Shown here: piece after piece, positions 1-64,000 of the stretch
How the letters are laid out: every line of letters begins with the position of its first letter
How positions within the stretch are numbered: position 1 is the first letter of the stretch
Origin: Thermodesulfobacteriota bacterium
Lineage (GTDB): Bacteria > Desulfobacterota > Desulfobulbia > Desulfobulbales > SURF-16
Direction of reading: 5' to 3'
Assembly: GCA_040755455.1 (NCBI GenBank)
Contig: JBFMAY010000011.1
Span: 15,341 to 79,340 of the forward strand
Length of the DNA: 64,000 bases
Position numbers and translations under genes: made by a program
The notes under the pieces: generated by a model
Databases searched by the model: none
Told to the model about the DNA's origin: nothing
What the model saw: only the letters and a program-made list of their open reading frames with translations

Positions 1-804
1 CGTCGCGACAACCCCATGATTGATGTCAACTGCGGCGGCATTCCGGAAACATTGCTGGAAAGCGAATTATTCGGTCATGTCAAAGGGGCCTTTACCGATG
101 CCTACCGGGTCAAAAAAGGCCTTTTTGAAGAGGCGGACGGCGGCACCCTGTTTCTCGATGAAATGGGGGAACTCCCCCTGTCCCTGCAGGTGAAACTGCT
201 GCGCGCCCTGCAGGAGGATGAAATCCGTCCTTTAGGCGACAGTAAAACCGTCAAGGTTGACGTCCGCATCATCACGGCCACGGCCAGAAACCTTGGCGAC
301 ATGGTCAACAAGGGGCTTTTCCGTGAAGATCTCTTTTACCGGATCAACGTCCTGACCATTGAGGTGCCGCCCCTGCGTGAGCGCCGGGAAGATATCCCGT
401 TGCTGGTTGAACATTTTGTGCAGAAATACAATATCCGCCTCGGGCTCGATATCAAGGAGGTCCACCCCGACTGCCTGCAGAGACTGATGAACTACGACTG
501 GCCCGGCAACGTCAGGGAACTGGAAAACGTGGTGGAAAGAAGCATGGTGCTGGCGGAGAAAGATGCACTGACCACCGAAATCCTTCCGCCTGAACTCTTG
601 CGGCAAAGCAGCAACGTAGCCCGCGATGATGTGTTTTTCTGGGACGAATTTTCCATCAAGACCAACAGCAAAAAGCTCGAAAGGCAGCTTATCACCAAGG
701 CCCTGGCGGAAACAAAGGGCAACAAAACCAAGGCCGCCACTCTGCTGGAAATAAGCCTTCCCGCCCTGTTATACAAGATTAAGGAATATAATGTTGAAAG
801 CTGA
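1..804 (+). CDS. sigma-54-dependent transcriptional activator (NtrC-family EBP), C-terminal part; the 5' end lies outside the window
   Basis: The frame is open from nt 1 ([26 protein letters not shown]). AAA+ sigma-54 interaction motifs are present: GAFTDA loop, [22 protein letters not shown]-terminal Fis-type HTH is present ([22 protein letters not shown]). Confidence 0.85.
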
Positions 805-997
805 GGCGTTCTCCCCTTCAGCAGGGAGGAATAACCTTTCATAGCCACCAGGCAATTCCTAGCCAATCATCCCACCATAATTTATTTATCTTATTTTTTT
901 TCTTGACTTTTTTCTCTCTAAAAGCGAATTCTAGTTGACAAGCAGTTTGATTTTTAATAGTTTCTGCAATAACTAATAACTATTATCAATTAATAAT

Positions 998-1213
998 ATG
1001 CTTAAACACCTTCTTCATTTCTATGCCGACGGATTCCGTGCCATGAAAACAGGCCGTAAACTGTGGGCCATTATCTTCATCAAGCTTTTCATCATGTTCG
1101 CCATTCTCAAGGTCTTTTTTTTCCCCGATTATTTACAGACAAATTTTGCAAATGATGAGGAGAGGGCTGCCCATGTTTTCGATAACATCACCCAGCTCCC
1201 TCAAAACAAGTAA
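998..1213 (+). CDS. small membrane protein, DUF4492-like, leading the cydAB operon
   Basis: 71-aa ORF 14 nt upstream of cydA. It has one hydrophobic helix (LWAIIFIKLFIMFAILKVFFFP) and a YADGFRAMKTGRKLW motif that I recall from DUF4492 proteins preceding cydA. An AT-rich promoter-like region lies upstream. Confidence 0.6.
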   Translation: MLKHLLHFYADGFRAMKTGRKLWAIIFIKLFIMFAILKVFFFPDYLQTNFANDEERAAHVFDNITQLPQNK

Positions 1214-1227
1214 CAGCGGAGGTTATA

Positions 1228-2763
1228 ATGATTGAACAAATCGATCTTAGTCAGGTCAATTGGGCCCGGGCCCAGTTTGCTCTCACCGCCATGTACCATT
1301 GGATTTTTGTCCCGCTTACCCTGGGGCTGTCCTTTCTGGTGGCATTTTTTGAGAGTATTTACGTGCGCACGGGAAATGAAGAATGGAAACGGATCACCAA
1401 GTTCTGGATGACACTTTTCGGCATCAACTTTGCCATCGGCGTTGCCACCGGCATCATCATGGAATTTGAGTTCGGCACCAACTGGTCAAATTATTCCTGG
1501 ATGGTGGGCGATATCTTCGGTGCCCCGCTGGCGGTTGAGGGGATCTTTGCCTTTTTCCTGGAAGCCACCTTTTTTGCCGTGATGTTCTTCGGCTGGAACA
1601 GGGTTTCCAAAGGCTTTCATCTCTTCTCCACCTGGATGGTGGCCATCGGCTCCAACCTTTCCGCCCTGTGGATTCTGGTCGCCAACGGCTGGATGCAGTT
1701 TCCCACAGGCATGAAATTCAATCCGGACACGGCCCGCTTTGAAATGCACAATTTCTGGGAGGTGTTGTTCTCCCCGGTAGCCATCAGCAAGTTCACCCAT
1801 GCCACCAGTTCCGGCTTTCTGCTGGCCGCCCTTTTTGTGGTAGGGATCTCGTCCTGGTACCTGCTGAAGGATCGGCACCAGACCATGGCCAGGCGGAGCA
1901 TCATCGTCGCCGCGGTTTTCGGGCTGTTTTCCGCCGCCTATGTGGGCTTCACCGGTGACGAGGCCGCCTATACCGTGGCCCAGAAACAACCAATGAAACT
2001 CGCCGCCATGGAAGGGCTTTACGATGGTCAGACCAGCGCCCCTCTCGTTGCCTTAGGCCTGATCAACAGCGCCAAGGCCCCTGGCGACAACCAGCCACCT
2101 TTTGCCTTGGAAATCAAGATTCCCGGCCTGCTGTCACTGCTGGCCAACCGCGATCCCGGCTCCTTTGTCCCAGGCATCAATGATCTGGTATTCGGCAATA
2201 AGGAACACCACGTTATCGGCGCCGCGCAAAGAATTGAGAAGGGCAAAATAGCCCTGGAACTGCTGCGGACCTATAAGGAAGCCCGCAAAAACGGCGATCA
2301 GGCCGTTGCCGATACAGCACTGAAGGCCTTCGGCGACTATGAGAAAAACATGGGATACGGCTATCTGAACAATCCGTCCGAGGCGGTACCGCCGGTTGGT
2401 ATCACATTTTATGCCTTCCATGTCATGGTGGTGACAGGGGCGATCTTCCCGCTTGTATTTCTCCTCTTTCTCTTTTTTCAGATCAGAGGCACCCTGCCCT
2501 CGCAGCGCTGGCTGCTCAATCTCGGCATTCTGTGCATTCCCCTGGGATACATATCTCAGCAGGCCGGCTGGGTACTGGCCGAGGTCGGCCGTCAACCATG
2601 GGCCATCCATGGGCTGCTGCCGGTAACAGTGGCCAACTCGAACCTCACTACCGGCACCGTGCAGACCACTTTCTTTGTTTTTCTCGGCCTCTTCACCCTG
2701 TTGCTGATTGCCGAAATAAGTATCATGCTGAAACAGATCAATATCGGACCGGAGGAAAACTAA
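1228..2763 (+). CDS. cydA: cytochrome bd ubiquinol oxidase subunit I
   Basis: 511 aa, polytopic. Conserved CydA blocks include ARAQFALTAMYHWIFVPLTLG, GIIMEFEFGTNWS and EVGRQPWAIHGLLP (GRQPW motif). A Q-loop-like hydrophilic insert is present. Confidence 0.95.
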   Translation: MIEQIDLSQVNWARAQFALTAMYHWIFVPLTLGLSFLVAFFESIYVRTGNEEWKRITKFWMTLFGINFAIGVATGIIMEFEFGTNWSNYSWMVGDIFGAPLAVEGIFAFFLEATFFAVMFFGWNRVSKGFHLFSTWMVAIGSNLSALWILVANGWMQFPTGMKFNPDTARFEMHNFWEVLFSPVAISKFTHATSSGFLLAALFVVGISSWYLLKDRHQTMARRSIIVAAVFGLFSAAYVGFTGDEAAYTVAQKQPMKLAAMEGLYDGQTSAPLVALGLINSAKAPGDNQPPFALEIKIPGLLSLLANRDPGSFVPGINDLVFGNKEHHVIGAAQRIEKGKIALELLRTYKEARKNGDQAVADTALKAFGDYEKNMGYGYLNNPSEAVPPVGITFYAFHVMVVTGAIFPLVFLLFLFFQIRGTLPSQRWLLNLGILCIPLGYISQQAGWVLAEVGRQPWAIHGLLPVTVANSNLTTGTVQTTFFVFLGLFTLLLIAEISIMLKQINIGPEEN

Positions 2764-2764
2764 A

Positions 2765-3901
2765 ATGATCGGAAATCTTGATTATTCTATCCTGCAGCAC
2801 ATCTGGTGGATCATTGCCTCCCTGGTTGGCTCCCTCTTTCTTTTTCTCACCTTTGTCCAGGGCGGTCAGACCCTGCTTTTCACCGTTCCCCAGGGCGACG
2901 AGGAAAAATCGCTTATCATCAATTCCCTGGGCCGCAAATGGGAGTTGACCTTCACCACCCTGGTGCTTTTCGGCGGCGCTCTTTTTGCCGCTTTTCCCAA
3001 ATTTTACGCCACCAGCTTCGGCGGCGCCTACTGGGTGTGGATGCTGATCCTTTTCACCTTCATCATTCAGGCCGTCAGCTACGAATACCGCAAAAAACCG
3101 CAGAATTTTCTCGGCTCCACCACCTATGAGGCCTTTCTGTTCATCAATGGCAGTGTCGGTATTCTGCTTATCGGCGCAGCGGTCGGCACCTTTTTCACCG
3201 GTTCAAGCTTCTCGCTCAACGATTACAACCAGGTCACCTGGCAGACGCCATACCGGGGCCTCGAAGCGGCGAAAAATCTTTTCAATCTTTCCCTCGGCCT
3301 TTTTCTGGTTTTCAATGCCAGAGTGCTGGGCGCCATGTACCTGATCAACAACATTGACCACCAGCCGCTGACCGACCGCTGCCGGAAATCGGCCTGGAAG
3401 AGTTTTCTCTGGTCCCTGCCCTTCCTGCTCTATGTACTAATCAACCTGCTGGTTATGCAAGGTTACGCCCGCAACCCGGAAACCGGGGAGATCTTCCTGC
3501 AGAACGGCAAGTACTTGCAAAACCTGTTCGGCTGTCCCGTCACCCTGGTGCTGCTGCTGCTCGGTCTGCTGCTTGTTATTTACGCGGTGGCCGTCACCAG
3601 TTTCAAGGGTAAAAACAACGGCATCTGGTACGGAGGTATCGGCACCGTCCTGGTCGGTCTGTCCGTTTTTTTCCTGGCCGGCTTCAACAATACGGCCTTT
3701 TACCCGTCAAGCTTTGATCTGCAAAGCAGTCTGACCATCTACAATGCATCGAGCAGCCATTATACGCTGACCGCCATGACCTATGTGGCCCTGGCGGTAC
3801 CCTTTGTCGTTGCCTATATTGCCTATGTGTGGAGACAGATGGACAGCAAGCGGCTCACCATTGCCGAGCTGAAAAGCGAAAATGCGGATGAGATGTATTA
3901 A
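2765..3901 (+). CDS. cydB: cytochrome bd ubiquinol oxidase subunit II
   Basis: 378 aa, starting 2 nt after the cydA stop. It is polytopic, with a typical CydB N-terminus (LQHIWWIIASLVGSLFLFLTFVQGGQTL). Confidence 0.95.
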   Translation: MIGNLDYSILQHIWWIIASLVGSLFLFLTFVQGGQTLLFTVPQGDEEKSLIINSLGRKWELTFTTLVLFGGALFAAFPKFYATSFGGAYWVWMLILFTFIIQAVSYEYRKKPQNFLGSTTYEAFLFINGSVGILLIGAAVGTFFTGSSFSLNDYNQVTWQTPYRGLEAAKNLFNLSLGLFLVFNARVLGAMYLINNIDHQPLTDRCRKSAWKSFLWSLPFLLYVLINLLVMQGYARNPETGEIFLQNGKYLQNLFGCPVTLVLLLLGLLLVIYAVAVTSFKGKNNGIWYGGIGTVLVGLSVFFLAGFNNTAFYPSSFDLQSSLTIYNASSSHYTLTAMTYVALAVPFVVAYIAYVWRQMDSKRLTIAELKSENADEMY

Positions 3902-4069
3902 TTCTAATTCGCTTTCAAGTTGAGACTAATAATTTGCATTATTCACCATAATTAAAAAACATTTATCGTTTGAATCAGCTCATCTTGAAAGCTTAATGGA
4001 ATAATAAGCACCCATGTCAGGGATCATGCACGAAGAAATGACGCACTTTATCCATAAAGGAGAATAACG

Positions 4070-4162
4070 ATGCCCGCCATCCTCATATTAAGCTGGATTG
4101 CCCTCCTCACTTTTTCATACCTGGGGGCAATTATCATGCTGAAACTCACTGATAATTTATAA
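4070..4162 (+). CDS. 30-aa single-TM peptide (MPAILILSWIALLTFSYLGAIIMLKLTDNL); candidate cytochrome bd small subunit (CydX/AppX/CydS-like)
   Basis: Not in the ORF track because it is under 60 aa. An AAGGAG Shine-Dalgarno sequence ends 7 nt before the ATG. It has one hydrophobic helix, lies about 170 nt downstream of cydB on the same strand, and its stop codon was verified by hand. Confidence 0.35.
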   Translation: MPAILILSWIALLTFSYLGAIIMLKLTDNL

Positions 4163-4258
4163 AACAACCTTCACCTACGGCGCGGGGAAATGCCGCAGAC
4201 AACGCATTTCTCCGCCCCACAGCCTGGTGGAACTGTCCAGGCTGCCGGAGAAAAAAAC

Positions 4259-4927
4259 ATGGCTGTCCTGATTAACTTTACTGAAAAAGATATGGTCGAG
4301 CAGATGGCCATCCTCGATGATATTCAAGCAGCAGGGCAACACGAGGCGATTCCGGAGCTGTTTGATTTGCTGGCCGCCAAAAAATGCGAGCAGGCCACCC
4401 ATGAGATGATCTACCATACTCTTTTCAGCCTGATGAAAAATGACGCGGCAAGCATCAGGGCCGGCATCCTCCACCCCTCCTACCGCGTCAAACTGCTGAG
4501 CATCAGGCGCTGCAGGAAATCAGGCGCTGTTGCCGCGGTGCCGGAACTGATTCAGGTATTGCGCGCCAGCAATGATATGGTGGTTACCGGGGAGATCATC
4601 ATGACCCTGGGCTCCTTCAAGGACCCGGCCCTGATCGATATCCTGTGCCCGTATCTCTTTCATCCGGACCCCACCGTTCTCTCCTGGACCATGGCCGCCT
4701 TATCCGGCATAGAAAACGAAGAAATCAGGGGAATCCTGCAGGACTTGATCAGCAGTGATGAAAACCTCGATTTCCCGGACCGGAAGTGCAACCTGTCGAC
4801 CATGCTGGCCGTGGAGAATCTGGGAAAACTCAACGACGATGCCAGCAGAAGCTTTCTCCTCTCGCACCGCGACCACCCTCATCCCCTTTTGCGCAAGGCC
4901 GTTGCCAAGGCCCTGCACCTCTCATAA
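4259..4927 (+). CDS. HEAT/PBS-lyase-like repeat protein
   Basis: Repeated about-30-aa helical units (AIPELFDLLAAKK, AVPELIQVLRASND, LIDILCPYLFHPDPTV, HPHPLLRKAVAKAL). The start is chosen at the ATG preceded by GGAG; the track ORF begins at 4190. Confidence 0.6.
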   Translation: MAVLINFTEKDMVEQMAILDDIQAAGQHEAIPELFDLLAAKKCEQATHEMIYHTLFSLMKNDAASIRAGILHPSYRVKLLSIRRCRKSGAVAAVPELIQVLRASNDMVVTGEIIMTLGSFKDPALIDILCPYLFHPDPTVLSWTMAALSGIENEEIRGILQDLISSDENLDFPDRKCNLSTMLAVENLGKLNDDASRSFLLSHRDHPHPLLRKAVAKALHLS

Positions 4928-6247
4928 TCTGGCCCGCACCTCGTCGGCTTTCTGCCTCTCGCCCATATCCTCATAGAGAGCCAGCAGCTCTTCCAGAACC
5001 CGCGGGTCGTCGCCATTTTTTTCCAAAAGCTGCCGGCAGCATTTCTCCGCCTCAGCAAAGTCCTTTTTGTGCCGGTACGCCTTGGCCATGCCGAGCAGGG
5101 CAAACTGGTCAAAGCCGATCTTCATGCTCAGCTCATAATGGACCAGAGCGTCATCCAGCCTGCCCAGAATGACCAGCGCATCCCCAACCCGCGAATGGAG
5201 ATTCTGGTTGTGGGGTTCCTTTTCCAGAATCTTCAGCCAGTAACCGATGGAATTGTCATAGTTCTGCAACCCCCGCTGCGAGTCGCCCATGCCGTACAGG
5301 GCAAAAATATTCCACGGCTCCTGCTTCAGGGCCTTTTCATAAAAGTAGGCCGCCTTTTCATACTGCTTGCGGCGGCGATAGATATTGCCGGCCATGGTGA
5401 GCACGGCTATGTAGGTATCATCAAGCTCGATGAATTTCTCAAAATAGGCCAGGGCTTTATCGTGATCCGCCAGCTTATAATAGAGATTGCCGATGCCGCG
5501 CAGGGCGTATTTATCGGTGCCGTCCAGGGACAGGGCTTTGAGGTAAAGGACCTCGGATTCGGAAAAATTGCCTATCTTCACGTAGGAATCGGCAAGCCTG
5601 GTGAGAACATGGATATCATCATGGTTCTGCTGCAGGTAGCGCTGCCAGAAGGAAATGGCCTTGCCTGCCTGGCCAAGACCTCGATAGGCATCGCCGACCC
5701 CGCGCAGGGCGAACATATTCATCGGATCGATTTCCAGGGTCTTTTCATAAAAACCGATGGCCTTATGATATTTACCCGTTTCCCGATGCAGGTCACCTAG
5801 CCCGACCAGCACGTACGAGTTCTCACCGTCAATGGCCAGGGCTTCCAGAAAGGCGCTTTCCGCCTCCTTCCAGCACCTTTTCTTCAAGAATTCCGAGCCC
5901 TGCCGGGAAAGTTCGATGGCCCTCTTATGGTCAGACTGCATGTTGCCCTTGGCCCACTGCAGATACTCGGCCATCACATGCTCCGCCTCAATGGTGATCC
6001 ACTGCGGCAGCTCATAGGGATGCTTTTCCTTGAGCCATATTTCGAGCTTGCCGGCATTCTTGGCAAGAAACTTGAAGGTGACACGGTACTCTTCGTCACT
6101 CTCCAGATTATCCTGCCACAGATAAAACGAGCGGATCGGCCCGTCTATCTGGACACAGGCAGCCAGACGTTCGCTCACCGCCTCCCTGGCCAGCTTTTCC
6201 GCGTCTTCAAAGGAAGAAATTGTTGTCCATCCGATATACATCATCAT
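4922..6247 (-). CDS. CutA1 (divalent-cation tolerance, PII-like fold) domain fused to a long TPR array
   Basis: The N-terminal about 100 aa align with CutA (ERLAACVQIDGPIRSFYLWQDNLESDEEYRVTFK, KHPYELPQWITIE). The remainder is about 9-10 TPR units (repeated A..Y.KAL..DP patterns). Confidence 0.75.
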   Translation of the reverse strand: MMMYIGWTTISSFEDAEKLAREAVSERLAACVQIDGPIRSFYLWQDNLESDEEYRVTFKFLAKNAGKLEIWLKEKHPYELPQWITIEAEHVMAEYLQWAKGNMQSDHKRAIELSRQGSEFLKKRCWKEAESAFLEALAIDGENSYVLVGLGDLHRETGKYHKAIGFYEKTLEIDPMNMFALRGVGDAYRGLGQAGKAISFWQRYLQQNHDDIHVLTRLADSYVKIGNFSESEVLYLKALSLDGTDKYALRGIGNLYYKLADHDKALAYFEKFIELDDTYIAVLTMAGNIYRRRKQYEKAAYFYEKALKQEPWNIFALYGMGDSQRGLQNYDNSIGYWLKILEKEPHNQNLHSRVGDALVILGRLDDALVHYELSMKIGFDQFALLGMAKAYRHKKDFAEAEKCCRQLLEKNGDDPRVLEELLALYEDMGERQKADEVRARL

Positions 6248-6255
6248 TTCGTGGC

Positions 6256-7737
6256 CTACTCTTTTTTGCGTTTCATCTCAATTGTCTGTTGGGCGAAATC
6301 GCGCAACTTTCTCACATACTTCACCTGATCATTATCAAGAATCGGCTTCTCCTTGCTTCTGTCCAGATAAAGAAGAGCAATCCCCTTTTCCTGCAAACAG
6401 ACAGGGAAGAGATATACCGTGCGATTCTGCACGAGAAACTGCAGTGCATCAGGCAGGGTATCAACTTTATCCGGCGCAAGGGCAATGTCCTTACACATTG
6501 TCAAAGATTTCTGCAACAGATTCGGACTGGTCCGGGAAAGCGCCACCCGGAATTTTTTCAGCTGTTCAGGGTCAATATCGCCGCGCCCCAGCTGGCCGAC
6601 CAGCACTTTACTGTCGCCCTGGGTCTGCAGCATGGCAAAAACAGCCCGGTCCAGACCTACGCCCAAATAAAGGGCATCGAGCAAAAGGGGAAAAAAATCA
6701 TTGAGACGAAAAGTCCCCTTTACCATCTCATTGATTTCTTTCCAGAAATCATCAATGCTTTTACCAAGCATGGCGGATGACTCCGCCACACTGCTGGCCT
6801 GAATTTCCTCGAGCCTTTTCCGGAAATCAAATTTGAGGATCCCGGGCCGGATCGAATCAAAAATTGCCTCCGAGGCCTGGGTTGCGACAACCAGCAGATC
6901 AACGGCCTCTTCTTCATCCAGGGAAAGAGGAAAGCCGTATTTTGCCATCAGTGGCTCGATATGCTGCTGAAACCACAGACAGTCCACATATCGATTACTG
7001 AAATCGACAATAGCGTGCAGATATTTTTCAACATCACCACCCTCTTCCGGCACTTCCGGGTCCGGTTCCATACATCTTATCACACTTTCCGTCATATTCC
7101 AGAAAATAGCAACCTCCCGGCCGACCCCGGCATAGGTCAGCCCATCGAGGACAGACATTGCCGCCTCATCTTCCGAAACCCCTTGTCCCACCTTTTCTTT
7201 GATGGAACCGTATATGACGGGCAGATAGATGCAGGCAATGATTTTACCGAGATTACGCATGAGACCGCAGATAAAAGCCTCTTCCGGTAGCACCTTCAGA
7301 TAACGGGACTCAGCTATGCTGCGGGCAAGCAAGGCGGCCAGAAATGACCGGCCAAGCAGTTCGCTGATCTCCTCGGTATTGACCCCGGCCTGAATGAAAT
7401 CATCAAAAAGAGCGATACCGATGGCAAGGTCCCGCACTGTATCAAAGCCAAGCACCGCCACCGCCATGGAAACGGTGGAAACCTTCTGGCCAAGGGCATA
7501 ATAGGCCGAGTTGGCAAACTGCAGAACCTTATGGGTGAGGGAAAAATCCTTGAGGATGATCTTGGCCAGATCTTCATAATTCGCGGTGGTCTTGCTGCTG
7601 GTAAGGGCGAGCAGCTCCTGCACATGGACAGACATGGCGGGAAGTTCGCTCATGTTTATTTTGGCGAAGACATCGGCCAGTTTTCCTTTTGAATGCAGGC
7701 TGCTGTCGGTCATGAAATAAATATTTCTCTTTGGCAA
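6256..7737 (-). CDS. HDOD domain signalling protein with a C-terminal GAF-like region
   Basis: HDOD signature region: LPAMSVHVQELLAL...ILKDFSLTHKVLQFANSAYYALGQKVSTVSMAVAVLGFDTVRDLA. The C-terminal half looks like a sensory alpha/beta domain. Confidence 0.75.
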   Translation of the reverse strand: MPKRNIYFMTDSSLHSKGKLADVFAKINMSELPAMSVHVQELLALTSSKTTANYEDLAKIILKDFSLTHKVLQFANSAYYALGQKVSTVSMAVAVLGFDTVRDLAIGIALFDDFIQAGVNTEEISELLGRSFLAALLARSIAESRYLKVLPEEAFICGLMRNLGKIIACIYLPVIYGSIKEKVGQGVSEDEAAMSVLDGLTYAGVGREVAIFWNMTESVIRCMEPDPEVPEEGGDVEKYLHAIVDFSNRYVDCLWFQQHIEPLMAKYGFPLSLDEEEAVDLLVVATQASEAIFDSIRPGILKFDFRKRLEEIQASSVAESSAMLGKSIDDFWKEINEMVKGTFRLNDFFPLLLDALYLGVGLDRAVFAMLQTQGDSKVLVGQLGRGDIDPEQLKKFRVALSRTSPNLLQKSLTMCKDIALAPDKVDTLPDALQFLVQNRTVYLFPVCLQEKGIALLYLDRSKEKPILDNDQVKYVRKLRDFAQQTIEMKRKKE

Positions 7738-8446
7738 TTTATCAGGAGTTCAAACTTTTTCATGGCAGACAGGGATATTGCGGGCAAAGAGCTGCTGTCT
7801 GCCTCAAGCGTTGCGGCAAACGGACAAACTCCGCCCGCGAGTATGCCATAATGTTGGCAGGCTATAACATGGCCCCGCGCAGGTGATGTCATTTACCAAA
7901 AAAAAAGGTTACAGCCGATATTGCTGCAACCCTTGACTTTGCGGAGCCCCGGCATCGGCACGCCATCACAACTTTTTGCTTTACCGGAACAATGAATCAT
8001 GATTTTTCGCAATGCCCCTCAAAGCCCCCCGGAATCGGAGGCTGCCGTTACAGGACGACTTTTTACTCAAGGGACTTAGAAGTTATAAAAGTACCGTTTA
8101 TCTGTGCCGTCATGCCAGCATGATTCTAGCTGGCAGCCAGCGTAGATCCTCCCGGACTTGATCCGGGATCTACCGGAATAACGATGGTTTCGAGACTCGG
8201 TTAACGGCACATCAACAATTGCTGAGCACCTAATTTTTTTTTCAAATGGCTTTTCAATTTCCCAGCTGCTACCTCTGCCTGGAAAATAACTAAAAAAGAC
8301 CAGATAAGGCAATGGTTTTTTCTCGCACCATGCCGATAATCTTTTGATTAATCTCAATTAAATGGAGATGGATGATTTCCCCCGGCGATTGACGATATTC
8401 TACCTGATTGTATCTGTCAGCAACACAGTTATTTTTGTACTGTTCG

Positions 8447-9853
8447 TCAATCAACCAGGGATTTGAGCTGATTGCGCTCCAGTTCAGCATTGAATTTGAC
8501 ATGGACCGAGTAGTCACTGAGCACCAGATCACAGACCTGGACGCCGATGACCAAACCCCGCAGAACGGCATCTGGAAGATTCGTCACCGGAATTATGACT
8601 TTAATATGGCGCCCGAGAAGCAGACGGATGTTCTCTTTGTTGGTGATCCGGACGTTAAATGAAAGCCCCCCCAGGGAGATGTCCGTCATGTCGCCTCTAA
8701 AGGTGCTCAAGACCTTTTCCTTGTCATCAACAATCTGCAGTTGGATTTTGCACTCCTTCCTGTAGCGTTCATGGACCCTGCGGTCCATGCCTTTTTTTTT
8801 CATTTCGGCATAGATATCACTGGAACGGCTGTAATAATCGATAAGCTTGGATTCAATGCCGGGTAGTTTTTGTTCAAGTCGTGCCAGGCTTTCAAGTTTC
8901 AGGACGGAAATGCTGGTCTGCTGCTGGGCGGTGAGTGACACTGTCCAGACCGAGGGGTTGAAAAAATTCTCGCCGACTATCTCACCCTTGCCCATGTTCT
9001 TGAAAAATAATTCTTTTTCGCCGCCCGAGTACGTGACTCTGACACTGCCATGGTTGATAAAAAAGAGCTCGTCGTTTTTCGCGCCCTGGGCGGCAATGAT
9101 TTCTTCAGGTTTGTACGTCCGCTCTCCCATCTCGTGATAGAGGGCGTTGAATTCTTCGGAGGAAAGCACCTGACGGAGATTTGCCCAGATTTCAACATGG
9201 TCCTTGCTGATGGCCCCCTTTTTTTCCTGCTCAATGATATCTCCCGTTTGGATGATCTCCATCAATGCCATGGGATCAATTTCATACATTCTCTCCCTCA
9301 GCCGTTCCGCGTTATGAAAGTCCTTTTTTTGGGCACACGCGACCACCAGTTCAAAAAGCTGTGTTTTGGCGGCTTCGGTGTTGCCTTGCCCGGCCAGTTG
9401 AAAAATCTGCTCTTCCCTGAGGGTGAGTGAATCATTCTTCTGTGCGTCGCCGGAGGACTCAGCCGGTGGAATGACTGACTGCCGTGATTTTGCCAGGCGC
9501 AAAACCTTATCAGCCTCCGCTCTGACTTGTTCGCTGAATTCCTGACTTCCACTCAGGGCCTGCAGGGCGGGGACAATTCGGTCAAGACGGCCCCATTGTT
9601 CGGCCAAGCTTAGTTTTTCCGCAGTTGCGACCAGACAGGATGATGATGCGCCGCTTATGTTCTTGTCGACGCTGCGGGTGGCAAGGGCTATCTGTTCAAG
9701 GAGCTTGTCGGCTATCTGCTCTTTTTGATTGCTAATGAGGCGGCTGACGGTTTGCGCCACGGCGGCGGTAAGGGCAGGATTAAGCAGGACTTGGTGATCA
9801 CCTTTCAGGAGGCGGTTCAGGGCTTCCTGCAGGCTGGATTGTTGTTGGGTCAA
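8447..9853 (-). CDS. cyclic-nucleotide-binding domain plus PilZ domain protein
   Basis: cNMP-binding beta-roll (IIAAQGAKNDELFFINHGSVRVTYSGGEKELFFKNMGKGEIVGE). C-terminal PilZ-type motif (RRVHERY ... DISLGGLSF). The N-terminal part is helical. Confidence 0.75.
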   Translation of the reverse strand: MTQQQSSLQEALNRLLKGDHQVLLNPALTAAVAQTVSRLISNQKEQIADKLLEQIALATRSVDKNISGASSSCLVATAEKLSLAEQWGRLDRIVPALQALSGSQEFSEQVRAEADKVLRLAKSRQSVIPPAESSGDAQKNDSLTLREEQIFQLAGQGNTEAAKTQLFELVVACAQKKDFHNAERLRERMYEIDPMALMEIIQTGDIIEQEKKGAISKDHVEIWANLRQVLSSEEFNALYHEMGERTYKPEEIIAAQGAKNDELFFINHGSVRVTYSGGEKELFFKNMGKGEIVGENFFNPSVWTVSLTAQQQTSISVLKLESLARLEQKLPGIESKLIDYYSRSSDIYAEMKKKGMDRRVHERYRKECKIQLQIVDDKEKVLSTFRGDMTDISLGGLSFNVRITNKENIRLLLGRHIKVIIPVTNLPDAVLRGLVIGVQVCDLVLSDYSVHVKFNAELERNQLKSLVD

Positions 9854-9997
9854 GTGGTACTCCTCAAAAAGGACAGGGCGCCATATTCAGTGATCATCAC
9901 GCTCGTATCGCGAGCTGTCCGGTGCGGCGGCTGACAACTCGACATCCAGACATCAGATGCCTGATCCGGGCGGTCCAGAATTCCCTGTTTTCCCGGA

Positions 9998-10627
9998 TTA
10001 TATAACGGCCACTGCTATTTTGGTAATATTAAGTGAACGGCATGCCAACTTTCCGGCATTCTTTGCTGAAGTGGTCGTGGCATCGTGGGGGGGAGGGGCC
10101 TTTGGTATACAATATGATTGGGAGCAGGTATTTATTTCAATCCTCCTGAGCATTGCCAGTAGTTCAGGAGCCGTGATTTCTGCAATAGGTCGATTGCCGA
10201 CGATTGGAAAGACATCATTTTCAAGCTGCGTTAATATCTTCTCTCCGGTCTTTTCATCCCATTGTGTAGAAAACCTTTGATGCCATTCCAGGGCAACCTC
10301 TTCAAAAGTCTCCTTTTTGGTCTCTGTTGTTGATTTTCCAGGGTCAATTCCCTGAGCAAGTTGCGTCCGCGCTTCATCTCTCTTTTGCCTGGCTGCTAAA
10401 AGTGAAATCTCAGGATATGCGCCAAATGACAGTTTCTTTTCTTTGCCATCAAAGCGATATTTCAGCCGCCATAGTTTCCCCCCGGCCGAGGTGACAAGCA
10501 GGAATAAACCTCCTCCGTCAAAGAGCTTGATTTCCTTCTGCTGAGGCTTGGAATTTCGTATCTGAGTATCAGTTAGGGGCACTGTCCGCTTAGGCATTGG
10601 GGGCTTCTCCGTTTTGGGGGCCTCCAC
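9998..10627 (-). pseudogene. truncated P4-type tyrosine integrase (N-terminal arm-binding/DUF4102 part only)
   Basis: The first about 150 aa match the integrase N-terminus (LTDTQIRNSKPQQKEIKLFDGGGLFLLVTSAGGKLWRLKYRFDGKEKKLSFGAYPEISLLAARQKRDEAR). The catalytic domain is absent and the ORF tail is junk-like. It lies next to the 3' end of the tRNA-Leu. Confidence 0.75.
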
Positions 10628-10708
10628 TTTTCAGGACTTAAAAAGCCCCCACAAAGGCCCCTAAACTTGCTGGCTTATAGCATATCAAAACGGATTTTAA
10701 CGGACAAG

Positions 10709-10742
10709 AGAAAAAGAAAAAGCCTTGATTTCTCAAGGCTTT
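10709..10742 (-). terminator. Rho-independent terminator of tRNA-Leu
   Basis: On the minus strand: AAAGCCTTGA-GAAA-TCAAGGCTTT hairpin (8-bp stem) followed by a TTCTTTTTCTC run, about 35 nt after the tRNA 3' end. Confidence 0.65.
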
Positions 10743-10775
10743 CGATACTTCTCCGAATTTTGTCGGAATATAGGA

Positions 10776-10862
10776 TGGTGCCGGAGGTCGGGATCGAACC
10801 GACATGACCTTGCGGTCGCGGGATTTTGAGTCCCGTGCGTCTACCAGTTTCACCACTCCGGC
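10776..10862 (-). tRNA. tRNA-Leu (anticodon CAA), CCA encoded
   Basis: Reverse complement: GCCGGAGTGGTGAAACTGGTAGACGCACGGGACTCAAAATCCCGCGACCGCAAGGTCATGTCGGTTCGATCCCGACCTCCGGCACCA. It shows a 7-bp acceptor stem, anticodon stem CGGGA/TCCCG with loop CTCAAAA, a long variable arm, a GTTCGATCC T-loop and a terminal CCA. Confidence 0.95.
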
Positions 10863-11095
10863 TTTTTTTATTTTTGCGGGCGCTGCAGTCTGAACCTGCA
10901 ACTCTTATTGATGAGCAAGATGCGACTCGGTAATGCCTTTAGATATACTACTTCCTGTTAATTTTCAAGTATTTTTGCCAGGGGAACAGGTACGAAAAAC
11001 CGTGGACGGAAAAATCCCTCTCTCACCGCCCCAGACGGTGAACAAATAAAGAAAAACATGGCAGGCAGCAAACTTCTGCCGGTAATGCGGCTACA

Positions 11096-11587
11096 TCATC
11101 TTTGGCAGATGCCCCGGAAAATTTGGCGCAGCACCGGATCACTCAATTTAGTGGACAGCTGCTCCTCATACTCATCAACTGTCTCCGCCTCAGGAGCAGC
11201 AGACAACTGGTCGGACGGCGCCTCCCGGTTCTCCGCGACAAAGATGAAACTCTCTGGCTCCACCTGCAGCTTGCTGCCCCGCTTCTTGTTGAGCCAGCGG
11301 TCGCACTCGTCATGGCTGCCCACGTAGAGGAGGAACAGCTCGCTGTCCCGTTTCAGACTGATCAGCCGGTAGCCGCTGCCCAGGTCGTATTTCAGACATT
11401 TTCTGACCCGCAGCTCCCCGCGTTTGGTGCGTTTGTTCTTCATCGCCAGGCACTGCCAGCCATGCTCGGACAGATGTCTGATAATCTCGCCGGCCCGTTC
11501 CGCCGCCAGCGCCCCTTTCTTGTCTGTCTTGCTTAACGCCCGCAGCTGTTTCTCAAAAAGAGGTGTTCTGTAAAGTGTCAATTCCAT
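11096..11587 (-). CDS. RelE/ParE-fold toxin-like protein with an acidic C-terminal extension (orphan)
   Basis: Trimmed to the ATG at 11587 (MELTLYRTPLFEKQLRAL), because the longer track ORF overlaps the rhodanese gene. The pattern KCLKYDLGSGYRLISLKRDSELFLLYVGSHDE resembles the RelE/ParE core. No adjacent antitoxin-sized ORF is present. Confidence 0.45.
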   Translation of the reverse strand: MELTLYRTPLFEKQLRALSKTDKKGALAAERAGEIIRHLSEHGWQCLAMKNKRTKRGELRVRKCLKYDLGSGYRLISLKRDSELFLLYVGSHDECDRWLNKKRGSKLQVEPESFIFVAENREAPSDQLSAAPEAETVDEYEEQLSTKLSDPVLRQIFRGICQR

Positions 11588-11643
11588 GGCTCCTCGCTTC
11601 CCGCAGGGCGGTTCACGAACCGCCCCCGGGTATAGGGCAACCA

Positions 11644-12177
11644 TTATTCTCCGCTTGCCGTCGGATATCCGGCCCCTTTCCAGGCAAAAATGCCGCCGGG
11701 ATGCCGCAGCACATTTTTGTAGCCGAGTTTTTTGGCCCACACGGTGCCGTTGTGGCTGCGGGTGCACTTGACAAAGCCGCAGTAGATAATGATTGTTTTG
11801 TCCTTATCCGGGCCGAGCAGCGCCGCATAATCCTCCATGGTTTTGCCAGCTGTCTCCTTGGTGTCCCATTCCGCCATATCCGGGATGGGGAAGAGAAACT
11901 GTTTGGCGCCCGGCACATGTTCCTTTTTATAACTGTCTTCATAGGGCATGGTATCAACAATGATCATGTCTTTGCCCGAATCGATCATTTTCTTTAGTTC
12001 TTCCGTGGAGATGACATCATAACCGCCGCGCTGTACTTCCCGGACCAGCTTGATTGCCCCGGTTTCAATCTCCACTTCCTGCTCGAACTTGTTCGCGCCA
12101 AAGGCAAAGGCATCCGCTGCAAAGGTCACCAACATTGCCATCAGCGCCAGCGAAAAACAGATTTTGCTCTTTCTCAT
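11644..12177 (-). CDS. secreted rhodanese-domain sulfurtransferase
   Basis: Start at MRKSKICFSLALMAMLVTFAADAFA (signal peptide), preceded by GGGGAG. Rhodanese-like core with the IIIYCGFVKCTRSH active-site-type loop. Confidence 0.8.
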   Translation of the reverse strand: MRKSKICFSLALMAMLVTFAADAFAFGANKFEQEVEIETGAIKLVREVQRGGYDVISTEELKKMIDSGKDMIIVDTMPYEDSYKKEHVPGAKQFLFPIPDMAEWDTKETAGKTMEDYAALLGPDKDKTIIIYCGFVKCTRSHNGTVWAKKLGYKNVLRHPGGIFAWKGAGYPTASGE

Positions 12178-12194
12178 TGTTACTCCCCATTCTC

Positions 12195-12680
12195 TCAAGT
12201 TTTTCTGATAAACAGCCCCTGGCGGGACTGCTCCGTCAACTGCGTGCAACGCCACCAATAGAGATAGACCGCGCCGGCCATCATGCCAATATCCCTCAGC
12301 AGTGAGTTGTGCAGACTGCCATAGGCCTGCGATTCAGGGTCTTCCGGGCCGAAACAGCCGCAGTCAATGTCCAGCCCGAGGCGGATGCCGTAAGACAGAA
12401 CTGCGATAAACAGCAGAAGCAGGGCAACGACCGCAGCCAGGGCGCCCCGCATGTCCAGCAGCAGGCCCAGGGCGGCGAACAGCTCGAAAGCAGGCAGCAG
12501 GACCGCCACCGGCCCGACCCAGGCTTCAGGCAGCAGGCCGAAGTCGTCAATGACCGCCCCAAAACCCTGCAGATTGCCCAGTTTCACGATGCCGGCATAG
12601 AGGAAGAGCACGCCCAGCAGACTGCGGATCAACAGATAGGCCCGGGAAGAAATGAACAATCGCGGCAGAAGGCTGGTCAT
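12195..12680 (-). CDS. MauE/DoxX-family membrane protein
   Basis: 161 aa, four hydrophobic helices (LLGVLFLYAGIVKL, VAVLLPAFELFAALGLLL), and a terminal DIDCGCFG motif typical of MauE-like proteins. It overlaps the upstream gene by 4 nt. Confidence 0.65.
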   Translation of the reverse strand: MTSLLPRLFISSRAYLLIRSLLGVLFLYAGIVKLGNLQGFGAVIDDFGLLPEAWVGPVAVLLPAFELFAALGLLLDMRGALAAVVALLLLFIAVLSYGIRLGLDIDCGCFGPEDPESQAYGSLHNSLLRDIGMMAGAVYLYWWRCTQLTEQSRQGLFIRKT

Positions 12681-13426
12681 GCCAGACCTGCCTGGATGGC
12701 CGCCCCCAGGGCGCCGACGATATCCGGCAGCTCAGGAGACAGCACGCTGACCCCTTCCAGCCGGGCCTGCAGCATCTTCACCATGCAGGGGTTGCGGGCC
12801 ACCCCGCCGGAAAAGACCAGGCAGTCGCCGTAGCCCACCCGGTTCAGCATGCCGATCAGCCGGTTCACCACGGAGAGATGCACCCCCATGGCAATGTCCC
12901 TGGGCGGTATGCCGCGGTTCTTCATGGAGATCACCTCGGACTCGGCAAACACCGTGCACATGGAGTTGATGGCCACCTCCTGTCCGGACTCCAGGGCCAC
13001 CGGGCCGAACTCGTCCAAGGTGTAGCCCAGGGTGGCGGCCATGATCTCCAGAAAGCGGCCGGTTCCCGCGGCGCACCTGTCATTCATCTGAAAATTGCTG
13101 ACCCGGCCCTGTTCGTCAAGCGCGATCACCTTGGAATCCTGGCCGCCGATATCGACAATGGTGCGGCACTCCGGGAAATAATACCTGGCTCCCAGGGCAT
13201 GGGCCTTGATCTCGGTGATCACCTCATGGGCAAAATGCTTCCGGGCCAGGTGGCGGCCATAACCGGTTGCCACCACCCGGACCGGCGCCAAACCGGCCAG
13301 CATCTCCAGGGACTGCCGGTGCGGGTCAAAACCGCTCTCCCTGATCTGATGATTGATCAGCCGGCCATCCTGCAGGGCGGCGATCTTCACGGTACGCGAG
13401 CCCAGATCAACGCCGACAAACATCAT
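12677..13426 (-). CDS. BcrAD/BadFG/HgdC-type ATPase (activator/reductase of a 2-hydroxyacyl-CoA-dehydratase-family enzyme)
   Basis: 249 aa. Acetate/sugar-kinase fold motifs are present: FVGVDLGSRTVKIA, DIGGQDSKVI, NDRCAAGTGRFLE (cluster-bridging Cys), VFSGGVARNP. Confidence 0.85.
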   Translation of the reverse strand: MMFVGVDLGSRTVKIAALQDGRLINHQIRESGFDPHRQSLEMLAGLAPVRVVATGYGRHLARKHFAHEVITEIKAHALGARYYFPECRTIVDIGGQDSKVIALDEQGRVSNFQMNDRCAAGTGRFLEIMAATLGYTLDEFGPVALESGQEVAINSMCTVFAESEVISMKNRGIPPRDIAMGVHLSVVNRLIGMLNRVGYGDCLVFSGGVARNPCMVKMLQARLEGVSVLSPELPDIVGALGAAIQAGLA

Positions 13427-14715
13427 TATCCCCTTATCTGCTCCAGAAAGGCCTCGATTCTGGTCTGCAGCTGTCCCACATCCTCGGGGGAATAATCGGA
13501 TTCAATGGCGAGATAAGGGATGCCCTCCTGCTGGCAGGCCTCTTTGATCCTGATCTCCTCCACGTTATAGGTATGACAGAACTGCAGGGAATAATGGATA
13601 ATACCCTGGGCCATGCTTTCCTGGTACTCCCTGATCACCTGCTCGATGCGCTCATTGTTGGGAGTGAAGCAGGAGCAGTCGATCTGCATGTAGCGGTCGG
13701 TCAGCACATCGAGCTGACCATCCACATCCCTGCTGCTTTCGTCAATGAGATCCTTGAAATAGCGGGTGCCGATACAACTCTCCTCACCCACGATAACAGC
13801 CCCGGCGGTTTCCACCAGGTTATGCAGCTTCCAGTTGGGCAGGGCCATGGGCACCCCGGCCACCATCACCCGCGGCGCATCCGCCGGCATGACCCCTTCA
13901 CCCTTCCTGACCTTCGCGTCCAGCTCGTCGCACAGCGCATTTACTTGCCCGGCAAAACGCACCGGCTCATCATAAAAGGCGATCTGCTCGATGAGCAGGG
14001 CATCCTTGCCGCTGATGGGGGCCGGGTTGCCTGCCCGCAGGCGGGTCAGCCGCTGCAGGGCCCGTCGTTTGTTATTAATGACCTTAATGGCGGAAGCCAG
14101 GTCATCGGCGGAGATCTTTTTGCCGGACACCACCTCAACCTTGCGCTTGAACTCCTGCACCTCATCCAGCCACAAGGCCTTGTCCCGCCTGTTTTTCATC
14201 TGCGGGATCTCCATGACATAGGTGGGAACGAGCCGGTCCAGGATTTCCCAGGTCTTTTTCTTGGCATCACAGGTGGTTTCGCCATAAACGAAATCAACCG
14301 CCTGAAAATAGGGGCAGATTTTACCGGCCTTGAACCCATAGGCTGATTTGACCATGGGGCAGATATTGCGCGGCAGAATCTTTTCCGCATCCGGAATGGA
14401 GCCCTGGGAGCCGCCGCACAATCCCACGCAGATGCCGCCCGCGGCCACCACCACCTCCTCCGGGATATAGACGCAGAAAGTGCCGACCACCGGCCGGCCC
14501 TCTTTTTTGGCGGCCATGAGTTCCTGCACCCGGCCGCCATGGATCTCCGCCACCATGTTGTCAAAATAAGCCATGCCGGCGGGCCGGTTCTGCTGGGACA
14601 GGTAGATGGATGCATAGGCGTTGCCCAGCATCTGGCGCGCCTTGTCAAATCTAGGCACGTCCATGCCCAGCTCCTGCCACAGTTCGGGGTATGCCTTCAC
14701 CTCAAAATCCGCCAT
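13426..14715 (-). CDS. 2-hydroxyacyl-CoA dehydratase D-component family protein; single-subunit, double-cubane-cluster-protein (DCCP)-type reductase candidate
   Basis: 429 aa and Cys-rich (GGICVGLCGG, NICPMV, KICPYF, TTCDAKKK, ESCIGTRY, DCSCF, QFCHTY). It is a single HGD-D-like gene followed directly by its ATPase, which is the DCCP/DCCP-R arrangement rather than an alpha/beta dehydratase pair. Confidence 0.75.
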   Translation of the reverse strand: MADFEVKAYPELWQELGMDVPRFDKARQMLGNAYASIYLSQQNRPAGMAYFDNMVAEIHGGRVQELMAAKKEGRPVVGTFCVYIPEEVVVAAGGICVGLCGGSQGSIPDAEKILPRNICPMVKSAYGFKAGKICPYFQAVDFVYGETTCDAKKKTWEILDRLVPTYVMEIPQMKNRRDKALWLDEVQEFKRKVEVVSGKKISADDLASAIKVINNKRRALQRLTRLRAGNPAPISGKDALLIEQIAFYDEPVRFAGQVNALCDELDAKVRKGEGVMPADAPRVMVAGVPMALPNWKLHNLVETAGAVIVGEESCIGTRYFKDLIDESSRDVDGQLDVLTDRYMQIDCSCFTPNNERIEQVIREYQESMAQGIIHYSLQFCHTYNVEEIRIKEACQQEGIPYLAIESDYSPEDVGQLQTRIEAFLEQIRG

Positions 14716-14996
14716 TTTTTCTTCCCTCCAGGCCTGCCGGCTTGTTGATGATCTCGTTTATTGCGGCTGCGTCAGCCTAATTTTTTTCAGTAATAAATAT
14801 CGCTCTCAAGCACAGCCCTTAAAATATATAGATTTACCTATAAGTCAAATCGGAAATTTTAATTTCATCATGCGGAAACATAGGGAAAGCGGATGGCAAA
14901 TAATTTTGCCGCGGTGGAAAGAAAATAATGGGCAGCGGAAAAAATCGGTGAGGCAGCAGGACGCAAGTCCGGCTGCGGGGGTTGAAACACCAACGA

Positions 14997-15554
14997 TCAG
15001 GGATTGAGATAGACCTTCTGAAAGCGGTAGAAGTAGTCGATGCCGGACCAGATGGTCAGAAAGAGGGCAACGTAAAGAATCCCAAGGCCGATCTGGTGCA
15101 GGTAGGGAATGGGCAGGACGCCCAGGGGGAACATGAGGGTGCCCAGGGCGGTGAGCTGGACCACGCTTTTCCATTTTCCCAAGCGGCTGGCGGCAATGAT
15201 CAAGCCGGATGAGGCGGCAACCCCGCGCAGACCGGTTACCACCAGTTCCCGGGAGAGAATGAGAAAGGCCACCCAGGCAGGCATCCGGTCAAGCGGGATC
15301 AGCATGACCAGGACCGCGGCAACCAGCACCTTGTCGGCCAGCGGGTCCATCAGCTTGCCCAGCACCGACTCCACCTTGTACTTTCTGGCGATATAGCCGT
15401 CAGCCAGATCAGTCAGCGCGGCGGACAGATACAGGGCAAACCCCAGCAGGCTGACCCAGGTTTCAGCGCCGGGGTAAAGACAGAAGAGCAGGAGCGGCGC
15501 GGCAACAAACCGGTAACCCGTCAGAATATTAGGAACATGGGTGAACGGACTCAA
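14997..15554 (-). CDS. pgsA: CDP-diacylglycerol--glycerol-3-phosphate 3-phosphatidyltransferase
   Basis: CDP-alcohol phosphatidyltransferase motif: DLADGYIARKYKVESVLGKLMDPLADK. Polytopic, 185 aa. Confidence 0.9.
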   Translation of the reverse strand: MSPFTHVPNILTGYRFVAAPLLLFCLYPGAETWVSLLGFALYLSAALTDLADGYIARKYKVESVLGKLMDPLADKVLVAAVLVMLIPLDRMPAWVAFLILSRELVVTGLRGVAASSGLIIAASRLGKWKSVVQLTALGTLMFPLGVLPIPYLHQIGLGILYVALFLTIWSGIDYFYRFQKVYLNP

Positions 15555-15578
15555 TGGGTCAACCCCTTTTGCGGCGCC

Positions 15579-16190
15579 TCATCCTCCCTGGTGAGAGGAT
15601 GAGACGGCCTGATAACGCCGGTAATGACGGAGAACTCTTTCGACATATTCAACGGTTTCCGGGATGTCGGGAATGCGGCCGATGCTTTTCACCACTTCAG
15701 GGCCGGCATTATAGGCCGCCAGGGCAAGATGCAGATCATCATCAAAAATATTGAGCATTTTCCTCAGATAACGGGTGCCGCCGTTGATATTCTCCCGGGG
15801 ATCAAAAGGGTCCGCTACCCGCATGTCCCGGGCCGTGCCGGGCATGAGCTGCATCAGTCCCTGGGCGCCCTTGCAGGAAAGGGCCAGATGGTCGAAATTC
15901 GACTCGGCCTTAATCACCGCCTGAATGAGCAGCGGATCAACCTGATAGCGGCTGCCCACTGATCTGATATAATGCTCATACTCCCGCAGGTTGATATGCC
16001 TTGGCGAAGGGGCGCGAATCTGGCTGCTCTCCGGCATATCCACCTTCACGTAGCGGCGGTCGTTGGGCACATTGGAAAAATGTATCACCCCGTTTTCATC
16101 CACAAACGTATACATGGTGGCAAAGGAAAACGCCGGGAAAAACGCGCCGCACAGCACTATGATAATCCATGATCGTAACAGAGTTGCCAT
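15579..16190 (-). CDS. lytic transglycosylase (DUF4124 N-terminus plus SLT domain)
   Basis: Signal sequence present. YTFVDENGVIHFSNVP resembles DUF4124. SLT catalytic block: LIQAVIKAESNFDHLALSCKGAQGLMQLMPGTARD ... AAYNAGP. Confidence 0.85.
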   Translation of the reverse strand: MATLLRSWIIIVLCGAFFPAFSFATMYTFVDENGVIHFSNVPNDRRYVKVDMPESSQIRAPSPRHINLREYEHYIRSVGSRYQVDPLLIQAVIKAESNFDHLALSCKGAQGLMQLMPGTARDMRVADPFDPRENINGGTRYLRKMLNIFDDDLHLALAAYNAGPEVVKSIGRIPDIPETVEYVERVLRHYRRYQAVSSSHQGG

Positions 16191-16226
16191 GGATTTATTA
16201 TAGTGCTAAAAAAATCTCCCGTCAGC

Positions 16227-16871
16227 TTACTTTTTTCTTTTTTCCCAGTCTGCCAGAAATTTTTCCATGCCGATGTCCGTCAGGGGATGTTTGGCCAACT
16301 GGGCAATGACATTGTAAGGGATGGTGGCGATATCCGCCCCGATGAGCGCGGCGTCCAGCACATGCACCGGGTTGCGGATGCTGGCGACGATCACCTCCGT
16401 CTGGTAGCCGTAGTTGTCATAAATGGTCATGATGTCGCTGACCAGATCCATGCCGGTCAGCAAGATATCATCCAGCCTGCCGACAAAGGGACTGACAAAG
16501 GTTGCCCCGGCCTTGGCGGCAAGCAGGGCCTGGGTGGCGGAAAAAACCAGGGTCACGTTGGTCTTGATCCCTTCGGCGGCGAATTGCTTGACCGCCTTAA
16601 GGCCTTCGGTGACCATCGGCACCTTGATAACGATGTTGGAATGCAGGGCGGCGAGCTGCCGGCCCTCAACCAGCATGCCAGCCGCATCGAGACTGACCAC
16701 CTCGGCGCTGATCGGCCCATCGACCGCGGCGCAGATTTCTTTTAGTATCGTTTCAAAGGGCTTCTTTTCCTTGGCAATAAGGGAAGGATTGGTGGTCACG
16801 CCATCGACCATGCCCATTTCCACGCCCTTCTTGATTTCTTCAATATTGGCTGTATCAATAAAAAACTTCAT
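16227..16871 (-). CDS. tal: short-type transaldolase / fructose-6-phosphate aldolase
   Basis: 214 aa. [15 protein letters not shown] start, GVTTNPSL, the VIKVP Schiff-base lysine region and [13 protein letters not shown]. Confidence 0.9.
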
Positions 16872-17137
16872 TGTTGTTCTCCTTTACCCGCTAAAAAGGT
16901 TTGGCAGCACTTTTCACTGCAGAAATAGTAAATTTTACCGTCTTTCGCAGCCCGAATCGCCTGCTGCTGCGGCACATAGGTATGGCAGACCGGATCTTCC
17001 ACCAGCACGTCCTGGGCGGGGGAGGAAGCGGCGGAGGCAGGCTGCACTGGCGGCTTCTCCCTCTTTCTGCCGGCAAAAAGCAGCCGATAGAGAATATAAC
17101 ACAGTGCTGCCAGAATAATGATACGCAACGGGCTCAT
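16868..17137 (-). CDS. membrane-anchored YHS/TRASH-domain protein
   Basis: N-terminal TM helix ([16 protein letters not shown]). YHS-type motif: [30 protein letters not shown]. 4-nt overlaps with both neighbours. Confidence 0.7.
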
Positions 17138-17673
17138 GTTTTCTCCCAGGTGATCTGCTGCACCCCGCTTTGCCGGGCAAGATCTTTCAGCATCGCAAGC
17201 GATGTCATGTGCAGGATGGGATGGACGTGCAACGGCGCCACCGCCGCCAGCGGGGCAAGCACAAAAAGCCGGTTGGCAATGGCCGGATGGGGCAGGGTGA
17301 GAGAGGGGGTCTCGATCACCAGATCGTCATAATAGAGCAGATCAAGATCAACCGTCCGGTCCTTGCCCTTTTGCCGGTCGCGCCCCAGCTCGGCTTCAAT
17401 ATCCATCATTTTATCAAGAAGCGCCTGCGGCGCAAGCCGGGTTTCCAGCAGCCCTACGGCATTGGTGAACAGCTGGTCGCTCACCATGCCTACCGGTTCC
17501 GTCAGAAAGGGCGGAGAAAGGGCCACGGCCCGTCCAGCCTCTTCCTGCAGCCTTTGCCAGGCGGCAAGCAGATTGCTGCGCCCGTCTCCCAGGTTGGAAC
17601 CGAGTCCGATAAAGGCATGCGCCACGGGGAGGGTGTCCGGCAACGGATAATCTGCAGCAGCGTAGGGCGGCAC
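17134..17673 (-). CDS. folK: 2-amino-4-hydroxy-6-hydroxymethyldihydropteridine diphosphokinase
   Basis: HPPK motifs: AFIGLGSNLGD, DLDLLYYDDL, LTLPHPAIANRLFVLAPL. Confidence 0.85.
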   Translation of the reverse strand: MPPYAAADYPLPDTLPVAHAFIGLGSNLGDGRSNLLAAWQRLQEEAGRAVALSPPFLTEPVGMVSDQLFTNAVGLLETRLAPQALLDKMMDIEAELGRDRQKGKDRTVDLDLLYYDDLVIETPSLTLPHPAIANRLFVLAPLAAVAPLHVHPILHMTSLAMLKDLARQSGVQQITWEKT

Positions 17674-17678
17674 CGCTT

Positions 17679-18488
17679 TTAGAGATCGGCCAACCCCAGC
17701 ACATCGAACATGCTGTACATGCCGTTGGCCCTGCCGGCGACCCAGGCGGCGGCAAGAGCCGCGCCCCTGGCAAAATTGTCACGGCTGTGGGCCCGGTGGA
17801 TGAGCTCAATCCGCTCCCCTGGTCCGGCAAAATAGACGGTGTGCTCGCCGACAATATCGCCGCCGCGGATGGTCTGGATGCCTATTTCCTCCTTGGTCCG
17901 CTCCCCGATGATGCCGTTGCGCTCAAAAATACCGACTTTGCCCAGATCGCGGCCCACACCGAGAGCCGCCATCTCGCCTAGCTTTAAGGCCGTGCCGCTG
18001 GGCGCGTCTTTTTTCATGCGGTGGTGGGCCTCGACAATTTCAATGTCATAATCATTGCCGAGGATGGCAGCCACCTTCTGGGTGATTTTAAACAGGACAT
18101 TCACCCCGACCGCCATATTGGGCGACTGGACAATGGGAATGTCTTTGGCCAGCTCTTTGAGTTCCGCCAGATTCTCCGGGCTCAGCCCCGTGGTGCCGAT
18201 GACCATGGCCTTGTGGTGCCGGGCGGCGATCCTGGCAAAGCCCATGGTGGCGGCATGAAAGGTGAAATCAATGATCACGTCGCACGTATCTACCACCGCC
18301 GACAAATCCGGCGCAATGACGGCACCCGCCGGACCATAGCCGCCCACCTCGCCGATATCCTTTCCCACCGCCGGGCTGCCCGCCTGCTCAAAACCGCCGA
18401 CCAGCTGCAGCGCGGCATTCTGGGTCACCATGTAGCCAATCCGCTTTCCCATCCGACCGGCAGCACCGGCAACAATGACTTTTGTCAT
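17679..18488 (-). CDS. dapB: 4-hydroxy-tetrahydrodipicolinate reductase
   Basis: Start trimmed to MTKVIVAGAAGRMG (Rossmann GxxGxxG) after GGAGAAAG. Contains EAHHRMKKDAPSGTA, the DapB signature. Confidence 0.9.
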   Translation of the reverse strand: MTKVIVAGAAGRMGKRIGYMVTQNAALQLVGGFEQAGSPAVGKDIGEVGGYGPAGAVIAPDLSAVVDTCDVIIDFTFHAATMGFARIAARHHKAMVIGTTGLSPENLAELKELAKDIPIVQSPNMAVGVNVLFKITQKVAAILGNDYDIEIVEAHHRMKKDAPSGTALKLGEMAALGVGRDLGKVGIFERNGIIGERTKEEIGIQTIRGGDIVGEHTVYFAGPGERIELIHRAHSRDNFARGAALAAAWVAGRANGMYSMFDVLGLADL

Positions 18489-18524
18489 ATCTCTTTCTCC
18501 AATTTGGCAAAAACAAAAAACCAA

Positions 18525-19406
18525 TTATAGCATTTTCTGATCTTTCAGCACAGCCTTCATGCGGTTCATGGGCTCTTCACCCATGTGCCACAACGGCTGG
18601 CGCGGGGTGCCGGACTTGATTTTACCCATCAGCTCCAGGGCCTTCTTGGCCGGCACCGGATTGGTATCATAGAACATGGCGCCCATGAGCGGGAAAAGCC
18701 GGTGTTGAATCTCCCGGGCCCGGGCCACATCCCCAGCCAAGGCTGCGTTCATCAGGTCGGACATGCCCCTGGGATGCACATTGGAGGTCACGGAAATCAC
18801 GCCGGTGCCGCCGAGCAGCACCAGCGACATGGCGGTGAAGTCATCGCCGGACAGGATGGCGAAATCCGCCGGACAGCGCCGGATAACATCACAGGCCCGG
18901 TTCATGTCGCCGGTGGCCTCCTTGATGCCGACAATGTTGTCCACCTCGGCGCAGCGGGCCACGGTGGCGGCCGTCATGTCGACCGCGGTGCGGGATGGCA
19001 CGTTATAGAGAACCAGGGGAAGATCCACCGCCTCGGCCACGGTCTTGAAATGCTGGTACAGGCCTTCCTGGGACGGCTTGTTGTAATAAGGGGTAATGAC
19101 CAGCGCCCCGTCCGCCCCGGCCTCTTTGGCATGACGGGTCAGCTCGATTGTTTCCGTGGTGGAGTTGGAACCGGTGCCGGCCAGGACCGGCACCCGGCCC
19201 TTCACCGTCGCAATGGTCAGCTCCACCACCCGCTGATGCTCCGCATGGCTCAAGGTGGCCGACTCCCCGGTGGTGCCGCAAGGCACGATGCCGTGGGTGC
19301 CGTTGGCAAGCTGAAACTCAATGAGATCCTTTAATCCCTGTTCATCAATGCGCCCATCAATAAACGGTGTCACTATGGCCACAAAGGCTCCTCGAAACGG
19401 CGTCAT
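18525..19406 (-). CDS. dapA: 4-hydroxy-tetrahydrodipicolinate synthase
   Basis: Motifs GTTGESATLSHAEH, YNKPSQEGLYQHF, YNVPSRT and GIKEATGD (active-site Lys). Confidence 0.95.
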   Translation of the reverse strand: MTPFRGAFVAIVTPFIDGRIDEQGLKDLIEFQLANGTHGIVPCGTTGESATLSHAEHQRVVELTIATVKGRVPVLAGTGSNSTTETIELTRHAKEAGADGALVITPYYNKPSQEGLYQHFKTVAEAVDLPLVLYNVPSRTAVDMTAATVARCAEVDNIVGIKEATGDMNRACDVIRRCPADFAILSGDDFTAMSLVLLGGTGVISVTSNVHPRGMSDLMNAALAGDVARAREIQHRLFPLMGAMFYDTNPVPAKKALELMGKIKSGTPRQPLWHMGEEPMNRMKAVLKDQKML

Positions 19407-19455
19407 ATGTACCTCCTCTGATTCTTGGAAATCAACTTATAAATTTTATCCTTGC

Positions 19456-20286
19456 TTACAGCATGGCTTCGGCGCTCAACTGCCCTTCATAGATAAAATG
19501 CGCCGGCCCCTCAAGAAAAACTGCCGCGATTTTTCCTTCATCCTGCAGGGCAAAGTGGATGAGCAGCTTCTCGCCGCCGGAGGTGGTCACCTGCACCGGG
19601 GAGCTGACCCGGCCGAGCAGCCCGGCGATCACCGCCGAGGCCACCGCGCCCGTGCCGCAGGCCATGGTCTCATCCTCAACGCCCCTTTCATAGGTGCGGA
19701 CATGGAGGCTATCAGGCCCCAGCACCTCCACGAAATTGGCATTGGCCCCGGCCGGCTGAAAGAGCTGGTGAAAACGGATGGCGGCCCCCCAGGCCTTGAC
19801 CGGCGTGCCATGATTGCCGTCAACAAAGCAGACCGCATGGGGCACCCCGGTATTGAGAAAATGCACCTGGCGGGCAATGCCATCCAGCACCACATCATGG
19901 TCAAGGGCCAGGCCTGTCGGCGGCGTCATGGCAAGCTTGACCCCCGTGCCCCTGATCTCGGCATGGATGATGCCGGCAACGGTCAAAAAACTCATTTGGG
20001 CCGGGGCAATGCCCCTGCTGTGGGCGAAACGGGCCGCGCAGCGGGCGCCGTTGCCGCACATTTCGGCCTCGCTGCCGTCCGCATTGTAAAAATGCCAGCG
20101 GAAATCCGCCTGGTCGGAATTTTCAATGAGAATCAGGCCGTCGGCGCCGACTGAAAATTTGCGGCGGCAGACCGTCCTGGCAAAAGAACCCATTTCCTCT
20201 TTGGCCAAAAAAGGTTGCCGGTGGTCAATGATGATGAAGTCATTGCCGGTACCGCTCATCTTGGTAAATGCGATTGGAAAATTCAT
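19456..20286 (-). CDS. dapF: diaminopimelate epimerase
   Basis: Motifs FTKMSGTGNDFIIID, EMCGNGARC and ETMACGTGAVA (the two catalytic Cys). Confidence 0.9.
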   Translation of the reverse strand: MNFPIAFTKMSGTGNDFIIIDHRQPFLAKEEMGSFARTVCRRKFSVGADGLILIENSDQADFRWHFYNADGSEAEMCGNGARCAARFAHSRGIAPAQMSFLTVAGIIHAEIRGTGVKLAMTPPTGLALDHDVVLDGIARQVHFLNTGVPHAVCFVDGNHGTPVKAWGAAIRFHQLFQPAGANANFVEVLGPDSLHVRTYERGVEDETMACGTGAVASAVIAGLLGRVSSPVQVTTSGGEKLLIHFALQDEGKIAAVFLEGPAHFIYEGQLSAEAML

Positions 20287-20295
20287 AATCCGTTT

Positions 20296-21534
20296 TTATG
20301 GTATCATCTCACCGGCAATCAGGGCGTCATAGGTCTCCCGCCGGCGGATCACGTGAAAAGACTCGCCATCCACCAGCACCTCAGGCACCCTGGGCCGGGA
20401 ATTGTAATTGGATGACATGCTGAAGCCATAGGCCCCGGCACTCATGACGGCCAGCAGGTCGCCCTGCCGGCAGACCGGCACCTTCTTGCCCCTGGAAAGA
20501 AAATCACCGCTCTCACAGATGGGGCCGACCACGTCAGCCACCTCCTCCTCATCACCGCGGCGGACCACGGGCCGGATGGCATGATGGGCGTCATACAGGC
20601 TGGGCCGGGCCAGATCATTCATGCCGGCATCGACGATCACAAATTTTTTACCGCCCTGTTTGGTATACAGCACCCTGGTCACCAGGATGCCGGCATTACC
20701 CACGATAACGCGGCCCGGCTCCAGGATCAAGGTGCAGTCAAGCCCTTGCATCTCCCGCTCAAGGGCCGCGGCATAGGCGGCCGGCAGAGGCGGCTCCTCA
20801 TCGCTGTAACGGATGCCGACCCCTCCTCCCAGATCAATAGTGGAGATGGAGATGCCAGCCTGCTTGAGGCGCTCGACAAACAACTTCACCTTCTGCAGGG
20901 ATTCGACAAAAGGTGATACATCGGTGAGTTGTGATCCTATATGACAGCTTACGCCGATAATCTCAATATTTTTCATCGTGCGGGCGGCAAGATAGGAATC
21001 CAGCGCATCCCGGATGGGGATACCGAACTTGTTTTTGGCCAGTCCGGTGGAGATATAGGCATGGGTTTTCGGGTCCACATCCGGGTTGACCCGGAAGGAA
21101 ACCGGGGCCGTCACGCCAAGCGAGGCGGCGACCTGCTGCAGGGTCTCCAGTTCCTGGTGTGATTCCACATTGAGCATCAGAATTTTCGACTCCAGGGCGT
21201 AACGCATTTCGTCCTCGCTCTTTCCCACCCCGGAATAGACGATTTTCCGCGGGTCAATGCCGGCCTTGAGCGCCCGGAACAGCTCCCCGCCGGAAACGAT
21301 ATCCGCCCCGCCGCCCAGCTTGCCAAAGAGATTGAGCAAGGCGATGTTTGAACAGGCCTTGGTGGCGAAACAGGTTATATGCGGCAGGGTGAACGCTCCG
21401 TCAAAGGCCCGGAAATGGCGGGTCAGGGTGGCGGTGCTGTAGAGGTAAAACGGGGTGCCCACTGCCGCGGCAATATCGGCCACCGGCACCTCCTCACAGA
21501 AAAGGACATCATTCTTGTATTGAAAATGGTTCAT
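20296..21534 (-). CDS. lysA: diaminopimelate decarboxylase
   Basis: Fold-III PLP decarboxylase motifs: FATKACSN (PLP Lys), HIGSQ, DLGGGVGI, GPICESGDF. Confidence 0.95.
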   Translation of the reverse strand: MNHFQYKNDVLFCEEVPVADIAAAVGTPFYLYSTATLTRHFRAFDGAFTLPHITCFATKACSNIALLNLFGKLGGGADIVSGGELFRALKAGIDPRKIVYSGVGKSEDEMRYALESKILMLNVESHQELETLQQVAASLGVTAPVSFRVNPDVDPKTHAYISTGLAKNKFGIPIRDALDSYLAARTMKNIEIIGVSCHIGSQLTDVSPFVESLQKVKLFVERLKQAGISISTIDLGGGVGIRYSDEEPPLPAAYAAALEREMQGLDCTLILEPGRVIVGNAGILVTRVLYTKQGGKKFVIVDAGMNDLARPSLYDAHHAIRPVVRRGDEEEVADVVGPICESGDFLSRGKKVPVCRQGDLLAVMSAGAYGFSMSSNYNSRPRVPEVLVDGESFHVIRRRETYDALIAGEMIP

Positions 21535-21586
21535 TGATTCACGAAAAAATTTAAATTTTGCTCACTTGGCGTTCTGCCGAAAAAAA

Positions 21587-22627
21587 TTATCGCGGCAATT
21601 CCACTTCCCGTGAAAAAGCACTCTCATTGGGCGGCACCGCATCATCAATGGCGGTCACGGCATAATAGAGGGTCGCATCACCCTCCGGCAGATTGCGGTC
21701 GGTGAAAGAAAAGGAAGCCCGGTCCGTCTCGCCCACCAGCGTCATTTCCTGGTCCCCGGCCTGGCGCCGGTAGACACGAAAACCCGCCACGCCCTGCTGG
21801 GCGATGTTCTCCCAGAGAATCTTCACCCCGTCAGCGGCGGCCACGATGGTGAATTTTTCCGGCGGCACCGGGGGAATCACATTGCGCGCCATGCCGGCTA
21901 TCACCTCGCTCGCCGCGCCAAACAGCTCCGTGTCAGCCACCGTGCGCACCGCCCGCACCTGATAAAAATACTTCCTGCCGTTGTCCAGCCCTTGGTCAAC
22001 ATAGGAAAGACCGGCAACCGGCTCGCCGATTTTGTCAAACTCCCGGCCCTTATTGCTGCGATAGACCTGATAGCGCACAGCTTCGGCCACCGGGCCGCCG
22101 TCACCCGTGGTCACCGGCTGCCAGCCGATGGTCAGACCCCGATCGGCGACCTGCAGGGTCAGCCCGGTCGGCGGCGGCAGCGGGCTCTCCCATTGGAAGG
22201 AAACCCTGTTTGAATCGCCGCTGACGATATTCCAGCCCGACCCGGACACCACCTTATAGGTGTAGCGGTAATGGCTTTGCAAGTCGGTATCCGTATAGGT
22301 CATCCTGGCGCCGGGCTTGACCCCGGCCCCACTCAGGGTAATCGCCAGGTCATATTGCACGGGACAGTCCGCACAGAAATCTTCCGCGCCAACCTCGCTT
22401 TTATACAGCGTAAACGTCCTGACATTGTCTATTTTCTCACCTGATTCAGCAAGAATGGGATAGGTCCAGTTCAGGGTGGCACCCTGCTCATCGAGGGAAT
22501 GTTGTAAATCGGCAATCGGCACCGCAATGGCCGCCTGGGGGGGGATCGGCAGGGTTTTTCTTCCGCAACCGCAACAGCAGAGCAGCAGAAAACAACAAAG
22601 CGCTATGGCATACCCGCATCGGCTCAT
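21587..22627 (-). CDS. lipoprotein with fibronectin-type-III-like repeats
   Basis: Cys-rich signal/lipobox region (ALCCFLLLCCCGCG). Three repeated units resemble FN3 (PPTGLTLQVADRGLTIGWQP..., YQVRAV, PPEKFTIVAAADGVKILWEN..., YYAVTAID). Confidence 0.6.
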   Translation of the reverse strand: MSRCGYAIALCCFLLLCCCGCGRKTLPIPPQAAIAVPIADLQHSLDEQGATLNWTYPILAESGEKIDNVRTFTLYKSEVGAEDFCADCPVQYDLAITLSGAGVKPGARMTYTDTDLQSHYRYTYKVVSGSGWNIVSGDSNRVSFQWESPLPPPTGLTLQVADRGLTIGWQPVTTGDGGPVAEAVRYQVYRSNKGREFDKIGEPVAGLSYVDQGLDNGRKYFYQVRAVRTVADTELFGAASEVIAGMARNVIPPVPPEKFTIVAAADGVKILWENIAQQGVAGFRVYRRQAGDQEMTLVGETDRASFSFTDRNLPEGDATLYYAVTAIDDAVPPNESAFSREVELPR

Positions 22628-22630
22628 CGC

Positions 22631-24016
22631 TTACATCCCCAGTTCCCTTTCCGCCCTCGCCAGCGCCTCCTTCACGCGGACGATGGAGGTGCCGCCGGTG
22701 GAACGGCGGCTGTCCACCGAGCCCTTCACGGTCAACACGGCAACAACATCCTCGTCGATGGCCTCGGAAAATTGACGCAGTTCATCCAGGGCAAGCTCGA
22801 TCAGCTCCTTTTTCTTTTGCACGCAGTAGGCCACGGTCCGGCCGACAATGGCATGGGCCTGGCGGAACGGCACGTTTTTGCGCACCAGATAATCGGCCAG
22901 ATCCGTTGCCGTCATATAGCCTGTTTTGGTGGCATCCTCCAGGCGGGCCGTATTGAACTTCATATTGGCCAGCAGCTCGGCGGCAATGGCCAGCCCATGG
23001 CTTACGGTATCCAGGGTGTCAAAAACCGGCTCCTTATCTTCCTGCAGATCCCGGTTATAGGTGAGCGGCAGACCTTTCAGCATGGTGAGCAGCGCCATCA
23101 GGTTGCCCACCACTCGGCCGCTTTTGCCGCGGATCAGCTCCGGGATATCGGGGTTTTTCTTCTGCGGCATGATGCTGCTGCCGGTGCAGAAACTGTCGGC
23201 CAGCTCGACAAAGCCGAATTCACTGCTGGACCAGAGCACCAGCTCCTCGGCCAGGCGGCTCAGATGCAGCTGGATCAGCGCACAGGCGGCAACAAACTCA
23301 ACGGCGAAATCACGGTCCCCCACCGTGTCCATGCTGTTGGCGCTGACCGTGGGAAAGCCAAGTTCGGCCGCCACAAACTCACGGTCAATGGGCAGGCCGG
23401 TGCCGGCCAGGGCCGCGGCCCCCAAAGGCAGCACGTTGATTCTTTTGGCGCAGTCGCGCAGCCGCTCCTGATCGCGGCCAAACATCTCATAATAGGCCAG
23501 CATATGATGGGAGATGAGCACCGGCTGGGCCCGCTGCAGATGGGTATAACCGGGCATCACCGCGCCGAGATAACGCCTGGCCAGTTTGACAAAGGATTTC
23601 CGCACCCCGGCCAGGAGTTCCACCAGCCGGTCGGTCTCCTCCCGCAGATAGAGACGCAGGTCAAGGTTGATCTGATCATTTCTGCTGCGGGCCGTATGCA
23701 GCTTGGCCCCGGCCGGGCCGATTTTGTCCACCAGGGCCTTTTCGATATTCATATGAATATCTTCCAGTTCCGGCCTGAAGACAAAAACGCCCTGCTCGAT
23801 CTCCTGCGCGATGGCGGCCAGACCCTCATCGATCCGCCCGCCTTCCTCGGCCGTGATCAGCCCCTGGCGGACCAGCATTTTCGCATGGGCCCGGCTGCCG
23901 GCGATGTCCTGGCGGTACAACCTGCAGTCATAGTGAATGGAGGCGGTAAAGGCCTCCACCGATGCAGCTGTTTTGCCGGAAAAGCGCCCTCCCCACAGTT
24001 TCGTTTCGTTTGTCAT
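22631..24016 (-). CDS. argH: argininosuccinate lyase
   Basis: Motifs LWGGRFSG, TARSRNDQ and GSSIMPQKKNPD (fumarate-lyase signature). Confidence 0.95.
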   Translation of the reverse strand: MTNETKLWGGRFSGKTAASVEAFTASIHYDCRLYRQDIAGSRAHAKMLVRQGLITAEEGGRIDEGLAAIAQEIEQGVFVFRPELEDIHMNIEKALVDKIGPAGAKLHTARSRNDQINLDLRLYLREETDRLVELLAGVRKSFVKLARRYLGAVMPGYTHLQRAQPVLISHHMLAYYEMFGRDQERLRDCAKRINVLPLGAAALAGTGLPIDREFVAAELGFPTVSANSMDTVGDRDFAVEFVAACALIQLHLSRLAEELVLWSSSEFGFVELADSFCTGSSIMPQKKNPDIPELIRGKSGRVVGNLMALLTMLKGLPLTYNRDLQEDKEPVFDTLDTVSHGLAIAAELLANMKFNTARLEDATKTGYMTATDLADYLVRKNVPFRQAHAIVGRTVAYCVQKKKELIELALDELRQFSEAIDEDVVAVLTVKGSVDSRRSTGGTSIVRVKEALARAERELGM

Positions 24017-24020
24017 AATG

Positions 24021-24245
24021 GTCTTATTAGTCTTGCTGGTCCAACTGGTCCGGTTGGTCTAACTGGTCTTCCTGGTCAATTCTTCATGTCTGCCTGCCGT
24101 AGGAGCGGGCCATGCCCGCGACCATTCGCTATTGCGGAAACACCGTTATCGCGGGCATGGCCCGCTCCTGCCCCGGTGATCTTATTGGTCAAATGCATCG
24201 GACCAGTCAGACTAATCGGGCCAGTCAAACCAGTCAGACCTTTCG
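24021..24245. repeat. composite palindromic intergenic element: 9-bp periodic array, a GTAG-type REP hairpin, and an inverted 9-bp periodic array
   Basis: Seven units GTCNNNCTG occupy 24021-24083. A perfect 20-bp inverted repeat GGAGCGGGCCATGCCCGCGA / TCGCGGGCATGGCCCGCTCC lies at 24102-24121 / 24149-24168, with GTAG directly 5' of it. Five inverted units NNCCAGTCA occupy 24201-24245, overlapping the argG stop. Confidence 0.75.
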
Positions 24246-25436
24246 TAAAGCCTGCATGGTCATGCGCAACGCATTGAGCCGGATAAAACCGCCGGCATCA
24301 GACTGGGTGTAAACCTCATCTTCCTCAAAGGTGGCGAAGCTCGCCTGATACAGGGACTGGTCCGACTTGCGGCCCACCGGAGTGCAGTTGCCCTTGTAGA
24401 GTTTCAGCCGCACCACGCCGCTCACCGTTTCCTGGGCCGTGTCCATGGTCTTCTGCAGTAGCCGCATCTCCGGCGAGAACCAGAAGCCGTTATAGATGAG
24501 CTCGGAATAACGGGGCACCAGACTGTCGCGGATCTTCATCACCTCCCGGTCAAGGGTGATGGTCTCCAGATCCCGGTGGGCGATGCGCAAAATGGTGCCG
24601 CCCGGCGTCTCGTAAACACCGCGGGATTTCATGCCGACAAAGCGGTTTTCCACCAGGTCAAGACGGCCGATGGCGTTCACCCCGCCCAGTTCATTCAAAC
24701 GGGCCAGCATCCTGGCCGGGGAGAGTTTTTCCCCGTCAATGGCCACCGCATTGCCCTGCTCAAAGGCAAGCTCGATATAGGTCGGCTTGTCCGGGGCCTT
24801 CTCCGGGGAACGGGTCAACTTGAACATGGACTCATCCGGTTCATGCCACGGGTCCTCCAGAATACCCCCTTCAAAACTGATATGCAGCAGATTTTCATCG
24901 GAGCTATAGGGCTTCTCCTTGGTCACCGGGATGGGAATACCGTGTTTTTCCGCATAGGCGATCAGTTTGGTTCTGGAGTTGAGCTTCCAGAGACGCCAGG
25001 GAGCGATAATGGTCAGCCTGGGAGCAATGGCCAGATAGGCCATTTCAAAGCGCACCTGATCATTGCCCTTGCCGGTGGCGCCATGGCTCACCGCATCCGC
25101 CTGCTCGGCCTTAGCAATCCGCACCTGCTCCTTGGCGATCACCGGCCGGGCCAGGGAGGTACCCAGCAGGTATGAGCCTTCATAAATGGCATTGGCCCGG
25201 AAGGCGGCAAAGACGTAGTCCCGGGCGAATTCCTCCTTCATGTCAGAGACAATAACCTTCTCGGCGCCGGTGGCCAGACCTTTCTGCCGCACCTTGTCCC
25301 AGTCCTCTTCCTGGCCGATATCCGCGGCATAGGCCACCACCGGGCACTGATACTCCTCCTGCAACCATTTCAGAATCACGGAGGTGTCGAGACCGCCGGA
25401 ATAGGCCAGCACTATTTTCTTAACGTCCCCTGCCAT
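24234..25436 (-). CDS. argG: argininosuccinate synthase
   Basis: Motifs [22 protein letters not shown] and [11 protein letters not shown]. Confidence 0.95.
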
Positions 25437-25447
25437 GCGAAACTCCT

Positions 25448-26368
25448 TTAACCCTCTGCCAAGATATGTTTTTCTAAGATAGCCTTATGGATATGCATCT
25501 TGTTTTCCGCCTGGTCGAAGGCACAGCACTGCGTACCTTCCAGCACATCATCGGTGATCTCCTCGCCCCGATGGGCGGGCAGACAGTGCAGAACCGTGGC
25601 GCCCGGCCTGGCTGCGGCAAGCAGTTGCCGGTTGACCTGAAAAGTCTGAAAAATTTTCACCCGTTCAGCCTGTTCATCCTCCTGGCCCATGCTGGCCCAG
25701 ACGTCACAGTTGACCACATCCGCATCACGCACCGCCTCAACCGGGTCTCTGAAGAGGGTAATCGGCTTCACCGCCTCTTTGGCGGCGGCAGCCATAACCG
25801 CCGCATCAGGATCATAACCCTGAGGGCAGGCCAGTTTCAGCTCAAAACCCAGGCGGCAGGCCGCCTGTATCCAGGTATTGGCCATATTGTTGCCGTCGCC
25901 GATCCAGGCAATTTTCAGCTTCGCGATGTCGCCCTTCACCTCCTCCACGGTCATAATGTCGCTTAACACCTGACAGGGATGAAAGAGATCGGTCAGGGCA
26001 TTGATCACCGGCACCGTGGAGTAGCGGCCGAGCTCTTCAACCACTTCCTGGCCGAAGGTGCGCACCACCATGGCGTTGACGTAGCGGGACATCACCCTGG
26101 CCATATCCTTGAGCGGCTCGTTGCGGGCCAGCTGGGTATCACGGCTGGAGAGATAGATGACCTGGCCTCCCAGCCCATACATGGCGGACTCAAAAGAGAC
26201 GCGGGTCCTGGTTGACGGCTTCTCAAAGATCAGGCCGATAACCTTGCCGGCAAGCTGGTGGTGGAGGATGCCCTCCCGGGCTTCCTTTTTAAGCTGCATG
26301 GCCCTCCTGATATAGGAGTAAAGCTGCTGCTTATCAAAATCCCACAGGCGAAGAAGATGATTTGACAT
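25448..26368 (-). CDS. argF: ornithine carbamoyltransferase
   Basis: Start trimmed to [11 protein letters not shown]. Motifs [18 protein letters not shown] and [10 protein letters not shown]. Confidence 0.9.
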
Positions 26369-26563
26369 AAAATTCACACAAATTACATGAACCAGAGAGC
26401 CCACAGACTTCGCAGAAGAGCACATCTTGCGCTCTGCCAACTCTGTGGGCTCCAAGGCTCGTTTACTGTTGACGAGAAGTTATAATCAAAGAACTTTAAA
26501 CGTAAATCAATACAAAAAAAGTATCTCTTTGGGAAGTTTTTTTTCCCGGGTGAGTTCCTTTTA

Positions 26564-27763
26564 CTATTTCCGCTTCTCCAGTGCCCAGAAAACATCCCGC
26601 AGCCGGCTGACCATGTCGTCAATCTGGCTTTCGCTGACCACCAGCGGCGGGATAAAGCGCAGGGCCACTCCTCCGGCAAAATTGGCCAGCACGCCTTGGG
26701 CGAAAAGACTTTTCACCATCTCAGCCCCCAGGCCGGCGCCGCGGCTGGTCAGCACCAGCCCCTGGATAAGCCCCAGCCCCCGCACCCCGGAGGCCAGCTC
26801 AGGAAACTGCTCGGCAAGCGCCTGCAGCCGGCCGGCAAGGTACTCCCCTTTCCGGACGACCGAGGCCAGAAAGCCATCGGCCAGCATGGTTTTCATCACC
26901 GTTACCGCAGCGGCGCAGGCCACCGGATTGCCCCCGAAGGTGGAGGCATGATCACCCGGCGAGAAAGAGGCGGCGACCTCCTGCCTGGCCAGCATGGCGC
27001 CGATGGGCAGGCCGTTGCCCAGGGCCTTGGCCAGGGTCATGATGTCAGGCGCGATGCCGAAGTGCTCATAGGCAAACAGGGTGCCGGTTCGGCCCATTCC
27101 CACCTGCACCTCATCAAAGATGAGCACGAGCCCGTATTGGTCGCAGAGTTTTCTGATGCCCTGCAGATACTCCGCCGGCAGCGGCCGCACTCCGCCCTCA
27201 CCCTGCAGGGGCTCGCAGAGGATACCGCAGGTCTTGTCGCTGATCATCCTCTCTAGGGCCGCCAGGTCGCCAAAGGGGGCATGGACGAAACCTTCGGGCA
27301 GCGGCTCAAAGCCCTTGTGGAATTTGGTCTGGCCGGTGGCCGCCACCGTGGCCAGGGTCCGGCCGTGGAACGAGCCCTCCAGGGAAATAATCTCATAGCG
27401 GCCGGGCCCGCCATGCTTGCGGGCCAGCTTGATGGCCGCTTCATTGACCTCGGCCCCGCTGTTGGCGAGAAAAACCCGGTCGGCGAAACTGCTTGTCACC
27501 AGCAGTTCGGCAAGTTCCGTCTGCGGCCGGGTATAATAGAGATTGGAGACATGCACGAGCTTGCCGGCCTGGGCGACAATCGCCTCGGTCACGGCGGGAT
27601 GACAGTGCCCCAGGCTGCAGACCGCGATGCCTGCGACAAAATCAAGATATTCCCTGCCCGTATCATCCTTCAGCAGACATCCCTTGCCTTCCACCATCAC
27701 TGCGGGAAAACGGCCGTAGGTGTTCATGAACAGGCTGTCGCTTTTTTCCATAATATTTGTCAT
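26564..27763 (-). CDS. argD: acetylornithine aminotransferase
   Basis: Class-III aminotransferase motifs: NSGAEVNEAAIKLAR, IFDEVQVGMGRTG, and the TLAKALGNG PLP-Lys region. Confidence 0.9.
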   Translation of the reverse strand: MTNIMEKSDSLFMNTYGRFPAVMVEGKGCLLKDDTGREYLDFVAGIAVCSLGHCHPAVTEAIVAQAGKLVHVSNLYYTRPQTELAELLVTSSFADRVFLANSGAEVNEAAIKLARKHGGPGRYEIISLEGSFHGRTLATVAATGQTKFHKGFEPLPEGFVHAPFGDLAALERMISDKTCGILCEPLQGEGGVRPLPAEYLQGIRKLCDQYGLVLIFDEVQVGMGRTGTLFAYEHFGIAPDIMTLAKALGNGLPIGAMLARQEVAASFSPGDHASTFGGNPVACAAAVTVMKTMLADGFLASVVRKGEYLAGRLQALAEQFPELASGVRGLGLIQGLVLTSRGAGLGAEMVKSLFAQGVLANFAGGVALRFIPPLVVSESQIDDMVSRLRDVFWALEKRK

Positions 27764-27774
27764 TTCATCTTCCT

Positions 27775-28656
27775 TTAGCGAACGATCTCCGTGCCGATCC
27801 CCTCCCGGGTGAACATCTCCAGCAAAATGGCGTGTTTGAGGCGACCGTCAACGATATGGGCCTTGCCCACCCCCTGGGCCAGGGCCTCCTGGCAGCATCT
27901 GATCTTGGGAATCATGCCGCCCACCGCCACGCCGGAGGCAATCATCTCATCCCCCTCCCGGCTGGTCATGGAGGCAACCAGTTTGCCCTCGCGGTCAAGC
28001 ACTCCCTCAACATCGGTGAGCAGGATCAGCTTTTCCGCCTTCAGCTGGGATGCCACGGCACCGGCCACCAGATCCGCGTTGATATTATAAGACCCGCCGT
28101 CCTCGCCCACGCCCACCGGGGCAATGACCGGGATAAAATCCTGGCTGTCCAGGGTGATGAGCACCTCGGGATTGACCTGGGTGACCGCCCCTACCCGGCC
28201 CAAGTCAATCAATTCCGGCGGGGCATTTTCCGCCAGGCTCTTCATGACCTGCATCTTTTTGGCCTTGATCAGATCGCCGTCACGGCCGGACAAACCGATG
28301 GCCTTGCCGCCATGGAAATTGATGAGACCGACGATCTCCTTGTTCACCTTGCCCACCAGCACCATCTCCACAACATCCATGGTCTCGCCGTCGGTGACGC
28401 GCAACCCATGGACATAGCTCGACTGGATGTTCATCTTCTGCAGAAACTTGTTGATCTGCGGACCGCCGCCATGCACCACCACCGGATTGATACCGATGTA
28501 TTTCATCAAAATGATGTCAAGGGCGAAATTCTTCTTCAGCTCCTCGTCAACCATGGCATGCCCGCCATATTTGATGACAACGGTCTTTTTATAGAACTCC
28601 TTGATATAAGGAAGGGATTCAATGAGGATATTGGCCTTTTCGATACTTGTGTCCAT
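27775..28656 (-). CDS. argB: acetylglutamate kinase
   Basis: Motifs [19 protein letters not shown] and [12 protein letters not shown]. Confidence 0.95.
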
Positions 28657-28993
28657 AATAACCTGAAAACGTTGATTTTTTCAACCAGGCAACAAGTCGA
28701 TACCGCAACCCGGCATGACGTCCCGCTGACCGGTCGCCGCCGGCTCACCCGGCAGATCGACTCATTGCGTAACCAGTAACCAACCGCGCAGATGAGTAAC
28801 GCAAGGGACAATTATTACATTATCGCCGCGGCCGAAGCAAAGAAAAAGCGCTGAATCATGCTGCTTATGCAATTTTAACGCCCTTCCTCTTTCCCTTCTT
28901 TACTTTCTTCCTTGCACCCAGTATTATTCGAGTAAACAGAGTATGCGGGAATAAGACAAAAAAACAGCAGGCTGAAATCACAACCTTAAAACA

Positions 28994-29518
28994 ATGACTG
29001 CCATGCGCAAAAAAATCTTTCTCCTTGGCTTTATCCTGGCAATGTTCCTGCCGGCCCCGGCCCTCTTCGCCCAGGAGACCAAAACGGATGAGCCCATCCA
29101 CGTCGAGGCTGACCGCATGGTTTCAAAGCAGAAGGAGAATGCCGTTATTTTTTCAGGTAATGTGGATGCAAAGCAGGGAATGCTTAACATTCATTCCGAC
29201 GAAATGACGGTCTACCACCAGAGTCAGCCGGCCACGGCAGGGCCCAAGCAGGACGGCCCCCAGAAAATCCAGAAGCTTTATGCGGAGGGCAATGTGAAAA
29301 TCGTCCAGGAAAATCTGGTGGCCACCGGCAACCACATGGAATTTTTCGCTGATGAGCGCAAGGTATTGCTGACGGGTGACACCAAGGTATGGCAGGATAA
29401 CAACGTGGTGACCGGTGAGAAGGTCATGCTCGACCTCAAAACCGGGACCACCGTGGTTGAACCCAATAAAGACAACGGTGGCCGGGTAAAGGCCTTCTTT
29501 TATCCGGAAAACCAGTGA
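28994..29518 (+). CDS. lptA: lipopolysaccharide transport periplasmic protein LptA (OstA-like)
   Basis: Signal peptide present. OstA_N-type beta-jellyroll repeats (IHVEADRMVSKQKENAVIFSGNVDAKQG). A 4-nt overlap with lptB. Confidence 0.8.
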   Translation: MTAMRKKIFLLGFILAMFLPAPALFAQETKTDEPIHVEADRMVSKQKENAVIFSGNVDAKQGMLNIHSDEMTVYHQSQPATAGPKQDGPQKIQKLYAEGNVKIVQENLVATGNHMEFFADERKVLLTGDTKVWQDNNVVTGEKVMLDLKTGTTVVEPNKDNGGRVKAFFYPENQ

Positions 29519-30240
29519 TGGCATTGCTTGAAGCCAGAAATATCGTCAAGTCATACAAGAACAGGCGGGTTGTCGATGGCATCTGCCTGCAGGTGGACAG
29601 CGGCAAGGTGATCGGCATGCTGGGGCCCAACGGCGCCGGCAAAACAACATCCTTTTACGCCATTGCCGGTTTTGTCCGGCCGGATGCCGGGCAGGTGCTG
29701 CTTGACGGCAAGGATATCACCGCCCTGCCGATTCACAAAAGGGCGCTGAACGGCATTTCCTATCTGGCCCAGGAACCGTCGATTTTTAAAAAGCTGACGG
29801 TTGAGGAAAATGTCAGAATTATCCTGGAGCCGCTGGGCGTGGCGAAAAAGGAGATCGACCGGCGGATCAGTCAGCTCATGCAGGAACTGAAAATCGAATA
29901 TCTTGCCAAGAATAAAGGGCATGCTTTATCCGGCGGCGAACGGCGGCGGGTGGAAATCATGCGGGCCCTTGCCACCAATCCGCGCTTTATCCTGCTTGAT
30001 GAACCTTTTGCCGGCATTGATCCTTTATCGGTGGCGGACCTGCAGATCATTATCAAGGAGTTGAAAGAAAAGGGCCTTGGCGTGCTGATATCGGACCATA
30101 ATGTCAGAGAGACCCTGTCTGTCTGCGATTTTGCGTATATTGTCAACAACGGCAGAACATTAACCAGCGGGGTGGCGGAAGAAATCGTCAATTGCGAAGA
30201 GGCCCGCCGCATGTATCTTGGCCACGACTTTGTAATGTGA
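29515..30240 (+). CDS. lptB: LPS export ABC transporter ATPase
   Basis: Walker A GPNGAGKTT, signature LSGGERRR, Walker B ILLDEPFAGIDP. Confidence 0.95.
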   Translation: MMALLEARNIVKSYKNRRVVDGICLQVDSGKVIGMLGPNGAGKTTSFYAIAGFVRPDAGQVLLDGKDITALPIHKRALNGISYLAQEPSIFKKLTVEENVRIILEPLGVAKKEIDRRISQLMQELKIEYLAKNKGHALSGGERRRVEIMRALATNPRFILLDEPFAGIDPLSVADLQIIIKELKEKGLGVLISDHNVRETLSVCDFAYIVNNGRTLTSGVAEEIVNCEEARRMYLGHDFVM

Positions 30241-30312
30241 TAGCAAATACCAGCCAGTGCTATTATAGTAAAATTACGTAAAAATAAAAAAACTGCTTAA
30301 ACAGAAAGAAAA

Positions 30313-31788
30313 ATGTCATTCCTGGAATTAAAACAACATCTTAAGCTCGCCCAGCAGCTGGTCATGACCCCCCAGTTGCAGCAGGCCATCAAGCTGCTCC
30401 AGCTTTCCCGCCTGGAGCTGGTGGACACCATTCAGCACGAGATTGAACAGAATCCGCTGCTGGAGGAGGAAGCTCCAGGAAGCCTTGCAGATACTGAGTC
30501 CGGCCAGGATATTGAGGCTCCGCCCGAAAGCGATATGCCGATTATCGCGGAAAAGACCACCGAAGTTACCCTGGGAGAACATCCGTCAACATTGACGGAA
30601 ATCGACTGGTCCGATTATGTCAATGAATACGAAAGCGGCGGCGCCTACAAGCCGCGCGAATCACCCGGGGAAGACCAGCCCTCCCGCTTTGACATTCTCA
30701 CCCAGACGCCGGACCTGCATAGCCATCTGAGCTGGCAGCTCAACCTTTCGGATGTCACGGAGGAAGAACGAAAGGTCGGTTTTTTCATCCTAGGCAATCT
30801 GGACCACGACGGTTTTCTCAAGGTCAGCGATGAGGAGATCATCGAAGCAACCGGCTGCGATCCGCAGATGGCAAAGGACATGATCGACCTGATCCAGGAT
30901 ATGGATCCATCCGGGGTGGGTGCCCGCGATGTCAAGGAATCACTGCTGTTGCAGCTGAAAAGGCTGGGACTGGCGAACTCCCTGCCGGCAACAATCGTGC
31001 AGGATCATCTCCATTTTCTGGAAACAAAGAATTACGGCGCCATCAGCAAGGCCACCAGACAGCCGATCAGCGATGTGCTCGCCGCCGTGAAGATTATAGT
31101 CGGCCTTGACCCCCATCCGGGCCGGGTCTACTCTGATGAATCGCCCCACTACATTCTGCCGGATGTCTTTATCCAGAAGATTGATGACGAATATGTCATC
31201 ATGCTCAATGATGAAGGACTGCCCCGCCTGAAAATCAGCAGCTACTACCGGGAGATCCTCAAGGAGAAAAGAGGGCAGCAGGACGCAACCAAAGACTACA
31301 TCCAGGAAAAGCTCAAATCCGCCGCCTGGCTCATCAAAAGCATCCAGCAGCGGCAGCGGACCATTTACAAGGTGGTTGAGAGCATCCTGAAGTTTCAATA
31401 CGACTTTTTCGAAAAAGGGGTCGCCTACCTTAAACCGCTGGTGCTCCGGGATGTGGCGGAAGACATCGAAATGCACGAATCCACCATCAGCCGCGTTACC
31501 ACCAATAAATACGTGCACACGCCCCAGGGAATTTTTGAACTGAAATATTTCTTCACCTCCTCCATCGAGAGAAAGGACGGTGGCGACTCTCTTTCCTCGG
31601 AAAGCATCAAGGAACGTATCCGTCATATCATCCAGGGGGAGAACCCGGACAGACCGATGAGCGACCTGGCCCTTTCCGAGATATTTCAAAAGGATGGCAT
31701 CCAGCTTGCCCGCCGGACCGTGGCAAAATATCGTGAGCAGCTTGGTATTCTCTCTTCCAAATTCCGCAAACGGCCCAACCTAAACTGA
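30313..31788 (+). CDS. rpoN: RNA polymerase sigma-54 factor
   Basis: N-terminal region I LKLAQQLVMTPQLQQAIKLLQLSRLEL. C-terminal RpoN box ARRTVAKYRE. HTH ESTISRVTTNKYV. Confidence 0.95.
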   Translation: MSFLELKQHLKLAQQLVMTPQLQQAIKLLQLSRLELVDTIQHEIEQNPLLEEEAPGSLADTESGQDIEAPPESDMPIIAEKTTEVTLGEHPSTLTEIDWSDYVNEYESGGAYKPRESPGEDQPSRFDILTQTPDLHSHLSWQLNLSDVTEEERKVGFFILGNLDHDGFLKVSDEEIIEATGCDPQMAKDMIDLIQDMDPSGVGARDVKESLLLQLKRLGLANSLPATIVQDHLHFLETKNYGAISKATRQPISDVLAAVKIIVGLDPHPGRVYSDESPHYILPDVFIQKIDDEYVIMLNDEGLPRLKISSYYREILKEKRGQQDATKDYIQEKLKSAAWLIKSIQQRQRTIYKVVESILKFQYDFFEKGVAYLKPLVLRDVAEDIEMHESTISRVTTNKYVHTPQGIFELKYFFTSSIERKDGGDSLSSESIKERIRHIIQGENPDRPMSDLALSEIFQKDGIQLARRTVAKYREQLGILSSKFRKRPNLN

Positions 31789-31807
31789 TCCCTGATGACG
31801 CAACGTC

Positions 31808-32266
31808 GTGCTTGACACCATAACAGAAAATAGAATAGCCCCCCGCATGCAGGCGACCACAAAGAAGGAGGCTCTGCACGAACTTACGGATCTGATGCAC
31901 ACCGCCTGCCCATCCTGCGGCAGCAAGCAAGATATTGTCACAATCCTCTCCGAAAGAGAACAGATCGGCTCAACCGGCATTGGCGATGGTGTTGCCATTC
32001 CCCACGGCAAACTAGCCTGTCTTTCCCGGATAGAAATCTGCTTCGGCAGAAGCATTCCGGGTGTCCCGTTCGCCTCTGCCGACAACAAGCCTGTCCACCT
32101 CTTTTTTCTGCTGCTTGCCCCGACGGCTTCATCCGCCCCCTATCTCAAGGCCCTGGCCCGGCTTGCACGCTTTCTCAAAAGCCCGCATACCCGCTCCCGT
32201 CTACTCCATGCCGAGGGCGCCCATGAAATCGCCAACATCTTCGCCGAAACCAGTGAATTCACATAA
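31808..32266 (+). CDS. ptsN: PTS-Ntr EIIA (PtsN)
   Basis: GTG start. PTS_EIIA_2 pattern with the phospho-His region GSTGIGDGVAIPHGKL. Conserved position after rpoN. Confidence 0.85.
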   Translation: MLDTITENRIAPRMQATTKKEALHELTDLMHTACPSCGSKQDIVTILSEREQIGSTGIGDGVAIPHGKLACLSRIEICFGRSIPGVPFASADNKPVHLFFLLLAPTASSAPYLKALARLARFLKSPHTRSRLLHAEGAHEIANIFAETSEFT

Positions 32267-33122
32267 ACTGCAGATCATCATCATCACCGGCCTGGCCGGC
32301 GCCGGCAAAACTACTGCTCTCAACGCCTTTGAGGATATGGGCTATTACGCCATTGACAACCTGCCCGTCTTTCTCCTCAAGGAACTGCAGGACAAGGCCG
32401 GCACCGAGCACCTGCACAACAGAAAACTGGCGCTGGTCATGGACTGCCGCGACCCATCCTTCCTTCCCTCATTCACCTCTGTTGTCATGCAGGCCGGCAA
32501 CAACCTGGACAAGGAAATCCTTTTTCTGGACTGCAACGAGGAAGTTCTGCTCAGGCGCTACAGCCAGTTGCGCCGCCAGCATCCGCTGGCAACCGACGGC
32601 ACGATCCGCGAGGCCGTCGTCAGAGAAAAACAAACCATGCAGCCTCTGCTGACGCAGGCCACCAGGGTCATTGATACCTCCGGCATAACCCCCCACGAAC
32701 TGGCAAGGCAGCTGCGCAAAATTTACGGCAATCAGGACGCAACGGACCGCTTTGTGATCAACCTCATGTCGTTCGGCTTCAAACACGGCCCCCCGGCTGA
32801 AACAGACACCATCTGGGACGTCCGCTTCCTGCCCAATCCTTATTTCGTTCCCGAACTCAAACCCCATACCGGCCTAGACGAGCAAGTGGCCCACTATGTA
32901 TTGGAGAATGAGACAAGCCGCCGTTTTTTTGCCCTGCTCGAACCGCTGCTTGCATTTCTCATCCCCCAATACATGAAGGAAGGAAAGGCCCAGTTCACCA
33001 TCGGCATCGGCTGTACCGGCGGCAAACACCGTTCCGTAGCCGTCACCGAGAGGCTGAAACAGGTCCTCACCAGCCAGCACCTCAAGCTCTTCGTCGATCA
33101 TCGCGACATTGACAAGGCATGA
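32223..33122 (+). CDS. rapZ: RNase adapter / nucleotide-binding protein RapZ (YhbJ)
   Basis: Walker A ITGLAGAGKTTALNAFEDMGYYAIDNLP. C-terminal GCTGGKHRSVAV motif. The start is uncertain: the ATG at 32223 has a GAGGG SD but overlaps the ptsN end, and alternatives exist at 32208 and GTG 32253. Confidence 0.85.
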   Translation: MKSPTSSPKPVNSHKLQIIIITGLAGAGKTTALNAFEDMGYYAIDNLPVFLLKELQDKAGTEHLHNRKLALVMDCRDPSFLPSFTSVVMQAGNNLDKEILFLDCNEEVLLRRYSQLRRQHPLATDGTIREAVVREKQTMQPLLTQATRVIDTSGITPHELARQLRKIYGNQDATDRFVINLMSFGFKHGPPAETDTIWDVRFLPNPYFVPELKPHTGLDEQVAHYVLENETSRRFFALLEPLLAFLIPQYMKEGKAQFTIGIGCTGGKHRSVAVTERLKQVLTSQHLKLFVDHRDIDKA

Positions 33123-33561
33123 GCCGACAATCGACCATCAAGGACTGCCCCTGATCGCTTCACCGACCATCCCGCCCGTTGCTGCATATCGGCCAAGGTT
33201 TCACCGCCCTCAACCAGGGAACTCGACGGCGGCGACTCCTGCCTGTTCGAAGACTGGCGGCCGCCCCCCTGGTTGCTCAACTCCTGGGCCAACCAGTCCC
33301 AATGGGGCAGCGGGATAGAGGAGAGAGATGCCGTCATTGTGTCCACGGGAAAAAAGCTTGCCAAGACTTTCCCATTCAGGGTAAGTTCATTGACTATTTT
33401 GAAAAAAAAAATTAACGTGCTGGCAATTGAGACAAGTGCCGCTGGCCGATCTTTCTTTTCCCATGCTCAACGCCTCTCACGCATTCACGGTTCGCTCAAT
33501 GGGCAACTCCACACATTTTGAGAGATCCGCACGGGACAACATAGTAACAGGATTATTCAAC

Positions 33562-35358
33562 ATGACAACAGTTCACTTTCGTTTTTCCCTGATCGCCATT
33601 CTACTCTTTTGGGTCATTTTAGCCGGCAACGATTCCGCCGCCGAGGAACCGGGCAAGGAATCTATCGCCATTCTGCCTTTTACGACAAATGCCACCAAGG
33701 ACATCTCCTATCTGCAGGCAGGCATCCGCAACATGCTGGCCAGCCGCCTGGCCGCAGACACAGGGCTCAGGGTGATTGACCAGTCCCGGGTTGACCAGCA
33801 GGCAGCGGCAGCCGGCAACAGCAAACAGCAAGACCAGCTGATGCGGCTCGGCAACGCCCTGCAGACGGATTATCTCTTGAGCGCCACGCTTACGGCCATC
33901 GGCCAGAGCCTCAGCCTTGACGCCAAGCTCTATCCGGTAAAAAACCCGGGCAAGCCGGTGGAGACGTTTTATGCCTCAGCCGCCACGGAAGATGGCATCA
34001 TCGCCGCGGTGGACAGCCTGGCTTGGGATATTGCCGAAAAATCATTCGGCAAGCAACGCCCAGTACCGAAATATCCGCAGCAGGCGCAAATGCCGGGCAC
34101 CGCCGCCCCCATGCCCATGGCCCAGCCGGGCATGCAGCCTCCCGCCTTACCCACCGGTGAACCCCAGGGTGATCCGGCATACAGGACGGCTCATCCCGAC
34201 CGCCAATTCATGGGCAGTTACCAGGGTGGAGGCTCCCCCATCATCTACCCTACGGCAATCACCAGCGCCTTTGGCTTCACGAAAACCCAGAACTTTGACT
34301 TCGCCCTGCAGGGCTTCGACACAGGCGACATTGACGGGGATGGCAAAAAGGATGTTGCCATTGCCGCCAAAAATAAAATATTTGTCTACCACCTGATGGA
34401 GAACAGACTGGTGCCCTTCGGCGAGATAGAGCTGCAGAGCCGCTACAATGTCATCTCCCTGGACCTTGCCGATCTGAACGGCAACGGCAAGGCGGAAATT
34501 TATGTGACAAGTGTTGACTGGATAACCCCCAACTCCATGGGTATTGAGTGGCAGGGTAAAGAATTCGACTACCTCTTTAAAAACGAACGCTGGTACGTGA
34601 AAATCATGCATATTCCAGGACCCGGCAAGGTGCTGGTCGGCCAGCGGGCGGAAATCAACGGCCCCTTTTCCCGCGGCATCTTCCAGCTGCGGGTGACCGA
34701 CAAGATCATCCAGCAGGAGGAGAAGCTGTCGGTGCCGGATGCGCTCAATCTCTATGACTTTTCCCTGGCCGACCTGGATGGCGACGGGAAAACCGAGGTG
34801 ATTGCCCTTGACGAGTACGACACGCTGAGGGTGCTGCAGACAGGCGGCAAGCAGCTATGGAAAAGTGATGAAAACTACGGCGGCAGCCTGATCTATGTCG
34901 GCGGCGACAATCCGACGGCCAAAAGCGACAAAGACAACCTGGAGACAAGGACAAAAGAAAGGACCTACATCCATTCCCGTATCCTCGTCCAGGATGTCAA
35001 CAATGACAACGTGCCCGATATCGTCATTAACAAAAATCTGTCAACCGCCTCCCGCGTGCTCAAAAACATGAAGAATTATCCGAGTGGCGAAATCCATGCC
35101 CTTGCCTGGAACGGCATAGGTCTGACCGATCTCTGGCGGACACGGAAAATTGACGGCTACGTTGCCTCTTATCAGCTTGACCGCGATCCGGACAACAAGG
35201 ACGCTGCCACCCTTTTTGTCGGTATCATCACCAATACCGGCTGGCTGGATATTTTCTCGGCCAGCGACAGCACCGTGCTCATGTATCCGCTTGATCTGCG
35301 CAAAACAGAGACCCAGGATCAGAATGTTCAGCCGGGATACCAGTACATGGGCAACTGA
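33562..35358 (+). CDS. secreted FG-GAP/VCBS-repeat protein
   Basis: Start trimmed to MTTVHFRFSLIAILLFWVILAGN (signal peptide). Repeated Ca-binding-like loops: DIDGDGKKDV, DLNGNGKAEI, DLDGDGKTEV, VNNDNVPDIV. Confidence 0.65.
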   Translation: MTTVHFRFSLIAILLFWVILAGNDSAAEEPGKESIAILPFTTNATKDISYLQAGIRNMLASRLAADTGLRVIDQSRVDQQAAAAGNSKQQDQLMRLGNALQTDYLLSATLTAIGQSLSLDAKLYPVKNPGKPVETFYASAATEDGIIAAVDSLAWDIAEKSFGKQRPVPKYPQQAQMPGTAAPMPMAQPGMQPPALPTGEPQGDPAYRTAHPDRQFMGSYQGGGSPIIYPTAITSAFGFTKTQNFDFALQGFDTGDIDGDGKKDVAIAAKNKIFVYHLMENRLVPFGEIELQSRYNVISLDLADLNGNGKAEIYVTSVDWITPNSMGIEWQGKEFDYLFKNERWYVKIMHIPGPGKVLVGQRAEINGPFSRGIFQLRVTDKIIQQEEKLSVPDALNLYDFSLADLDGDGKTEVIALDEYDTLRVLQTGGKQLWKSDENYGGSLIYVGGDNPTAKSDKDNLETRTKERTYIHSRILVQDVNNDNVPDIVINKNLSTASRVLKNMKNYPSGEIHALAWNGIGLTDLWRTRKIDGYVASYQLDRDPDNKDAATLFVGIITNTGWLDIFSASDSTVLMYPLDLRKTETQDQNVQPGYQYMGN

Positions 35359-35360
35359 TA

Positions 35361-36371
35361 ATGGCCGGCCGGCAGCTTCGCCTTCTTGCGCCGCTGCGCC
35401 GGCTGATCCACGGCGCATTTTTGCTCTTCTGCCTGTTTATCGGCTGGCGTTTTTACCGGTTTTACCAGTGGGCGGTTGCCGGGGGCGACTACACGCCAAG
35501 GCCTCCCTCCGTGGAGGCCTTTCTGCCCATTGGCGCCCTGGTCAGCCTCAAGCAGTTCATCCTCACCCGGCAGTATGACACCCTTCATCCTGCCGGGCTT
35601 ACCATTTTCATTGCGGCCGTTGTTATTTCTTTGCTCTTCCGCAAAGGCTTTTGCGGCTGGCTATGCCCGGTTGGTTTCACCTCGGAGCTGCTCAATTCCT
35701 TGACCAGCAGGGTGATGGCCGCAGCCCGCCGCAGTAAAAGGCCTTACCTTCTCCGCCTGCCCCCATGGCTTGACTACCCCTTGGCGCTGCTCAAATACCT
35801 CCTCCTCGGGCTCTTCCTCTACCTTATCCTCTGGCAGATGGATCTCGCTGCCCTGGAAAATTTCAGCCGCTCGCCCTACAGCATCACAACCGATGCCCGC
35901 ATGCTGCTCTTTTTTCTCCACCCGTCAAACCTGGCTTTGGCCATCATGCTTTTCCTGGTGGCGGTGTCCATTGTTTTGCGCAATTTCTGGTGCCGTTATC
36001 TCTGCCCGTACGGAGCCCTGCTTGGCCTGCTCGCCCTGGCAGGCCCTCTGCAGCTTGCCCGGGACAAGGAGAAATGTATTGATTGCAAAAAATGCGAGGA
36101 TAGCTGCCCCGCGGCCATCGAAATTACGGCAAAACAACAGCTGATAACCCCGCAATGCATTGGCTGCCTGGAGTGTGTGGCCCGCTGCCCGCAGCAGGAC
36201 TGCCTGACCCTGACCGCTCTTTTTAGGAAAAAACTTTCCCCCTTTCTTCTGCCCTTGGCGCTTCTGACCCTCTTTTTTGCCATCTGGCTTGCGGCAAAAA
36301 TAAACGGCCTCTGGCAGTCGTCCCTCCCGGATGATGCTTTCAAGCATTTTTATCTGCTGATCAATCGCTGA
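35361..36371 (+). CDS. membrane-bound 4Fe-4S polyferredoxin (NapH/MauN/NosR-C-like)
   Basis: Several TM helices with CGWLCP and CRYLCPYG motifs. Two ferredoxin motifs: CIDCKKCEDSCP and CIGCLECVARCP. It starts 3 nt after the FG-GAP gene stop. Confidence 0.7.
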   Translation: MAGRQLRLLAPLRRLIHGAFLLFCLFIGWRFYRFYQWAVAGGDYTPRPPSVEAFLPIGALVSLKQFILTRQYDTLHPAGLTIFIAAVVISLLFRKGFCGWLCPVGFTSELLNSLTSRVMAAARRSKRPYLLRLPPWLDYPLALLKYLLLGLFLYLILWQMDLAALENFSRSPYSITTDARMLLFFLHPSNLALAIMLFLVAVSIVLRNFWCRYLCPYGALLGLLALAGPLQLARDKEKCIDCKKCEDSCPAAIEITAKQQLITPQCIGCLECVARCPQQDCLTLTALFRKKLSPFLLPLALLTLFFAIWLAAKINGLWQSSLPDDAFKHFYLLINR

Positions 36372-36796
36372 AGATGGCGCTTCCCACCAGTGGGATGGAC
36401 AATCCCCCCGTTGTGCCCCGCCCCACAAATAAAAGCCACGGAGCCCATGTTCTGCCACAGAGGCCTGTAGTCATCAGACACCCTTTGTGATTACCAGGCA
36501 ACATTTACATTTTTGTGAATTTTAAAATATCATTTTTACCCAAAAAATACCGTAGCACTATTGACTCCCCATAAAGCCGTACTGCGCCCCGCAACTACCG
36601 GAATCCACCCGGAACTCACCATCCTGCCAGACCCAGCGCTTAGCCGTGTTTACATTTTTGATAATAACAAAAATATAAAAATTACATAATTGTAATACAT
36701 ATTTTCCCCTACCGCTCAGCATTACACTCAAGACTTATCAATTATTTAGACGGATTATCAAACAGTTAAGAATAAACATCGCAAAAGGCCAGCCTT

Positions 36797-36812
36797 TGGC
36801 ACACAACTGGCT
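36797..36812 (+). promoter_or_regulatory. candidate sigma-54 promoter of glnK-amtB
   Basis: TGGCAC-ACAAC-TGGCT: GG and GC are at the canonical -24/-12 spacing, with one mismatch in the -12 element. It lies 48 nt before the glnK ATG. Confidence 0.5.
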
Positions 36813-36847
36813 ATACATGCTGACAAGGTAATTAACGATAACTTTAA

Positions 36848-37198
<351 letters not shown>

Positions 37199-37242
37199 CT
37201 TAAAAACACAAAATTAATTCTCTACTCTTTTGGTGAAATATC

Positions 37243-38640
37243 ATGAAAAAACCAATCACATCTCTTTTTGTTATTGCCGCGGCGATTTTTATCGTCAGTC
37301 TTGCTGGCAATGTTTTTGCCGCGGATGCCCCTGTTCCCAACAAAGGTGACACCTCCTGGATGATCGTGGCTACCGTCCTAGTTTCGCTGATGACCATTCC
37401 AGGCCTGGCCCTTTTTTATGGCGGCCTGGTGCGGACCAAGAATATGCTTTCGTTATTAATGCAGGTATTTACTGTATTTTCCCTCTGTATTGTCCTGTGG
37501 GTAATATATGGATACAGCCTGGCATTTACCGAGGGTAATGCCTTTTTCGGCGGCTTGAGTAAGATTTTCCTCAAAGGGATAACCGTTGATTCCGTGGCCG
37601 CAACCTTCAGCAAGGGTGTGGTTATCCCGGAACTCATCTATGTCTTCTTCCAGGCAACCTTTGCCGCCATCACTCCGGCCCTGATACTCGGCGCCTTTGC
37701 CGAGCGCATGAAATTCTCCGCTGTGCTGGCCTTCATTGTCCTGTGGTTCACCTTCGCCTACCTGCCGGCAGCCCACATGGTCTGGTATTGGGCCGGCCCC
37801 GACGCCTACACCGATGCTGAGGCGGGCGCCAAGGCGGCAGCCACCGCCGGCTTTCTTTTCCAGAAAGGCGCAATCGATTTTGCCGGTGGAACAGTGGTTC
37901 ATATTAATGCGGCCATTGCGGGTTTGATTGGCGCATTCATGGCAGGTAAACGTGTTGGCTATGGCAAGGAATCCATGGCGCCGCACAGTCTGACCATGAC
38001 CATGATCGGCGCCTCTCTCCTGTGGGTTGGCTGGTTCGGTTTCAACGCTGGTTCCAATCTCGAAGCAACCGGTCTCGCCGCGTTGGCTTTCGGCAATACC
38101 ATGACAGCAACAGCAGCTGCAGCGTTATCATGGCTTTTTCTGGAGTGGGGCATCAAAGGAAAACCGTCAATGCTCGGTGCGGCATCAGGCGCGGTGGCCG
38201 GCCTGGTGGCAATCACTCCTGCATGTGGTTTTGTCGGCATCGGCGGGGCGTTGGTTATTGGTTTACTGGCCGGCGCGCTCTGTCTCTGGGGTGTCAATGG
38301 ACTCAAACGCCTGCTCGGAGCTGACGATGCCCTCGATGTGTTCGGTGTCCACGGCGTCGGCGGCATACTTGGCGCACTGCTGACCGGTGTTTTTGCCAAT
38401 CCTGCCCTTGGTGGCGTTGGTGTCTATGACTATGTGGCAAACAGCGTCGCCGAGTATTCGACCAGCGCCCAGGTTATCAGTCAGCTTTGGGGTATCGGCA
38501 CAACCCTTATCTGGTCCGGTATTGTCTCGGTTATCGCTTACAAGGTGGTGGATCTGGTTATTGGCCTGAGAGTGACTGAAGAAGAGGAACGACAGGGACT
38601 TGACACTTCAAGCCACGGAGAATCAGCATATAAATATTGA
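37243..38640 (+). CDS. amtB: ammonium transporter
   Basis: 465 aa, signal peptide, about 11 TM helices. Motifs DFAGGTVVHINAA and DVFGVHGVGGILGAL. Confidence 0.95.
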   Translation: MKKPITSLFVIAAAIFIVSLAGNVFAADAPVPNKGDTSWMIVATVLVSLMTIPGLALFYGGLVRTKNMLSLLMQVFTVFSLCIVLWVIYGYSLAFTEGNAFFGGLSKIFLKGITVDSVAATFSKGVVIPELIYVFFQATFAAITPALILGAFAERMKFSAVLAFIVLWFTFAYLPAAHMVWYWAGPDAYTDAEAGAKAAATAGFLFQKGAIDFAGGTVVHINAAIAGLIGAFMAGKRVGYGKESMAPHSLTMTMIGASLLWVGWFGFNAGSNLEATGLAALAFGNTMTATAAAALSWLFLEWGIKGKPSMLGAASGAVAGLVAITPACGFVGIGGALVIGLLAGALCLWGVNGLKRLLGADDALDVFGVHGVGGILGALLTGVFANPALGGVGVYDYVANSVAEYSTSAQVISQLWGIGTTLIWSGIVSVIAYKVVDLVIGLRVTEEEERQGLDTSSHGESAYKY

Positions 38641-38903
38641 TACCCTTGAAAATGTCGTCGCCATGGCGGAGAGCAGGAGTTGCAGGACTTTATGGATTTG
38701 GCATTTTGCAAGTCCGACCGGCTCCTGCCAGAAAATTCTCGAAATAACGATAAGCTGTTACTGTTTCAGAATCTCATTTTTCATGGCAAATATTAAGTGT
38801 ATCATGAATTGCAAAACATTATAGTAAATAACCGCTTTACCCCCCCCCCGGATTGTATGCCGGGGCATTTTCAATCAATCTATTTTTCCAAGGAGAAAGA
38901 AAA

Positions 38904-39704
38904 ATGAGAAAGAGCATGTTAACACTCGGCGGCATGGCCCTGCTGGGCATTTTCTGCACCGGCATCGCGGCATCCACCGCCTGGGCCGAAGAGGAAAAAC
39001 CCACCGCGGAACTCAGCGTATCAGCTCTCAGCAAATATGTATGGCGCGGTTACGAGTTGAGCAAGGACAGCCTGGTCCTGCAGCCCTCCATGACCGTTGG
39101 CTATAAAGGCTTCGGCTTTAACCTCTGGGGCAACCTTGACACGGACCAGCATGAATTTTTCGCCACCTCCGACGCGAACTCCACGACCTGGACCGAGACG
39201 GATATGACCCTCTCCTATAACGGCTCCTGCAGCTTCGCCGATTACGGGGTCGGCTATATCTATTACGCCATGGACGGCCTGGATGACAGCCAGGAGGTAT
39301 ACGTCAGCGCCACCCTGAAGACCCTGCTGTCGCCCTCGCTGACAATTTACCGGGACTATGATTTTTACCCGGGCTGGTATATCTCGGCCGGCATTTCCCA
39401 CTCGTTTGCCATCACCGGGGAGCTATCCCTCGACCTGGGCGCCAAGATCGGCTACTACGACATAGATGACGAGGACACCGTGGCCGACCCGGATGATCCC
39501 AACGACGCATACAGCGGCTTGCATGACGGCCAGCTATCCGCCTCCATGACCTTTCCACTGGGCGAGTATTTCTCCATCACCCCGGAGATCTACTACTCAT
39601 TCCCGTTGGACAGCGATGCTGAAGATGTGATCGAAGCCGTCAGCGTCAACGGCAAGGACAGCGACTTTGTCTATGGCGGCGTCACCTTGAGCATGTCCTT
39701 CTAA
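38904..39704 (+). CDS. outer-membrane beta-barrel protein, TorF/Gcw_chp (TIGR02001)-like putative porin
   Basis: Start at MRKSMLTLGGMALLGIFCTGIAASTAWA after GGAGAAAG. It has a SKYVWRGYELS motif, alternating amphipathic strands and a terminal F. This family is recalled as frequently neighbouring amtB. Confidence 0.55.
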   Translation: MRKSMLTLGGMALLGIFCTGIAASTAWAEEEKPTAELSVSALSKYVWRGYELSKDSLVLQPSMTVGYKGFGFNLWGNLDTDQHEFFATSDANSTTWTETDMTLSYNGSCSFADYGVGYIYYAMDGLDDSQEVYVSATLKTLLSPSLTIYRDYDFYPGWYISAGISHSFAITGELSLDLGAKIGYYDIDDEDTVADPDDPNDAYSGLHDGQLSASMTFPLGEYFSITPEIYYSFPLDSDAEDVIEAVSVNGKDSDFVYGGVTLSMSF

Positions 39705-39788
39705 AAGGCTGCAAAGAAGCAAACCAACTTCCCCCGGCGCGCAGGGTCTCTTTCGCCTCTCCTGCTCTGCGCGCCTCTTTCCGGACAG

Positions 39789-40526
39789 ATGACCATGATA
39801 CAACTAGCCGTTTTCCAACATGTGTGGTGGGAAGGCCCCGGGAAATTCCTGCTCGAGGCCGCAGCCAGGGATAATGTACAACTGCACGTTATCGAGGTTT
39901 GGCATCAACCGATTCCCGACCTGTCGCCCTACGACGGCCTTGTCATCCTCGGCGGCGGCCCCAACGTCAACCAGGTGGATGACTATCCCTTCCTGCTCCG
40001 GGAAAAACAGGCCATCCGCCAATGGCTGCTGGGCGACAAGCCATGCCTGGGCATCTGCCTCGGCCACCAGCTGCTGGCCGAAGCCCTGGGCGGCCGCATC
40101 GGCCCCAACTTCTGTCACAGCATCGGCTTTATCGAGGGCCACCTGACAAGCCTTGGCCGCGCCCATCCGGTATTCAAGGGCATTGACACCCATCCGCCCC
40201 TGTTCAAATGGCACGGCCAGGCGGTCCTGCCGCCCGTACCCAGCCATTTGCAGATCCTGGCCACCTCGAAGGAATGCCAGGTTGAGGCCTTTACCGTGCA
40301 GGACAGGTCATATATTGTCGGTGTCCAGTTTGACAACCACGCCGCGGCCCCGGCAGACGTCTCCCAGTGGCTCAACAAAGACGCGGCCTGGCTTGAGTCC
40401 ATCACCGGCAAGGATATCAGCGGAAAACAGATCGCGGCCGATGCGGAAAAACAACAATGGCTGACCGGACGCCATTTTCATCAATTTTTCCGGAATTTCA
40501 TCAGGTTGATGCACAAACCCGCCTGA
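39789..40526 (+). CDS. class-I glutamine amidotransferase-like protein
   Basis: GATase1 nucleophile elbow PCLGICLGHQLLAEALGG and a downstream H/E region (VQFDNHAAA). Confidence 0.8.
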   Translation: MTMIQLAVFQHVWWEGPGKFLLEAAARDNVQLHVIEVWHQPIPDLSPYDGLVILGGGPNVNQVDDYPFLLREKQAIRQWLLGDKPCLGICLGHQLLAEALGGRIGPNFCHSIGFIEGHLTSLGRAHPVFKGIDTHPPLFKWHGQAVLPPVPSHLQILATSKECQVEAFTVQDRSYIVGVQFDNHAAAPADVSQWLNKDAAWLESITGKDISGKQIAADAEKQQWLTGRHFHQFFRNFIRLMHKPA

Positions 40527-40577
40527 GCCGGCCAAAGTTATTTTTGCATTTTATTTTCTTTGCGGTAAAGATATCTC

Positions 40578-41888
40578 ATGAGTCCGACAACCCAGAACAA
40601 CATGTTCCTCCTGCTTAACCAGAGCGGGCCCTTTGCCACCCCGGCCGGCCTGCAAACGGGCAGCAGCATTTTTTCCCGGCAGGCCCGCGCCATAGCGTCC
40701 CAGCTGGGCCGGGGAGAACTGTCGACCAAATACCGCGTGATCCGCAACCAGATCTTTGAATTTCTCAATGTCCGCTCCTTTGCCGCCATCCAGACCCTGC
40801 TCCATGACCGGAGCCGCCGTGAGGAAATCGATCACCGCGCCTATATGCTGCTGGGCAACATGTTCGGCATCGAAGGCACGGAACGGGAGATCGTCTCCCG
40901 GGTCAGCAACTACTCACGAACAGCCGACGGCGTGATCCGCTATCTCCGCGGCAAGGTGCTGGCCAATTACAGCTCCCATATCGAGATGACCAACGAAATC
41001 GATGCCCTGAGCAGTCCCGCGGAGCTGCTGCTTATCGTTTTCGACGACCGCTACCACCAGAAGGCCCGTTTTGAAGCCAAACGCAAGCTGATCCTCATGA
41101 ACCTGGCCGGCTCAATCGACCAGAGGGAAAGAGAAACGGGCATTGAGCACAAGTTCGCCCAGTTCCTCGAATTTCTCAACGATCATGTCTGGAGCAAAAA
41201 GGCCAAGATCGGCGAACTGGAAATCGTCTATCTGCTCAGCAGCCACGAAAAACAAAATTTCACCTGCGAACAGCTGCAGATCATCCACCGCCAAGAGGCG
41301 GAGCATATCACCCTGGCGCCGGGGCAGAAGCTCACCCTGCTCAAACGGCGGCGATTTACCGCCAACGGCAGGGAAATCCCCATCTATGTCTCGATCCGCA
41401 AAAAACCGCCGGAGGCCAAGGTGCTGAAGCTGCTGCGCAAGGGGGAGGAAAATCCCGCCGTGGCGGTTGATGACGAATTAGGTCTCATGGGAGTACTGGA
41501 ATCCACCCAGGACATCAAGATATTTCAGAAGCATCTGACCAGCAGCGCCATTGCGGCCAACTCCTTCATGGCGCTGGAGGACATCTCCGACTCGCTCACC
41601 GGCGTGAAACGGGCCAGCAAAAACATGGGCAGCTCCGCCAATACCGCCATGTTCAAGTTTTTTGCCCGGCTCGGCGGCATGCGGGTTGAGTTCATCGTCC
41701 ACACCTACCGGAGCTACCTCAATTATATCTATCAAAGGGATGTCTCCCACGATGAGTATGAGGTCAAACGCATATTTGACACCGGAGTGGCCGAACTGCT
41801 TTTCCCGCAGAGCATCTATCACCTGGACATGAAAAAGATCCGCGAAAAACAGCTCCGCTGGTTCCGCAGGCAGATTGAGGAATTCTGA
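40578..41888 (+). CDS. hypothetical 436-aa protein; helical N-terminal half, and a C-terminal region with a RelA/SpoT-synthetase (small alarmone synthetase)-like motif pattern
   Basis: Long ORF with no overlap conflict. C-terminal blocks: YVSIRKKPPEAKVLKLLRKG, VDDELGLMGVL, MRVEFIVHTYRSYLNYIYQRDVSHDEYEVKR. See the findings. The function is not established. Confidence 0.55.
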   Translation: MSPTTQNNMFLLLNQSGPFATPAGLQTGSSIFSRQARAIASQLGRGELSTKYRVIRNQIFEFLNVRSFAAIQTLLHDRSRREEIDHRAYMLLGNMFGIEGTEREIVSRVSNYSRTADGVIRYLRGKVLANYSSHIEMTNEIDALSSPAELLLIVFDDRYHQKARFEAKRKLILMNLAGSIDQRERETGIEHKFAQFLEFLNDHVWSKKAKIGELEIVYLLSSHEKQNFTCEQLQIIHRQEAEHITLAPGQKLTLLKRRRFTANGREIPIYVSIRKKPPEAKVLKLLRKGEENPAVAVDDELGLMGVLESTQDIKIFQKHLTSSAIAANSFMALEDISDSLTGVKRASKNMGSSANTAMFKFFARLGGMRVEFIVHTYRSYLNYIYQRDVSHDEYEVKRIFDTGVAELLFPQSIYHLDMKKIREKQLRWFRRQIEEF

Positions 41889-41889
41889 C

Positions 41890-42270
41890 ATGAAACACGC
41901 ACCGCATACCCTGCCGCCGGCCGTGATTAATCTCTTCTTTGCCATCGGGCTCATGTCCGCCCTGTCCTTCCGGGCGCTCATGGCCATCAAGGATCTGCAG
42001 CCGCAACTGTTCCGCCCGGTCTGGTATCTGGGCATCATCGGCTACATCCTCTTTTTCGGCTTCCGTTACTCCATCACCGAAAAACGCAAAAAGGCCATCA
42101 GAGAATTCAACCTGGTCGAAAAGCTGCAGAACGGCGAAGAATTGACCTCCAACGACCGCCAGGTGGTGACCTACATCCTGTCGTCCCTGCAGAAATCGCG
42201 GGAGAACCTCAATTACCTCTTCATCTTCGTCACCTCCGCCATTGCCATTTTCCTGGATCTGCTTCTCTGA
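41890..42270 (+). CDS. small 3-TM membrane protein (hypothetical)
   Basis: The ATG lies 1 nt after the upstream stop, with a GAGG SD. Helices: VINLFFAIGLMSALSF, VWYLGIIGYILFFGF, LFIFVTSAIAIFLDLLL. A charged loop lies between helices 2 and 3. Confidence 0.5.
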   Translation: MKHAPHTLPPAVINLFFAIGLMSALSFRALMAIKDLQPQLFRPVWYLGIIGYILFFGFRYSITEKRKKAIREFNLVEKLQNGEELTSNDRQVVTYILSSLQKSRENLNYLFIFVTSAIAIFLDLLL

Positions 42271-42282
42271 GAGGAGGTGAAC

Positions 42283-43389
42283 ATGAAAGGACTGATCGAC
42301 AGCACCCTGCGGGAAGGCGAGCAGGCTCCGGGTGTGTTTTTTCCCCTGGCGGCCAAGATCAAAATCGCACGCCTCCTGGCCAGGGTCGGCATCGAGGAGA
42401 TCGAGCTCGGCATTGCCACCCCCTACAACCGGGAACTGCCGGAACTGATGCGCTTGAGCCGGCGCAGGATCACCACCAGCCGCCTGGCCCTCTGGTGCCG
42501 GTGCGTTACCGCTGACATCGACTTTGCCGCCGCATTGGCCCCGGACGTTCTTTCCCTGTCGATTCCCGCCTCGGATCTGCATATCTACGAAAAACTCGGC
42601 CGCAACCGCAGCTGGATCAAAGATACTTTGGCCCAGGCCATCCGCTACAGCCTGGCAAAAGGCATCCGCGTTGTGTCCGTGGGACTGGAAGATGCCACCC
42701 GGGCCGATGAGGATTTTCTGGCGCAGCTGATGCAAACCGCGGCGCAGGCAGGGGCCGCCAGGGTGCGGCTGGCTGATACGGTGGGGATCATGAGCCCTGC
42801 GGCAATCGCCGGGCTCATCGGTCGGATTGCCAAAATCACCCCACTTGAGATCGGCATGCACGCCCATAACGATTTCGGCATGGCCACGGCCAATGGCATT
42901 GCCGCCCTTGAGGCCGGGGCCGACTGGGCGGACGCCACCGTTCTCGGTATCGGCGAACGGGCCGGCAACAGCCGCCTGGAGGAGATGGCAGGCTACCTTG
43001 CCCTGCGCGGCGACAGGCGTCCCTACCAAACCGAACATCTGCGCCTGTTATGCCAAAGCGTGGCCCATGCCGCCAAAAGACCGATTGCCGGCTCGCATCC
43101 CCTGGTGGGCGAGGCAATCTTCACCTGCGAAACCGGTCTCCACCTGCAGGGACTGACAAGAAATCCGGCAACCTATGAGCCGTATGAACCGGAAAGGGTC
43201 GGCGGGCAACGGCGGCTGCTGCTGGGCAGCAAATCAGGCAAAAGGGCCATCCAGGACCGGCTGCAGACCCTTGGCTGCCCCCTGCCGGCAGAGAGACTTG
43301 AACAGGTCCTCAACCGGGTCCGCCACCAGGCCGGCAGCAAAAGACGGCCCCTGAACGACGAGGAAATACGAGCGATTATCAGCGGATGA
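42283..43389 (+). CDS. nifV: homocitrate synthase
   Basis: HMGL-like aldolase motifs: DSTLREGEQAPGV, RLADTVG, HAHNDFGMATAN. Length about 368 aa and nif context. GAGGAGG SD. Confidence 0.85.
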   Translation: MKGLIDSTLREGEQAPGVFFPLAAKIKIARLLARVGIEEIELGIATPYNRELPELMRLSRRRITTSRLALWCRCVTADIDFAAALAPDVLSLSIPASDLHIYEKLGRNRSWIKDTLAQAIRYSLAKGIRVVSVGLEDATRADEDFLAQLMQTAAQAGAARVRLADTVGIMSPAAIAGLIGRIAKITPLEIGMHAHNDFGMATANGIAALEAGADWADATVLGIGERAGNSRLEEMAGYLALRGDRRPYQTEHLRLLCQSVAHAAKRPIAGSHPLVGEAIFTCETGLHLQGLTRNPATYEPYEPERVGGQRRLLLGSKSGKRAIQDRLQTLGCPLPAERLEQVLNRVRHQAGSKRRPLNDEEIRAIISG

Positions 43390-43489
43390 CCTGATGCCGG
43401 CCCGCGGCAAAGCCCACGGCGACAGGGCAATCACCATAAACGAAAAAGGCAAAGCAAAGGCTCTCTCTTCTTGACCTTTCTCCGTTTTA

Positions 43490-45091
43490 TTACCACTGCT
43501 CCGGCCTTGCCAGGCCGTACTTCTTGATCTTGTAGCCGATCTGCCGCTGGGTCAGGCCCAACTCCCGGGCGGCCCGGGACTGCACCCAGCCGTGCCGTCT
43601 GAGCGACGCCTCGATTTCCACCCGCTCCATGTCCTTCAGCACCCTTGCCCTGCCCGCATTGCCCGCTGCCGCGGACACCACATCCGCGACAGGGGCCTGC
43701 ACCGCAACAGCCCTCCCCTGCGGCCCGGCAAACATCTTGTCGGGCAGATCCGATATCTGCAGCCAGCCGCTGTCCGTGAGAATAACCAACCGCTCCACCA
43801 GGTTCTGTAATTCCCGGACATTACCGGGCCAGTCATAGGCCGTCAAAAAATCAAGAAACTCCTTGGTCATTTTCACATTTTTTTCATTACGCTTATTGCT
43901 TGACCGGAGGAAATGATCCAGCAGCAACGGGACATCTTCGCTTCGCTCCCGCAGGGGCGGCAGAGTAAGGGGCACCACGTTCAGCCGGTAATAGAGATCA
44001 TTGCGGAACTTGCCCTCGACCACGGCGTTCTCGAGACTGACATTGGTTGCCGCGATGATGCGCACATCCACACTCAGGGTGGTGGTGCCGCCGAGCCGCT
44101 CAAACTGGCTTTCCTGCAGCACCCGCAACAGTTTGGCCTGCAGGGCCAGCGGCAGCTCGCCGATCTCGTCAAGAAACAGAGTCCCGCCATTGGCCAGTTC
44201 AAATCGCCCGGGCTTGGCGCTCACCGCGCCGGTGAAGGCCCCTTTTTCATGGCCCAGCAGCTCGCTTTCCAGCAGGTTTTCCGGCAAGGCGGCACAGTTC
44301 ACCTTGATAAATGTTTTGTCCTTGCGAGTGCTGGCCTGATGAATGGCCCGGGCCACCAGTTCCTTGCCGGTGCCCGACTCACCCAGCAGCAGCACGGTGG
44401 CCCGGCTGGGCGCCACCTTCTCGATGCTCCAGAAAATGCCCTGCATGGGCTTGCTTTGCCCGATCATGTAATGGCGATGATAACGGCTGTGCAACTCCGC
44501 CTTCAGGCTCTTGTTCTCCTCCACCAGCACCGCCTGGTTGCGGCTGATGGCCCGGTGCAGACTGAGAAACTGGGCGATCAGGGTGGACAGCACGGAGAGA
44601 AAACGGATGTCCTCCTCAAACGAAACATCCAGGCCAAACAGCCGGTCCACGCTGAGCACGCCCACCGGCTTGCTGGACAGCATCACCGGCACGCCGATAA
44701 AGGAAATACGCTCCTTGCTGATCTTGGACCTGGCCTTTGTTCTATTGAGAAAGAGGGGCTCACTCTGGATGTCCGGCACGACAAAGGGTGAACAGGTGCG
44801 GAAAATCTGCCCGGATATTCCCTCGTTCAGACCATATACCCCGCGCTGCTCCTCCTGCACGGTCAAGCCATAGGAGGCGCGGATGGTCAACCTTTCGCCT
44901 GATTTATCGAGCAGAACCAGGGTGGCCCGCTCCATGCGCAGGATGTCATGCACGATACGCAATATTTTGCTTAACGTCGTATCCAGATGGACCGCCGAAC
45001 CGATGAGCTGGCAGATCTCGCTTAAGGCCTGCAGCTCAAGGGCTTCGATCGTCGGTTTCCTGGAAGATGGTAACATGTTTGCTCCTGTCAT
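43490..45091 (-). CDS. nifA: nif-specific sigma-54 activator NifA (GAF-AAA+-HTH)
   Basis: N-terminal GAF ([27 protein letters not shown]). AAA+ domain with [14 protein letters not shown] and [11 protein letters not shown]-terminal [25 protein letters not shown]. Divergent from nifH. Confidence 0.85.
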
Positions 45092-45369
45092 TTTTCTCAG
45101 CCCTCTGGCTGAATTCGTCTCAATACCTGCCTGTAACAGAATGTAGCAATATATATTCCACTGCGACCAGCCACGAAACTATTCAGCTATTATGTTGAAA
45201 TCAAAAAATAAAAATCGAAAAATTAGCCAACAACATTCCCCTGGCTATCTCTAGAAAATATCGAAAATGTAAATTTTATGAATTATAATATTACTTTTTT
45301 GTTATATTATTTTTGCAACAACTCGCCCTCGGTTGCCATGCTACAAAATTGCAACAACGGTTTCCTTTT

Positions 45370-45385
45370 TGTCATCTTCCCGACA
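45370..45385 (+). promoter_or_regulatory. candidate NifA upstream activator sequence (TGT-N10-ACA)
   Basis: TGTCATCTTCCCGACA fits TGT-N10-ACA. It begins 114 bp upstream of the TGGCAC of the nifH sigma-54 promoter. Confidence 0.55.
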
Positions 45386-45483
45386 AAAGCGCGGGGCCGC
45401 ATACCCACCCCCTCTGCGCCCCCATCGCCAGCACAACCGCTTAACATCTTGATAAATAAAGAATATTTTTTATTCAACCAGAG

Positions 45484-45499
45484 TGGCACACCTCTTGCC
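45484..45499 (+). promoter_or_regulatory. sigma-54 (-24/-12) promoter of the nifH operon
   Basis: TGGCAC-ACCTC-TTGCC matches TGGCAC-N5-TTGC. It lies about 180 nt upstream of the nifH ATG. Confidence 0.75.
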
Positions 45500-45586
45500 A
45501 TTAAGGGAAACAAAACATCACAGGTCCAGCCTGCGCATCGAGCCCGTTGCCCGGCATGGCTCAGTCCGGACAGAGAAAAACCTTAG

Positions 45587-46501
<915 letters not shown>

Positions 46502-46508
46502 TGTTCCA

Positions 46509-46643
46509 ACGATCAAACGCGCAAGCGATCAAACGAGCCAAATCTTCAACCTGGAAAAGATGAACGCTTGCACGCAGGAACGCTGAAACACTGGAACGTT
46601 GGCACGCTTACACGCTTAAACGCTGGAACGCTTGATCGTTCCC
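46509..46643. repeat. 8-bp periodic micro-arrays in the nifH-nifI1 spacer
   Basis: Left array at 46509-46540: ACGATCAA ACGCGCAA GCGATCAA ACGAGCCA. Right array at 46564-46643, 10 units: ACGCTTGC ACGCAGGA ACGCTGAA ACACTGGA ACGTTGGC ACGCTTAC ACGCTTAA ACGCTGGA ACGCTTGA TCGTTCCC. The ends are mutually complementary (AACGATCAAACG / CGCTTGATCGTT). Confidence 0.8.
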
Positions 46644-46666
46644 GTACACCCTACTGGAGAAATACT

Positions 46667-47020
46667 ATGTTGACTATGATAAGAGCTATTGTCAGGCCGG
46701 AAAAAGCAGACAAAATCCTTGCCGCCCTCATGGACGCAGGCTTTCCGGCGGTGACCAAATATTCGGTGGCCGGCCGCGGCAAGCAGCGCGGCATCAGGAT
46801 CGGCGAGGTCACCTATGACGAGATTCCTAAAATGATGCTGATGAGCGTGGTTAAGCCCGAGGAAAAGGATTTCGTCATCCAGACCATCATGGATACCGCC
46901 CGCTCCGGGGTCAAGGGCGCCTTCGGCGACGGCAAAATCTTTGTCACCGACGTGGAGGAGTCCTACACCATCAGCTCCGGGGTCAGGGAAACCGGCGCGC
47001 CCGAGGAGGCCAAGGCATGA
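46667..47020 (+). CDS. nifI1: nitrogenase-associated P-II protein NifI1
   Basis: P-II fold (MIRAIVRPEKADKILAALMDAGF, GRGKQRG T-loop, GDGKIFV). Positioned between nifH and nifD. GGAGA SD. Confidence 0.9.
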   Translation: MLTMIRAIVRPEKADKILAALMDAGFPAVTKYSVAGRGKQRGIRIGEVTYDEIPKMMLMSVVKPEEKDFVIQTIMDTARSGVKGAFGDGKIFVTDVEESYTISSGVRETGAPEEAKA

Positions 47021-47391
47021 AAGAGGTGATCGCCATTGTGCGAATAAACATGATGAACCAGACCAAGCAGGTCTTGACCGATATCGGCATCGACGCCTTC
47101 TTCGCCCATGAAGCCCATGGCCGGGGCAAGGGTTTTGTCAATCCCGCGGTGCTGAACGGCGCCCAGCAGGGCTATGAGGAAGCCGCCTCCCTGCTTGGCG
47201 AAAAGGGGAAACTCTATGCCAAGCGCATGGTGACGGTGGTGATCAAGGACGAGCTGGTCGATGACGTGGTGCAGGCGATTATCGCGACCAACCGCACCGG
47301 CAAGCCCGGTGACGGCAAGATCTTTGTCCTGCCGGTGGCCGATGCCGTCCGCGTCCGGACGGGTGAGATGGGCCTCAAGTCCATCGTCTAA
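47017..47391 (+). CDS. nifI2: nitrogenase-associated P-II protein NifI2
   Basis: P-II fold with an extended T-loop (HGRGKGFVNPAVLNGAQQGYEEAASLLGEKGKLYAKR) and GDGKIFVLPV. A 4-nt overlap with nifI1. Confidence 0.9.
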   Translation: MKEVIAIVRINMMNQTKQVLTDIGIDAFFAHEAHGRGKGFVNPAVLNGAQQGYEEAASLLGEKGKLYAKRMVTVVIKDELVDDVVQAIIATNRTGKPGDGKIFVLPVADAVRVRTGEMGLKSIV

Positions 47392-47407
47392 TATAAGGAG
47401 CAATAAC

Positions 47408-49054
47408 ATGGCAACAATGACCGCAAAAAAGAACACAAAGGCGCAGTGGGAACCGGCCGAGGTCAAGGCCGAGCTGCTGGCCAAGTACCCGCCCAAGGTG
47501 GCCCGCAAACGCGCCAAACAGATATTGATCAATGAGGCCCTGGAAAACGAGACGCCGGAGATCTCCGCCAACGTGCGCACCATCCCCGGCATCATCACCA
47601 TGCGCGGCTGCACCTATGCCGGCTGCAAGGGGGTTATCATGGGTCCTACCCGGGACATCGTCAATCTGGTGCACGGCCCCATCGGCTGCAGCTTTTACGC
47701 CTGGCTGACCCGGCGCAACCAGACCGATGCCGGAGCTGACGGTGCAAACTACATGACCTATGCCTTTTCCACGGACATGCAGGACTCGGACATCATTTTC
47801 GGCGGCGAAAAGAAACTGGAAAAGGCCATCCAGGAGGCCTATGACCTGTTCCATCCCAGATCCATCGCCGTCTTTGCCACCTGCCCGGTGGGATTGATCG
47901 GCGACGACATCCACACCGTGGCCAAGCGGATGAAGGAGAAATTCGGCGACTGCAATGTCTACGCCTTTTCCTGCGAGGGCTACAAGGGCGTCAGCCAGTC
48001 AGCCGGCCACCACATTGCCAACAACCAGGTGTTCCGCCATATCGTCGGCGAAAACGACGAGGTGAAACCGGGCAAATATAAGATCAACCTGCTGGGCGAG
48101 TACAACATCGGCGGCGACGGCTTTGAGATCGACCGCATTTTCAAGAAATGCGGCATCACCAACATCGCCACCTTTTCCGGCAACTCGACCTATGACCAGT
48201 TCGCCTCGGCCCACACCGCCGATCTGAACGCCGTCATGTGTCACCGGTCCATCAACTACGTGGCCGACATGCTGGAGACCAAATACGGCATCCCCTGGAT
48301 CAAGGTGAACTTCATCAGCGCCAAGGCCACGGCCAAATCGCTGCGCAAGATCGCCGAGTACTTCGGCGACCAGGAGCTCACCCGCCGGGTGGAGGCGGTG
48401 ATTGCCGAGGAGATGCCGGCGGTGGAGGCGGCGAAAAATGACATCCTGCCCCGCACCCAGGGCAAGACCGCCATGCTGTTTGTCGGCGGCTCCCGGGCCC
48501 ACCATTACCAGGAACTGTTTGCCGAGATGGGCATGAAAACCATCTCCGCCGGTTACGAGTTCGCCCACCGGGACGATTACGAGGGCCGTCAGATCATCCC
48601 CAATCTGACGGTGGATGCCGACAGCCGCAACATCGAAGAGATCGAGGTGGAGGCCGACGCGACCCGCTTTAAGCCGCGCAAGACCCCGGAAGAGATGAAG
48701 GCCCTGACAGAGGCGGGATACAGATTCAAGGATTACGAAGGATTGATCCCTGACATGGACAAAGGGACGCTCGTCATCGACGACCTCAACCAGTACGAGG
48801 CGGAGAAGCTGGTGGAACTGATGAAACCGGATATCTTCTGCGCCGGCATCAAGGAGAAATTCTCCATCCAGAAGCTGGGCGTTCCCATGAAGCAGCTGCA
48901 CAGCTATGACTCGGGCGGTCCCTACGCCGGTTTCCAGGGCGCGGTCAACTTCTACAAGGAAATCGACCGGCTGGTGAACAGCAAGGTATGGAGCTACATG
49001 AAGGCCCCCTGGCAGGAGAATCCGCAGCTTTCCGCCACTTACGGCTGGGAATGA
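47408..49054 (+). CDS. nifD: nitrogenase molybdenum-iron protein alpha chain
   Basis: The ATG follows TAAGGAG. P-cluster and FeMo-co ligand regions are present: RGCTYAGCKGV, HGPIGCSFYAW, ATCPVGLIGDDI, and the CHRSINY region. Confidence 0.95.
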   Translation: MATMTAKKNTKAQWEPAEVKAELLAKYPPKVARKRAKQILINEALENETPEISANVRTIPGIITMRGCTYAGCKGVIMGPTRDIVNLVHGPIGCSFYAWLTRRNQTDAGADGANYMTYAFSTDMQDSDIIFGGEKKLEKAIQEAYDLFHPRSIAVFATCPVGLIGDDIHTVAKRMKEKFGDCNVYAFSCEGYKGVSQSAGHHIANNQVFRHIVGENDEVKPGKYKINLLGEYNIGGDGFEIDRIFKKCGITNIATFSGNSTYDQFASAHTADLNAVMCHRSINYVADMLETKYGIPWIKVNFISAKATAKSLRKIAEYFGDQELTRRVEAVIAEEMPAVEAAKNDILPRTQGKTAMLFVGGSRAHHYQELFAEMGMKTISAGYEFAHRDDYEGRQIIPNLTVDADSRNIEEIEVEADATRFKPRKTPEEMKALTEAGYRFKDYEGLIPDMDKGTLVIDDLNQYEAEKLVELMKPDIFCAGIKEKFSIQKLGVPMKQLHSYDSGGPYAGFQGAVNFYKEIDRLVNSKVWSYMKAPWQENPQLSATYGWE

Positions 49055-49179
49055 TTTTTAGGTGGATCAGGTGAATAGTCTGTAGTCTTTGAGGTTTTCA
49101 GCTTAACCCCTACAAACTAAACACCTATTCACCTGCAGACTGAACAACCAGAGTATTCACTCTTTTATTGAGGTTAGCC

Positions 49180-50553
49180 ATGTTACTACGACATACACCA
49201 AAAGAAATCAGCGAGCGCAGCGCCTTGATGATCAATCCGGCCAAGACCTGCCAGCCCATCGGCGCCATGTACGCGTCACTGGGCATCCACGGCTGCCTGC
49301 CCCACAGCCATGGCTCCCAGGGGTGCTGCGCTTACCACCGCAGCACCCTGACCAGGCACTACAAGGAGCCGGTATCCGCGGCCACCAGCTCGTTTACCGA
49401 GGGCGCCTCCGTATTCGGCGGCCAGGCCAACATGCTGCAGGCCATTGACAATATCTTTGCCGTCTATGATCCGGAGATCATTGCCGTGCATACCACCTGC
49501 CTGTCCGAGACCATCGGCGACGATCTGAAACAGATCCGCAAAAAGGCGCTGGCCGAGGGCAAAATCCCCGAGGGCAAGTACATGATCAGCGCCTCGACCC
49601 CGAGCTATGTTGGCTCGCACGTCACCGGCTTTTCCACCATGGTCAAGTCCATGGCCGGACTCGCCGAGACCACCGGCAAAAAGAACGGCAAGGTAAACAT
49701 CATCCCCGGCTGGATCGAACCGGCCGACATGGAGGAGATCAAACGGGTCACCAAGATGATCGGCGTCAAAACCATTCTCTTCCCAGACACCTCCGGCGTG
49801 CTGAACGGCCCGCTGTCCGGCGAGTACAAAATGTTTCCGGACGGCGGTACCACCGTGGCGGAGCTGAAAGCCGCCGGTGATTCCGTCGGCACCCTGGCCC
49901 TGGGCGAATGGTGCTCGGCTGACGCGGCCCGGGAGCTGGACAGCAAGAACAAGGTGCCCTGCAAGGTGCTGGACATGCCCTTCGGCCTCAAGGCCACCGA
50001 CCGCTTCATCGATGCCCTGCGCACCATCGGCGGGGTGACCGTGCCCGATGAGCTGTCCATGGAGCGGGGCCAGCTGGTGGACATGATCTCCGACATGCAC
50101 CAGTACCTCTACCACAAGAAGGTGGCCCTGGTGGGTGATCCGGACCAGCTGATTGCCATGACCGAGTTCCTGGTCACCCTGGACATGTGGCCCATGCACA
50201 TCGTCACCGGCACGCCGGGCAAGGCCTTTGAAAGACGCATCAGGGAGATCACCAAGGATCTGCCCTATGCGGTGAACGTCAAGGCGGCCGGGGACATGTT
50301 CCTGCTGCACCAGTGGATCAAAAACGATCCGGTGGATCTCCTGATCGGCAACACCTACTGCAAGTACATTGCCCGGGACGAGGACCTGCCCTTTGTCCGC
50401 TGGGGCTTCCCCATCCTGGACCGCCAGGGGCATCAGTACTTTCCCACGGTAGGCTACAAGGGGGGCTTACGGCTGCTGGAAAAGATCCTGGGCGTGCTGC
50501 TCGACCGCAAGGACCGGGATGAGCCGGAGCAGAGTTTTGAGCTGGTCATGTAG
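49180..50553 (+). CDS. nifK: nitrogenase molybdenum-iron protein beta chain (short N-terminus type)
   Basis: Motifs CQPIGAMYASLGIHGCLPHSHGSQGCCAY and TTCLSETIGDD. About 457 aa. Confidence 0.95.
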   Translation: MLLRHTPKEISERSALMINPAKTCQPIGAMYASLGIHGCLPHSHGSQGCCAYHRSTLTRHYKEPVSAATSSFTEGASVFGGQANMLQAIDNIFAVYDPEIIAVHTTCLSETIGDDLKQIRKKALAEGKIPEGKYMISASTPSYVGSHVTGFSTMVKSMAGLAETTGKKNGKVNIIPGWIEPADMEEIKRVTKMIGVKTILFPDTSGVLNGPLSGEYKMFPDGGTTVAELKAAGDSVGTLALGEWCSADAARELDSKNKVPCKVLDMPFGLKATDRFIDALRTIGGVTVPDELSMERGQLVDMISDMHQYLYHKKVALVGDPDQLIAMTEFLVTLDMWPMHIVTGTPGKAFERRIREITKDLPYAVNVKAAGDMFLLHQWIKNDPVDLLIGNTYCKYIARDEDLPFVRWGFPILDRQGHQYFPTVGYKGGLRLLEKILGVLLDRKDRDEPEQSFELVM

Positions 50554-50646
50554 TGACAGGCGGCGGGGGAATCGTTGCTCCCCTGCCGGCTTGCGCGAAA
50601 ACTTATCGGCGAGCACACTGTGATAGCTCATTGCAATTCAGGCGCC

Positions 50647-50716
50647 GTAGCTGCTGGCCTTGCCCGCGATCACAGGCATCTTGTCATGGAATCGCGCGGG
50701 CATGGCCCGCTTCTAC
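50647..50716. repeat. degenerate second copy of the GTAG-type REP palindrome
   Basis: GTAGCTGCTGGCCTTGCCCGCGAT...ATCGCGCGGGCATGGCCCGCTTCTAC, compared with the copy at 24099-24170 (GTAGGAGCGGGCCATGCCCGCGAC...ATCGCGGGCATGGCCCGCTCCTGC). Confidence 0.6.
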
Positions 50717-50772
50717 TGTGCGCCTTATGGCGAAAAAGACTTTCGACTAACCCATCAAACACAAGGCATCCC

Positions 50773-51933
50773 ATGAACGCCATATCCCCATGCACAACAG
50801 TCCGGGCCTGCGCCGGTTCACAGTCATGCCGGCAGTCAGGAAAAGCACTTGAGCTGCCGGTGGCGGCCCGCGTCAATGCCAGGCTGCGCTCTACCTCCAC
50901 GGCCAGGACCCCCCAGGCCATGCTGCCGCAGGGGGCGGCGAACCGGCTTGACGACTTGCTCAGCCGGGGCGCAGACATCGGCGAGGTACAGCTCAGCGGC
51001 CCTGGTGATCCCCTGGCAGATATCCGTCCCACCCTGGAGACCTGCCGCCTGGTGCGGGACAGACATGCCGACCTGCGGCTGGGTATCACCACCCTTGGCA
51101 TCAACGCTGAGGCCTATGCCGATACCCTGGCCGAACACGGGGTATGCACGGTCACCCTGCTGGTGGAGGCGGTTGACCCAGAGCTGGTGAAAAACCTCTA
51201 TGCCTGGATCCGACCCGGCACCAGGACCATTCCCCTGAGTCAAGCGGCCCCCATGCTGGTGGAGGCACAGAAGCGGGCCATTACCGCCCTGCAACGGGCC
51301 GGTCTTACGATCACGGTCAGGACCACGGTTTTCCCAGGCATCAACGACAGCCACGTGGCGGCAATCGCCGAACGGATGGCCGAGCTGGGAGTGGGGAAAA
51401 TGGTCCTGGCACCCTGCCCGGATGAGCCGGACGCACCCAATGCGCCGGACAGCGCCCGCATGGCTGCCCTGGCCGGGCTGGCAGGCCGCTATCTTGCCAC
51501 GGAAATCATTGCCCCGGCCGCGGCCGACCTGGGCGCCACCCGAGCTGCGGCAGGAGGCGCGGCGGCTGGCATGCTGCCGCAGCCGAGCCCAACGCGGCCC
51601 AACGTGGCGGTGGTCAGCGCCACCGGCATGGATATCGATCTGCACCTCGGCCAGGCCGGCCGGGCCCTGATATACGGGCCCAGGGAAGACGGCCTGCCCT
51701 GCCTGCTGACCACCCGGCCCCTGCCCCCTCCGGGAAGCGGCAGCGTCAGGTGGGAGAAGCTGGCGGATTCGTTCACCGACTGCTTTGCCCTGCTCACCTC
51801 AGGCGCCGGTGACAATCCACGAAAGGTTTTAGCCAGCCACGGCATCACCGTGCTCGTTACCGACGGCAATGTGGAGGGCACGGTGGACGCGCTGTACGGC
51901 GGCGGCAAAAACGGAAAACAATGCCGCAGATAG
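50773..51933 (+). CDS. NifB-like paralogue lacking the radical-SAM and auxiliary-cluster cysteines (radical-SAM-barrel-like plus NifX-like domains)
   Basis: Collinear with NifB (58525..59796): LSGPGDPLADIRPTLETCRLVRD, VEAVDPELVKNLYAWIR, FPGINDSHVAAIAERMAELG, NVAVVSATGMDIDLHLGQA. However, LPVAARVNARLRSTSTA replaces LPVAPKCNIKCNYCNRK. Start chosen at MNAISPC (AAGG 8 nt upstream). Confidence 0.7.
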   Translation: MNAISPCTTVRACAGSQSCRQSGKALELPVAARVNARLRSTSTARTPQAMLPQGAANRLDDLLSRGADIGEVQLSGPGDPLADIRPTLETCRLVRDRHADLRLGITTLGINAEAYADTLAEHGVCTVTLLVEAVDPELVKNLYAWIRPGTRTIPLSQAAPMLVEAQKRAITALQRAGLTITVRTTVFPGINDSHVAAIAERMAELGVGKMVLAPCPDEPDAPNAPDSARMAALAGLAGRYLATEIIAPAAADLGATRAAAGGAAAGMLPQPSPTRPNVAVVSATGMDIDLHLGQAGRALIYGPREDGLPCLLTTRPLPPPGSGSVRWEKLADSFTDCFALLTSGAGDNPRKVLASHGITVLVTDGNVEGTVDALYGGGKNGKQCRR

Positions 51934-51976
51934 CGGCGTTCATAAATGAAAAGCACTCAACAAAAAGGAGAACACC

Positions 51977-52282
51977 ATGGCAATTCCCAAACGACAGATA
52001 CTTGTGTGCCAGAGCTTCCGGGCGGCCGGCGGCGACCCCAAAGGCCTCTGCCACAAACAGACCGACGGCTTTCTGCAGTACATCGACGAAGAGATCCTGG
52101 ACCGCGGCCTGGACTGCCTGGTCACGGCAACCACCTGCCTCAAGCAGTGCGAATCCGGCCCCATCATGGTCATCCACCCGGAGAACTGGTGGTTCAAGGG
52201 GGTGGACAGCACCGCGGCCATTGACGCCATCCTGGACGGTCTCGAGGACGGTGAGCCGGCGGCGGATTACCTGATCGGCTGA
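51977..52282 (+). CDS. thioredoxin-like [2Fe-2S] ferredoxin
   Basis: 101 aa. Cys pattern C11, C25, C54-x3-C58 (ILVCQS, GLCHKQ, TTCLKQCESGP), as in clostridial/Aquifex-type 2Fe ferredoxins. AAAGGAG SD. Confidence 0.8.
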   Translation: MAIPKRQILVCQSFRAAGGDPKGLCHKQTDGFLQYIDEEILDRGLDCLVTATTCLKQCESGPIMVIHPENWWFKGVDSTAAIDAILDGLEDGEPAADYLIG

Positions 52283-52289
52283 ACGACAC

Positions 52290-52723
52290 ATGGCTGCGCC
52301 CATGGTGATCATCCGTGCGGCCCGTCCCGCCGACATTGACAGCCTCACGGCCCTGCTGAAAATCCTCTTCAGCATCGAAGAGGACTTTATTTTTGACGAA
52401 ACGCGGCAGCGCCCGGGCCTGCGTGCTGGCGGCCGAGGCGGATGGCCAGGTCATCGGCATGTGCTCCGGCCAGCTCACCGTGTCCACCGCCGAGGGCGGC
52501 CCAGCCCCTGCTGGTGGAGGATGTGGTGGTTTTGCCTGACTGGCACGGCCGGGGCATCGGCCGCCGCCTGATGGAGAGCCTCGGCGCCTGGGCCGGAGAA
52601 CAGAGGGTAAGGCGGCTCCAGCTGCTGGCTGACCGCAACAACGGCCCGGCCCTGGATTTTTACAGCAAACTCGGCTGGCAGACCACGGAGCTGATCTGCC
52701 TGCGCAAACGCCTGCCGCGCTGA
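52290..52723 (+). pseudogene. GNAT-family N-acetyltransferase interrupted by two frame changes
   Basis: The N-terminus is in frame 0 (VIIRAARPADIDSLTALLKILFSIEEDFIFDETRQR). The middle is in frame +1 (ACVLAAEADGQVIGMCSGQLTVSTAEGGPA). The core is in frame +2 (LLVEDVVVLPDWHGRGIGRRLMESLGAWAGEQRVRRLQLLADRNNGPALDFYSKLGW). The shifts lie near 52410-52420 and 52495-52510, both in G/C runs. Confidence 0.6.
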
Positions 52724-52750
52724 AAGGGGCGGCGGGAATAAGGATATCGA

Positions 52751-53218
52751 ATGACCATGGCACAGGAAAATAATACCCATATGTCACCGGCTGCTGGCCG
52801 GTCCGGCCTGATCGGCTTCAGCGATATCAAATTTCAATCCATCAAGGGCTGGGAAGAATACCTGCGCGAGGGGGAACAATACCTGACCACGGCCCGCCGG
52901 GCCTTTGCCGGTCAGCGGCACGCCTTTACCGCCGAGATCCTCTACAACGTCATCGCCATGGCCATTGAAAAACTGGTGATGTCCGCCCTCATGCAGAGCG
53001 GCCACCTGCCATACAACCATACCATGCGTGACCTGGCGGCAGCCATGGAGGAACATTTTCCCGGCCGGCTGGGCACCATCAGGGAACGGCTGCTGGCCCT
53101 TGATACCTACCAGGAAATCTGCGACCTTGACACCTACCACAGACAGCCGCCCACCATGGAGGAAATCCCGGCCATGCTCGGGCTGGCCATTGAGCTGCAG
53201 GAGCTGGTGAGCCGATGA
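52751..53218 (+). CDS. hypothetical protein, HEPN-like helical domain
   Basis: 155 aa, all-helical. The pattern ARRAFAGQRHAFTAEILYNVIAMAIEKLVMSALMQSGHLPYNHTMRDL resembles HEPN (A..A.EK..K..L...G......H.L..L). This is a weak call. Confidence 0.4.
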   Translation: MTMAQENNTHMSPAAGRSGLIGFSDIKFQSIKGWEEYLREGEQYLTTARRAFAGQRHAFTAEILYNVIAMAIEKLVMSALMQSGHLPYNHTMRDLAAAMEEHFPGRLGTIRERLLALDTYQEICDLDTYHRQPPTMEEIPAMLGLAIELQELVSR

Positions 53219-53335
53219 AACTGTTTACGGGCTAGGGAAGTAAGCGCTAAACGAATTTAATCCGACACCTCTCACATCCGCAGATCATCCGGAAATTCCG
53301 ATGACAAATCGCCGCTCATCACCAGCAGCGTATAT

Positions 53336-55090
53336 TCAGCATTTATCACCAGTCATCTTCAAAAGTTTGCCGATAAAATGATGAACATCCTCATGAATTT
53401 CATCGGGGCTCATGCTCATAGCAACCTCATCACGAATGAGCTGCAAAGATGGTGAGCCAGTTCGAAGTTGGTGGAAAAGTGAGTTGTCATCTTCGAACAG
53501 AATTCGCTTCCCATCGACCACCATGAATATATTTGCCGTTACGTTTCGCCACGTTTTTCCAGCGGGCAACGTCAAATTCTGATCGGAAAAAAAATTATTG
53601 ATGGTGTGTAACACTGGATACGCAAAAAGATTGTCTTCTTTGCTTTTCATAAGCTGGAGAGCTGCTCGCTTCCAGGCATCAGGAACCAACAAGTAGTTTT
53701 CAATATTTTTTCGCTTCCACTCGGTTAATGTAAGGTTATCAGTAGGGGGATGAAATGCATTGGCGCTATTGTCGTAGTCGAAGAGCATTAATCGTGAAAC
53801 CTCAGGGATGATCTGCTGCAATGCTGCGTAATGTTCATCCGCCCTGTTTTTCATGTTCTCTTTGCCGCCACCCCCCATCGTCTTGAAACAGACTTTGTCA
53901 ATCGCTACCTGCGCACAGCATTGAGCTGCCCAAGCACGAAGAATACGTTCATCGCTTTCCCCTTCCACATAGAGAATGTAGGGCGATGCCATCAGCCTTG
54001 CTATTTCTTCGTTGGTAACTTCCGACATTGCTCTCAACACTTCCGGTGTTGACTGAATACGCCTTGGCACTTGACTCAGCAGCGAGACTATTTGACTGGC
54101 ATCAACACCTCGCGCAAACTCCTCTGCATGTGTAGCAATCAGAAACTGAGTGTTTCTCTCAAAAGATTTTCTTTTGAAAAAATCGAGAATCTCACGTTGC
54201 AAGTTAACATGCAGATGAGCATCTGGTTCATCAAGGAGTATGGTGGTGGGTTGATAACCATACAGAAAGGCCAACAGAGTCAGAGTCTGGTGGAACCCGC
54301 TCCCCCCGGAAATAATGTCATAGTTTTTGCCATTTTGTCGATATTCAACGGTGATATAGACATCCCCTGCAGAGTCATATTTTGGCTCACGAATTTTTAC
54401 AGAGAACCAGCGTTCGGTTATAGCAGCCAGTTCCTGCCAGTCATTAGGCGATGGCCGTTTGACGATACGACCATCCGATTCTCTTTCGGGTGGGGGACAC
54501 ACCCGTAACAGTAAATTGCGAAGTACGCTTCCGGGTTGACCCTTCCCTACCTGCTGGCGAATCGGAGAATCATCTAGTTTTTTCTCGGTTGGCTCCAGGC
54601 CAGAAAAAGGGGGTACGTAGGCAATTTTGGGCAGGATCCCCTGCTTTTCGCATTCACGGAATTTTGCCCAACCATCGCTGGGAATTGCATAAATTGTTTG
54701 CGGCGAGTGGTAGCGCAACTCTACGCCAAAAGAATCTGTCGCTCCAGTCTCCATCAGCCATTCCACCCGAATGCCAATCAGAATGTATTCCTGCTTTTTT
54801 TTGCCGTTGACCATAGGCCAATGCCGATCAGTTCTATCTTTCCAAAGCAGGTTAAATTCAGGAACCGGCAAAGCAGTAAAGTTTGGCAGGACCACCTGTA
54901 CACCTTTTGTACCGCTGCGTTTCAATCTATGAAACTCATCAACACAGTACTGCCAGATTGCCAACGCCTGCAACACTGTGCTTTTGCCGCTGTTATTCCT
55001 CCCAATCAGAAGATCAAACTGGAAAAAGTCGTAGACCTGTTCACTTACACTTTTGAAATTACGTAGCGCTAATTTTGTAATCATAGACAA
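53336..55090 (-). CDS. ABC-type ATPase fused to a Toprim/DUF4435-like nuclease domain (OLD-family / fused PARIS AriA-AriB-like defence candidate)
   Basis: 584 aa. N-terminus: LRNFKSV, P-loop GRNNSGKSTVLQAL, Walker B/D-loop ILLDEPDAHLH, and ATHAEEF. C-terminus: ILYVEGESDERIL ... GGGGKENM ... LMLFDYDNS (DxD) ... RKNIENYLLVP. It is visibly AT-richer than its neighbours and is flanked by noncoding DNA. Confidence 0.7.
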   Translation of the reverse strand: MSMITKLALRNFKSVSEQVYDFFQFDLLIGRNNSGKSTVLQALAIWQYCVDEFHRLKRSGTKGVQVVLPNFTALPVPEFNLLWKDRTDRHWPMVNGKKKQEYILIGIRVEWLMETGATDSFGVELRYHSPQTIYAIPSDGWAKFRECEKQGILPKIAYVPPFSGLEPTEKKLDDSPIRQQVGKGQPGSVLRNLLLRVCPPPERESDGRIVKRPSPNDWQELAAITERWFSVKIREPKYDSAGDVYITVEYRQNGKNYDIISGGSGFHQTLTLLAFLYGYQPTTILLDEPDAHLHVNLQREILDFFKRKSFERNTQFLIATHAEEFARGVDASQIVSLLSQVPRRIQSTPEVLRAMSEVTNEEIARLMASPYILYVEGESDERILRAWAAQCCAQVAIDKVCFKTMGGGGKENMKNRADEHYAALQQIIPEVSRLMLFDYDNSANAFHPPTDNLTLTEWKRKNIENYLLVPDAWKRAALQLMKSKEDNLFAYPVLHTINNFFSDQNLTLPAGKTWRNVTANIFMVVDGKRILFEDDNSLFHQLRTGSPSLQLIRDEVAMSMSPDEIHEDVHHFIGKLLKMTGDKC

Positions 55091-55477
55091 ATCACCACTT
55101 TGCAGTATACAAGTTATGTTTTTTTATACTTTGAAAACATTCATCACCTCATCCCCAAAACAAGCAAAGCCCTATATTTACCCTTCACTCTTCACAATTT
55201 TTTCTCACATCTGCTCAAAGGCTTCCTTCACCCTGGCACCCGGTCAACTGCTCCAGATTGTTCACACCGGGTTCCCCGATGACCAGCAGAAAATCTTACT
55301 CCAGCAAAAAAATCTCAACAACACAACCGATCTATGCAGCAAATACCCCCTGTCTGCCCAATAATCAAGCACATACTACTTCTTTATAGACATACTCCGA
55401 CAGAAACATCTCGACATCATCGGCAATATTCTTATTTTTCCCCCACACCCGACAAAATTGTCCCCCTCCTTCATTTT

Positions 55478-55493
55478 TGTAACCTTTCCGACA
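55478..55493 (+). promoter_or_regulatory. candidate NifA upstream activator sequence (TGT-N10-ACA) for nifENB
   Basis: TGTAACCTTTCCGACA. It begins 114 bp upstream of the TGGCAC at 55592, the same spacing as at nifH. It shares the CCGACAAA 3' half with the nifH site. An extra CCGACAAA half-site lies at 55449-55456. Confidence 0.55.
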
Positions 55494-55591
55494 AATGTCG
55501 CGGTCTGCGCCAACGCGCATTCATTCCCGGCGAAACCATCACCGCCACATAACACCACGTAATCACACACTTTTCTCGCCATAATTTCTCA

Positions 55592-55607
55592 TGGCACACC
55601 CGTTGCT
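55592..55607 (+). promoter_or_regulatory. sigma-54 (-24/-12) promoter of the nifE-nifN-nifB operon
   Basis: TGGCAC-ACCCG-TTGCT is a perfect match to TGGCAC-N5-TTGCW. It lies 75 nt before the nifE ATG. Confidence 0.8.
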
Positions 55608-55681
55608 AAAGCAGTGCTCAAACAGGACACAACAGCCACTACGGCATAATCGCATTTCCGCCATTTTCACATGGGACCACT

Positions 55682-57058
55682 ATGGAAGCCATTGCCTTAA
55701 AAGAGAGAGAAAACCAGATCTACCGCAAGGGGGATACGCCCTTTGAGATTACCTGCAACAAGGACAGTCTGGCCGGGGCGGTGAGCCAGCGGGCCTGTGT
55801 CTTCTGCGGCTCCCGGGTGGTGCTCTATCCCATTGCCGATGCCCTGCATCTGGTGCACGGGCCCATCGGCTGCGCCGTTTACACCTGGGATATCCGCGGC
55901 GCGCTCTCCTCCGGACCTGAGCTGCATCGCCTGAGTTTCTCCACCGACCTGCAGGAGCGGGACGTCATTTTCGGCGGCGAAAAAAAACTCGAAAGAGCCC
56001 TCAATGAACTCATCGACCGGCACAGTCCCAAGGCGGCCTTTGTCTATTCCACCTGCATCGTCGGCATCATCGGCGACGATCTGGAGGCGGTCTGCCGCAA
56101 GGTGACCGAGCAGAAAGGCATCCCGGTCATTCCCGTGCAGTCCGAAGGGTTCAAGGGCAACAAGCGCTCCGGCTACAAGGCGGCCTGCAATGCCATGTTC
56201 CGCCTGATCGGCACCGGCGACACCAGGTGCATTAGCAAGCACAGCATCAATATCCTGGGCGACTTCAATCTGGCCGGCGAGATCTGGATGGTGCGCGACT
56301 ATTTCAACCGCATGGGCATCGAGGTGGTGGCCAACATCACCGGCGACGGCCGCATTGACGACATCCGCCGGGCCCACGGCGCGGCCTTGAATGTCGTGCA
56401 ATGCTCCGGCGCCACCATGGATCTGGCCAACATGATGGAGGAGAAATACGGCACCCCCTCCATCCGGGTCTCCTATTTCGGCATCGAGGACATGTCCGAG
56501 GCCCTCTATGATGTGGCCCGCTTCTTTAAAGACCTGGAGATGATGGCCCGCACCAGGGAACTGATCCAGGCAGAGGTGCGTACGATCCAGCCCGAGCTGC
56601 AGCGCTACAAAAAGGCGCTGACCGGCAAAAAGGCGGCCATCTATGTGGGCGGCTCCTTCAAGGCCTTTTCCCTGGTCAAGGCCTTCCGGCTCATCGGCAT
56701 GGATGTGGTGATGGTGGGCTCCCAGACCGGCTCCAGGGAGGACTATGAGGAGCTGGCCCAGATCACCGATCCGGGCACCATCATTGTCGATGACTCCAAT
56801 CCCCTGGAGCTGACCTCCTTTCTCAAGGAAAAAGAGGTGGATGTCTTTGTCGGCGGGGTTAAGGAGCGGCCCATCGCCTACAAGCTGGGCGTGGGCTTCT
56901 GCGACCACAACCATGAACGCAAGGAGGCCCTGGCCGGCTTTGCCGGCATGCTCAACTTCGCCCGTGAGGTCTATTCGTCGGTGATGAGCCCGGTGTGGAA
57001 ATTCGTGCCGCGCAAGGCAAACGGAAACGATCAAACGTTTAAACGTTTCAGCGCTTGA
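55682..57058 (+). CDS. nifE: nitrogenase FeMo-cofactor biosynthesis scaffold NifE
   Basis: NifD-like fold: RACVFCGSRVVLYPIADALHLVHGPIGCAVYTWD, STCIVGIIGDDL. About 458 aa. The C-terminal 13 aa are encoded by the 8-bp repeat array. Confidence 0.95.
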   Translation: MEAIALKERENQIYRKGDTPFEITCNKDSLAGAVSQRACVFCGSRVVLYPIADALHLVHGPIGCAVYTWDIRGALSSGPELHRLSFSTDLQERDVIFGGEKKLERALNELIDRHSPKAAFVYSTCIVGIIGDDLEAVCRKVTEQKGIPVIPVQSEGFKGNKRSGYKAACNAMFRLIGTGDTRCISKHSINILGDFNLAGEIWMVRDYFNRMGIEVVANITGDGRIDDIRRAHGAALNVVQCSGATMDLANMMEEKYGTPSIRVSYFGIEDMSEALYDVARFFKDLEMMARTRELIQAEVRTIQPELQRYKKALTGKKAAIYVGGSFKAFSLVKAFRLIGMDVVMVGSQTGSREDYEELAQITDPGTIIVDDSNPLELTSFLKEKEVDVFVGGVKERPIAYKLGVGFCDHNHERKEALAGFAGMLNFAREVYSSVMSPVWKFVPRKANGNDQTFKRFSA

Positions 57059-57082
57059 TCGCTTGAACGTTTAAACGCTGGC
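57021..57082. repeat. 8-bp periodic micro-array straddling the nifE stop and the nifE-nifN spacer
   Basis: ACGGAA then ACGATCAA ACGTTTAA ACGTTTCA GCGCTTGA TCGCTTGA ACGTTTAA ACGCTGGC. It shares the 12-mer AACGATCAAACG with the nifH-nifI1 array and contains a GATCAAACG...CGCTTGATC hairpin. Confidence 0.75.
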
Positions 57083-57100
57083 AAAAAAGAGAGAAACCCC

Positions 57101-58456
57101 ATGACTAAAATGCCCAATTACATATCAACGACCAATGCCTGCAAGCTGTGCAAACCCCTGGGCGCCGCCCTGGCCTTTCGTGGCATTGAAGGAAGCGTCC
57201 CATATCTGCACGGCTCGCAGGGCTGCGCTACCTATATGCGGCGCTACATCATCAGCCATTACAACGAACCGATTGACATCGCCTCCTCATCGCTCAGCGA
57301 AAAACACGCGATATACGGCGGAGCGGCCAATCTCAAACTCGGGCTGACCAATGTCACCAAGAAATACCAGCCGCAACTGATCGGCATCGCCACCACCTGC
57401 CTCACCGAGACCATCGGCGATGATGTGCCGATGATCGTCAAGGAATATGAACGGGAAACCGCCGCTACCGCCAGGCCGCTCCTGGTCAATGTCTCCACCC
57501 CGAGCTATGCCGGCACCCACATGGAAGGCTTCCACGCCGCGGTGGCGGCGGTGGTGGACCAGCTCGCTGAACACACTTGCGCCAACGACACCGTCAATCT
57601 GCTGCCCGGTTTCGTCTCGTCGGCTGATTACCGTTACCTGGCCGAGATCATGGCTGATTTCGGCCTCACCGCCACCATACTGCCCGATCTGTCGGCAACG
57701 CTGGACGGCCCGGCCCTGCTCGAATACGAGAAGATCCCAAGCGGCGGCACCCCGCTGGCAAGCATCCGGGACATGGGCGGGGCCAAGGCAAGCATCGAGT
57801 TCGGCCCCACCCTGGGCAGCGGTAAAACCGGCGGCAGCGTGCTGGCCCGGAAATATGGGGTGACCAATCACCGGCTCGGCCTGCCCATGGGCATCACCGA
57901 AACCGACCGCTTTTATGCCTGTCTGGAAACCCTCAGCGCCCGCCCGACCCCGGCAAAGCATATCCAGGAACGGGGCCGGCTGGTGGACGCCTATGTGGAC
58001 GGCCACAAGTATGTGTTCGGCAAAAAGGCCATTATCTACGGGGAAGAGGATCTGGTGGTGGGGCTCACCGCCTGGCTCGCGGAAATAGGAGTCATGCCCA
58101 TCCTGTGCGCCAGCGGCGGCAGAAGCGGCTCATTTGCCGCGGCCATCGCCGCGGTGACCTGCGGCGTGTTGAGCGAGCAGCCCCTGGTCTATGAAGGGAT
58201 GGATTTCTTCGATATCGCCGAGGAGGCCGAGCGGTTGGGGCCGGATCTACTGGTGGGCCACAGCAAGGGCTATCCCCTGGCCCGCAAACTGAACATCCCG
58301 CTCATCCGGGTGGGGTTCCCCATCCATGACCGCATAGGCGGCCAGCGCATCCTCCATCTCGGCTACCGGGGGGCGCAGCAGCTCTTTGACCTGGTGGTCA
58401 ACAGCCTCATCGACAAGAAGCAGGGCGATTCATCCGTCGGCTACAGCTATATGTAA
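57101..58456 (+). CDS. nifN: nitrogenase FeMo-cofactor biosynthesis scaffold NifN
   Basis: NifK-like: CKLCKPLGAALAFRGIEGSVPYLHGSQGCATYMR, TTCLTETIGDD. 451 aa. Confidence 0.9.
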   Translation: MTKMPNYISTTNACKLCKPLGAALAFRGIEGSVPYLHGSQGCATYMRRYIISHYNEPIDIASSSLSEKHAIYGGAANLKLGLTNVTKKYQPQLIGIATTCLTETIGDDVPMIVKEYERETAATARPLLVNVSTPSYAGTHMEGFHAAVAAVVDQLAEHTCANDTVNLLPGFVSSADYRYLAEIMADFGLTATILPDLSATLDGPALLEYEKIPSGGTPLASIRDMGGAKASIEFGPTLGSGKTGGSVLARKYGVTNHRLGLPMGITETDRFYACLETLSARPTPAKHIQERGRLVDAYVDGHKYVFGKKAIIYGEEDLVVGLTAWLAEIGVMPILCASGGRSGSFAAAIAAVTCGVLSEQPLVYEGMDFFDIAEEAERLGPDLLVGHSKGYPLARKLNIPLIRVGFPIHDRIGGQRILHLGYRGAQQLFDLVVNSLIDKKQGDSSVGYSYM

Positions 58457-58524
58457 GCAATCTATTTAGCTGGTTAAAAAAAACATAATTATCAATTTAT
58501 CAATATCCAATTCCGGAGCTTGTC

Positions 58525-59796
58525 ATGAAAAAAGACTACCGTCATCATCCCTGCTTCAACGCCGAGGTCAAAGGCCAGTTCGGCCGGGTGCATCTGCCGG
58601 TTGCCCCGAAGTGCAACATCAAATGCAATTACTGCAACCGGAAATATGACTGCGTCAACGAGTCGCGGCCCGGCGTCACCAGCACCATCCTCACCCCGCA
58701 GCAGGCCCTCACCTATATGGACAGGGTGCTGGAGCGCGAGCCCCGCATAACCGTGGCAGGCATCGCCGGTCCCGGCGACCCGTTTGCCAATGCCGAGGAG
58801 ACCCTGGAAACCATGCGGCTGATCCGGGAAAAATACCCGCACATGATCCTCTGCCTGGCGAGCAACGGCATGAACCTGCCCCCCCACGTGGAGGCCCTGG
58901 CCGAGCTTGACGTCTCCCACGTCACGGTGACGGTGAACGGCGTTGATCCGGAAGTGATCAAAAACGTCTACGGCTGGGTGCGGGACGGCAACGTGGTGTA
59001 CCGCGGCATCCAGGCGGCGGAACTGATCCTGGCACGGCAGCTGCACGCCATTGCCAAGCTCAAGGAGCATGATATCACGGTCAAGATCAACACCATCGCC
59101 ATTCCGGGCATCAACGATCATCATATCGAGGAGGTGGCACAAAAAATGGCGGAGCTGGGGGCCGATCTCTTTAACTGCATGGCCATGTTCCCAAATGTGG
59201 ACACCCCATTTGCCGATATCCCGGAACCGAGCAAGCAGCAGATGGCCACGCTGCGCAACAAGGCGGAGAAATACCTGCCCCAGATGCGGCACTGCACCCG
59301 CTGCCGGGCAGATGCCGTGGGCCTGCTGGGCCACGACAGGAGCGAGGAGATGCACGGCTGCCTCTCAGCCTGTGCCTCCCTGCCCGTCATGCCCAAACAG
59401 GACAGGCCCTTTGTGGCTGTGGCCACCATGGAAGGGGTGCTGGTCAACCAGCATCTGGGCGAGGCCACCCGTTTTCAGATCTGGGAGCAAAAAGAGGACG
59501 GCACCTTTAACATGGTGGAAGAGCGGCCGGCCTCCCAGCCCGGCGGCGGACCGCAGCGCTGGCACAACCTGGCCCGGGCCTTGCGTGACTGCCGCGCCGT
59601 CCTGGTTAATGATCTCGGCGATTCACCCAAGGAGATTCTGGCCAAAATGGGGGTCAAACCGGTGACCATGAGCGGCTTTATCGATATGGGCCTGGAGGCG
59701 GTATACAGCGGCAAGGATCTCAGCAAGCTCAAGGGCCGCCAGCACAAATGCACCTCAAAGGGGGCATGCTCGGGCGGCGGCAACGGCTGCGGCTGA
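58525..59796 (+). CDS. nifB: radical-SAM FeMo-cofactor biosynthesis protein NifB (with a C-terminal NifX-like domain)
   Basis: HHPCFNAEVKGQFGRVHLPVAPKCNIKCNYCNRKYDC (CX3CX2C), the HCTRCRADAVG auxiliary-cluster motif, and a C-terminal NifX-like region FVAVATMEGVLVNQHLGEA. Confidence 0.95.
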   Translation: MKKDYRHHPCFNAEVKGQFGRVHLPVAPKCNIKCNYCNRKYDCVNESRPGVTSTILTPQQALTYMDRVLEREPRITVAGIAGPGDPFANAEETLETMRLIREKYPHMILCLASNGMNLPPHVEALAELDVSHVTVTVNGVDPEVIKNVYGWVRDGNVVYRGIQAAELILARQLHAIAKLKEHDITVKINTIAIPGINDHHIEEVAQKMAELGADLFNCMAMFPNVDTPFADIPEPSKQQMATLRNKAEKYLPQMRHCTRCRADAVGLLGHDRSEEMHGCLSACASLPVMPKQDRPFVAVATMEGVLVNQHLGEATRFQIWEQKEDGTFNMVEERPASQPGGGPQRWHNLARALRDCRAVLVNDLGDSPKEILAKMGVKPVTMSGFIDMGLEAVYSGKDLSKLKGRQHKCTSKGACSGGGNGCG

Positions 59797-59843
59797 TGGC
59801 CGGAAAAATGACTGGAACATGAACAACACAAAGGAGAAGAGCA

Positions 59844-60164
59844 ATGCAGATAGCGATCGTTTCCACGGACGGCAAGCATGTCAATGACCATTTCGGCAAG
59901 GCAAAGCGCTTTCTCATCTATGAGGAGGGCCCGCAGGGGCTCACCCCGATTGCGGAGCGGCAGGTTGCCTGCCTGTCAACCGGCGACAAATCCCACCAGT
60001 TTGATGCGGCGCGTTTTGAGGCCGTGGCCCAGGCCCTGGCAGGGTGCCAGAGGGTTTACTGTACCCGCATCGGCGACCGGCCCGGCCAGGAACTTGAAAA
60101 ACGGGGCATCAAGCCGGTTATTTATGAGGGGGAAATTGCCGCCATCCGCGCGGCTGCTGGCTGA
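59844..60164 (+). CDS. NifX/NifB-C-terminal family dinitrogenase cofactor-binding protein
   Basis: 106 aa. MQIAIVSTDGKHVNDHFGKAKRFLIYEEG is typical of the NifX/NafY-core/DUF134-type family. It follows nifB. Confidence 0.75.
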   Translation: MQIAIVSTDGKHVNDHFGKAKRFLIYEEGPQGLTPIAERQVACLSTGDKSHQFDAARFEAVAQALAGCQRVYCTRIGDRPGQELEKRGIKPVIYEGEIAAIRAAAG

Positions 60165-60206
60165 TGAGCAACACCATGCCCAAAAGCGGGGGAGAGACGG
60201 AGCGCC

Positions 60207-60527
60207 TCAGCCGGATTGCTCGTCATCTTTCTTCTTCAGCACATCCAGGATTTCCTCCATGTTCAGCCAGCTTTCAATTGAACAGGTGAAACCGGCAACA
60301 CCGGCAAATGCATCAAGGCGCTTCTGAATAAATTTCTTTTCTTCAAAAGAGATCTGCTGCTCCGTGAATTTGAAGAAAGAAATGTAGTGGATGTTTCCCT
60401 TCGCATCAATGGAAAAAAAGGGTCCGTGCCTTTTGACCGTTGCCGGCAGCTTGGGAAGCCCGGTGAAAATCTTTATGGTTTCCTTCAAGCTGCTGCGGGG
60501 AAAACTCGCCCTTGCAATCAATATCAT
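60207..60527 (-). CDS. hypothetical protein (106 aa)
   Basis: ORF with alpha/beta-like alternation and an acidic/basic tail (KKKDDEQSG). No recognisable motif. Its coding status is uncertain. Confidence 0.35.
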   Translation of the reverse strand: MILIARASFPRSSLKETIKIFTGLPKLPATVKRHGPFFSIDAKGNIHYISFFKFTEQQISFEEKKFIQKRLDAFAGVAGFTCSIESWLNMEEILDVLKKKDDEQSG

Positions 60528-60701
60528 TTGGGTGCCATGCCGAGGATTGAAAAATTCTACATTCTGGCCGCAAAGCCAACACGCTTGATATAGTTTAACC
60601 CATCGCCATCCTTATTGACAGCGGCATAATGTCACAGTCGCCGGAGCATCCCTCTTCCCCATGGCCCCGCATCCCGGCCGCATTACATGAGCAAGGCCGG
60701 G

Positions 60702-61181
60702 TTATTCAGGCAAAGATGGCGCAGCCCGGTAGACCACCGCCTTGCGCGAACGCTCAACCAGGTCAACGGCAACCGCAACAGGGGAACCCTGCTTGACCTC
60801 CGCCGCCTTCAGCAGCATCGGCAGGTTAACCCCGGCAATAATCACGCCCTGATCGGCGGTAAGGCACTCGCTGGCCACGGTAAAGCCTGTGCCGCCAAGC
60901 AGATCGGCCAAAACAATGATCCCGCCCCCCCTGTCAACCTGCTTTTTCGCTTGCCGGATCTGTTCCCTGATCAACCGCCGGCGTTCGGCAAAGGGCGACG
61001 GACAATTGCTGTCCATGACATGATGCAGTTCACCCATGAAAGGCACTTTGACCGCAACGAAATTGGCCAGCTTTCTGCCCAGAATGTATTCGGCCACCGC
61101 CAGGAGTGACTCCCCGATGTCACCATGGGTGATGATGATAAAAGCAAGCTCTCTTTCCGTTTCCTGGGCAGACATCTGCAT
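60702..61181 (-). CDS. PTS EIIA component, mannose/fructose family (orphan, PTS-Ntr-type)
   Basis: FIIITHGDIGESLLAVAEYILG (phospho-His10 region), IIVLADLLGGTG, IIAGVNLPMLL. Start trimmed to MQMSAQ. Confidence 0.75.
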   Translation of the reverse strand: MQMSAQETERELAFIIITHGDIGESLLAVAEYILGRKLANFVAVKVPFMGELHHVMDSNCPSPFAERRRLIREQIRQAKKQVDRGGGIIVLADLLGGTGFTVASECLTADQGVIIAGVNLPMLLKAAEVKQGSPVAVAVDLVERSRKAVVYRAAPSLPE

Positions 61182-61861
61182 GAAATCATTTCCATTGGGA
61201 ATGGCGGGGGCCTGGGCCACGGCTGCCACCCGGCCGTATTCGTTACAGTGCTCCTGACAGGCCAAACAATATCATACAAATCCCGCATCGACCACTTTTA
61301 CTTGCAGGTCGAAATAATCATAATTTTACCAATGACACTGCCGCGCCGAAAGTGGAGAGTAGAGAGATGCCGGCCAAACAGTCAGGGTTATCCCAGGCAC
61401 ATACCTGAACGGCATTTTTGCCCCCCTGCGGTGCGGTGGGCAAAATAGGCTTTGACCAGTAGAGCGGTTTATGGAATGATAAAGACTGATTCGCCTGCAA
61501 AACCGTTGTAGGGGTAAGACCATGCATCACCAGCTGAACGGACCTGCCGGAATACGCCGCCTTCTCTTTGTTTTCTTTCCCGGATGCTGGCTTGTCGCCA
61601 CATTTCCTGCCCTAACCGGTATTGCCCGGGGACATCTTTTTTATCGCGAACGACTCCTGCAGTGCCAATGGCTGGCCCCTTTTTTCCCGATGAGGATCAG
61701 GCAATGCCCCCCAGGATAATCCAGCAATAAAACGTTCTTTCGGCAACCTCTTTTTATTGCATGGAAATTAAACTGTGAAATTACATAAAAATTGAGTATT
61801 ATTCGCGGCTGTTTTTTGGTTTGCCCCCCAGCAGCTTCCCTTTTATGCATCGATAAAAATT

Positions 61862-64000
61862 ATGAACAGAGCCAATATCCTCATCAGCATTGCCATTGCT
61901 GTCATCTGCATCTGTTTCTGGGCCTTTTTCAACCAGCCGGAAACAGAGCCCCCCTGGCCGGAACGCATCCAGGGGTTTTCTTTTTCACCAATGCGCGAAG
62001 GACAGAGCGCCATCGCGCATGTCCTGCCCTCTGAAGAGGAGATTGACGCCGACCTTGCCCTGCTGGCTGACAAAACCCATGCCGTACGCACCTATACCAT
62101 GGAAGGATCACTGGCACAGATCCCGGTCCTGGCCAGCAAGCATGGGCTCAATGTAACCCTCGGGGCCTGGATCGATGCCAACCCGGAAAAAAACGAGCAG
62201 GAGATCGAGAAGCTCATTGCCGTGGCCCGGGAAAACTATCGCAACGTGGTGCGGGTCATCGTCGGCAACGAGGCCATCCTGCGCGGCGAGATCACTGCCG
62301 AGCAACTCGCCGTCTACCTGGACAGGGTAAGGGAGGCGCTGGATATGCCGGTGGGCACGGCCGAACCCTGGCATGTATGGTTCAACAACAAGGACCTTGC
62401 CAATCACGTCGACTTCGTTGCCGTTCACATGCTGCCCTACTGGGAAGGTGTTGATGTGGAACGGGCGGTTGACTATGTGGTCGATCACGTCAATCTCCTC
62501 AAAGCCTCCTTCCCGGACAAACCGATTATCATCGGCGAGGTTGGCTGGCCCAGCAACGGCCGCACCCGTCATGCGGCTGTTGCCTCTCCCGCCAACGAGG
62601 CCACCTTCCTGCGCCGCTTTCTGGACCGGGCAGTCAAGGAACAGTATGTCTATTACGTGATGGAGGCCTTTGACCAGCCCTGGAAAAAGGTGTCGGAAGG
62701 GGCGGTCGGGGCATACTGGGGGGTGTATGATGTGTACCGGCAGCCCAAATTCGCCTTTTCCGAACCCATTGTTGAAATTCCGGAATGGCGCCTGCTGGCC
62801 GGCATATCCATCGTCATCGCCCTGATCACCTTCTCCTTCCTGCTCATCGACAGCAAGACCCTGAGCAAACGCGGCCGAGGTTTTCTCGCCACCATAGCCT
62901 TTGGCGCGGCCAGCGGGGCGGTGTGGGTTGTCTACAGTTATTTACAGCAGTATCTCAGTCTGACCACCATCCTGGTCGGCCTCCTGATGATTGTCGGCAT
63001 GGTCGGGGTCACGGTGGTGCTGCTGGCCGAGGCCCACGAATGGGCCGAAGCGACCTGGGCGGCGAGCCGGCGCCGCCAGTTCACCCGGATTGAGCTCTCG
63101 GACGACCAGCTGCCCATGGTTTCCGTGCACGTGCCGGCGTACAATGAACCGCCGGACATGCTCAATGAAACGCTGGACGCCCTGGCCAAACTCGACTACC
63201 CCCATTACGAAGTGATCGTCATTGATAACAACACCAAGGATCCTGCCGTCTGGCAACCCGTGGAAGCCCATTGCGCCAAGCTTGGCCCCCGTTTTCGCTT
63301 TTTCCACGTCGATCCGCTGGCCGGTTTCAAGGCCGGGGCCTTGAATTTTGCTCTGGCCCGCACCGCACCCGAGGCGGAGGTGGTGGCGGTCATCGACAGC
63401 GACTATATGGTTGCCCCGAACTGGTTGCGGGATCTCACTCCCCAGTTCAGCAACCCCAAAATCGCCATTGTCCAGGCCCCGCAGGATTATCGCGACGACA
63501 GCGAAAGCCTTTTCAAGGCCATGTGTTATGCCGAGTACCGGGGTTTCTTCTATATCGGCATGGTGACCCGCAATGAGCGTAACGCCATCATCCAGCACGG
63601 CACCATGACCATGGTGCGCAGATCGGTGCTGGATGAAGTGGGAGGCTGGGCGGAGTGGTGCATCACCGAAGACGCCGAACTGGGTCTGAAGATATTCGAG
63701 AAAGGGTATGAGGCCGCCTACAATGCCGACAGCTACGGAAAAGGGGTGATGCCAGACACCTTTATCGACTTCAAAAAGCAGCGCTTCCGCTGGGCTTACG
63801 GCGCGGTGCAGATCATGCGCTATCATTCCAAGGCCCTGTTCGGCGGCAAGACCAGCCTTTCCTTGGGCCAGCGCTACCATTTCATCGCCGGCTGGCTTCC
63901 CTGGATGGCTGACAGCCTCAACCTGCTGTTCACCCTGGCCGCGGTTTACTGGTCTCTGGCCATGGCATTTTTTCCCAAGGTAGTGGACCCGCCGCTGGTG
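61862..64000 (+). CDS. GH17 glucanosyl-hydrolase/transferase domain fused to a processive family-2 glycosyltransferase (NdvB-like beta-1,3-glucan synthase); the 3' end lies outside the window
   Basis: Absent from the ORF track because no stop codon is reached; read by hand as 713 open codons. GH17 motifs: IVGNEAIL and IIGEVGWPSNG. These are followed by TM helices and GT2 motifs: VHVPAYNEPPDM, VIVIDNNT, VIDSDY, TEDAEL, QRFRWAYG. Confidence 0.85.
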   Translation, partial: MNRANILISIAIAVICICFWAFFNQPETEPPWPERIQGFSFSPMREGQSAIAHVLPSEEEIDADLALLADKTHAVRTYTMEGSLAQIPVLASKHGLNVTLGAWIDANPEKNEQEIEKLIAVARENYRNVVRVIVGNEAILRGEITAEQLAVYLDRVREALDMPVGTAEPWHVWFNNKDLANHVDFVAVHMLPYWEGVDVERAVDYVVDHVNLLKASFPDKPIIIGEVGWPSNGRTRHAAVASPANEATFLRRFLDRAVKEQYVYYVMEAFDQPWKKVSEGAVGAYWGVYDVYRQPKFAFSEPIVEIPEWRLLAGISIVIALITFSFLLIDSKTLSKRGRGFLATIAFGAASGAVWVVYSYLQQYLSLTTILVGLLMIVGMVGVTVVLLAEAHEWAEATWAASRRRQFTRIELSDDQLPMVSVHVPAYNEPPDMLNETLDALAKLDYPHYEVIVIDNNTKDPAVWQPVEAHCAKLGPRFRFFHVDPLAGFKAGALNFALARTAPEAEVVAVIDSDYMVAPNWLRDLTPQFSNPKIAIVQAPQDYRDDSESLFKAMCYAEYRGFFYIGMVTRNERNAIIQHGTMTMVRRSVLDEVGGWAEWCITEDAELGLKIFEKGYEAAYNADSYGKGVMPDTFIDFKKQRFRWAYGAVQIMRYHSKALFGGKTSLSLGQRYHFIAGWLPWMADSLNLLFTLAAVYWSLAMAFFPKVVDPPLV

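Follow-up and report, generated by a model that had tools for sequence, protein, structure and literature searches.

A divergent RSH-like protein family encoded near nitrogen-fixation genes suggests a nucleotide-signalling link to nitrogen fixation in Desulfobulbales

Introduction

In the genome of a Thermodesulfobacteriota bacterium (SURF-16, Desulfobulbales) an open reading frame of 436 codons, here termed X436, is placed between a glutamine amidotransferase gene and a nifV-like gene, and the C-terminal third of its product carries three sequence blocks reminiscent of RelA/SpoT-type (RSH) synthetases. RSH enzymes are the central bacterial producers of alarmones. The locus therefore raises the question whether X436 belongs to this enzyme class and what such a protein would do among genes of nitrogen fixation. 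A window of 64,000 nt (GCA_040755455.1, contig JBFMAY010000011.1, positions 15,341-79,340) was analyzed, together with homologous loci in other genomes.

Results

Organization of the locus

An earlier interpretation made from the sequence alone (the sequence-only reading) had described a tight same-strand run of GATase, the 436-aa ORF, a 126-aa ORF (TM126) and nifV, and this layout, its spacings and the three sequence blocks were all found as described. The features of the region are listed below in window coordinates.

36797..36812, plus strand: sigma-54-like -24/-12 site TGGCACACAACTGGCT (pattern match, 1 mismatch)
36860-37198, plus strand: glnK (from its translation)
37243-38640, plus strand: amtB (from its translation)
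38853..39704, plus strand: porin-like outer-membrane protein (weak Gcw_chp match, PF09694, 6.8e-3)
39789..40526, plus strand: GATase, stand-alone class-I glutamine amidotransferase (PF00117, 2.8e-17)
40578..41888, plus strand: X436, 436 aa (ORF)
40578..41189, plus strand: predicted all-helical N-terminal domain of X436, residues 1-204 (secondary structure of the model, conservation)
41190..41888, plus strand: RSH synthetase-like alpha/beta domain of X436, residues 205-436 (Foldseek against PDB, BFVD, hhalign)
41397..41441, plus strand: putative ATP-phosphate-binding motif R274-K-K276-PPEA-KVL-K284-LL-R287-K288 (conservation, hhalign register)
41472..41489, plus strand: D299-E-L-G302-L-M304, counterpart of RSH DxxGxR (conservation)
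41592..41651, plus strand: loop of residues 339-358 in place of the RSH G-loop (pLDDT, hhalign, conservation)
41679..41705, plus strand: strand M368-R-V-E371-F-I-V-H375-T, counterpart of RSH vEiQiRT (conservation)
41890..42270, plus strand: TM126, 126-aa ORF with three hydrophobic segments (ORF; sub-threshold family matches only)
42283..43389, plus strand: nifV-like homocitrate synthase (HMGL-like, 9.6e-65; TIGR02660, 370 bits)
43490..45091, minus strand: nifA-like sigma-54 enhancer-binding activator (translation: GAF, AAA+ with GESGTGKE, HTH)

The X436 stop codon TGA (41886-41888) is separated by one base from the TM126 start codon (ATG, 41890). The nifV-like ORF has a GAGGAGG ribosome-binding site and an ATG at 42283, 12 nt past the TM126 stop, and the ORF list gives an alternative GTG start at 42277; TIGR02660 is its top NCBIfam family, at a score below the cut-off of 462.9 bits. 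The three blocks of X436 are YVSIRKKPPEAKVLKLLRKG (residues 270-289), VDDELGLMGVLESTQDIKIF (residues 297-316) and GGMRVEFIVHTYRSYLNYIYQRDVSHDEYEVKR (residues 366-398). The domains of the nifA-like protein were assigned by reading the translation, without a profile, and the gene is oriented divergently from nifH. The weak assignment of the porin-like protein is accompanied by a PF09694 match of 1e-5 for its equivalent in another locus (L020). Together, glnK and amtB form a nitrogen-status sensor and ammonium channel pair.

A conserved family of hypothetical proteins

Approximately 1300 homologues of X436, every one of them named 'hypothetical', were detected, and as those that were aligned, from Desulfobulbales-type genomes, share 63-92% identity, the ORF is real. 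A relative is encoded in at least 413 species genomes, and the family comprises at least 287 clusters at 50% identity. X436 matched no entry of Pfam, NCBIfam or PADLOC at E ≤ 1, its single match among PDB sequences (2gju, E 0.17) is noise, and a literature search on the gene within Desulfobulbales nif clusters returned nothing relevant. The X436 family is previously unannotated and strongly conserved. Rare relatives carry the module in fusion with domains of two kinds, one purine phosphoribosyltransferase-like (1.6e-6 against XGPRT/GpT structures) and the other NUDIX (down to 2e-11).

Similarity to RSH synthetases

AlphaFold (AF2) yielded a model of X436 with a pLDDT of 84.5 and a pTM of 0.85, which was compared with the PDB using Foldseek. 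Ranks 1-31 were occupied exclusively by RSH enzymes, including RelP/SAS2, RelA, Rel N-terminal domains, SpoT, CapRel and an exported SAS, while FaRel2 was found at rank 36. The E values started at 2e-3, with no match at E ≤ 1e-3, and the probability reached 1.00; the TM-scores, normalised to the SAS targets, were modest (0.40-0.45) and the rmsd was high. Generic nucleotidyltransferases appeared solely below the RSH matches, at E > 0.3. When an independent library of viral structures, BFVD, was searched, the top match and most of the named top matches were RelA/SpoT proteins.

Profile comparisons were carried out with an alignment of distant members, which comprised 52 sequences of 22-56% identity. 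X436 itself did not match the PF04607 profile (gathering score 27 bits) even at E ≤ 1, and 17 of the 52 relatives gave sub-threshold matches (best 3.8e-5, 22 bits), which in the inspected relatives covered the equivalent region, residues ~256-378. The family profile retrieved weak PDB matches to RelP, SAS2 and YwaC (~5e-3). An hhalign comparison with the N-terminal regions of eight long RSHs (E. coli plus plasmid or chromid records) produced an alignment of 140 columns with a score of 33.2, P=0.0019 and an hhalign probability of 14.5%, whereas the 21 reversed or column-shuffled controls scored at most 22.1. The eight-sequence set was employed instead of a two-sequence RelA/SpoT template, whose P value of 0.04 was too weak. 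Residues 266-419 of X436 were placed onto Rel 237-407, the register predicted from the motifs, and the motif likeness between X436 and RSH enzymes exceeds chance. The SAS-like resemblance to RelA/SpoT that had been proposed from the three blocks was borne out by these fold, profile and register comparisons.

The best structural and PDB profile matches are the SAS enzymes RelP/RelQ (S. aureus RelP/SAS2, 6ewz and 6fgx; B. subtilis YwaC, 6fgk). They have in common with X436 the catalytic Asp/Glu pair as well as an RxKxxx[S/A]xxxKxxRK helix, and we take the order of secondary-structure elements in X436 residues 265-376 to be like that of SAS synthetase domains. In contrast to SAS, X436 has an additional N-terminal helical domain of ~200 residues and an extra beta-hairpin region (residues 215-262, with an invariant H223 and a near-invariant R258) at the start of the synthetase-like domain, lacks the loop with the guanine-stacking Tyr, carries DxxGxM for DxxGxR and EFIVHT for EIQIRT, escapes detection by PF04607 and is located among nif and nitrogen-sensing genes. 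With the long RSHs Rel/RelA/SpoT (1vj7, 5xnx, 6s2t, 7qpr), whose synthetase domain is in register with X436, whole-chain Foldseek alignments span 320-400 columns, and X436 resembles RelA in having a non-hydrolase helical region ahead of the synthetase domain. However, sequence identity to long RSHs is ~10-12%, the N-terminal domain shows no HD likeness, and the protein ends at residue 436 without TGS or ACT domains.

The N-terminal domain was also modelled alone (pLDDT 69), which gave no significant match in the PDB (best E 1.2, no HD-domain structure). Residues conserved family-wide in this part are A116, L150, E166, A167, R169 and K170 (the 'RFEAKRKL' stretch). A degenerate RelA-like HD hydrolase, for which 'DDRYH...EAKRKLxLMNLAG' had been a clue, was considered but not supported, as neither a confident N-terminal hhalign alignment nor HD structures were obtained. 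X436 has no match to Pfam HD, TGS or ACT and terminates 60 residues past the catalytic strand. Judging from the model, residues 1-204 form a family-specific helical domain with no detectable relative.

Catalytic and ligand-binding residues

RelSeq R241 is the adenine-stacking Arg and R269 the second Arg of the adenine sandwich, RelP K80 and K88 are the terminal-phosphate lysines, and the catalytic, Mg-coordinating Asp/Glu pair is D264/E323 in RelSeq and D107/E174 in RelP (PMC7983052). The X436 counterparts of R241, of K80 and K88 and of the D264/E323 pair are the R274/K276/K284 helix, D299 and E371, the latter two being paired by hhalign with the catalytic Asp and Glu of Rel. Over the 52 members, no substitution occurs at R274, K276, K284 or D299, and conservation is at least 90% at R287, K288, G302 and E371. 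The RSH motif RxKxxxSxxxKxxRK is represented by R274, K276, A280, K284, R287 and K288, with the middle position being Ala in X436 and Ser or Ala over the family.

Other positions have changed. The Arg of DxxGxR (RelSeq R269) is Met304 in X436 and R or K in distant members, and the EIQIRT strand (RelSeq Q325, R327) has I373 and H375, while distant relatives show E[LF]Q[LI]HT, in which Gln is present and His almost always replaces Arg. These three substitutions had been pointed out from the sequence and are correct for the X436 clade. The loop of residues 339-358, set by hhalign against 'NgYqSlHT' of Rel, is poorly modelled at residues 343-351 (pLDDT <50) and contains a clade-conserved G351-S352-S353 (GSSxxT), with the family-wide K360 just beyond it; neither the close nor the distant alignment shows a conserved aromatic residue in this loop that could correspond to the G-loop stacking Tyr (RelSeq Y308). 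According to these alignments, the guanine-stacking loop is replaced, and of the adenine-sandwich Arg pair X436 has lost one. In the earlier description 'divergent or degenerate', the second term is less likely than the first, since the catalytic Asp/Glu pair and the ATP-phosphate ligands show no or almost no variation family-wide. Given the three changed RSH residues and the missing Tyr, a loss of activity or the use of a non-nucleotide acceptor is possible.

Genomic context

The surroundings of X436 were surveyed in 80 species loci, almost all from Desulfobulbales-type genomes. A nif, mod or glnK-amtB gene was present within 8 kb of X436 in 53 loci and in several different gene orders, which supports the coupling that had been proposed with nifV, with glnK-amtB and with the nif regulon. 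The single commonest neighbor is nifV, found within 4 kb in 36 loci. Its proximity to X436 persists through inversions and rearrangements: in 31 loci both genes are on one strand, with nifV downstream in 16 and upstream in 15, and in 5 loci it is inverted. A class-I GATase gene precedes X436 on the same strand in 32 loci, with gaps of 3-100 nt in the inspected ones, and glnK-amtB recurs upstream of GATase-X436 (23-24 loci). A porin-like gene is present in 39 loci, a nifA-like gene is kept beside nifV in 14, nifI PII genes recur near X436, and modABC is often found alongside nifV and X436. Two main architectures, both with a porin-like gene, were distinguished: glnK-amtB-porin-GATase-X436-nifV beside nifA/nifHDK, and nifENB-modABC-nifV-X436. 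About one locus in four, and every distant relative examined, has a housekeeping setting devoid of nitrogen genes, so the nitrogen role of X436 may be clade-specific. Among the distant relatives (the NUDIX-fused subfamily, Psychromonas and Thiothrix) no nitrogen linkage was detected except in Thiothrix, where the homologue is located ~6 kb from modE-modABC.

The distribution of TM126 is much narrower. Its hydrophobic stretches (~10-31, 43-59 and 106-126) were read off the translation without a TM predictor, and comparison with Pfam, NCBIfam and PADLOC gave sub-threshold matches only. TM126 was present in 12 of the 80 loci, solely among the closest X436 relatives, and elsewhere nifV directly follows X436, as in three loci (L013, L015, L076) in which it starts 19-45 nt on. 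Clustering of the flanking ORFs from the 80 loci yielded no other conserved small neighbor. This distribution rules out TM126 as a conserved partner or antitoxin, and the suggestion that the 3-TM protein is a functional partner is not supported. TM126 is a clade-specific local insertion between X436 and nifV and stands outside the mechanism considered below.

Potential promoters were searched throughout the window. Well-placed sigma-54-like sites were restricted to the regions upstream of glnK, where TGGCACACAACTGGCT is located 48 nt before the gene, nifH (45484) and nifE (55592). Matches to the pattern are no more frequent in the window as a whole than in shuffles, and the support for the glnK site is positional only. 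Neither a sigma-54 site directly upstream of X436 nor a convincing sigma-54 or sigma-70 promoter or terminator directly flanking it was detected. As a candidate promoter, TGGCACACAACTGGCT might serve all genes of the run glnK-amtB-porin-GATase-X436-TM126-nifV, which share one strand, and X436 is probably co-transcribed with the neighboring nitrogen-status and nitrogenase-maturation genes in Desulfobulbales.

Discussion

In the reaction of RSH synthetases, an acceptor hydroxyl receives the beta-gamma pyrophosphate of ATP. The comparisons above establish the similarity in fold, the conservation of residues and the gene linkage of X436, and what follows on its activity, substrates and role builds on them. 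On balance, we lean towards X436 representing a deeply divergent clade of RSH-type pyrophosphokinases that would use ATP as donor, form an alarmone-type or related product and be tied to nitrogen limitation or fixation. Residues 205-436 would constitute the RSH catalytic domain, which keeps R274, K276, K284, R287 and K288 together with D299 and E371, and the protein would be an active pyrophosphokinase. Its acceptor may be a purine nucleotide, bound otherwise than GDP/GTP in Rel or RelP; a nucleotide link is also provided by the fusion partners of rare relatives, which are nucleotide enzymes. Since X436 is embedded among, and probably co-transcribed with, nitrogen-status and nitrogenase-maturation genes, we infer that an alarmone-type nucleotide signal or related pyrophosphorylated product would be made under nitrogen limitation or N2 fixation. 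Conceptual precedent for increased RSH alarmone synthesis upon nitrogen or glutamine limitation exists: in nitrogen-starved E. coli, (p)ppGpp synthesis is driven by NtrC-relA (PMC4066584), and in Caulobacter starved of nitrogen PTS-Ntr/SpoT has this effect (PMC4848567). These systems regulate a canonical long RSH, whereas X436 is a dedicated divergent RSH-like gene inside a nitrogen regulon, beside GATase and nifV. A bolder version, to which we give only a minor share of credence, is that the family is a new branch of RSH-fold pyrophosphokinases whose acceptor site has been rebuilt and whose product is neither (p)ppGpp nor (pp)pApp. It would be a new nucleotide second messenger, or else a macromolecule or metabolite bearing pyrophosphate, and in Desulfobulbales it would signal or govern nitrogen status and the maturation of nitrogenase, with the GATase as glutamine-sensing input.

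X436 could instead be a pseudo-enzyme that retains the RSH fold and binds a nucleotide, for instance ATP or an alarmone, without transfer, acting as nucleotide-sensing regulatory subunit for GATase, NifV or GlnK. The replacement of the adenine-sandwich Arg by Met, EFIVHT in place of EIQIRT and the absent G-loop Tyr are in line with this, as are the enzymes recurrently found tightly adjacent to X436 and a large conserved N-terminal helical domain that might serve as interaction module. However, neither the catalytic Asp and Glu nor any of the five ATP-phosphate ligands is lost over 22-56% identity, which would be expected from purifying selection on chemistry and not on binding alone, Met can still pack on adenine, and Arg or Lys, as well as Gln, are restored in distant members, so that this explanation is judged unlikely, though not negligible. 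Somewhat less probable still is a biosynthetic or maturation enzyme for the nitrogenase cofactor that, alongside NifV and ModABC, would employ the RSH fold to activate, by pyrophosphorylation or in another way, a small non-nucleotide such as an intermediate related to homocitrate or to molybdenum handling. The prevalence of nifV in three arrangements, the frequent presence of modABC, the position of the Thiothrix homologue and the completely remodelled acceptor-binding loop would fit such a role, but some family members are encoded nowhere near a nif or mod gene, the purine PRTase and NUDIX fusions point to nucleotides, and we know of no RSH enzyme with an acceptor that is neither a nucleotide nor RNA.

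RSH domains are part of the Pol-beta-like nucleotidyltransferase superfold, and generic nucleotidyltransferases do appear lower in the Foldseek list. Together with the recurrence of X436 near glnK-amtB (24 of 80 loci) and nifI PII genes, this might suggest a protein-modifying nucleotidyltransferase, analogous to GlnD/GlnE and acting on GlnK/PII or another nitrogen regulator. We consider this very improbable, as X436 gave no Pfam or NCBIfam match at E ≤ 1, the GlnD, GlnE and NTP_transf families included, both its RxKxxxSxxxKxxRK motif and its best structural counterparts are specific for RSH pyrophosphokinases, and no RSH enzyme is, to our knowledge, known to modify proteins. The sequence-only reading had also offered a toxSAS-like toxin with a membrane partner; X436 would then pyrophosphorylate alarmones or tRNA, and TM126 would be its antitoxin or membrane partner. 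The Foldseek matches do include the toxSAS toxins CapRel (7ztb) and FaRel2 (8pu4), which have the RSH synthetase fold as well, and the TM126 start 1 nt past the X436 stop is compatible with a two-gene module. Against this, the restriction of TM126 to a few loci and the lack of any other conserved small neighbor leave no conserved TA-like module, X436 has no match in the PADLOC defence library and TM126 only a weak, sub-threshold one, and the strong, vertical-type conservation in core-genome or nif contexts is unlike that of patchy mobile TA loci; a toxin is therefore scarcely credible here. The toxSAS enzymes CapRel, FaRel2 and PhRel (Jimmy et al. 2020, PMC7229694) nevertheless illustrate that acceptors other than GDP/GTP are used, namely ATP/ADP or the 3' end of tRNA.

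Published censuses of the RSH superfamily were built on profile HMMs (PMC3153485, PMC7229694) and would probably miss the X436 clade, because X436 scores nothing against PF04607. With a divergent RSH pyrophosphokinase as the favored reading, the family combines a seemingly intact donor site and catalytic pair with a replaced acceptor site and a new N-terminal domain, and it widens the chemistries to be sought among RSH-fold enzymes. Its occurrence in nif and glnK-amtB neighborhoods makes X436 a candidate link between nitrogen status or nitrogenase assembly and nucleotide signalling in anaerobic sulfur-cycling diazotrophs, and suggests an unstudied nucleotide-signalling connection to nitrogen fixation in the sulfur bacteria of the Desulfobulbales.

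Organization of the nif region

The order and spacings of the ORFs around X436, the protein of a 436-aa ORF, that were claimed in the sequence-only reading match the sequence of the window exactly, and the three peptide blocks that it quoted from X436 were all found verbatim in the translation. The genes of the region are as follows.

Genes of the nif region (positions in the window)
start 36860: glnK
start 37243: amtB
38853-39704 (+): porin-like protein, weak Gcw_chp match
39789-40526 (+): class I GATase (PF00117, 2.8e-17)
40578-41888 (+): X436
41890-42270 (+): TM126, 126-aa ORF with three hydrophobic segments; ATG (41890) one base past the X436 stop
ATG 42283, behind a GAGGAGG ribosome-binding site (ORF listing starts at GTG 42277): nifV-like
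43490-45091 (-): nifA-like
ORF from 45590, probable start 45674: nifH
start 46664: PII (nifI-like)
start 47261: nifD
start 49168: nifK
50575-51933 (+): nifB-like, radical SAM and Nitro_FeMo-Co
53339-55090 (-): 584-aa AAA_15/AAA_21 ATPase
start 55682: nifE
start 57101: nifN
58525-59796 (+): nifB, radical SAM and Nitro_FeMo-Co

The nifV-like product matches HMGL-like in Pfam (9.6e-65); against its best NCBIfam family, TIGR02660, it falls short of the curated cut-off (370 against 462.9 bits). Two nifB-like ORFs are present in this one nif region, the first having much weaker domain scores. The 584-aa ATPase between nifB-like and nifE has strong PADLOC matches to the defence ATPases NsnB (4e-24) and AriA (2e-19) and to GajA/Old/PtuA-like ones, and looks like a defence-type gene that was inserted within the nif cluster.

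A sigma-54-like site, TGGCACACAACTGGCT, is located 48 nt 5' of glnK, and similar sites lie 5' of nifH and nifE. As a relaxed sigma-54 pattern showed no enrichment over shuffles in the whole window, only the positions of these sites are suggestive. Between the porin, GATase, X436, TM126 and nifV genes, which are separated by 84, 51, 1 and 6-12 nt, neither a promoter nor a terminator was convincing, and their co-transcription under nitrogen control is plausible.

A conserved family without annotation

X436 is a real, strongly conserved and unannotated protein. It yielded zero matches at E<=1 in Pfam-A, NCBIfam and PADLOC and no meaningful match to PDB sequences. A word-indexed search retrieved 1298 homologues; all named ones are 'hypothetical protein', and the sources that are named are Desulfobulbales or Thermodesulfobacteriota MAGs. 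Mean column identity was 74% in an alignment of 36 sequences (63-92% identity). The family comprises 287 clusters at 50% identity in an exhaustive profile search, and relatives occur in at least 413 genomes of a GTDB species-genome scan. The searched passages of two published RelA/SpoT homologue (RSH) censuses, built on profile HMMs, mention no Desulfobulbales-specific or nif-linked subfamily (PMC3153485, PMC7229694).

Gammaproteobacterial outliers are found in Thiothrix (56% identity) and Psychromonas. The homologue of Thiothrix subterranea (JAVFKN010000003.1, locus L096, 9001-10317), whose cluster representative gives the 56% value, lies about 6 kb from modE-modABC, with SLFN_AlbA_2, NucS_C-like and ADH genes between, and its occurrence in a gammaproteobacterium suggests horizontal transfer between sulfur bacteria.

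Fold and active site

In the AlphaFold2 model of X436 (pLDDT 84.5, pTM 0.85), residues 34-204 form an all-helical N-terminal region, 215-376 an alpha/beta domain and 377-435 the C-terminal helices. The likeness to RelA/SpoT proposed from the sequence is borne out by Foldseek against the PDB, where ranks 1-31 are all RSH enzymes, including S. aureus RelP/SAS2, ribosome-bound RelA, SpoT, CapRel, an exported small alarmone synthetase (SAS) and Rel N-terminal regions of several species; FaRel2 is at rank 36, and generic Pol-beta-type nucleotidyltransferases appear only beneath the RSH block. X436 itself does not match the RelA_SpoT domain PF04607; sub-threshold matches were obtained for 17 of 52 diverse relatives (22-56% identity to X436; best 3.8e-5), covering residues ~256-378 in those inspected individually. 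The family profile reached RelP, SAS2 and YwaC in the PDB at ~5e-3 across the RxK...DxxG segment. The family was also aligned by hhalign with eight long RSHs (E. coli RelA and SpoT and six Rel or SpoT genes of plasmid/chromid records), which placed X436 266-419 on Rel 237-407 (score 33.2, P=0.0019, 140 columns; maximum 22.1 in 21 reversed or column-shuffled controls) and reproduced the motif register proposed earlier.

In this register, R274, K276, K284, R287 and K288 correspond to RxKxxxSxxxKxxRK, D299 to the Asp of DxxGxR and E371 to the Glu of EIQIRT. H223, R274, K276, K284, D299 and P410 are invariant among the 52 aligned members, with conservation of at least 90% at R287, K288, G302, K360, E371, R398 and Y414. 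In characterized enzymes, Mg is coordinated by a catalytic pair (RelSeq D264 and E323, RelP D107 and E174), motif lysines hold the terminal phosphate of ATP (RelP K80 and K88), R241 and R269 sandwich the adenine ring, and guanine is stacked by Y308 of the beta5/beta6 loop (PMC7983052). By these roles and its conservation, X436 retains the catalytic pair together with the phosphate ligands and, of the two stacking arginines, R274. However, the position of RelSeq R269 is Met304 in X436 (Arg or Lys in distant relatives), EIQIRT is replaced by EFIVHT (E[LF]Q[LI]HT in distant relatives), and the loop 339-358 (GSSxxT...K360) differs from the guanine-binding loop, has low model confidence and contains no aromatic residue. 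We infer that X436 keeps the donor site and the chemistry, with acceptor recognition rebuilt.

The N-terminal domain has family-wide conserved residues (A116, L150, E166, A167, R169, K170) and no recognisable relative in either comparison: hhalign with the eight long RSHs gave no confident alignment of this part, and residues 1-210 modelled separately (pLDDT 69) had no significant PDB match, the best E being 1.2 to helical proteins such as phycocyanin, and HD structures were absent from the matches. Neither hhalign nor the separate model thus supports a degenerate HD domain like that of RelA.

Genomic neighbourhood

The best 80 of the at least 413 species loci were compared with the proteins of the window and the mod genes of L020, a locus with the second arrangement below. 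In 53 of the 80, nif, mod or glnK-amtB genes lie within 8 kb of X436, in several gene orders, which upholds the claimed coupling to nitrogen genes; several further loci have the GATase and/or porin only.

Arrangements around X436
A (type of the window): glnK-amtB-porin-GATase-X436-(TM126)-nifV, divergent nifA, then nifH-nifI-nifDK
B: nifEN-nifB-porin-modE-modABC-nifV-X436
C: GATase-X436, then inverted nifV-modCBA-nifBNE block
D: without nitrogen genes, e.g. adjoining purH, thiamine or ribosomal genes, or near phosphoribosyltransferase and trmE

Unbiased clustering of flanking ORFs within 4 kb identified nifV in 36/80 loci (16 downstream and 15 upstream on the same strand, 5 inverted), GATase in 32/80 (all upstream, same strand), the porin-like protein in 30/80 and amtB in 26/80. 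Other recurrent clusters (glnK, modABC, nifA, antisense ORFs) did not come near these counts. Adjacency that persists through gene reordering is a classic sign of functional coupling.

In both main architectures, the porin-like protein (homologues in 39/80 loci) has amtB or nifB on one side and the GATase or mod genes on the other; it is an outer-membrane component travelling with the nitrogen genes. In arrangement B, a conserved 226-aa ORF without Pfam match is often found downstream of X436 in the same orientation (10/80 loci, e.g. L020 9294-9974), holding the position taken by TM126 and nifV in the window. The translated GATase keeps the nucleophile motif GICLGHQ and has VQFDNHAAA where class I enzymes usually have QFHPE. 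The Glu of the triad thus seems absent, and the role of the protein may be glutamine binding or sensing instead of standard amidotransferase activity.

Distant relatives (NUDIX fusions, Psychromonas) show no linkage to nitrogen genes. In a rare subfamily of about ten unannotated proteins of 706-748 residues, the X436 module is followed by a purine phosphoribosyltransferase-like domain (1.6e-6 to GpT/XGPRT structures) and a NUDIX domain (down to 2e-11); examples are the metagenomic P0190, P0206, P0188, P0224 and P0240 (706-742 aa) and the loci L093 and L095. As both added domains act on nucleotides, a purine nucleotide would be substrate or product of the X436 module. In Psychromonas aquimarina (AUAM01000012.1, locus L094, 8513-13212), the genes directly after the homologue encode a response regulator that carries an HD/HD_5 phosphohydrolase domain, and a hybrid histidine kinase; this cluster may form a signalling module that includes a hydrolase acting on the product.

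Interpretation

X436 is best explained as a divergent RSH-fold pyrophosphokinase; it is probably active, taking ATP as donor and, probably, a purine nucleotide as acceptor. That it is instead a nucleotide-binding pseudo-enzyme is unlikely; a nifV/mod-linked biosynthetic enzyme with a non-nucleotide acceptor is less probable again, and a GlnD-like protein modifier would be quite surprising.

Least credible of all is a toxin SAS (toxSAS), the alternative raised by the sequence-only reading together with a membrane partner. TM126 was detected in only 12 of 80 loci, the closest ones, and its matches to known families are all sub-threshold. In loci L013, L015 and L076, nifV starts 19-45 nt past X436, leaving no room for it. 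TM126 is therefore a clade-specific insertion and not a conserved partner. The lack of a PADLOC match, the high conservation of X436 among aligned homologues of Desulfobulbales-type genomes and its core-genome contexts also argue against a toxin.

For X436 as a divergent RSH-fold pyrophosphokinase, the novelty lies in the N-terminal domain, the acceptor site and the genomic role; the fold is known, the chemistry is probably known, and the function is one that we infer. The upstream GATase is, speculatively, a candidate glutamine-sensing or glutamine-using partner. In the Desulfobulbales, X436 would have been co-opted into the regulon for nitrogen fixation and ammonium sensing. It could produce an alarmone-type signal linking nitrogen limitation to growth control, for which parallels are NtrC-relA of E. 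coli (PMC4066584) and PTS-Ntr/SpoT of Caulobacter (PMC4848567).

Follow-up and report, generated by a model that had tools for sequence, protein, structure and literature searches.

Within the window, the whole stretch of 64,000 nucleotides analysed here, a gene for a NifB paralogue lacking the NifB cysteine motif (50773..51933, + strand; 386 amino acids plus stop) is the immediate downstream neighbour of nifK (49168..50553, +). As the sequence-only reading described, the paralogue gene is preceded by nifH, the I1 and I2 genes, nifD and nifK, and it is followed directly by the gene for a thioredoxin-like [2Fe-2S] ferredoxin (51977..52282, +). The authentic nifB (58525..59796, +), bearing all of its cysteine motifs, coexists with the paralogue, and a separate 106-amino-acid NifX-like protein is encoded 3' of it (59844..60164). 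The order nifD-nifK-paralogue-[2Fe-2S] ferredoxin recurs in approximately 78 of 80 related loci, with nifK immediately preceding the paralogue gene in about as many loci and the ferredoxin gene next after it in nearly all of them, and a true nifB follows in every locus that reaches that far.

A sigma54-type promoter match, TGGCACACCTCTTGCC (45484..45499, +), is located upstream of nifH, and no comparable match is found in the gap between nifK and the paralogue gene; TGGCACACCTCTTGCC is likely the promoter for nifH through the ferredoxin. Co-transcription of the paralogue with nifHI1I2DK, as originally proposed, is plausible rather than established, the promoter match, and the lack of a comparable one in the gap, being accompanied by a stable RNA hairpin right after the nifK stop codon (50553..50596, +; -29.2 kcal/mol, z = -3.1) that carries no U-tract and has counterparts in the same place in two other loci (L001 and L003). 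The start of the paralogue agrees with the MNAxSPCT start of its closest orthologues. A 24-residue upstream ORF (MARFYCAPYGEKDFRLTHQTQGIP) that overlaps the paralogue ATG was rejected, since it does not persist as an ORF in the closest locus (L001), conservation there being limited to DNA near the ribosome-binding site; the MARFYCAPYGEKDFRLTHQTQGIP peptide does occur as an N-terminal extension in the sequences P0014 and P0015.

The end-to-end alignment of the 386-codon ORF with NifB claimed at the outset is borne out by BLASTP against the authentic protein of the window (33% identity over 389 columns, E=1e-66), spanning the radical-SAM barrel and the NifX-like tail, and the four matching blocks cited in its favour are all found verbatim in the translations. 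The NifB equivalog model TIGR01290 assigns 109.4 bits to the paralogue versus 387.6 bits to the true NifB, the latter alone lying above the curated NCBIfam cut-off of 343.65 bits. Pfam Radical_SAM (PF04055) is recognized in the paralogue with 38.6 bits (gathering cut-off 29.5), but only over profile positions 46-165, leaving the cysteine-motif part unmatched, and Pfam Nitro_FeMo-Co (PF02579) with 26.8 bits, just over its cut-off of 26.3. The nifX equivalog model TIGR02663 is not among the paralogue's matches at E<=0.01; both the true NifB and the 106-residue NifX-like protein match it below cut-off. The Ala/Arg/Pro-rich composition remarked on earlier is likewise evident, with A+R+P+G amounting to 40% versus 26-31% in other core nif genes, and the GC content of the gene, 67%, is the highest in the nif cluster.

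The cluster ligands of NifB have described roles (PMC7145814; PMC10114646), and many of them have no counterpart in the paralogue. The CX3CX2C motif is replaced, LPVAPKCNIKCNYCNRK of NifB giving way to LPVAARVNARLRSTS, with NifB C30/C34/C37 aligned to V34/L38/T41. The resulting degenerate radical-SAM loop (residues 28-42; 50854..50898, +) is conserved across the family as LPVAPRANxRxRF, its three cysteines swapped for Ala/Ile/Ala-type residues, and CX3CX2C is present in 0 of 175 family members. The motif is also absent from all three translated frames of 50501..51100, and its loss is therefore not a frameshift artefact. A deletion of approximately 10 residues 3' of the loop removes the NifB plug loop (YDCVNES, with NifB Cys43), and the HCTRC segment is deleted too, confirming the disappearance of the post-barrel CTRC motif. 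The NifB C257 and C260 columns of this K2 CxxC strap are gapped in 162-166 of the 175 members, the window paralogue included, and more than 90% of the family have lost the Cys43 and CxxC segments. Among the K1 barrel ligands of the window protein, the His is replaced by Glu27 and the beta3 Cys by Gly104. The N-terminal HPCF cysteine, initially counted among the losses, is in fact kept: Cys13 aligns with NifB Cys10, only its His-Pro context having been lost, and is the sole remaining member of the K1 ligand set. With the Cys triad, plug loop, K2 strap and barrel K1 ligands missing, the sequence supports the earlier view that this protein would be incapable of NifB catalysis, and, for want of these ligands, no NifB-co synthesis is expected of it. 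Of 49 NifB-conserved columns, 34 are still present in the family.

The N-terminal tail (residues 1-22; 50773..50838, +) carries Cys7, Cys13 and Cys19 and is disordered in the structural model; the Cys content of such tails across the family is 5.4%, as opposed to 1.5% elsewhere in the protein. Next comes a radical-SAM-type partial TIM barrel (residues 23-245; 50839..51507, +), modelled at high confidence, that keeps GPGD (76-79), Y143/W145, Q166 and PGxND (N191) as in NifB, with GPGD, Q166 and N191 invariant in the family, and that contains no Cys conserved family-wide. An Ala/Gly/Pro-rich linker of low pLDDT (residues 246-268; 51508..51576, +) takes the place of the NifB CxxC strap and has the highest dN/dS (0.46). 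The NifX-like (Nitro_FeMo-Co) domain (residues 269-386; 51577..51930, +), with its basic tail GGGKNGKQCRR, shows the tightest constraint in the protein, with a pooled dN/dS of 0.16 compared to 0.26 for the barrel. It bears His291 (DLHLG; codon 51643..51645, +), invariant in 99/99 and 175/175 sequences, Cys310 (LPCLL; 51700..51702, +), a position that 82% of the family and no NifB fill with Cys, and Cys337 (DCF; 51781..51783, +), a Cys in 99% of the family and common to NifB (DCR, 91%). In all, 33 columns are invariant in the family, many of them within family-specific motifs.

The AlphaFold (AF2) model of the paralogue has a pLDDT of 87, and its best Foldseek matches in the PDB are the NifB structures 6y1x, 7jma and 7bi7 (rmsd 1.8-4.5 A) together with 7jmb, the four having a target TM-score of 0.75-0.92 and E from 1e-16 to 4e-19; its C-terminal domain matches NifX (9ian_F). 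A PDB search with that domain as a single sequence returned no match; a profile was needed, and identified NafY (1P90, E=1.5e-11) and NifX (9ian, E=5.7e-10). His291 aligns with His35 of Azotobacter vinelandii NifX (9ian_E) and with the DGHFG-motif His of the core domain of NafY. In the cryo-EM structure of NifENX, NifX His35 ligates NifB-co, and NifY and NafX contain the same domain without that His (PMC13128457), so the domain by itself is no proof of cofactor binding.

The family is derived from two-domain bacterial NifB, with which it shares the combination of a radical-SAM barrel and, at the C terminus, a NifX-like domain, a predicted barrel that superposes on the NifB crystal structures, the barrel motifs GPGD, TxET, VDxE, YxW, Q and PGxND, and the C-terminal motifs HLG, RW and DC. 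It differs from NifB in lacking CX3CX2C, plug loop and CxxC strap, in the replacement of the K1 barrel ligands in the clade of the window protein, in its sub-threshold TIGR01290 score, in forming a clade apart from all Cys-containing NifBs, in a gene position after nifK rather than after nifEN, and in evolving several times faster. The likeness to NifX comprises the Nitro_FeMo-Co domain, the equivalence of His291 and His35, conserved RW and DC motifs and a C-terminal tail that is charged; unlike NifX, however, the paralogue fuses this domain to a barrel of approximately 245 residues, is unmatched by TIGR02663, displays the family-specific GPREDG, LxCLL (Cys310) and GGGKKGKxC motifs, and resides in a nif cluster that already encodes a separate NifX-like protein. 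NafY and NifY also have two domains, the C-terminal one being NifX-like and, in NafY, bearing the cofactor-binding His. The nifY gene lies directly 3' of nifK in nifHDKTY operons, as does the paralogue gene here, and the paralogue is apparently dispensable. The N-terminal 245 residues of the paralogue, however, form a NifB-like barrel, whereas NafY has an unrelated, small, apo-NifDK-binding N-domain, and the parallel would be one of functional analogy only, not of membership.

The family comprises at least 175 full-length sequences, is present in 310 species genomes, and is specific to the nif clusters of Desulfobulbia and Desulfovibrionia; all named carriers are Thermodesulfobacteriota, including Pseudodesulfovibrio and cable bacteria, and no curated model names it. 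A protein search gave 854 matches; the 120 listed among them, at 46-100% identity, measure approximately 390 amino acids and are without CX3CX2C. When sequences are clustered at 50% identity, approximately 55 clusters outrank the first true NifB, and family members reach down to approximately 36% identity. In a neighbour-joining tree, one split unites all 33 true NifBs with seven sequences scored as Cys-less, at least six of which are N-terminally truncated fragments, and places the other Cys-less members opposite; the bootstrap value for the exact division of NifB from Cys-less sequences, 12/50, is lowered by rogue and truncated sequences.

The ORF is intact in a single frame in 79 of 80 sampled loci. 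Compared to the closest orthologue, dN/dS is 0.30 for the paralogue, 0.065 for nifB and 0.09 for nifK, and the paralogue value exceeds those of all other nif genes compared. A set of 303 pairs proved inflated by dS saturation and was redone with dS<0.7; the 81 unsaturated pairs mostly fall between 0.10 and 0.33. Pseudodesulfovibrio pairs give 0.4-0.8, with a dS that is probably saturated. By this measure the family outpaces its neighbours roughly 2-5-fold.

That the gene is an assembly or sequencing artefact, a frameshifted or chimeric copy of authentic nifB, has a negligible chance of being correct, for although the window comes from a metagenome-assembled genome and a neighbouring gene has two frameshifts, the motifs are encoded in no alternative frame, an identical protein exists as an independent deposit, and the same features recur in hundreds of related sequences from isolates whose genomes are complete, among them Pseudodesulfovibrio thermohalotolerans, Maridesulfovibrio sp. 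FT414 and Desulfosediminicola flagellatus. Resequencing would not restore the cysteine motifs, since at least 175 independent sequences lack them. The suggestion of the sequence-only reading that this is a decaying nifB duplicate, its frame held open by chance in G+C-rich DNA, is refuted to the point of being very improbable. It could draw on the top GC and Ala/Arg/Pro/Gly content in the cluster, on the faster evolution and on the missing gene in N. vulgaris (see below), but stops or frameshifts and a dN/dS near 1 are not what the orthologues display: full-length frames persist across species loci, dN/dS is well under 1 at about 0.1-0.3, the invariant columns are in many cases peculiar to the family, and synteny is fixed. 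Indeed, a nearby GNAT gene that has truly decayed has frameshifts, and the paralogue ORF has none. Comparative data, the alternative-frame check and independent deposits together dispose of both readings, and what remains is, almost certainly, a conserved and selected non-catalytic paralogue.

Among functional readings, one would have the barrel still bind a ligand or cluster, for instance serving NifB as donor or store of a K1-type [4Fe-4S] cluster, or binding SAM, homocitrate or Mo. In NifB, K1 is anchored by the HPC-Cys, a His and a Cys (PMC10114646), and 22 of the 175 family members keep this full set of HPC-Cys, beta1-His and beta3-Cys. All named members of this sub-clade are Desulfovibrionaceae or Pseudodesulfovibrio, and it is still without the plug loop. 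The invariance of GPGD, Q166 and N191 and the conservation of the former Cys loop as PRANxRxRF are in keeping with such binding as well. However, 125 of the 175 members (patterns xCxx and xxxx), the window protein among them, lack both the His and the beta3 Cys, the barrel has no family-wide Cys, and without the CX3CX2C cluster there would be no SAM anchoring or cleavage of the radical-SAM type, such that this reading is improbable. The family is heterogeneous, and a single mechanism may not fit all of its members.

A stronger contender, albeit still an unlikely one, is a pseudoenzyme partner or regulator of NifB or NifEN, in which the dead barrel heterodimerizes or competes with NifB and thereby stabilizes it, gates delivery or tunes NifB-co output, with no cofactor carriage. 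Dead paralogues that regulate active relatives are a common pattern, and this reading accommodates the conserved barrel, with its dN/dS of 0.26, the retention of NifB-conserved columns that include surface and scaffold motifs, and the presence of a true nifB in the same cluster wherever the locus extends far enough. The NifX-like domain with its cofactor-ligand His would be superfluous to a pure NifB regulator, yet no other part of the protein is as constrained, and the gene sits with nifDK, away from nifB.

The retention of the fold in the predicted structure, the invariant His and the constraint on the NifX-like domain instead favour, as the best current reading, the repurposed non-catalytic carrier or scaffold that had been offered as the alternative to decay. 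A NifB-derived pseudoenzyme that carries or chaperones a cofactor precursor or the cofactor itself is a function we infer with about an even chance of being right, cofactor binding being suggested by one conserved His and by domain homology. On this carrier model, the paralogue would make no NifB-co and would handle a preformed cluster instead. Its NifX-like domain may bind NifB-co (the L-cluster) or FeMo-co at an apical Fe via His291, in the manner of NifX His35 and the corresponding NafY His, perhaps with help from Cys337, from Cys310 or from the flexible N- and C-terminal tails, which contain Cys. The dead barrel would then act as a shielding or docking module for a partner, be it NifB, NifEN or apo-NifDK. 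The position of the gene after nifK mirrors that of nifY and thus favours a NifY/NafY-like role, in which the protein would escort cofactor to apo-NifDK or stabilize it; this analogy to NifY is one of gene order and nothing else. The barrel is still under selection, with the SAM 'GGE-type' motif GPGD, Q166 and N191, residues for which pure docking provides no specific explanation.

The role of the paralogue is presumably accessory and not essential, because it evolves roughly 2-5 times as fast as its neighbours by dN/dS and because N. vulgaris Hildenborough, which fixes N2 (PMC10102598), does so without it: its pDV1 bears nifK-ferredoxin-nifENB, with the paralogue missing. RB-TnSeq in D. vulgaris Hildenborough, the one fitness dataset that turned up in the papers searched, found that all nif-cluster genes with fitness data are needed on N2 (PMC10102598), data that are consequently silent on the paralogue gene. 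More tentatively, with odds somewhat below even, the family may constitute a new class of cofactor trafficking factor in sulfate reducers and cable bacteria, in which an emptied NifB barrel cradles or docks an [8Fe-9S-C] or FeMo cluster on His291 and escorts it to NifEN or apo-NifDK, and of which the K1-ligand-keeping Desulfovibrionaceae forms would be natural 'K1-only NifB' intermediates.

The biosynthesis of FeMo-co is usually told with a fixed cast of NifB, NifX, NifEN, NafY and NifY, to which a dead but conserved NifB copy in the nifHDK operon of a major lineage of anaerobic diazotrophs would add a new accessory player. The K1-ligand-retaining and the Cys-motif-free series provide natural 'loss-of-cluster' NifB variants, counterparts to the engineered ones with which NifB has been dissected, and, if it is a cofactor chaperone, the paralogue could help to stabilize NifB-co in nitrogenase engineering. 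Searches of the literature found no description of the family, but its members have been encountered under other labels. Cys-less 'NifB' entries were discarded as mis-annotated NifX (Arragain et al. 2017), in a paper on a Pseudodesulfovibrio genome the gene figures as one of two copies of nifB, and published genome descriptions use "nifB_1/nifB_2". This mis-annotation is systematic, with paralogues called 'NifB', 'nifB_1/nifB_2' or 'radical SAM protein', and can raise nifB counts unduly where diazotrophy is predicted from genomes, or cause the sequences to be thrown out as mis-annotated NifX.

The 386-aa protein encoded at 50773..51933 (+) is a conserved, selected and nif-operon-embedded derivative of the two-domain NifB that has lost the determinants of radical-SAM carbide synthesis and retains the fold together with a NifX-type domain that is apparently functional. 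Aligned with the window's authentic NifB (58525..59796, +), this paralogue shows 33% identity across 389 columns (E=1e-66), in the radical-SAM barrel as well as in the NifX-like tail, so that the end-to-end alignment proposed in the sequence-only reading holds, and the matching blocks quoted there are all found in both proteins. The Pfam Radical_SAM match is restricted to profile positions 46-165, which leaves the Cys-motif part of the profile outside the match, and a Nitro_FeMo-Co domain is also detected. Against the NifB equivalog model TIGR01290 (cut-off 343.65 bits), a check proposed earlier, the paralogue falls below threshold with 109 bits and the true NifB scores 387.6. The replacement of the CX3CX2C motif is likewise confirmed, LPVAPKCNIKCNYCNRK of NifB becoming LPVAARVNARLRSTS in the paralogue, and no such motif is encoded in the other reading frames of this region. 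The N-terminal HPCF cysteine, previously described as gone, is in fact retained, with Cys13 of the paralogue aligned with Cys10 of NifB. The described Ala/Arg/Pro richness is real, these residues and Gly making up 40% of the protein, the highest share in the nif cluster, and its GC content (67%) is also the highest among the nif-cluster genes.

An AlphaFold2 model from a 99-sequence family alignment (pLDDT 87) is confident over residues 23-245 (barrel) and 277-375 (C-terminal domain), with a disordered N-terminal tail (1-18) and linker (250-265). In the structural comparison suggested earlier, NifB crystal structures are its top Foldseek matches in the PDB (6y1x, 7jma, 7bi7 and 7jmb; rmsd 1.8-4.5 A, target TM-score 0.75-0.92), and the C-terminal domain finds its match in NifX of the NifENX complex (9ian_F). 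A profile of this domain picks up both NafY (core domain, 1P90; E=1.5e-11) and A. vinelandii NifX (9ian; E=5.7e-10). The invariant His291 (DLHLG; codon 51643..51645) is aligned with His35 of NifX and the His of the NafY DGHFG motif. In the cryo-EM structure, NifX His35 ligates an apical Fe of NifB-co, and the NifX-like proteins NifY and NafX, which do not have that His, were noted as missing the cofactor-binding residue (PMC13128457). Further candidate ligands or docking elements are Cys337 (99% of the family and common to NifB), the family-specific Cys310 (82%), a basic C-terminal tail, GGGKKGKxCRK, often bearing Cys, and the Cys-enriched N-terminal tails of the family (5.4% vs 1.5% elsewhere). 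The paralogue may bind preformed NifB-co or FeMo-co through His291, with the emptied barrel perhaps serving as a shield or docking module. In nifHDKTY operons nifY lies 3' of nifK, a position mirrored by the paralogue directly after nifK, which suggests a NifY/NafY-like role as an escort or apo-NifDK chaperone. It is rather unlikely that the protein is instead a pseudoenzyme partner that regulates or stabilises NifB.

Cluster-ligand assignments for NifB (PMC7145814, PMC10114646) were mapped on an alignment that combines 175 sequences of the family with 33 NifBs, and the claimed loss of NifB catalytic determinants proves to be family-wide. In every member, Ala, Ile or Ala-type residues take the place of the radical-SAM triad (C30, C34, C37) within a loop that is still conserved. 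The plug loop YDC43VNES is deleted in 99% of the family and the strap C257xxC260 of the auxiliary K2 cluster in >90%. Among ligands of the auxiliary K1 cluster, the beta3 Cys (C110) is Gly, Ser or Cys, the beta1 His (H23) is kept in only 22% and the HPC Cys in 61%. Of the 49 NifB-conserved columns the family keeps 34 and has lost 12, mainly cluster-binding ones (the cysteines of the triad and the plug-loop segment that is deleted); GPGD, Y143/W145, Q166 and PGxND persist, as do nearly all conserved positions of the NifX-like domain. The full HPC-Cys, His and beta3-Cys set occurs in 22/175 members, the named ones all Desulfovibrionaceae or Pseudodesulfovibrio (P0030, P0041, P0057, P0090 and P0118, among others; locus L003, 10001..11176), in the motifs HPCF, RLHLPVA (beta1 His) and LCLTT (beta3 Cys). 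Because this sub-clade keeps three K1 ligands and is missing the triad, plug loop and K2 strap, its members appear to be natural 'K1-only' forms, and the complete ligand set suggests that a K1-type cluster may still be bound. That the barrel retains some capacity to bind a cluster or ligand is, as an account of the paralogue, highly improbable, and is most plausible for this sub-clade; the window protein, with R-C-E-G at the HPC/His/beta3 positions, would be unable to hold such a cluster.

Among 5.8 billion proteins searched, 854 matched the paralogue; the best 120 (46-100% identity, ~390 aa) are without exception devoid of CX3CX2C and carry LPVAPRANxRxRF there instead. In a library of 50%-identity clusters, ~55 full-length Cys-motif-less representatives outrank the first true NifB. 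Family-specific peptide patterns, scanned across genomes taken one per species, were found in 310 of them; the best 80 are Thermodesulfobacteriota throughout (Desulfobulbaceae, Desulfocapsaceae, Desulfurivibrionaceae, Pseudodesulfovibrio, Maridesulfovibrio, Hydrosulfovibrio and Desulfosediminicola), and a profile built from the most divergent members adds cable bacteria (Ca. Electrothrix), Desulfocurvus and Desulfolithobacter. The order nifD-nifK-paralogue-ferredoxin is found in ~78 of the 80 best loci, whose copies carry the Cys triad in no case and DLHLG in 79. A genuine nifB lies 3' of nifEN wherever the locus extends far enough. In a neighbour-joining tree, one split groups all 33 Cys-containing NifBs with seven sequences that scored as Cys-less; six or more of these are N-terminally truncated fragments without the motif region, the seventh being P0200. 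All remaining Cys-less members lie opposite; bootstrap for this exact split is weak (12/50) owing to rogue sequences.

The suggestion of a decaying duplicate is not sustained by a search for stops, frameshifts and dN/dS near 1, as the gene is uninterrupted in a single frame in 79 of the 80 loci and dN/dS is well under 1, mostly 0.10-0.33 across 81 pairs chosen with dS 0.05-0.7. The comparative data rule out both a plain pseudogene and an assembly artefact. The sole two-piece copy (L031, 4001..5234; to residue ~126 and 127-386) suggests a frameshift or assembly error in that MAG. Neighbours in the same dS range gave 0.02-0.25 (nifK) and ~0-0.23 (ferredoxin), and Pseudodesulfovibrio pairs gave higher paralogue values (0.4-0.8), where dS is probably saturated. 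Against the closest orthologue (L001, 86% identity), dN/dS is 0.30, compared with 0.065 for nifB, 0.09 for nifK, 0.10 for nifD and 0.01 for nifH. Pooled values of 0.16 for the NifX-like domain and 0.26 for the barrel (N-terminal tail, 0.40; linker, 0.46) indicate that both domains are under purifying selection, weaker than that on core nif genes. This faster evolution, together with absence from N. vulgaris Hildenborough, which fixes N2 and has nifK-ferredoxin-nifENB without the paralogue, would fit an accessory function. A visibly decaying neighbour provides a contrast case: the GNAT acetyltransferase gene (~52290..52723, +) is split over three frames (+2, +3, +1) by two frameshifts relative to the intact 153-aa L001 orthologue (11646..12107; 69-94% identity per piece), either as a pseudogene or through MAG assembly indel errors.

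There is no curated model for the family, NCBIfam giving a sub-threshold nifB match only and Pfam generic domains only, and databases list members as 'radical SAM protein', 'NifB' or 'NifB/NifX family molybdenum-iron cluster-binding protein'. No description was found in the searchable literature. In Arragain et al. (2017), 28% of annotated NifBs did not pass a motif filter, mostly because they were without CX3CX2C; these were taken to be mis-annotated NifX and left out. A 2024 paper on a Pseudodesulfovibrio genome has the gene among 'nifB_1, nifB_2' without comment, and the family goes unmentioned in a 2026 review on NifB homologues. The paralogue is rated a NifB-derived pseudoenzyme and, putatively, also a new architecture of NifX-type carrier.

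The nif cluster of the window is complete and anaerobe-type. It begins with a nifV-like gene (42277..43389) and a divergent NifA-like sigma54 activator (GAF-sigma54-HTH; 43490..45091, -), followed by nifH, nifI1, nifI2, nifD, nifK, the paralogue, a thioredoxin-like [2Fe-2S] ferredoxin (51977..52282), the GNAT gene, a 155-aa ORF, an opposite-strand ATPase, nifE, nifN and nifB. After nifB, a separate 106-aa NifX-like protein (Nitro_FeMo-Co; 59844..60164, +), with its His present (VNDHFG), brings the NifX-type domains of the cluster to three, the others being in NifB and the paralogue. Near-consensus sigma54-type promoter matches lie 5' of nifH (TGGCACACCTCTTGCC; 45484..45499, +) and nifE (TGGCACACCCGTTGCT; 55592..55607, +), and no strong match occurs in the 219-bp gap between nifK and the paralogue. 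Directly 3' of the nifK stop is a GC-rich hairpin without a U-tract (50553..50596, +; -29.2 kcal/mol, z = -3.1), which may be an mRNA-stability or attenuation element setting the ratio of nifHDK to downstream expression; given this hairpin and the lack of a strong promoter match in the gap, co-transcription of the paralogue with nifHDK by read-through is plausible. Hairpins at the same position occur in two distant relatives (L001, ~9915..9945; L003, ~9935..9970). A 24-codon ORF, MARFYCAPYGEKDFRLTHQTQGIP (50703..50777, +), has a stop overlapping the paralogue ATG (ATGA), and a similar peptide forms an in-frame N-terminal extension in family members P0014 and P0015. It was rejected as a conserved gene, since it is not kept as an ORF in L001, and the conservation around it is probably that of DNA or RNA near the ribosome-binding site.

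The ATPase (53336..55090, -; 584 aa), placed between the nifHDK-paralogue-ferredoxin block and nifENB, is OLD/AriA/GajA-like (Pfam AAA_15/AAA_21/SMC_N; PADLOC NsnB/AriA/GajA-type matches), and the same slot in L001 holds HNH_2 and Bro-N genes; it looks like a variable, defence-like islet within the nif cluster. The 155-aa ORF (52751..53218, +), without a match in Pfam, NCBIfam or PADLOC, is an uncharacterised nif-associated gene; most nif loci of Desulfobulbales have it 3' of the ferredoxin, conserved at 39-84% identity.

Follow-up and report, generated by a model that had tools for sequence, protein, structure and literature searches.

A Solitary ATPase-Toprim Gene in a nif Cluster Is Probably the Survivor of a Type III Restriction-Modification Island

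The Gene and Its Surroundings

The window, as we call the whole 64-kb stretch of DNA analyzed here, contains a minus-strand ORF set among nif genes. The ORF list, followed by the first-pass annotation, begins it at the TTG at 55090, two codons 5′ of an ATG (53336..55090, 584 aa). The ORF is present as described, and from the sequence ATG 55084 is likely the true start, giving 582 aa. A Shine-Dalgarno-like GGTGA lies 5′ of this ATG at 55092-55096, and the NCBI copy of the protein (P0001) likewise has 582 aa. The existing label of the gene is only "AAA family ATPase". The noncoding flanks of the 584-aa ORF, first estimated at about 115 and 590 nt, measure 117 nt (53219-53335) and about 590 nt (55091-55681). 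The features of the locus are the following:

53272..53328, minus strand: stump of a UvrD/GajB-like helicase gene, the last 18 codons and stop (LLVMSGDLSSEFPDDLRM), starting 7 nt past the ATPase stop
53336..55084, minus strand: intact ATPase-Toprim gene, 582 aa from ATG 55084, stop TGA at 53338-53336
53339..54049, minus strand: Toprim and helical C-terminal region, about residues 346-582, placed by conservation, the C-terminal model, Foldseek and PADLOC AriAB
54050..55084, minus strand: OLD-type ABC ATPase half, about residues 1-345, with Pfam AAA_15, AAA_21 and SMC_N
55085..55123, minus strand: spacer of 39 nt from the mod stump stop to the ATPase ATG, holding the GGTGA, by sequence reading
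55124..55159, minus strand: stump of a type III methyltransferase gene (mod), the last 11 codons and stop (FGDEVMNVFKV)
55178..55204, minus strand: stump resembling a Bro-N 3′ end (EKIVKSEG and stop)
55215..55289, minus strand: stump of a type III restriction subunit gene (res), its 5′ region fused to C-terminal codons (LLVIGEPGVNNLEQLTGCQGEGSL and stop)
55290..55681, no strand: divergent intergenic region shared with locus L008 at 80% identity, with the nifE regulatory sites
55478..55493, plus strand: NifA upstream activator sequence (UAS), TGTAACCTTTCCGACA, a perfect TGT-N10-ACA
55592..55606, plus strand: sigma-54 promoter of nifENB, TGGCACACCCGTTGC, a perfect TGGCAC-N5-TTGC

Composition and Age

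The GC content of the gene is 0.46, against 0.63 in the left nif flank and 0.60 in the right one. The gene is the GC minimum among the 1750-nt stretches of the window (z = -2.45; 0.7% of windows are equally low) and the top tetranucleotide deviation as well. Thus the AT-rich patch, which had been judged by eye, proved foreign against its flanks when computed, as far as the gene is concerned. Its rightmost part of about 400 nt (55275-55681) is the nifE upstream region, which is equally AT-rich in the nearest relative, L008 (GC 0.455). Since this region is natively AT-rich there, the foreign segment spans at most 53219-55290.

Does the low GC content mean that the gene arrived recently? It recurs across the family, relative to the local flanks, in nearly all of 34 loci with flank GC from about 36% to 67%, and dS is saturated against every homolog, with dN of 0.11-0.17. 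The AT-richness is therefore no sign of recent arrival, and recent horizontal transfer was rejected. Low dN together with saturated dS indicates long-term purifying selection, and the protein identity of about 80% across phyla reflects strong constraint and not recent spread.

Domains, Motifs and Predicted Fold

All motifs named in the first-pass annotation (GRNNSGKST, LLDEPDAHLH, ATHAEEF, YVEGESD, GGGGK, LFDYDNS and IENYLLVP) are in the translation. In the ATPase half we placed Walker A at G28-K34, a signature-like G261xG263..Q266, the Walker B/D-loop at D285-E286-P287-D288 and the H-loop at H319. The Toprim half has E374 and D378 after strand 1 (YVEGESD; strand 369-373 in the model), D436-x-D438 after strand 3 (LFDYD; strand 430-435) and W456..E462-N463-Y464 (IENYL). 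Conservation was read from a 71-sequence alignment, A1, and for the Toprim half also from a second alignment, A2. K34, D285, E286 and H319 are invariant in the 71 relatives. The Toprim hallmarks, defined as a conserved Glu that follows strand 1 and a DxD that follows strand 3 (PMC12065111), are kept in at least 90% of them, and the window protein retains all family-invariant residues.

Pfam recognized the ATPase (AAA_15, 1.6e-19; AAA_21, 2.4e-19; SMC_N above cut-off). DUF4435 (PF14491) had no match in the window protein, nor OLD-like_TOPRIM (PF20469) in its C-terminal half, even at E<=10; among the 71 relatives these domains were found in three (best 7e-6) and in one (0.0095), respectively. 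The absence of Toprim, DUF4435 and OLD profile matches, which the first-pass annotation had named as speaking against its OLD or fused-PARIS-like call, was thus encountered by half. The call stands on AAA_15/AAA_21, on PADLOC AriAB and on the fold, while its DUF4435 and OLD-like_TOPRIM part was not recovered.

Of the PADLOC models, only AriAB and AriB recognize the Toprim half. AriAB matched the whole protein with 6.9e-18 and 62.7 bits (residues 242-480 against profile positions 291-534 of 694) and the C-terminal half alone with 2e-5 and 21 bits; these scores are significant but low. Among 31 C-terminal domains of the family, 14 were matched by AriAB and 8 by AriB. The GajA models gave E values of 5e-14 to 3e-11, their best stretches covering only residues of about 284-409, and the Old model matched partially, in the N-terminal P-loop region only. 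A sequence-level tie of the Toprim half to solved structures was rejected, since the profile search of the PDB with the C-terminal domain gave only chance matches and no solved OLD, AriB or GajA chain.

The full-length AlphaFold model had pLDDT 95.5 and pTM 0.90, and the C-terminal model pLDDT 93.6. With the full-length model Foldseek found PtuA, TsOLD, GajA and retron PtuA at E values of 1e-11 to 1e-13. With the C-terminal model the PDB list began with Xcc OLD 6njx (E 4e-4, TM 0.45/0.52), Bp OLD 6nk8 and AriB 8ux9_A (E 1.6e-3), followed by GajA, retron Eco8 and TsOLD; its top thus consists of OLD-family Toprim regions and AriB only. Taken together, sequence and model suggest that an OLD/PARIS-superfamily ABC ATPase fused to a Toprim domain is a broadly right description of the protein.

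Could the protein be a PARIS-like merged AriAB (class 4 OLD-like), an abortive-infection sentinel whose ATPase senses phage anti-restriction proteins that target the linked restriction-modification (R-M) system and whose Toprim cleaves host tRNA? The PADLOC recognition of the Toprim half and the place of AriB among the top structural matches point that way, and there is precedent: merged single-gene AriAB forms have been described, and the anti-restriction protein Ocr acts as a trigger of PARIS (PMC9122126, PMC11464382). The family also shows tight linkage to R-M operons, of type III and sometimes of type I. We consider this reading quite improbable all the same, because DUF4435 is so rare in the family, the best folds are the C-terminal regions of class 2 OLD and not AriB, and the recurrent partner gene codes for a UvrD-like helicase, a hallmark of Gabija rather than PARIS. 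In addition, the nuclease release described for PARIS is impossible in a fused protein.

Stumps of Former Partner Genes

The window contains no intact partner gene. What flanks the ATPase-Toprim gene instead are four stumps, of res, Bro-N, mod and the helicase, all on the gene's own strand. The helicase stump shares 14 of 18 residues (tblastn) with the C-terminus of the helicase in locus L090 (HLLVTSGDVPSEFLDDLRM and stop), and the likeness is visible in the nucleotides too. Just 5′ of the ATPase gene in 16 loci, mod has a strongly conserved 3′ end (...VINHLGDEVMKVFRV and stop), with which the mod stump aligns; the stump also matches the one of L005 at 91% over 33 nt.

The Bro-N and res stumps are short. 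The former agrees with the end of the Bro-N gene in L008 (EKIVKSEE and stop) in 26 of 28 nt (E 3e-6), collinearly and in the same orientation; we assign it with moderate confidence, since in L008 a related junction motif recurs. For comparison with the res stump, L008 res starts LAIG.. and ends ..WVPGVNNLEH..(35 aa)..VKSEGSL before its stop; the local nucleotide score of the stump against L008 was reached by 1 of 500 shuffles.

These remains change the picture of a solitary single-gene module that landed between nif genes. That idea has to be given up, because the stumps flank the gene and L008 keeps a homologous R-M island. The related statement that there is no GajB-like helicase or second gene is true only superficially: no partner is intact, but the 18-codon helicase stump and the three others are there. 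With dS saturated, the age of the deletions is not derivable.

Some other candidates in the flanks were rejected. The search for an N-terminal helicase stump 3′ of the gene was unconvincing, and it was the C-terminal stump that was found. A 14-nt direct repeat around the gene (GACAAATCGCCGCT / GACAAATCACCACT) was considered as a target-site duplication and judged to be chance, since the helicase stump contains one copy and the second overlaps the ribosome-binding site. Terminal inverted repeats around the gene were not found. A terminator-like hairpin at 53330-53310 falls inside the helicase stump, and we do not regard it as a genuine terminator. An Rfam scan (52500-56500, E<=1) gave no match and hence no evidence of a retron-like or other structured RNA in the 590-nt gap.

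The nif Junction

The closest nif relative, L008, has a nifE 92% identical to that of the window, and in the 8 kb covered upstream of it the same junction is occupied by a homologous type III R-M island. Its res and mod are 65-85% identical to ATPase-linked res and mod elsewhere and adjoin the same nifE-upstream sequence; homology between the two loci runs from 55275 rightwards in the window and from 7590 onwards in L008. As the first-pass annotation had said, the NifA UAS and the sigma-54 promoter are intact to the right of the gene. The UAS lies inside a block conserved in all six aligned relatives, the sigma-54 promoter is invariant across relatives, and the only other perfect copies of these sites in the window are upstream of nifH. 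The region 55290..55681 presumably also holds the old res promoter, which would now point towards the ATPase gene; a sigma-70-like promoter on the minus strand 5′ of this gene was not found.

At this boundary between the nifHDK-side genes and nifENB, defence genes occur in the window and in L008, L009 and L021, the last with a HEC-01 pair (AAA_21 and DUF4276), while other relatives have two-component systems, transporters or nothing. The notion of the junction as a defence hotspot is thus only partly upheld.

None of the 80 nifE-anchored loci of related nif clusters has the ATPase-Toprim gene (tblastn). By this absence and by its foreign composition the gene is, on the sequence evidence, acquired and not native, as the first-pass annotation had proposed. 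A native nif accessory gene or a housekeeping DNA-maintenance ATPase would be the contrary explanation. The gene does sit within the nif cluster, and OLD-family ATPases can have roles other than defence, such as the archaeal Cran1, which works in the cell cycle (PMC12796447). This explanation is close to refuted, given those 80 loci, the opposite strand and foreign composition of the gene, the R-M and helicase stumps on both sides of it, and the position of its homologs, in unrelated phyla, within R-M operons and toxin-antitoxin-rich islets.

Homologs and Intact Islands Elsewhere

The subfamily gave 2741 matches at E<=1e-5 among 90%-identity clusters, with 229 clusters at E<=1e-30, and no dedicated model for it exists in Pfam, NCBIfam or PADLOC. 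A phage or plasmid vehicle was rejected, as no phage homologs were found and plasmid matches are at most 27% identical.

The intact order res, Bro-N, mod, ATPase was found in L147, a Hydrogenophilales contig whose ATPase is 82% identical to that of the window; Bro-N lies between res and mod here and in L008. An intact mod ends 26-80 nt 5′ of the ATPase gene in 16 loci, and res is close by in 10. Six loci (L090, L093, L095, L096, L097 and L100) have an intact helicase directly 3′ of it. The PADLOC GajB model matches the L090 helicase with 3e-25, and MTase_III matches its mod with 1414 bits. In six further contigs (L005, L089, L094, L099, L104 and L145) the ATPase gene is intact and flanked by stumps of its partners.

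Proposed History of the Locus

We conclude that the gene is probably an orphaned OLD-superfamily survivor of an island that combined a type III R-M system with a Gabija-like module. The ancestral operon would have consisted of res, often Bro-N, mod, the ATPase-Toprim gene and then a UvrD/GajB-like helicase, that is, a Gabija-like (class 2 OLD-like) pair carried behind the R-M system. The island would have adjoined the nifENB promoter region already in the common ancestor of the window genome and its closest nif relative. In the lineage of the window res, Bro-N, mod and helicase would then have been cut to 8-24 terminal codons each, and the ATPase-Toprim gene kept intact. After these deletions the former res promoter region would lie about 200 nt upstream of it, and the gene is probably transcribed from there.

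The ATPase head may bind ATP and act as a sensor or regulator, and the Toprim site (E374, D378, D436/D438, E462) is predicted to bind Mg2+ and to cut nucleic acid on a phage cue. The target would most likely be DNA, nicked or degraded by an exonuclease activity as with OLD and GajA; AriB-like tRNA cleavage appears less likely.

How does the intact gene differ from a dead relic, the last island piece not yet mutated, functionless without its helicase and R-M partners and heading to decay? All four partners are deleted, a clear promoter for the gene was not detected, and the adjacent GNAT gene carries two frameshifts; decay may extend to the neighbourhood as a whole, or the assembly may be error-prone. 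Since every Gabija component is reported to be needed for defence (PMC10568477), an orphan without the helicase may be inert. We nevertheless regard a dead relic as unlikely. The ORF is uninterrupted over its 582 codons, and none of the invariant catalytic residues is missing. Orphans of this kind, likewise with an intact ORF, are found in at least six other, unrelated contigs. In addition, many solitary copies in which no stumps were detected retain about 80% identity at saturated dS, a sign of selection on the gene by itself.

The repeated survival of orphans suggests that the lone gene keeps a selectable function, class 1 OLD-like, and this returns us to the reading of the gene as an orphaned survivor. 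A bolder version of it can be proposed tentatively: the subfamily may be a distinct, unnamed composite system of type III R-M and a Gabija-like pair, its Toprim AriB-like by sequence, in which the ATPase-Toprim gene has repeatedly been selected to persist alone. If so, it would show a natural route from multi-gene systems to stand-alone (class 1-type) OLD defence genes, and the lone enzyme would be autonomously functional or otherwise hard to lose.

Under the history proposed here a plain "AAA family ATPase" of a nif cluster would be a defence-type nuclease left from a decayed R-M island, beside whose remains the nifENB regulatory region survived intact. In type III R-M operons the subfamily appears, along with a GajB-like helicase, as a conserved passenger, and its recurrent sole-survivor state bears on the origin of solitary OLD nucleases and on their function without partners. 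The nifHDK-side/nifENB boundary itself is variable in Desulfobulbia-like genomes and carries differing defence cargo in the window, L008, L009 and L021.

Comparison with Known Systems

Gabija GajA and class 2 OLD (BpOLD 6nk8, XccOLD 6njx, BcGajA) share with the window protein the ABC ATPase followed by a C-terminal Toprim with a helical region, and class 2 OLD C-terminal regions are the best structural matches of its C-terminal half. As in Gabija, the ancestral module has a UvrD-like helicase, matched by the GajB model, directly after the ATPase gene. In contrast, the GajA HMMs align only the ATPase and first Toprim strand (E about 1e-13), no sequence-level match links the window Toprim to the solved GajA or OLD Toprims, the pair of this family sits behind a type III R-M operon, and of the window helicase only the 18 codons are left.

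With merged PARIS AriAB the protein has in common a single polypeptide of AAA_15/21 ATPase and Toprim with EGxxD, DxD and IENYL, and AriB 8ux9_A is a top-5 fold match of its C-terminal half. It differs in having no detectable DUF4435, a domain used in the published PARIS detection rule (PMC9122126), and in its modest AriAB scores. Type III R-M and UvrD helicase partners are not part of PARIS.

The class 1 OLD proteins (P2 Old, Thermus scotoductus OLD 6p74, Vibrio cholerae Vc OLD) resemble the gene in its present stand-alone state and size of about 580 aa; TsOLD is also a Foldseek match of the full window model, and Vc OLD demonstrates that a lone OLD can defend (PMC12392090). Here, however, the solitary state would be secondary, from deletion of the partners, and the sequence lacks OLD-like_TOPRIM and is matched by PADLOC Old in the P-loop region only. 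Finally, the two-gene systems HEC-01, AbiL, MADS3-4 and the Rlo genes have a similar OLD-type ABC ATPase and frequent R-M or methylation linkage, but carry the Toprim-like domain on a small protein of its own (DUF4276, RloB or DUF4435), whereas in the window gene it is fused to the ATPase.

The ATPase-Toprim gene and its flanks

The minus-strand ORF of the first-pass annotation is present at 53336..55090 (584 aa counted from TTG), and its translation contains all the motifs quoted there. Translation probably starts at ATG 55084, giving 582 aa. This ATG has GGTGA 7 nt upstream, and P0001, an NCBI protein of identical sequence, likewise has 582 aa. The gene has a GC content of 0.46 vs. 0.63 and 0.60 in the nif genes on its two sides, and no other 1.75-kb stretch of the 64-kb window is lower in GC or deviates more in tetranucleotide composition; the AT-rich patch noticed by eye is borne out by both computed profiles.

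The flanks, formerly taken as noncoding, carry four gene ends on the minus strand in the order of an intact operon. They belong to res and mod (type III restriction subunit and methyltransferase), Bro-N and a helicase; L008 is the nearest nif relative of the window, and L090 is a further comparison locus.

Stumps (short leftover ends of deleted genes) beside the ATPase-Toprim gene
55289-55215 (-), res stump: reads LLVIGEPGVNNLEQLTGCQGEGSL and stop; L008 res start region (LAIG...) fused to the C-terminus (...WVPGVNNLEH...VKSEGSL, stop)
55204-55178 (-), Bro-N stump: reads EKIVKSEG and stop; 26/28 nt identical to the L008 Bro-N end (EKIVKSEE, stop), E 3e-6
55159-55124 (-), mod stump: reads FGDEVMNVFKV and stop; conserved mod C-terminus
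53328-53272 (-), helicase stump: reads LLVMSGDLSSEFPDDLRM and stop; helicase C-terminus, in L090 HLLVTSGDVPSEFLDDLRM and stop

From the mod stump stop to the ATPase ATG there are 39 nt, as in intact operons, and the helicase stump starts 7 nt past the ATPase stop. The idea that a solitary module landed here does not agree with these four partner-gene stumps.

All four deleted partners left 3' ends (8-24 codons) and not random fragments (53272-55289, minus strand), and res kept both its ends. This 3'-end retention may reflect operon-junction selection, repeat-mediated deletion or chance. A short GTGAAGAGTGAAG-like motif recurs at L008 gene junctions (~3241-3260, 3665-3699, 4528-4541) and in the Bro-N-like stump of the window (55177-55204); possible roles are translational coupling, a junction sequence, or a substrate for the deletions.

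Usual neighbours and repeated orphaning

The loci collected for comparison encode proteins of 52-86% identity, and their neighbours were clustered. Sixteen of them have a large type III methyltransferase (PADLOC MTase_III, 1414 bits) whose end is 26-80 nt upstream of the ATPase; conservation over its final 80 residues is 85-96%, up to GRIAVKVINHLGDEVMKVFRV and stop. A ResIII/RE_endonuc restriction subunit is close by in 10 loci, and a 690-704-aa UvrD-like helicase, matched by GajB models (3e-25), lies directly downstream of the ATPase in six. The complete res-BroN-mod-ATPase order was found in a Hydrogenophilales contig (L147), whose ATPase is 82% identical. In two loci of a distant branch (53% identity), L123 (gene 5001-6716) and L126 (gene 5001-6737), mod is upstream and res 3-18 nt downstream; here the gene is embedded within the R-M operon. 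Other copies lie behind a type I R-M operon, in toxin-antitoxin-rich islets, or alone among housekeeping genes.

In six further contigs an intact ATPase gene is flanked by partner stumps.

Partner remnants beside orphaned ATPase genes
L005 (Pelodictyon-type): 35-aa mod end
L089: 67-aa mod end and 37-aa helicase start
L094: 21-aa mod end and 45-aa helicase start
L099: 36-aa helicase end
L104: helicase C-terminal pieces
L145: 73-aa mod start with a stop codon inside

The breakpoints differ, so the six orphanings are independent. That intact orphans were kept repeatedly speaks for some autonomous value of the lone gene.

The nif junction and a proposed history of the island

The synteny comparison proposed by the first-pass annotation was done as a nifE-anchored scan with one genome per species (80 loci, nifE 75-92% identical). 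The ATPase-Toprim gene was missing from 80 of 80 loci; within the nif cluster it is foreign DNA. A ferredoxin-like or GNAT gene directly adjoins nifE in more distant relatives, and some others have 3-5 kb of unrelated genes between, upstream of nifE. Besides the window, three loci carry minus-strand defence genes just upstream of the nifE promoter.

Cargo at the nifE junction in relatives
L008 (nifE 92%): type III R-M with Bro-N and a 23S-IVP four-helix-bundle gene
L009 (nifE 91%), 274-3672 (-): 778-aa HmaB/PglX-like DNA methylase and a 348-aa protein
L021 (nifE 80%, Desulfurivibrionaceae), 4890-7656 (-): HEC-01 pair and HEPN/MNT pair, at the junction of the o52751 homolog and nifE

The two L009 genes adjoin the nifE promoter on its upstream side and may form a further defence system; the 348-aa protein had no family match. 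The L021 HEC-01 pair consists of a 430-aa AAA_21 ATPase and a 184-aa DUF4276 protein, and the HEPN/MNT pair of NTase_sub_bind and Polbeta.

The nifE regulatory region is intact to the right of the gene, as had been claimed: nifE has a perfect NifA UAS at 55478-55493 and a perfect sigma-54 promoter at 55592-55606 in front of it, and within the window other perfect copies occur only upstream of nifH. Right of 55275 the window matches the L008 nifE-res intergenic region at 80%, ending just short of the L008 res start. The foreign segment thus spans about 53219-55290; the leftover AT-rich 400 nt are the nifE upstream region, equally AT-rich in L008.

The L008 res and mod are 65-85% identical to those partnering the ATPase family elsewhere. 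The gene after mod differs there and is not the ATPase, which suggests cassette exchange downstream of mod. This gene (L008 1-330, minus strand) begins MTGQYTKARFWKCALQVNPAGY after the conserved mod 3' end and had no Pfam match on the 74 residues available. The 23S rRNA-IVP gene lies between Bro-N and mod (3268-3657, minus strand). In the simplest reading, a res-BroN-mod-ATPase-helicase island would have occupied the junction before the window lineage and L008 split; the cargo downstream of mod would then have diverged between them, and the window lineage would have lost all island genes except ATPase-Toprim.

The GC of the ATPase-Toprim gene is below that of its flanks in nearly all loci (n=34): AT-richness is a trait of the family and no clock. 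Against its homologs the window gene has dN of 0.11-0.17 and saturated dS; with the family-wide low GC, this means that the high cross-phylum protein identity reflects constraint and does not stem from recent transfer.

Several neighbouring features were also seen. A nif-linked GNAT acetyltransferase gene (52290-52729, plus strand) is broken by two frameshifts: its homology to the intact L033, L074 and L080 copies passes from frame 1 (52299-52424) through frame 2 (52414-52488) to frame 3 (52508-52729). Either this is a pseudogene beside the decayed island, or assembly errors in a stretch rich in GC broke the frame. At least nine relatives have, in their nif clusters, a counterpart (37-59% identity) of a 155-aa ORF at 52751-53218 (plus strand); this ORF is without Pfam match and looks like a nif-associated gene yet to be characterised. 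The NifB-like paralog with Radical_SAM and Nitro_FeMo-Co domains (50575-51933, plus strand) has unusually high GC (0.70-0.72, especially 51200-51800) and ranks second in the window for compositional deviation. Further patches of low GC (0.465-0.49) are at 60200-60600 and 61400-62000, downstream of nifB.

Protein family and fold

The N-terminal part matches AAA_15, AAA_21 and SMC_N in Pfam. The Toprim and DUF4435 assignments did not hold in Pfam, where the C-terminal 250 residues had no match even at E<=10; NCBIfam has no specific model for the protein. The best full-span PADLOC match was AriAB, the merged PARIS model (6.9e-18), whose alignment crosses the ATPase-Toprim junction, and the C-terminal half alone reached AriAB only (2e-5). 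At E<=1e-30, 229 relatives turned up among 1.84 billion cluster representatives. Among family C-terminal domains, AriAB matched 14/31, AriB 8/31, and the Old and GajA models 0/31.

Aligning 71 full-length relatives (24-78% identity) showed (near-)invariant residues in both halves, among them the Walker A lysine, Walker B/D-loop DEPD and H-loop histidine in the ATPase half and E374, D378, D436, W456 and E462-N463-Y464 in the C-terminal half. Three of these relatives reached Pfam DUF4435 and one OLD-like_TOPRIM. Modelling with AlphaFold, confident both at full length (pLDDT 95.5) and for residues 338-582 (pLDDT 93.6), places E374 after the first strand and D436-x-D438 after the third, the arrangement that defines Toprim (PMC12065111). 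Foldseek matches of the C-terminal model in the PDB were at the top all OLD-superfamily: first class 2 OLD C-terminal regions of Xanthomonas (6njx; E 4e-4, TM 0.45/0.52) and Burkholderia (6nk8), next AriB (8ux9_A, E 1.6e-3), then GajA, retron Eco8 and Thermus OLD. Profile matches, conserved residues and predicted structure thus place the protein in a divergent subfamily of the OLD-superfamily ATPase-Toprim enzymes, and the family call of the first-pass annotation is supported by architecture, motifs and modelled fold. In sequence profile the Toprim comes closest to AriB; in fold, to class 2 OLD.

Possible mechanism and comparison with known systems

Domain identity, conservation of the catalytic residues and genomic ancestry are shown by the analysis, and the mechanism is extrapolated from the related families. 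The ABC ATPase would act as a sensor for the Toprim nuclease or regulate it, as judged from OLD, GajA and AriA/AriB, where such control is described (PMC10568477, PMC11464382, PMC12065111). DNA would most likely be the substrate, because a GajB-like helicase was the ancestral partner and the fold is nearest class 2 OLD. The alternative activity would be tRNA cleavage, favoured by the AriB-like sequence signal and by the tight R-M linkage, reminiscent of PARIS, an anti-anti-restriction system (PMC9122126). The former res promoter region, ~200 nt from the gene after the deletions, may now drive transcription; no sigma-70 consensus was detected in it.

Judged by its sequence, the protein would be an ordinary type of defence enzyme; the points meriting specialist attention are the four-stump record and the repeated orphaning from a conserved type III R-M/Gabija-like operon. 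The orphan might still defend by itself: a lone class 1 OLD of Vibrio cholerae does (PMC12392090), whereas Gabija was reported to require both components (PMC10568477). The window protein resembles AriAB by profile, with low scores. The gene is like class 1 OLD only through secondary loss of its partners, and like class 2 OLD by ancestry, but without the helicase.
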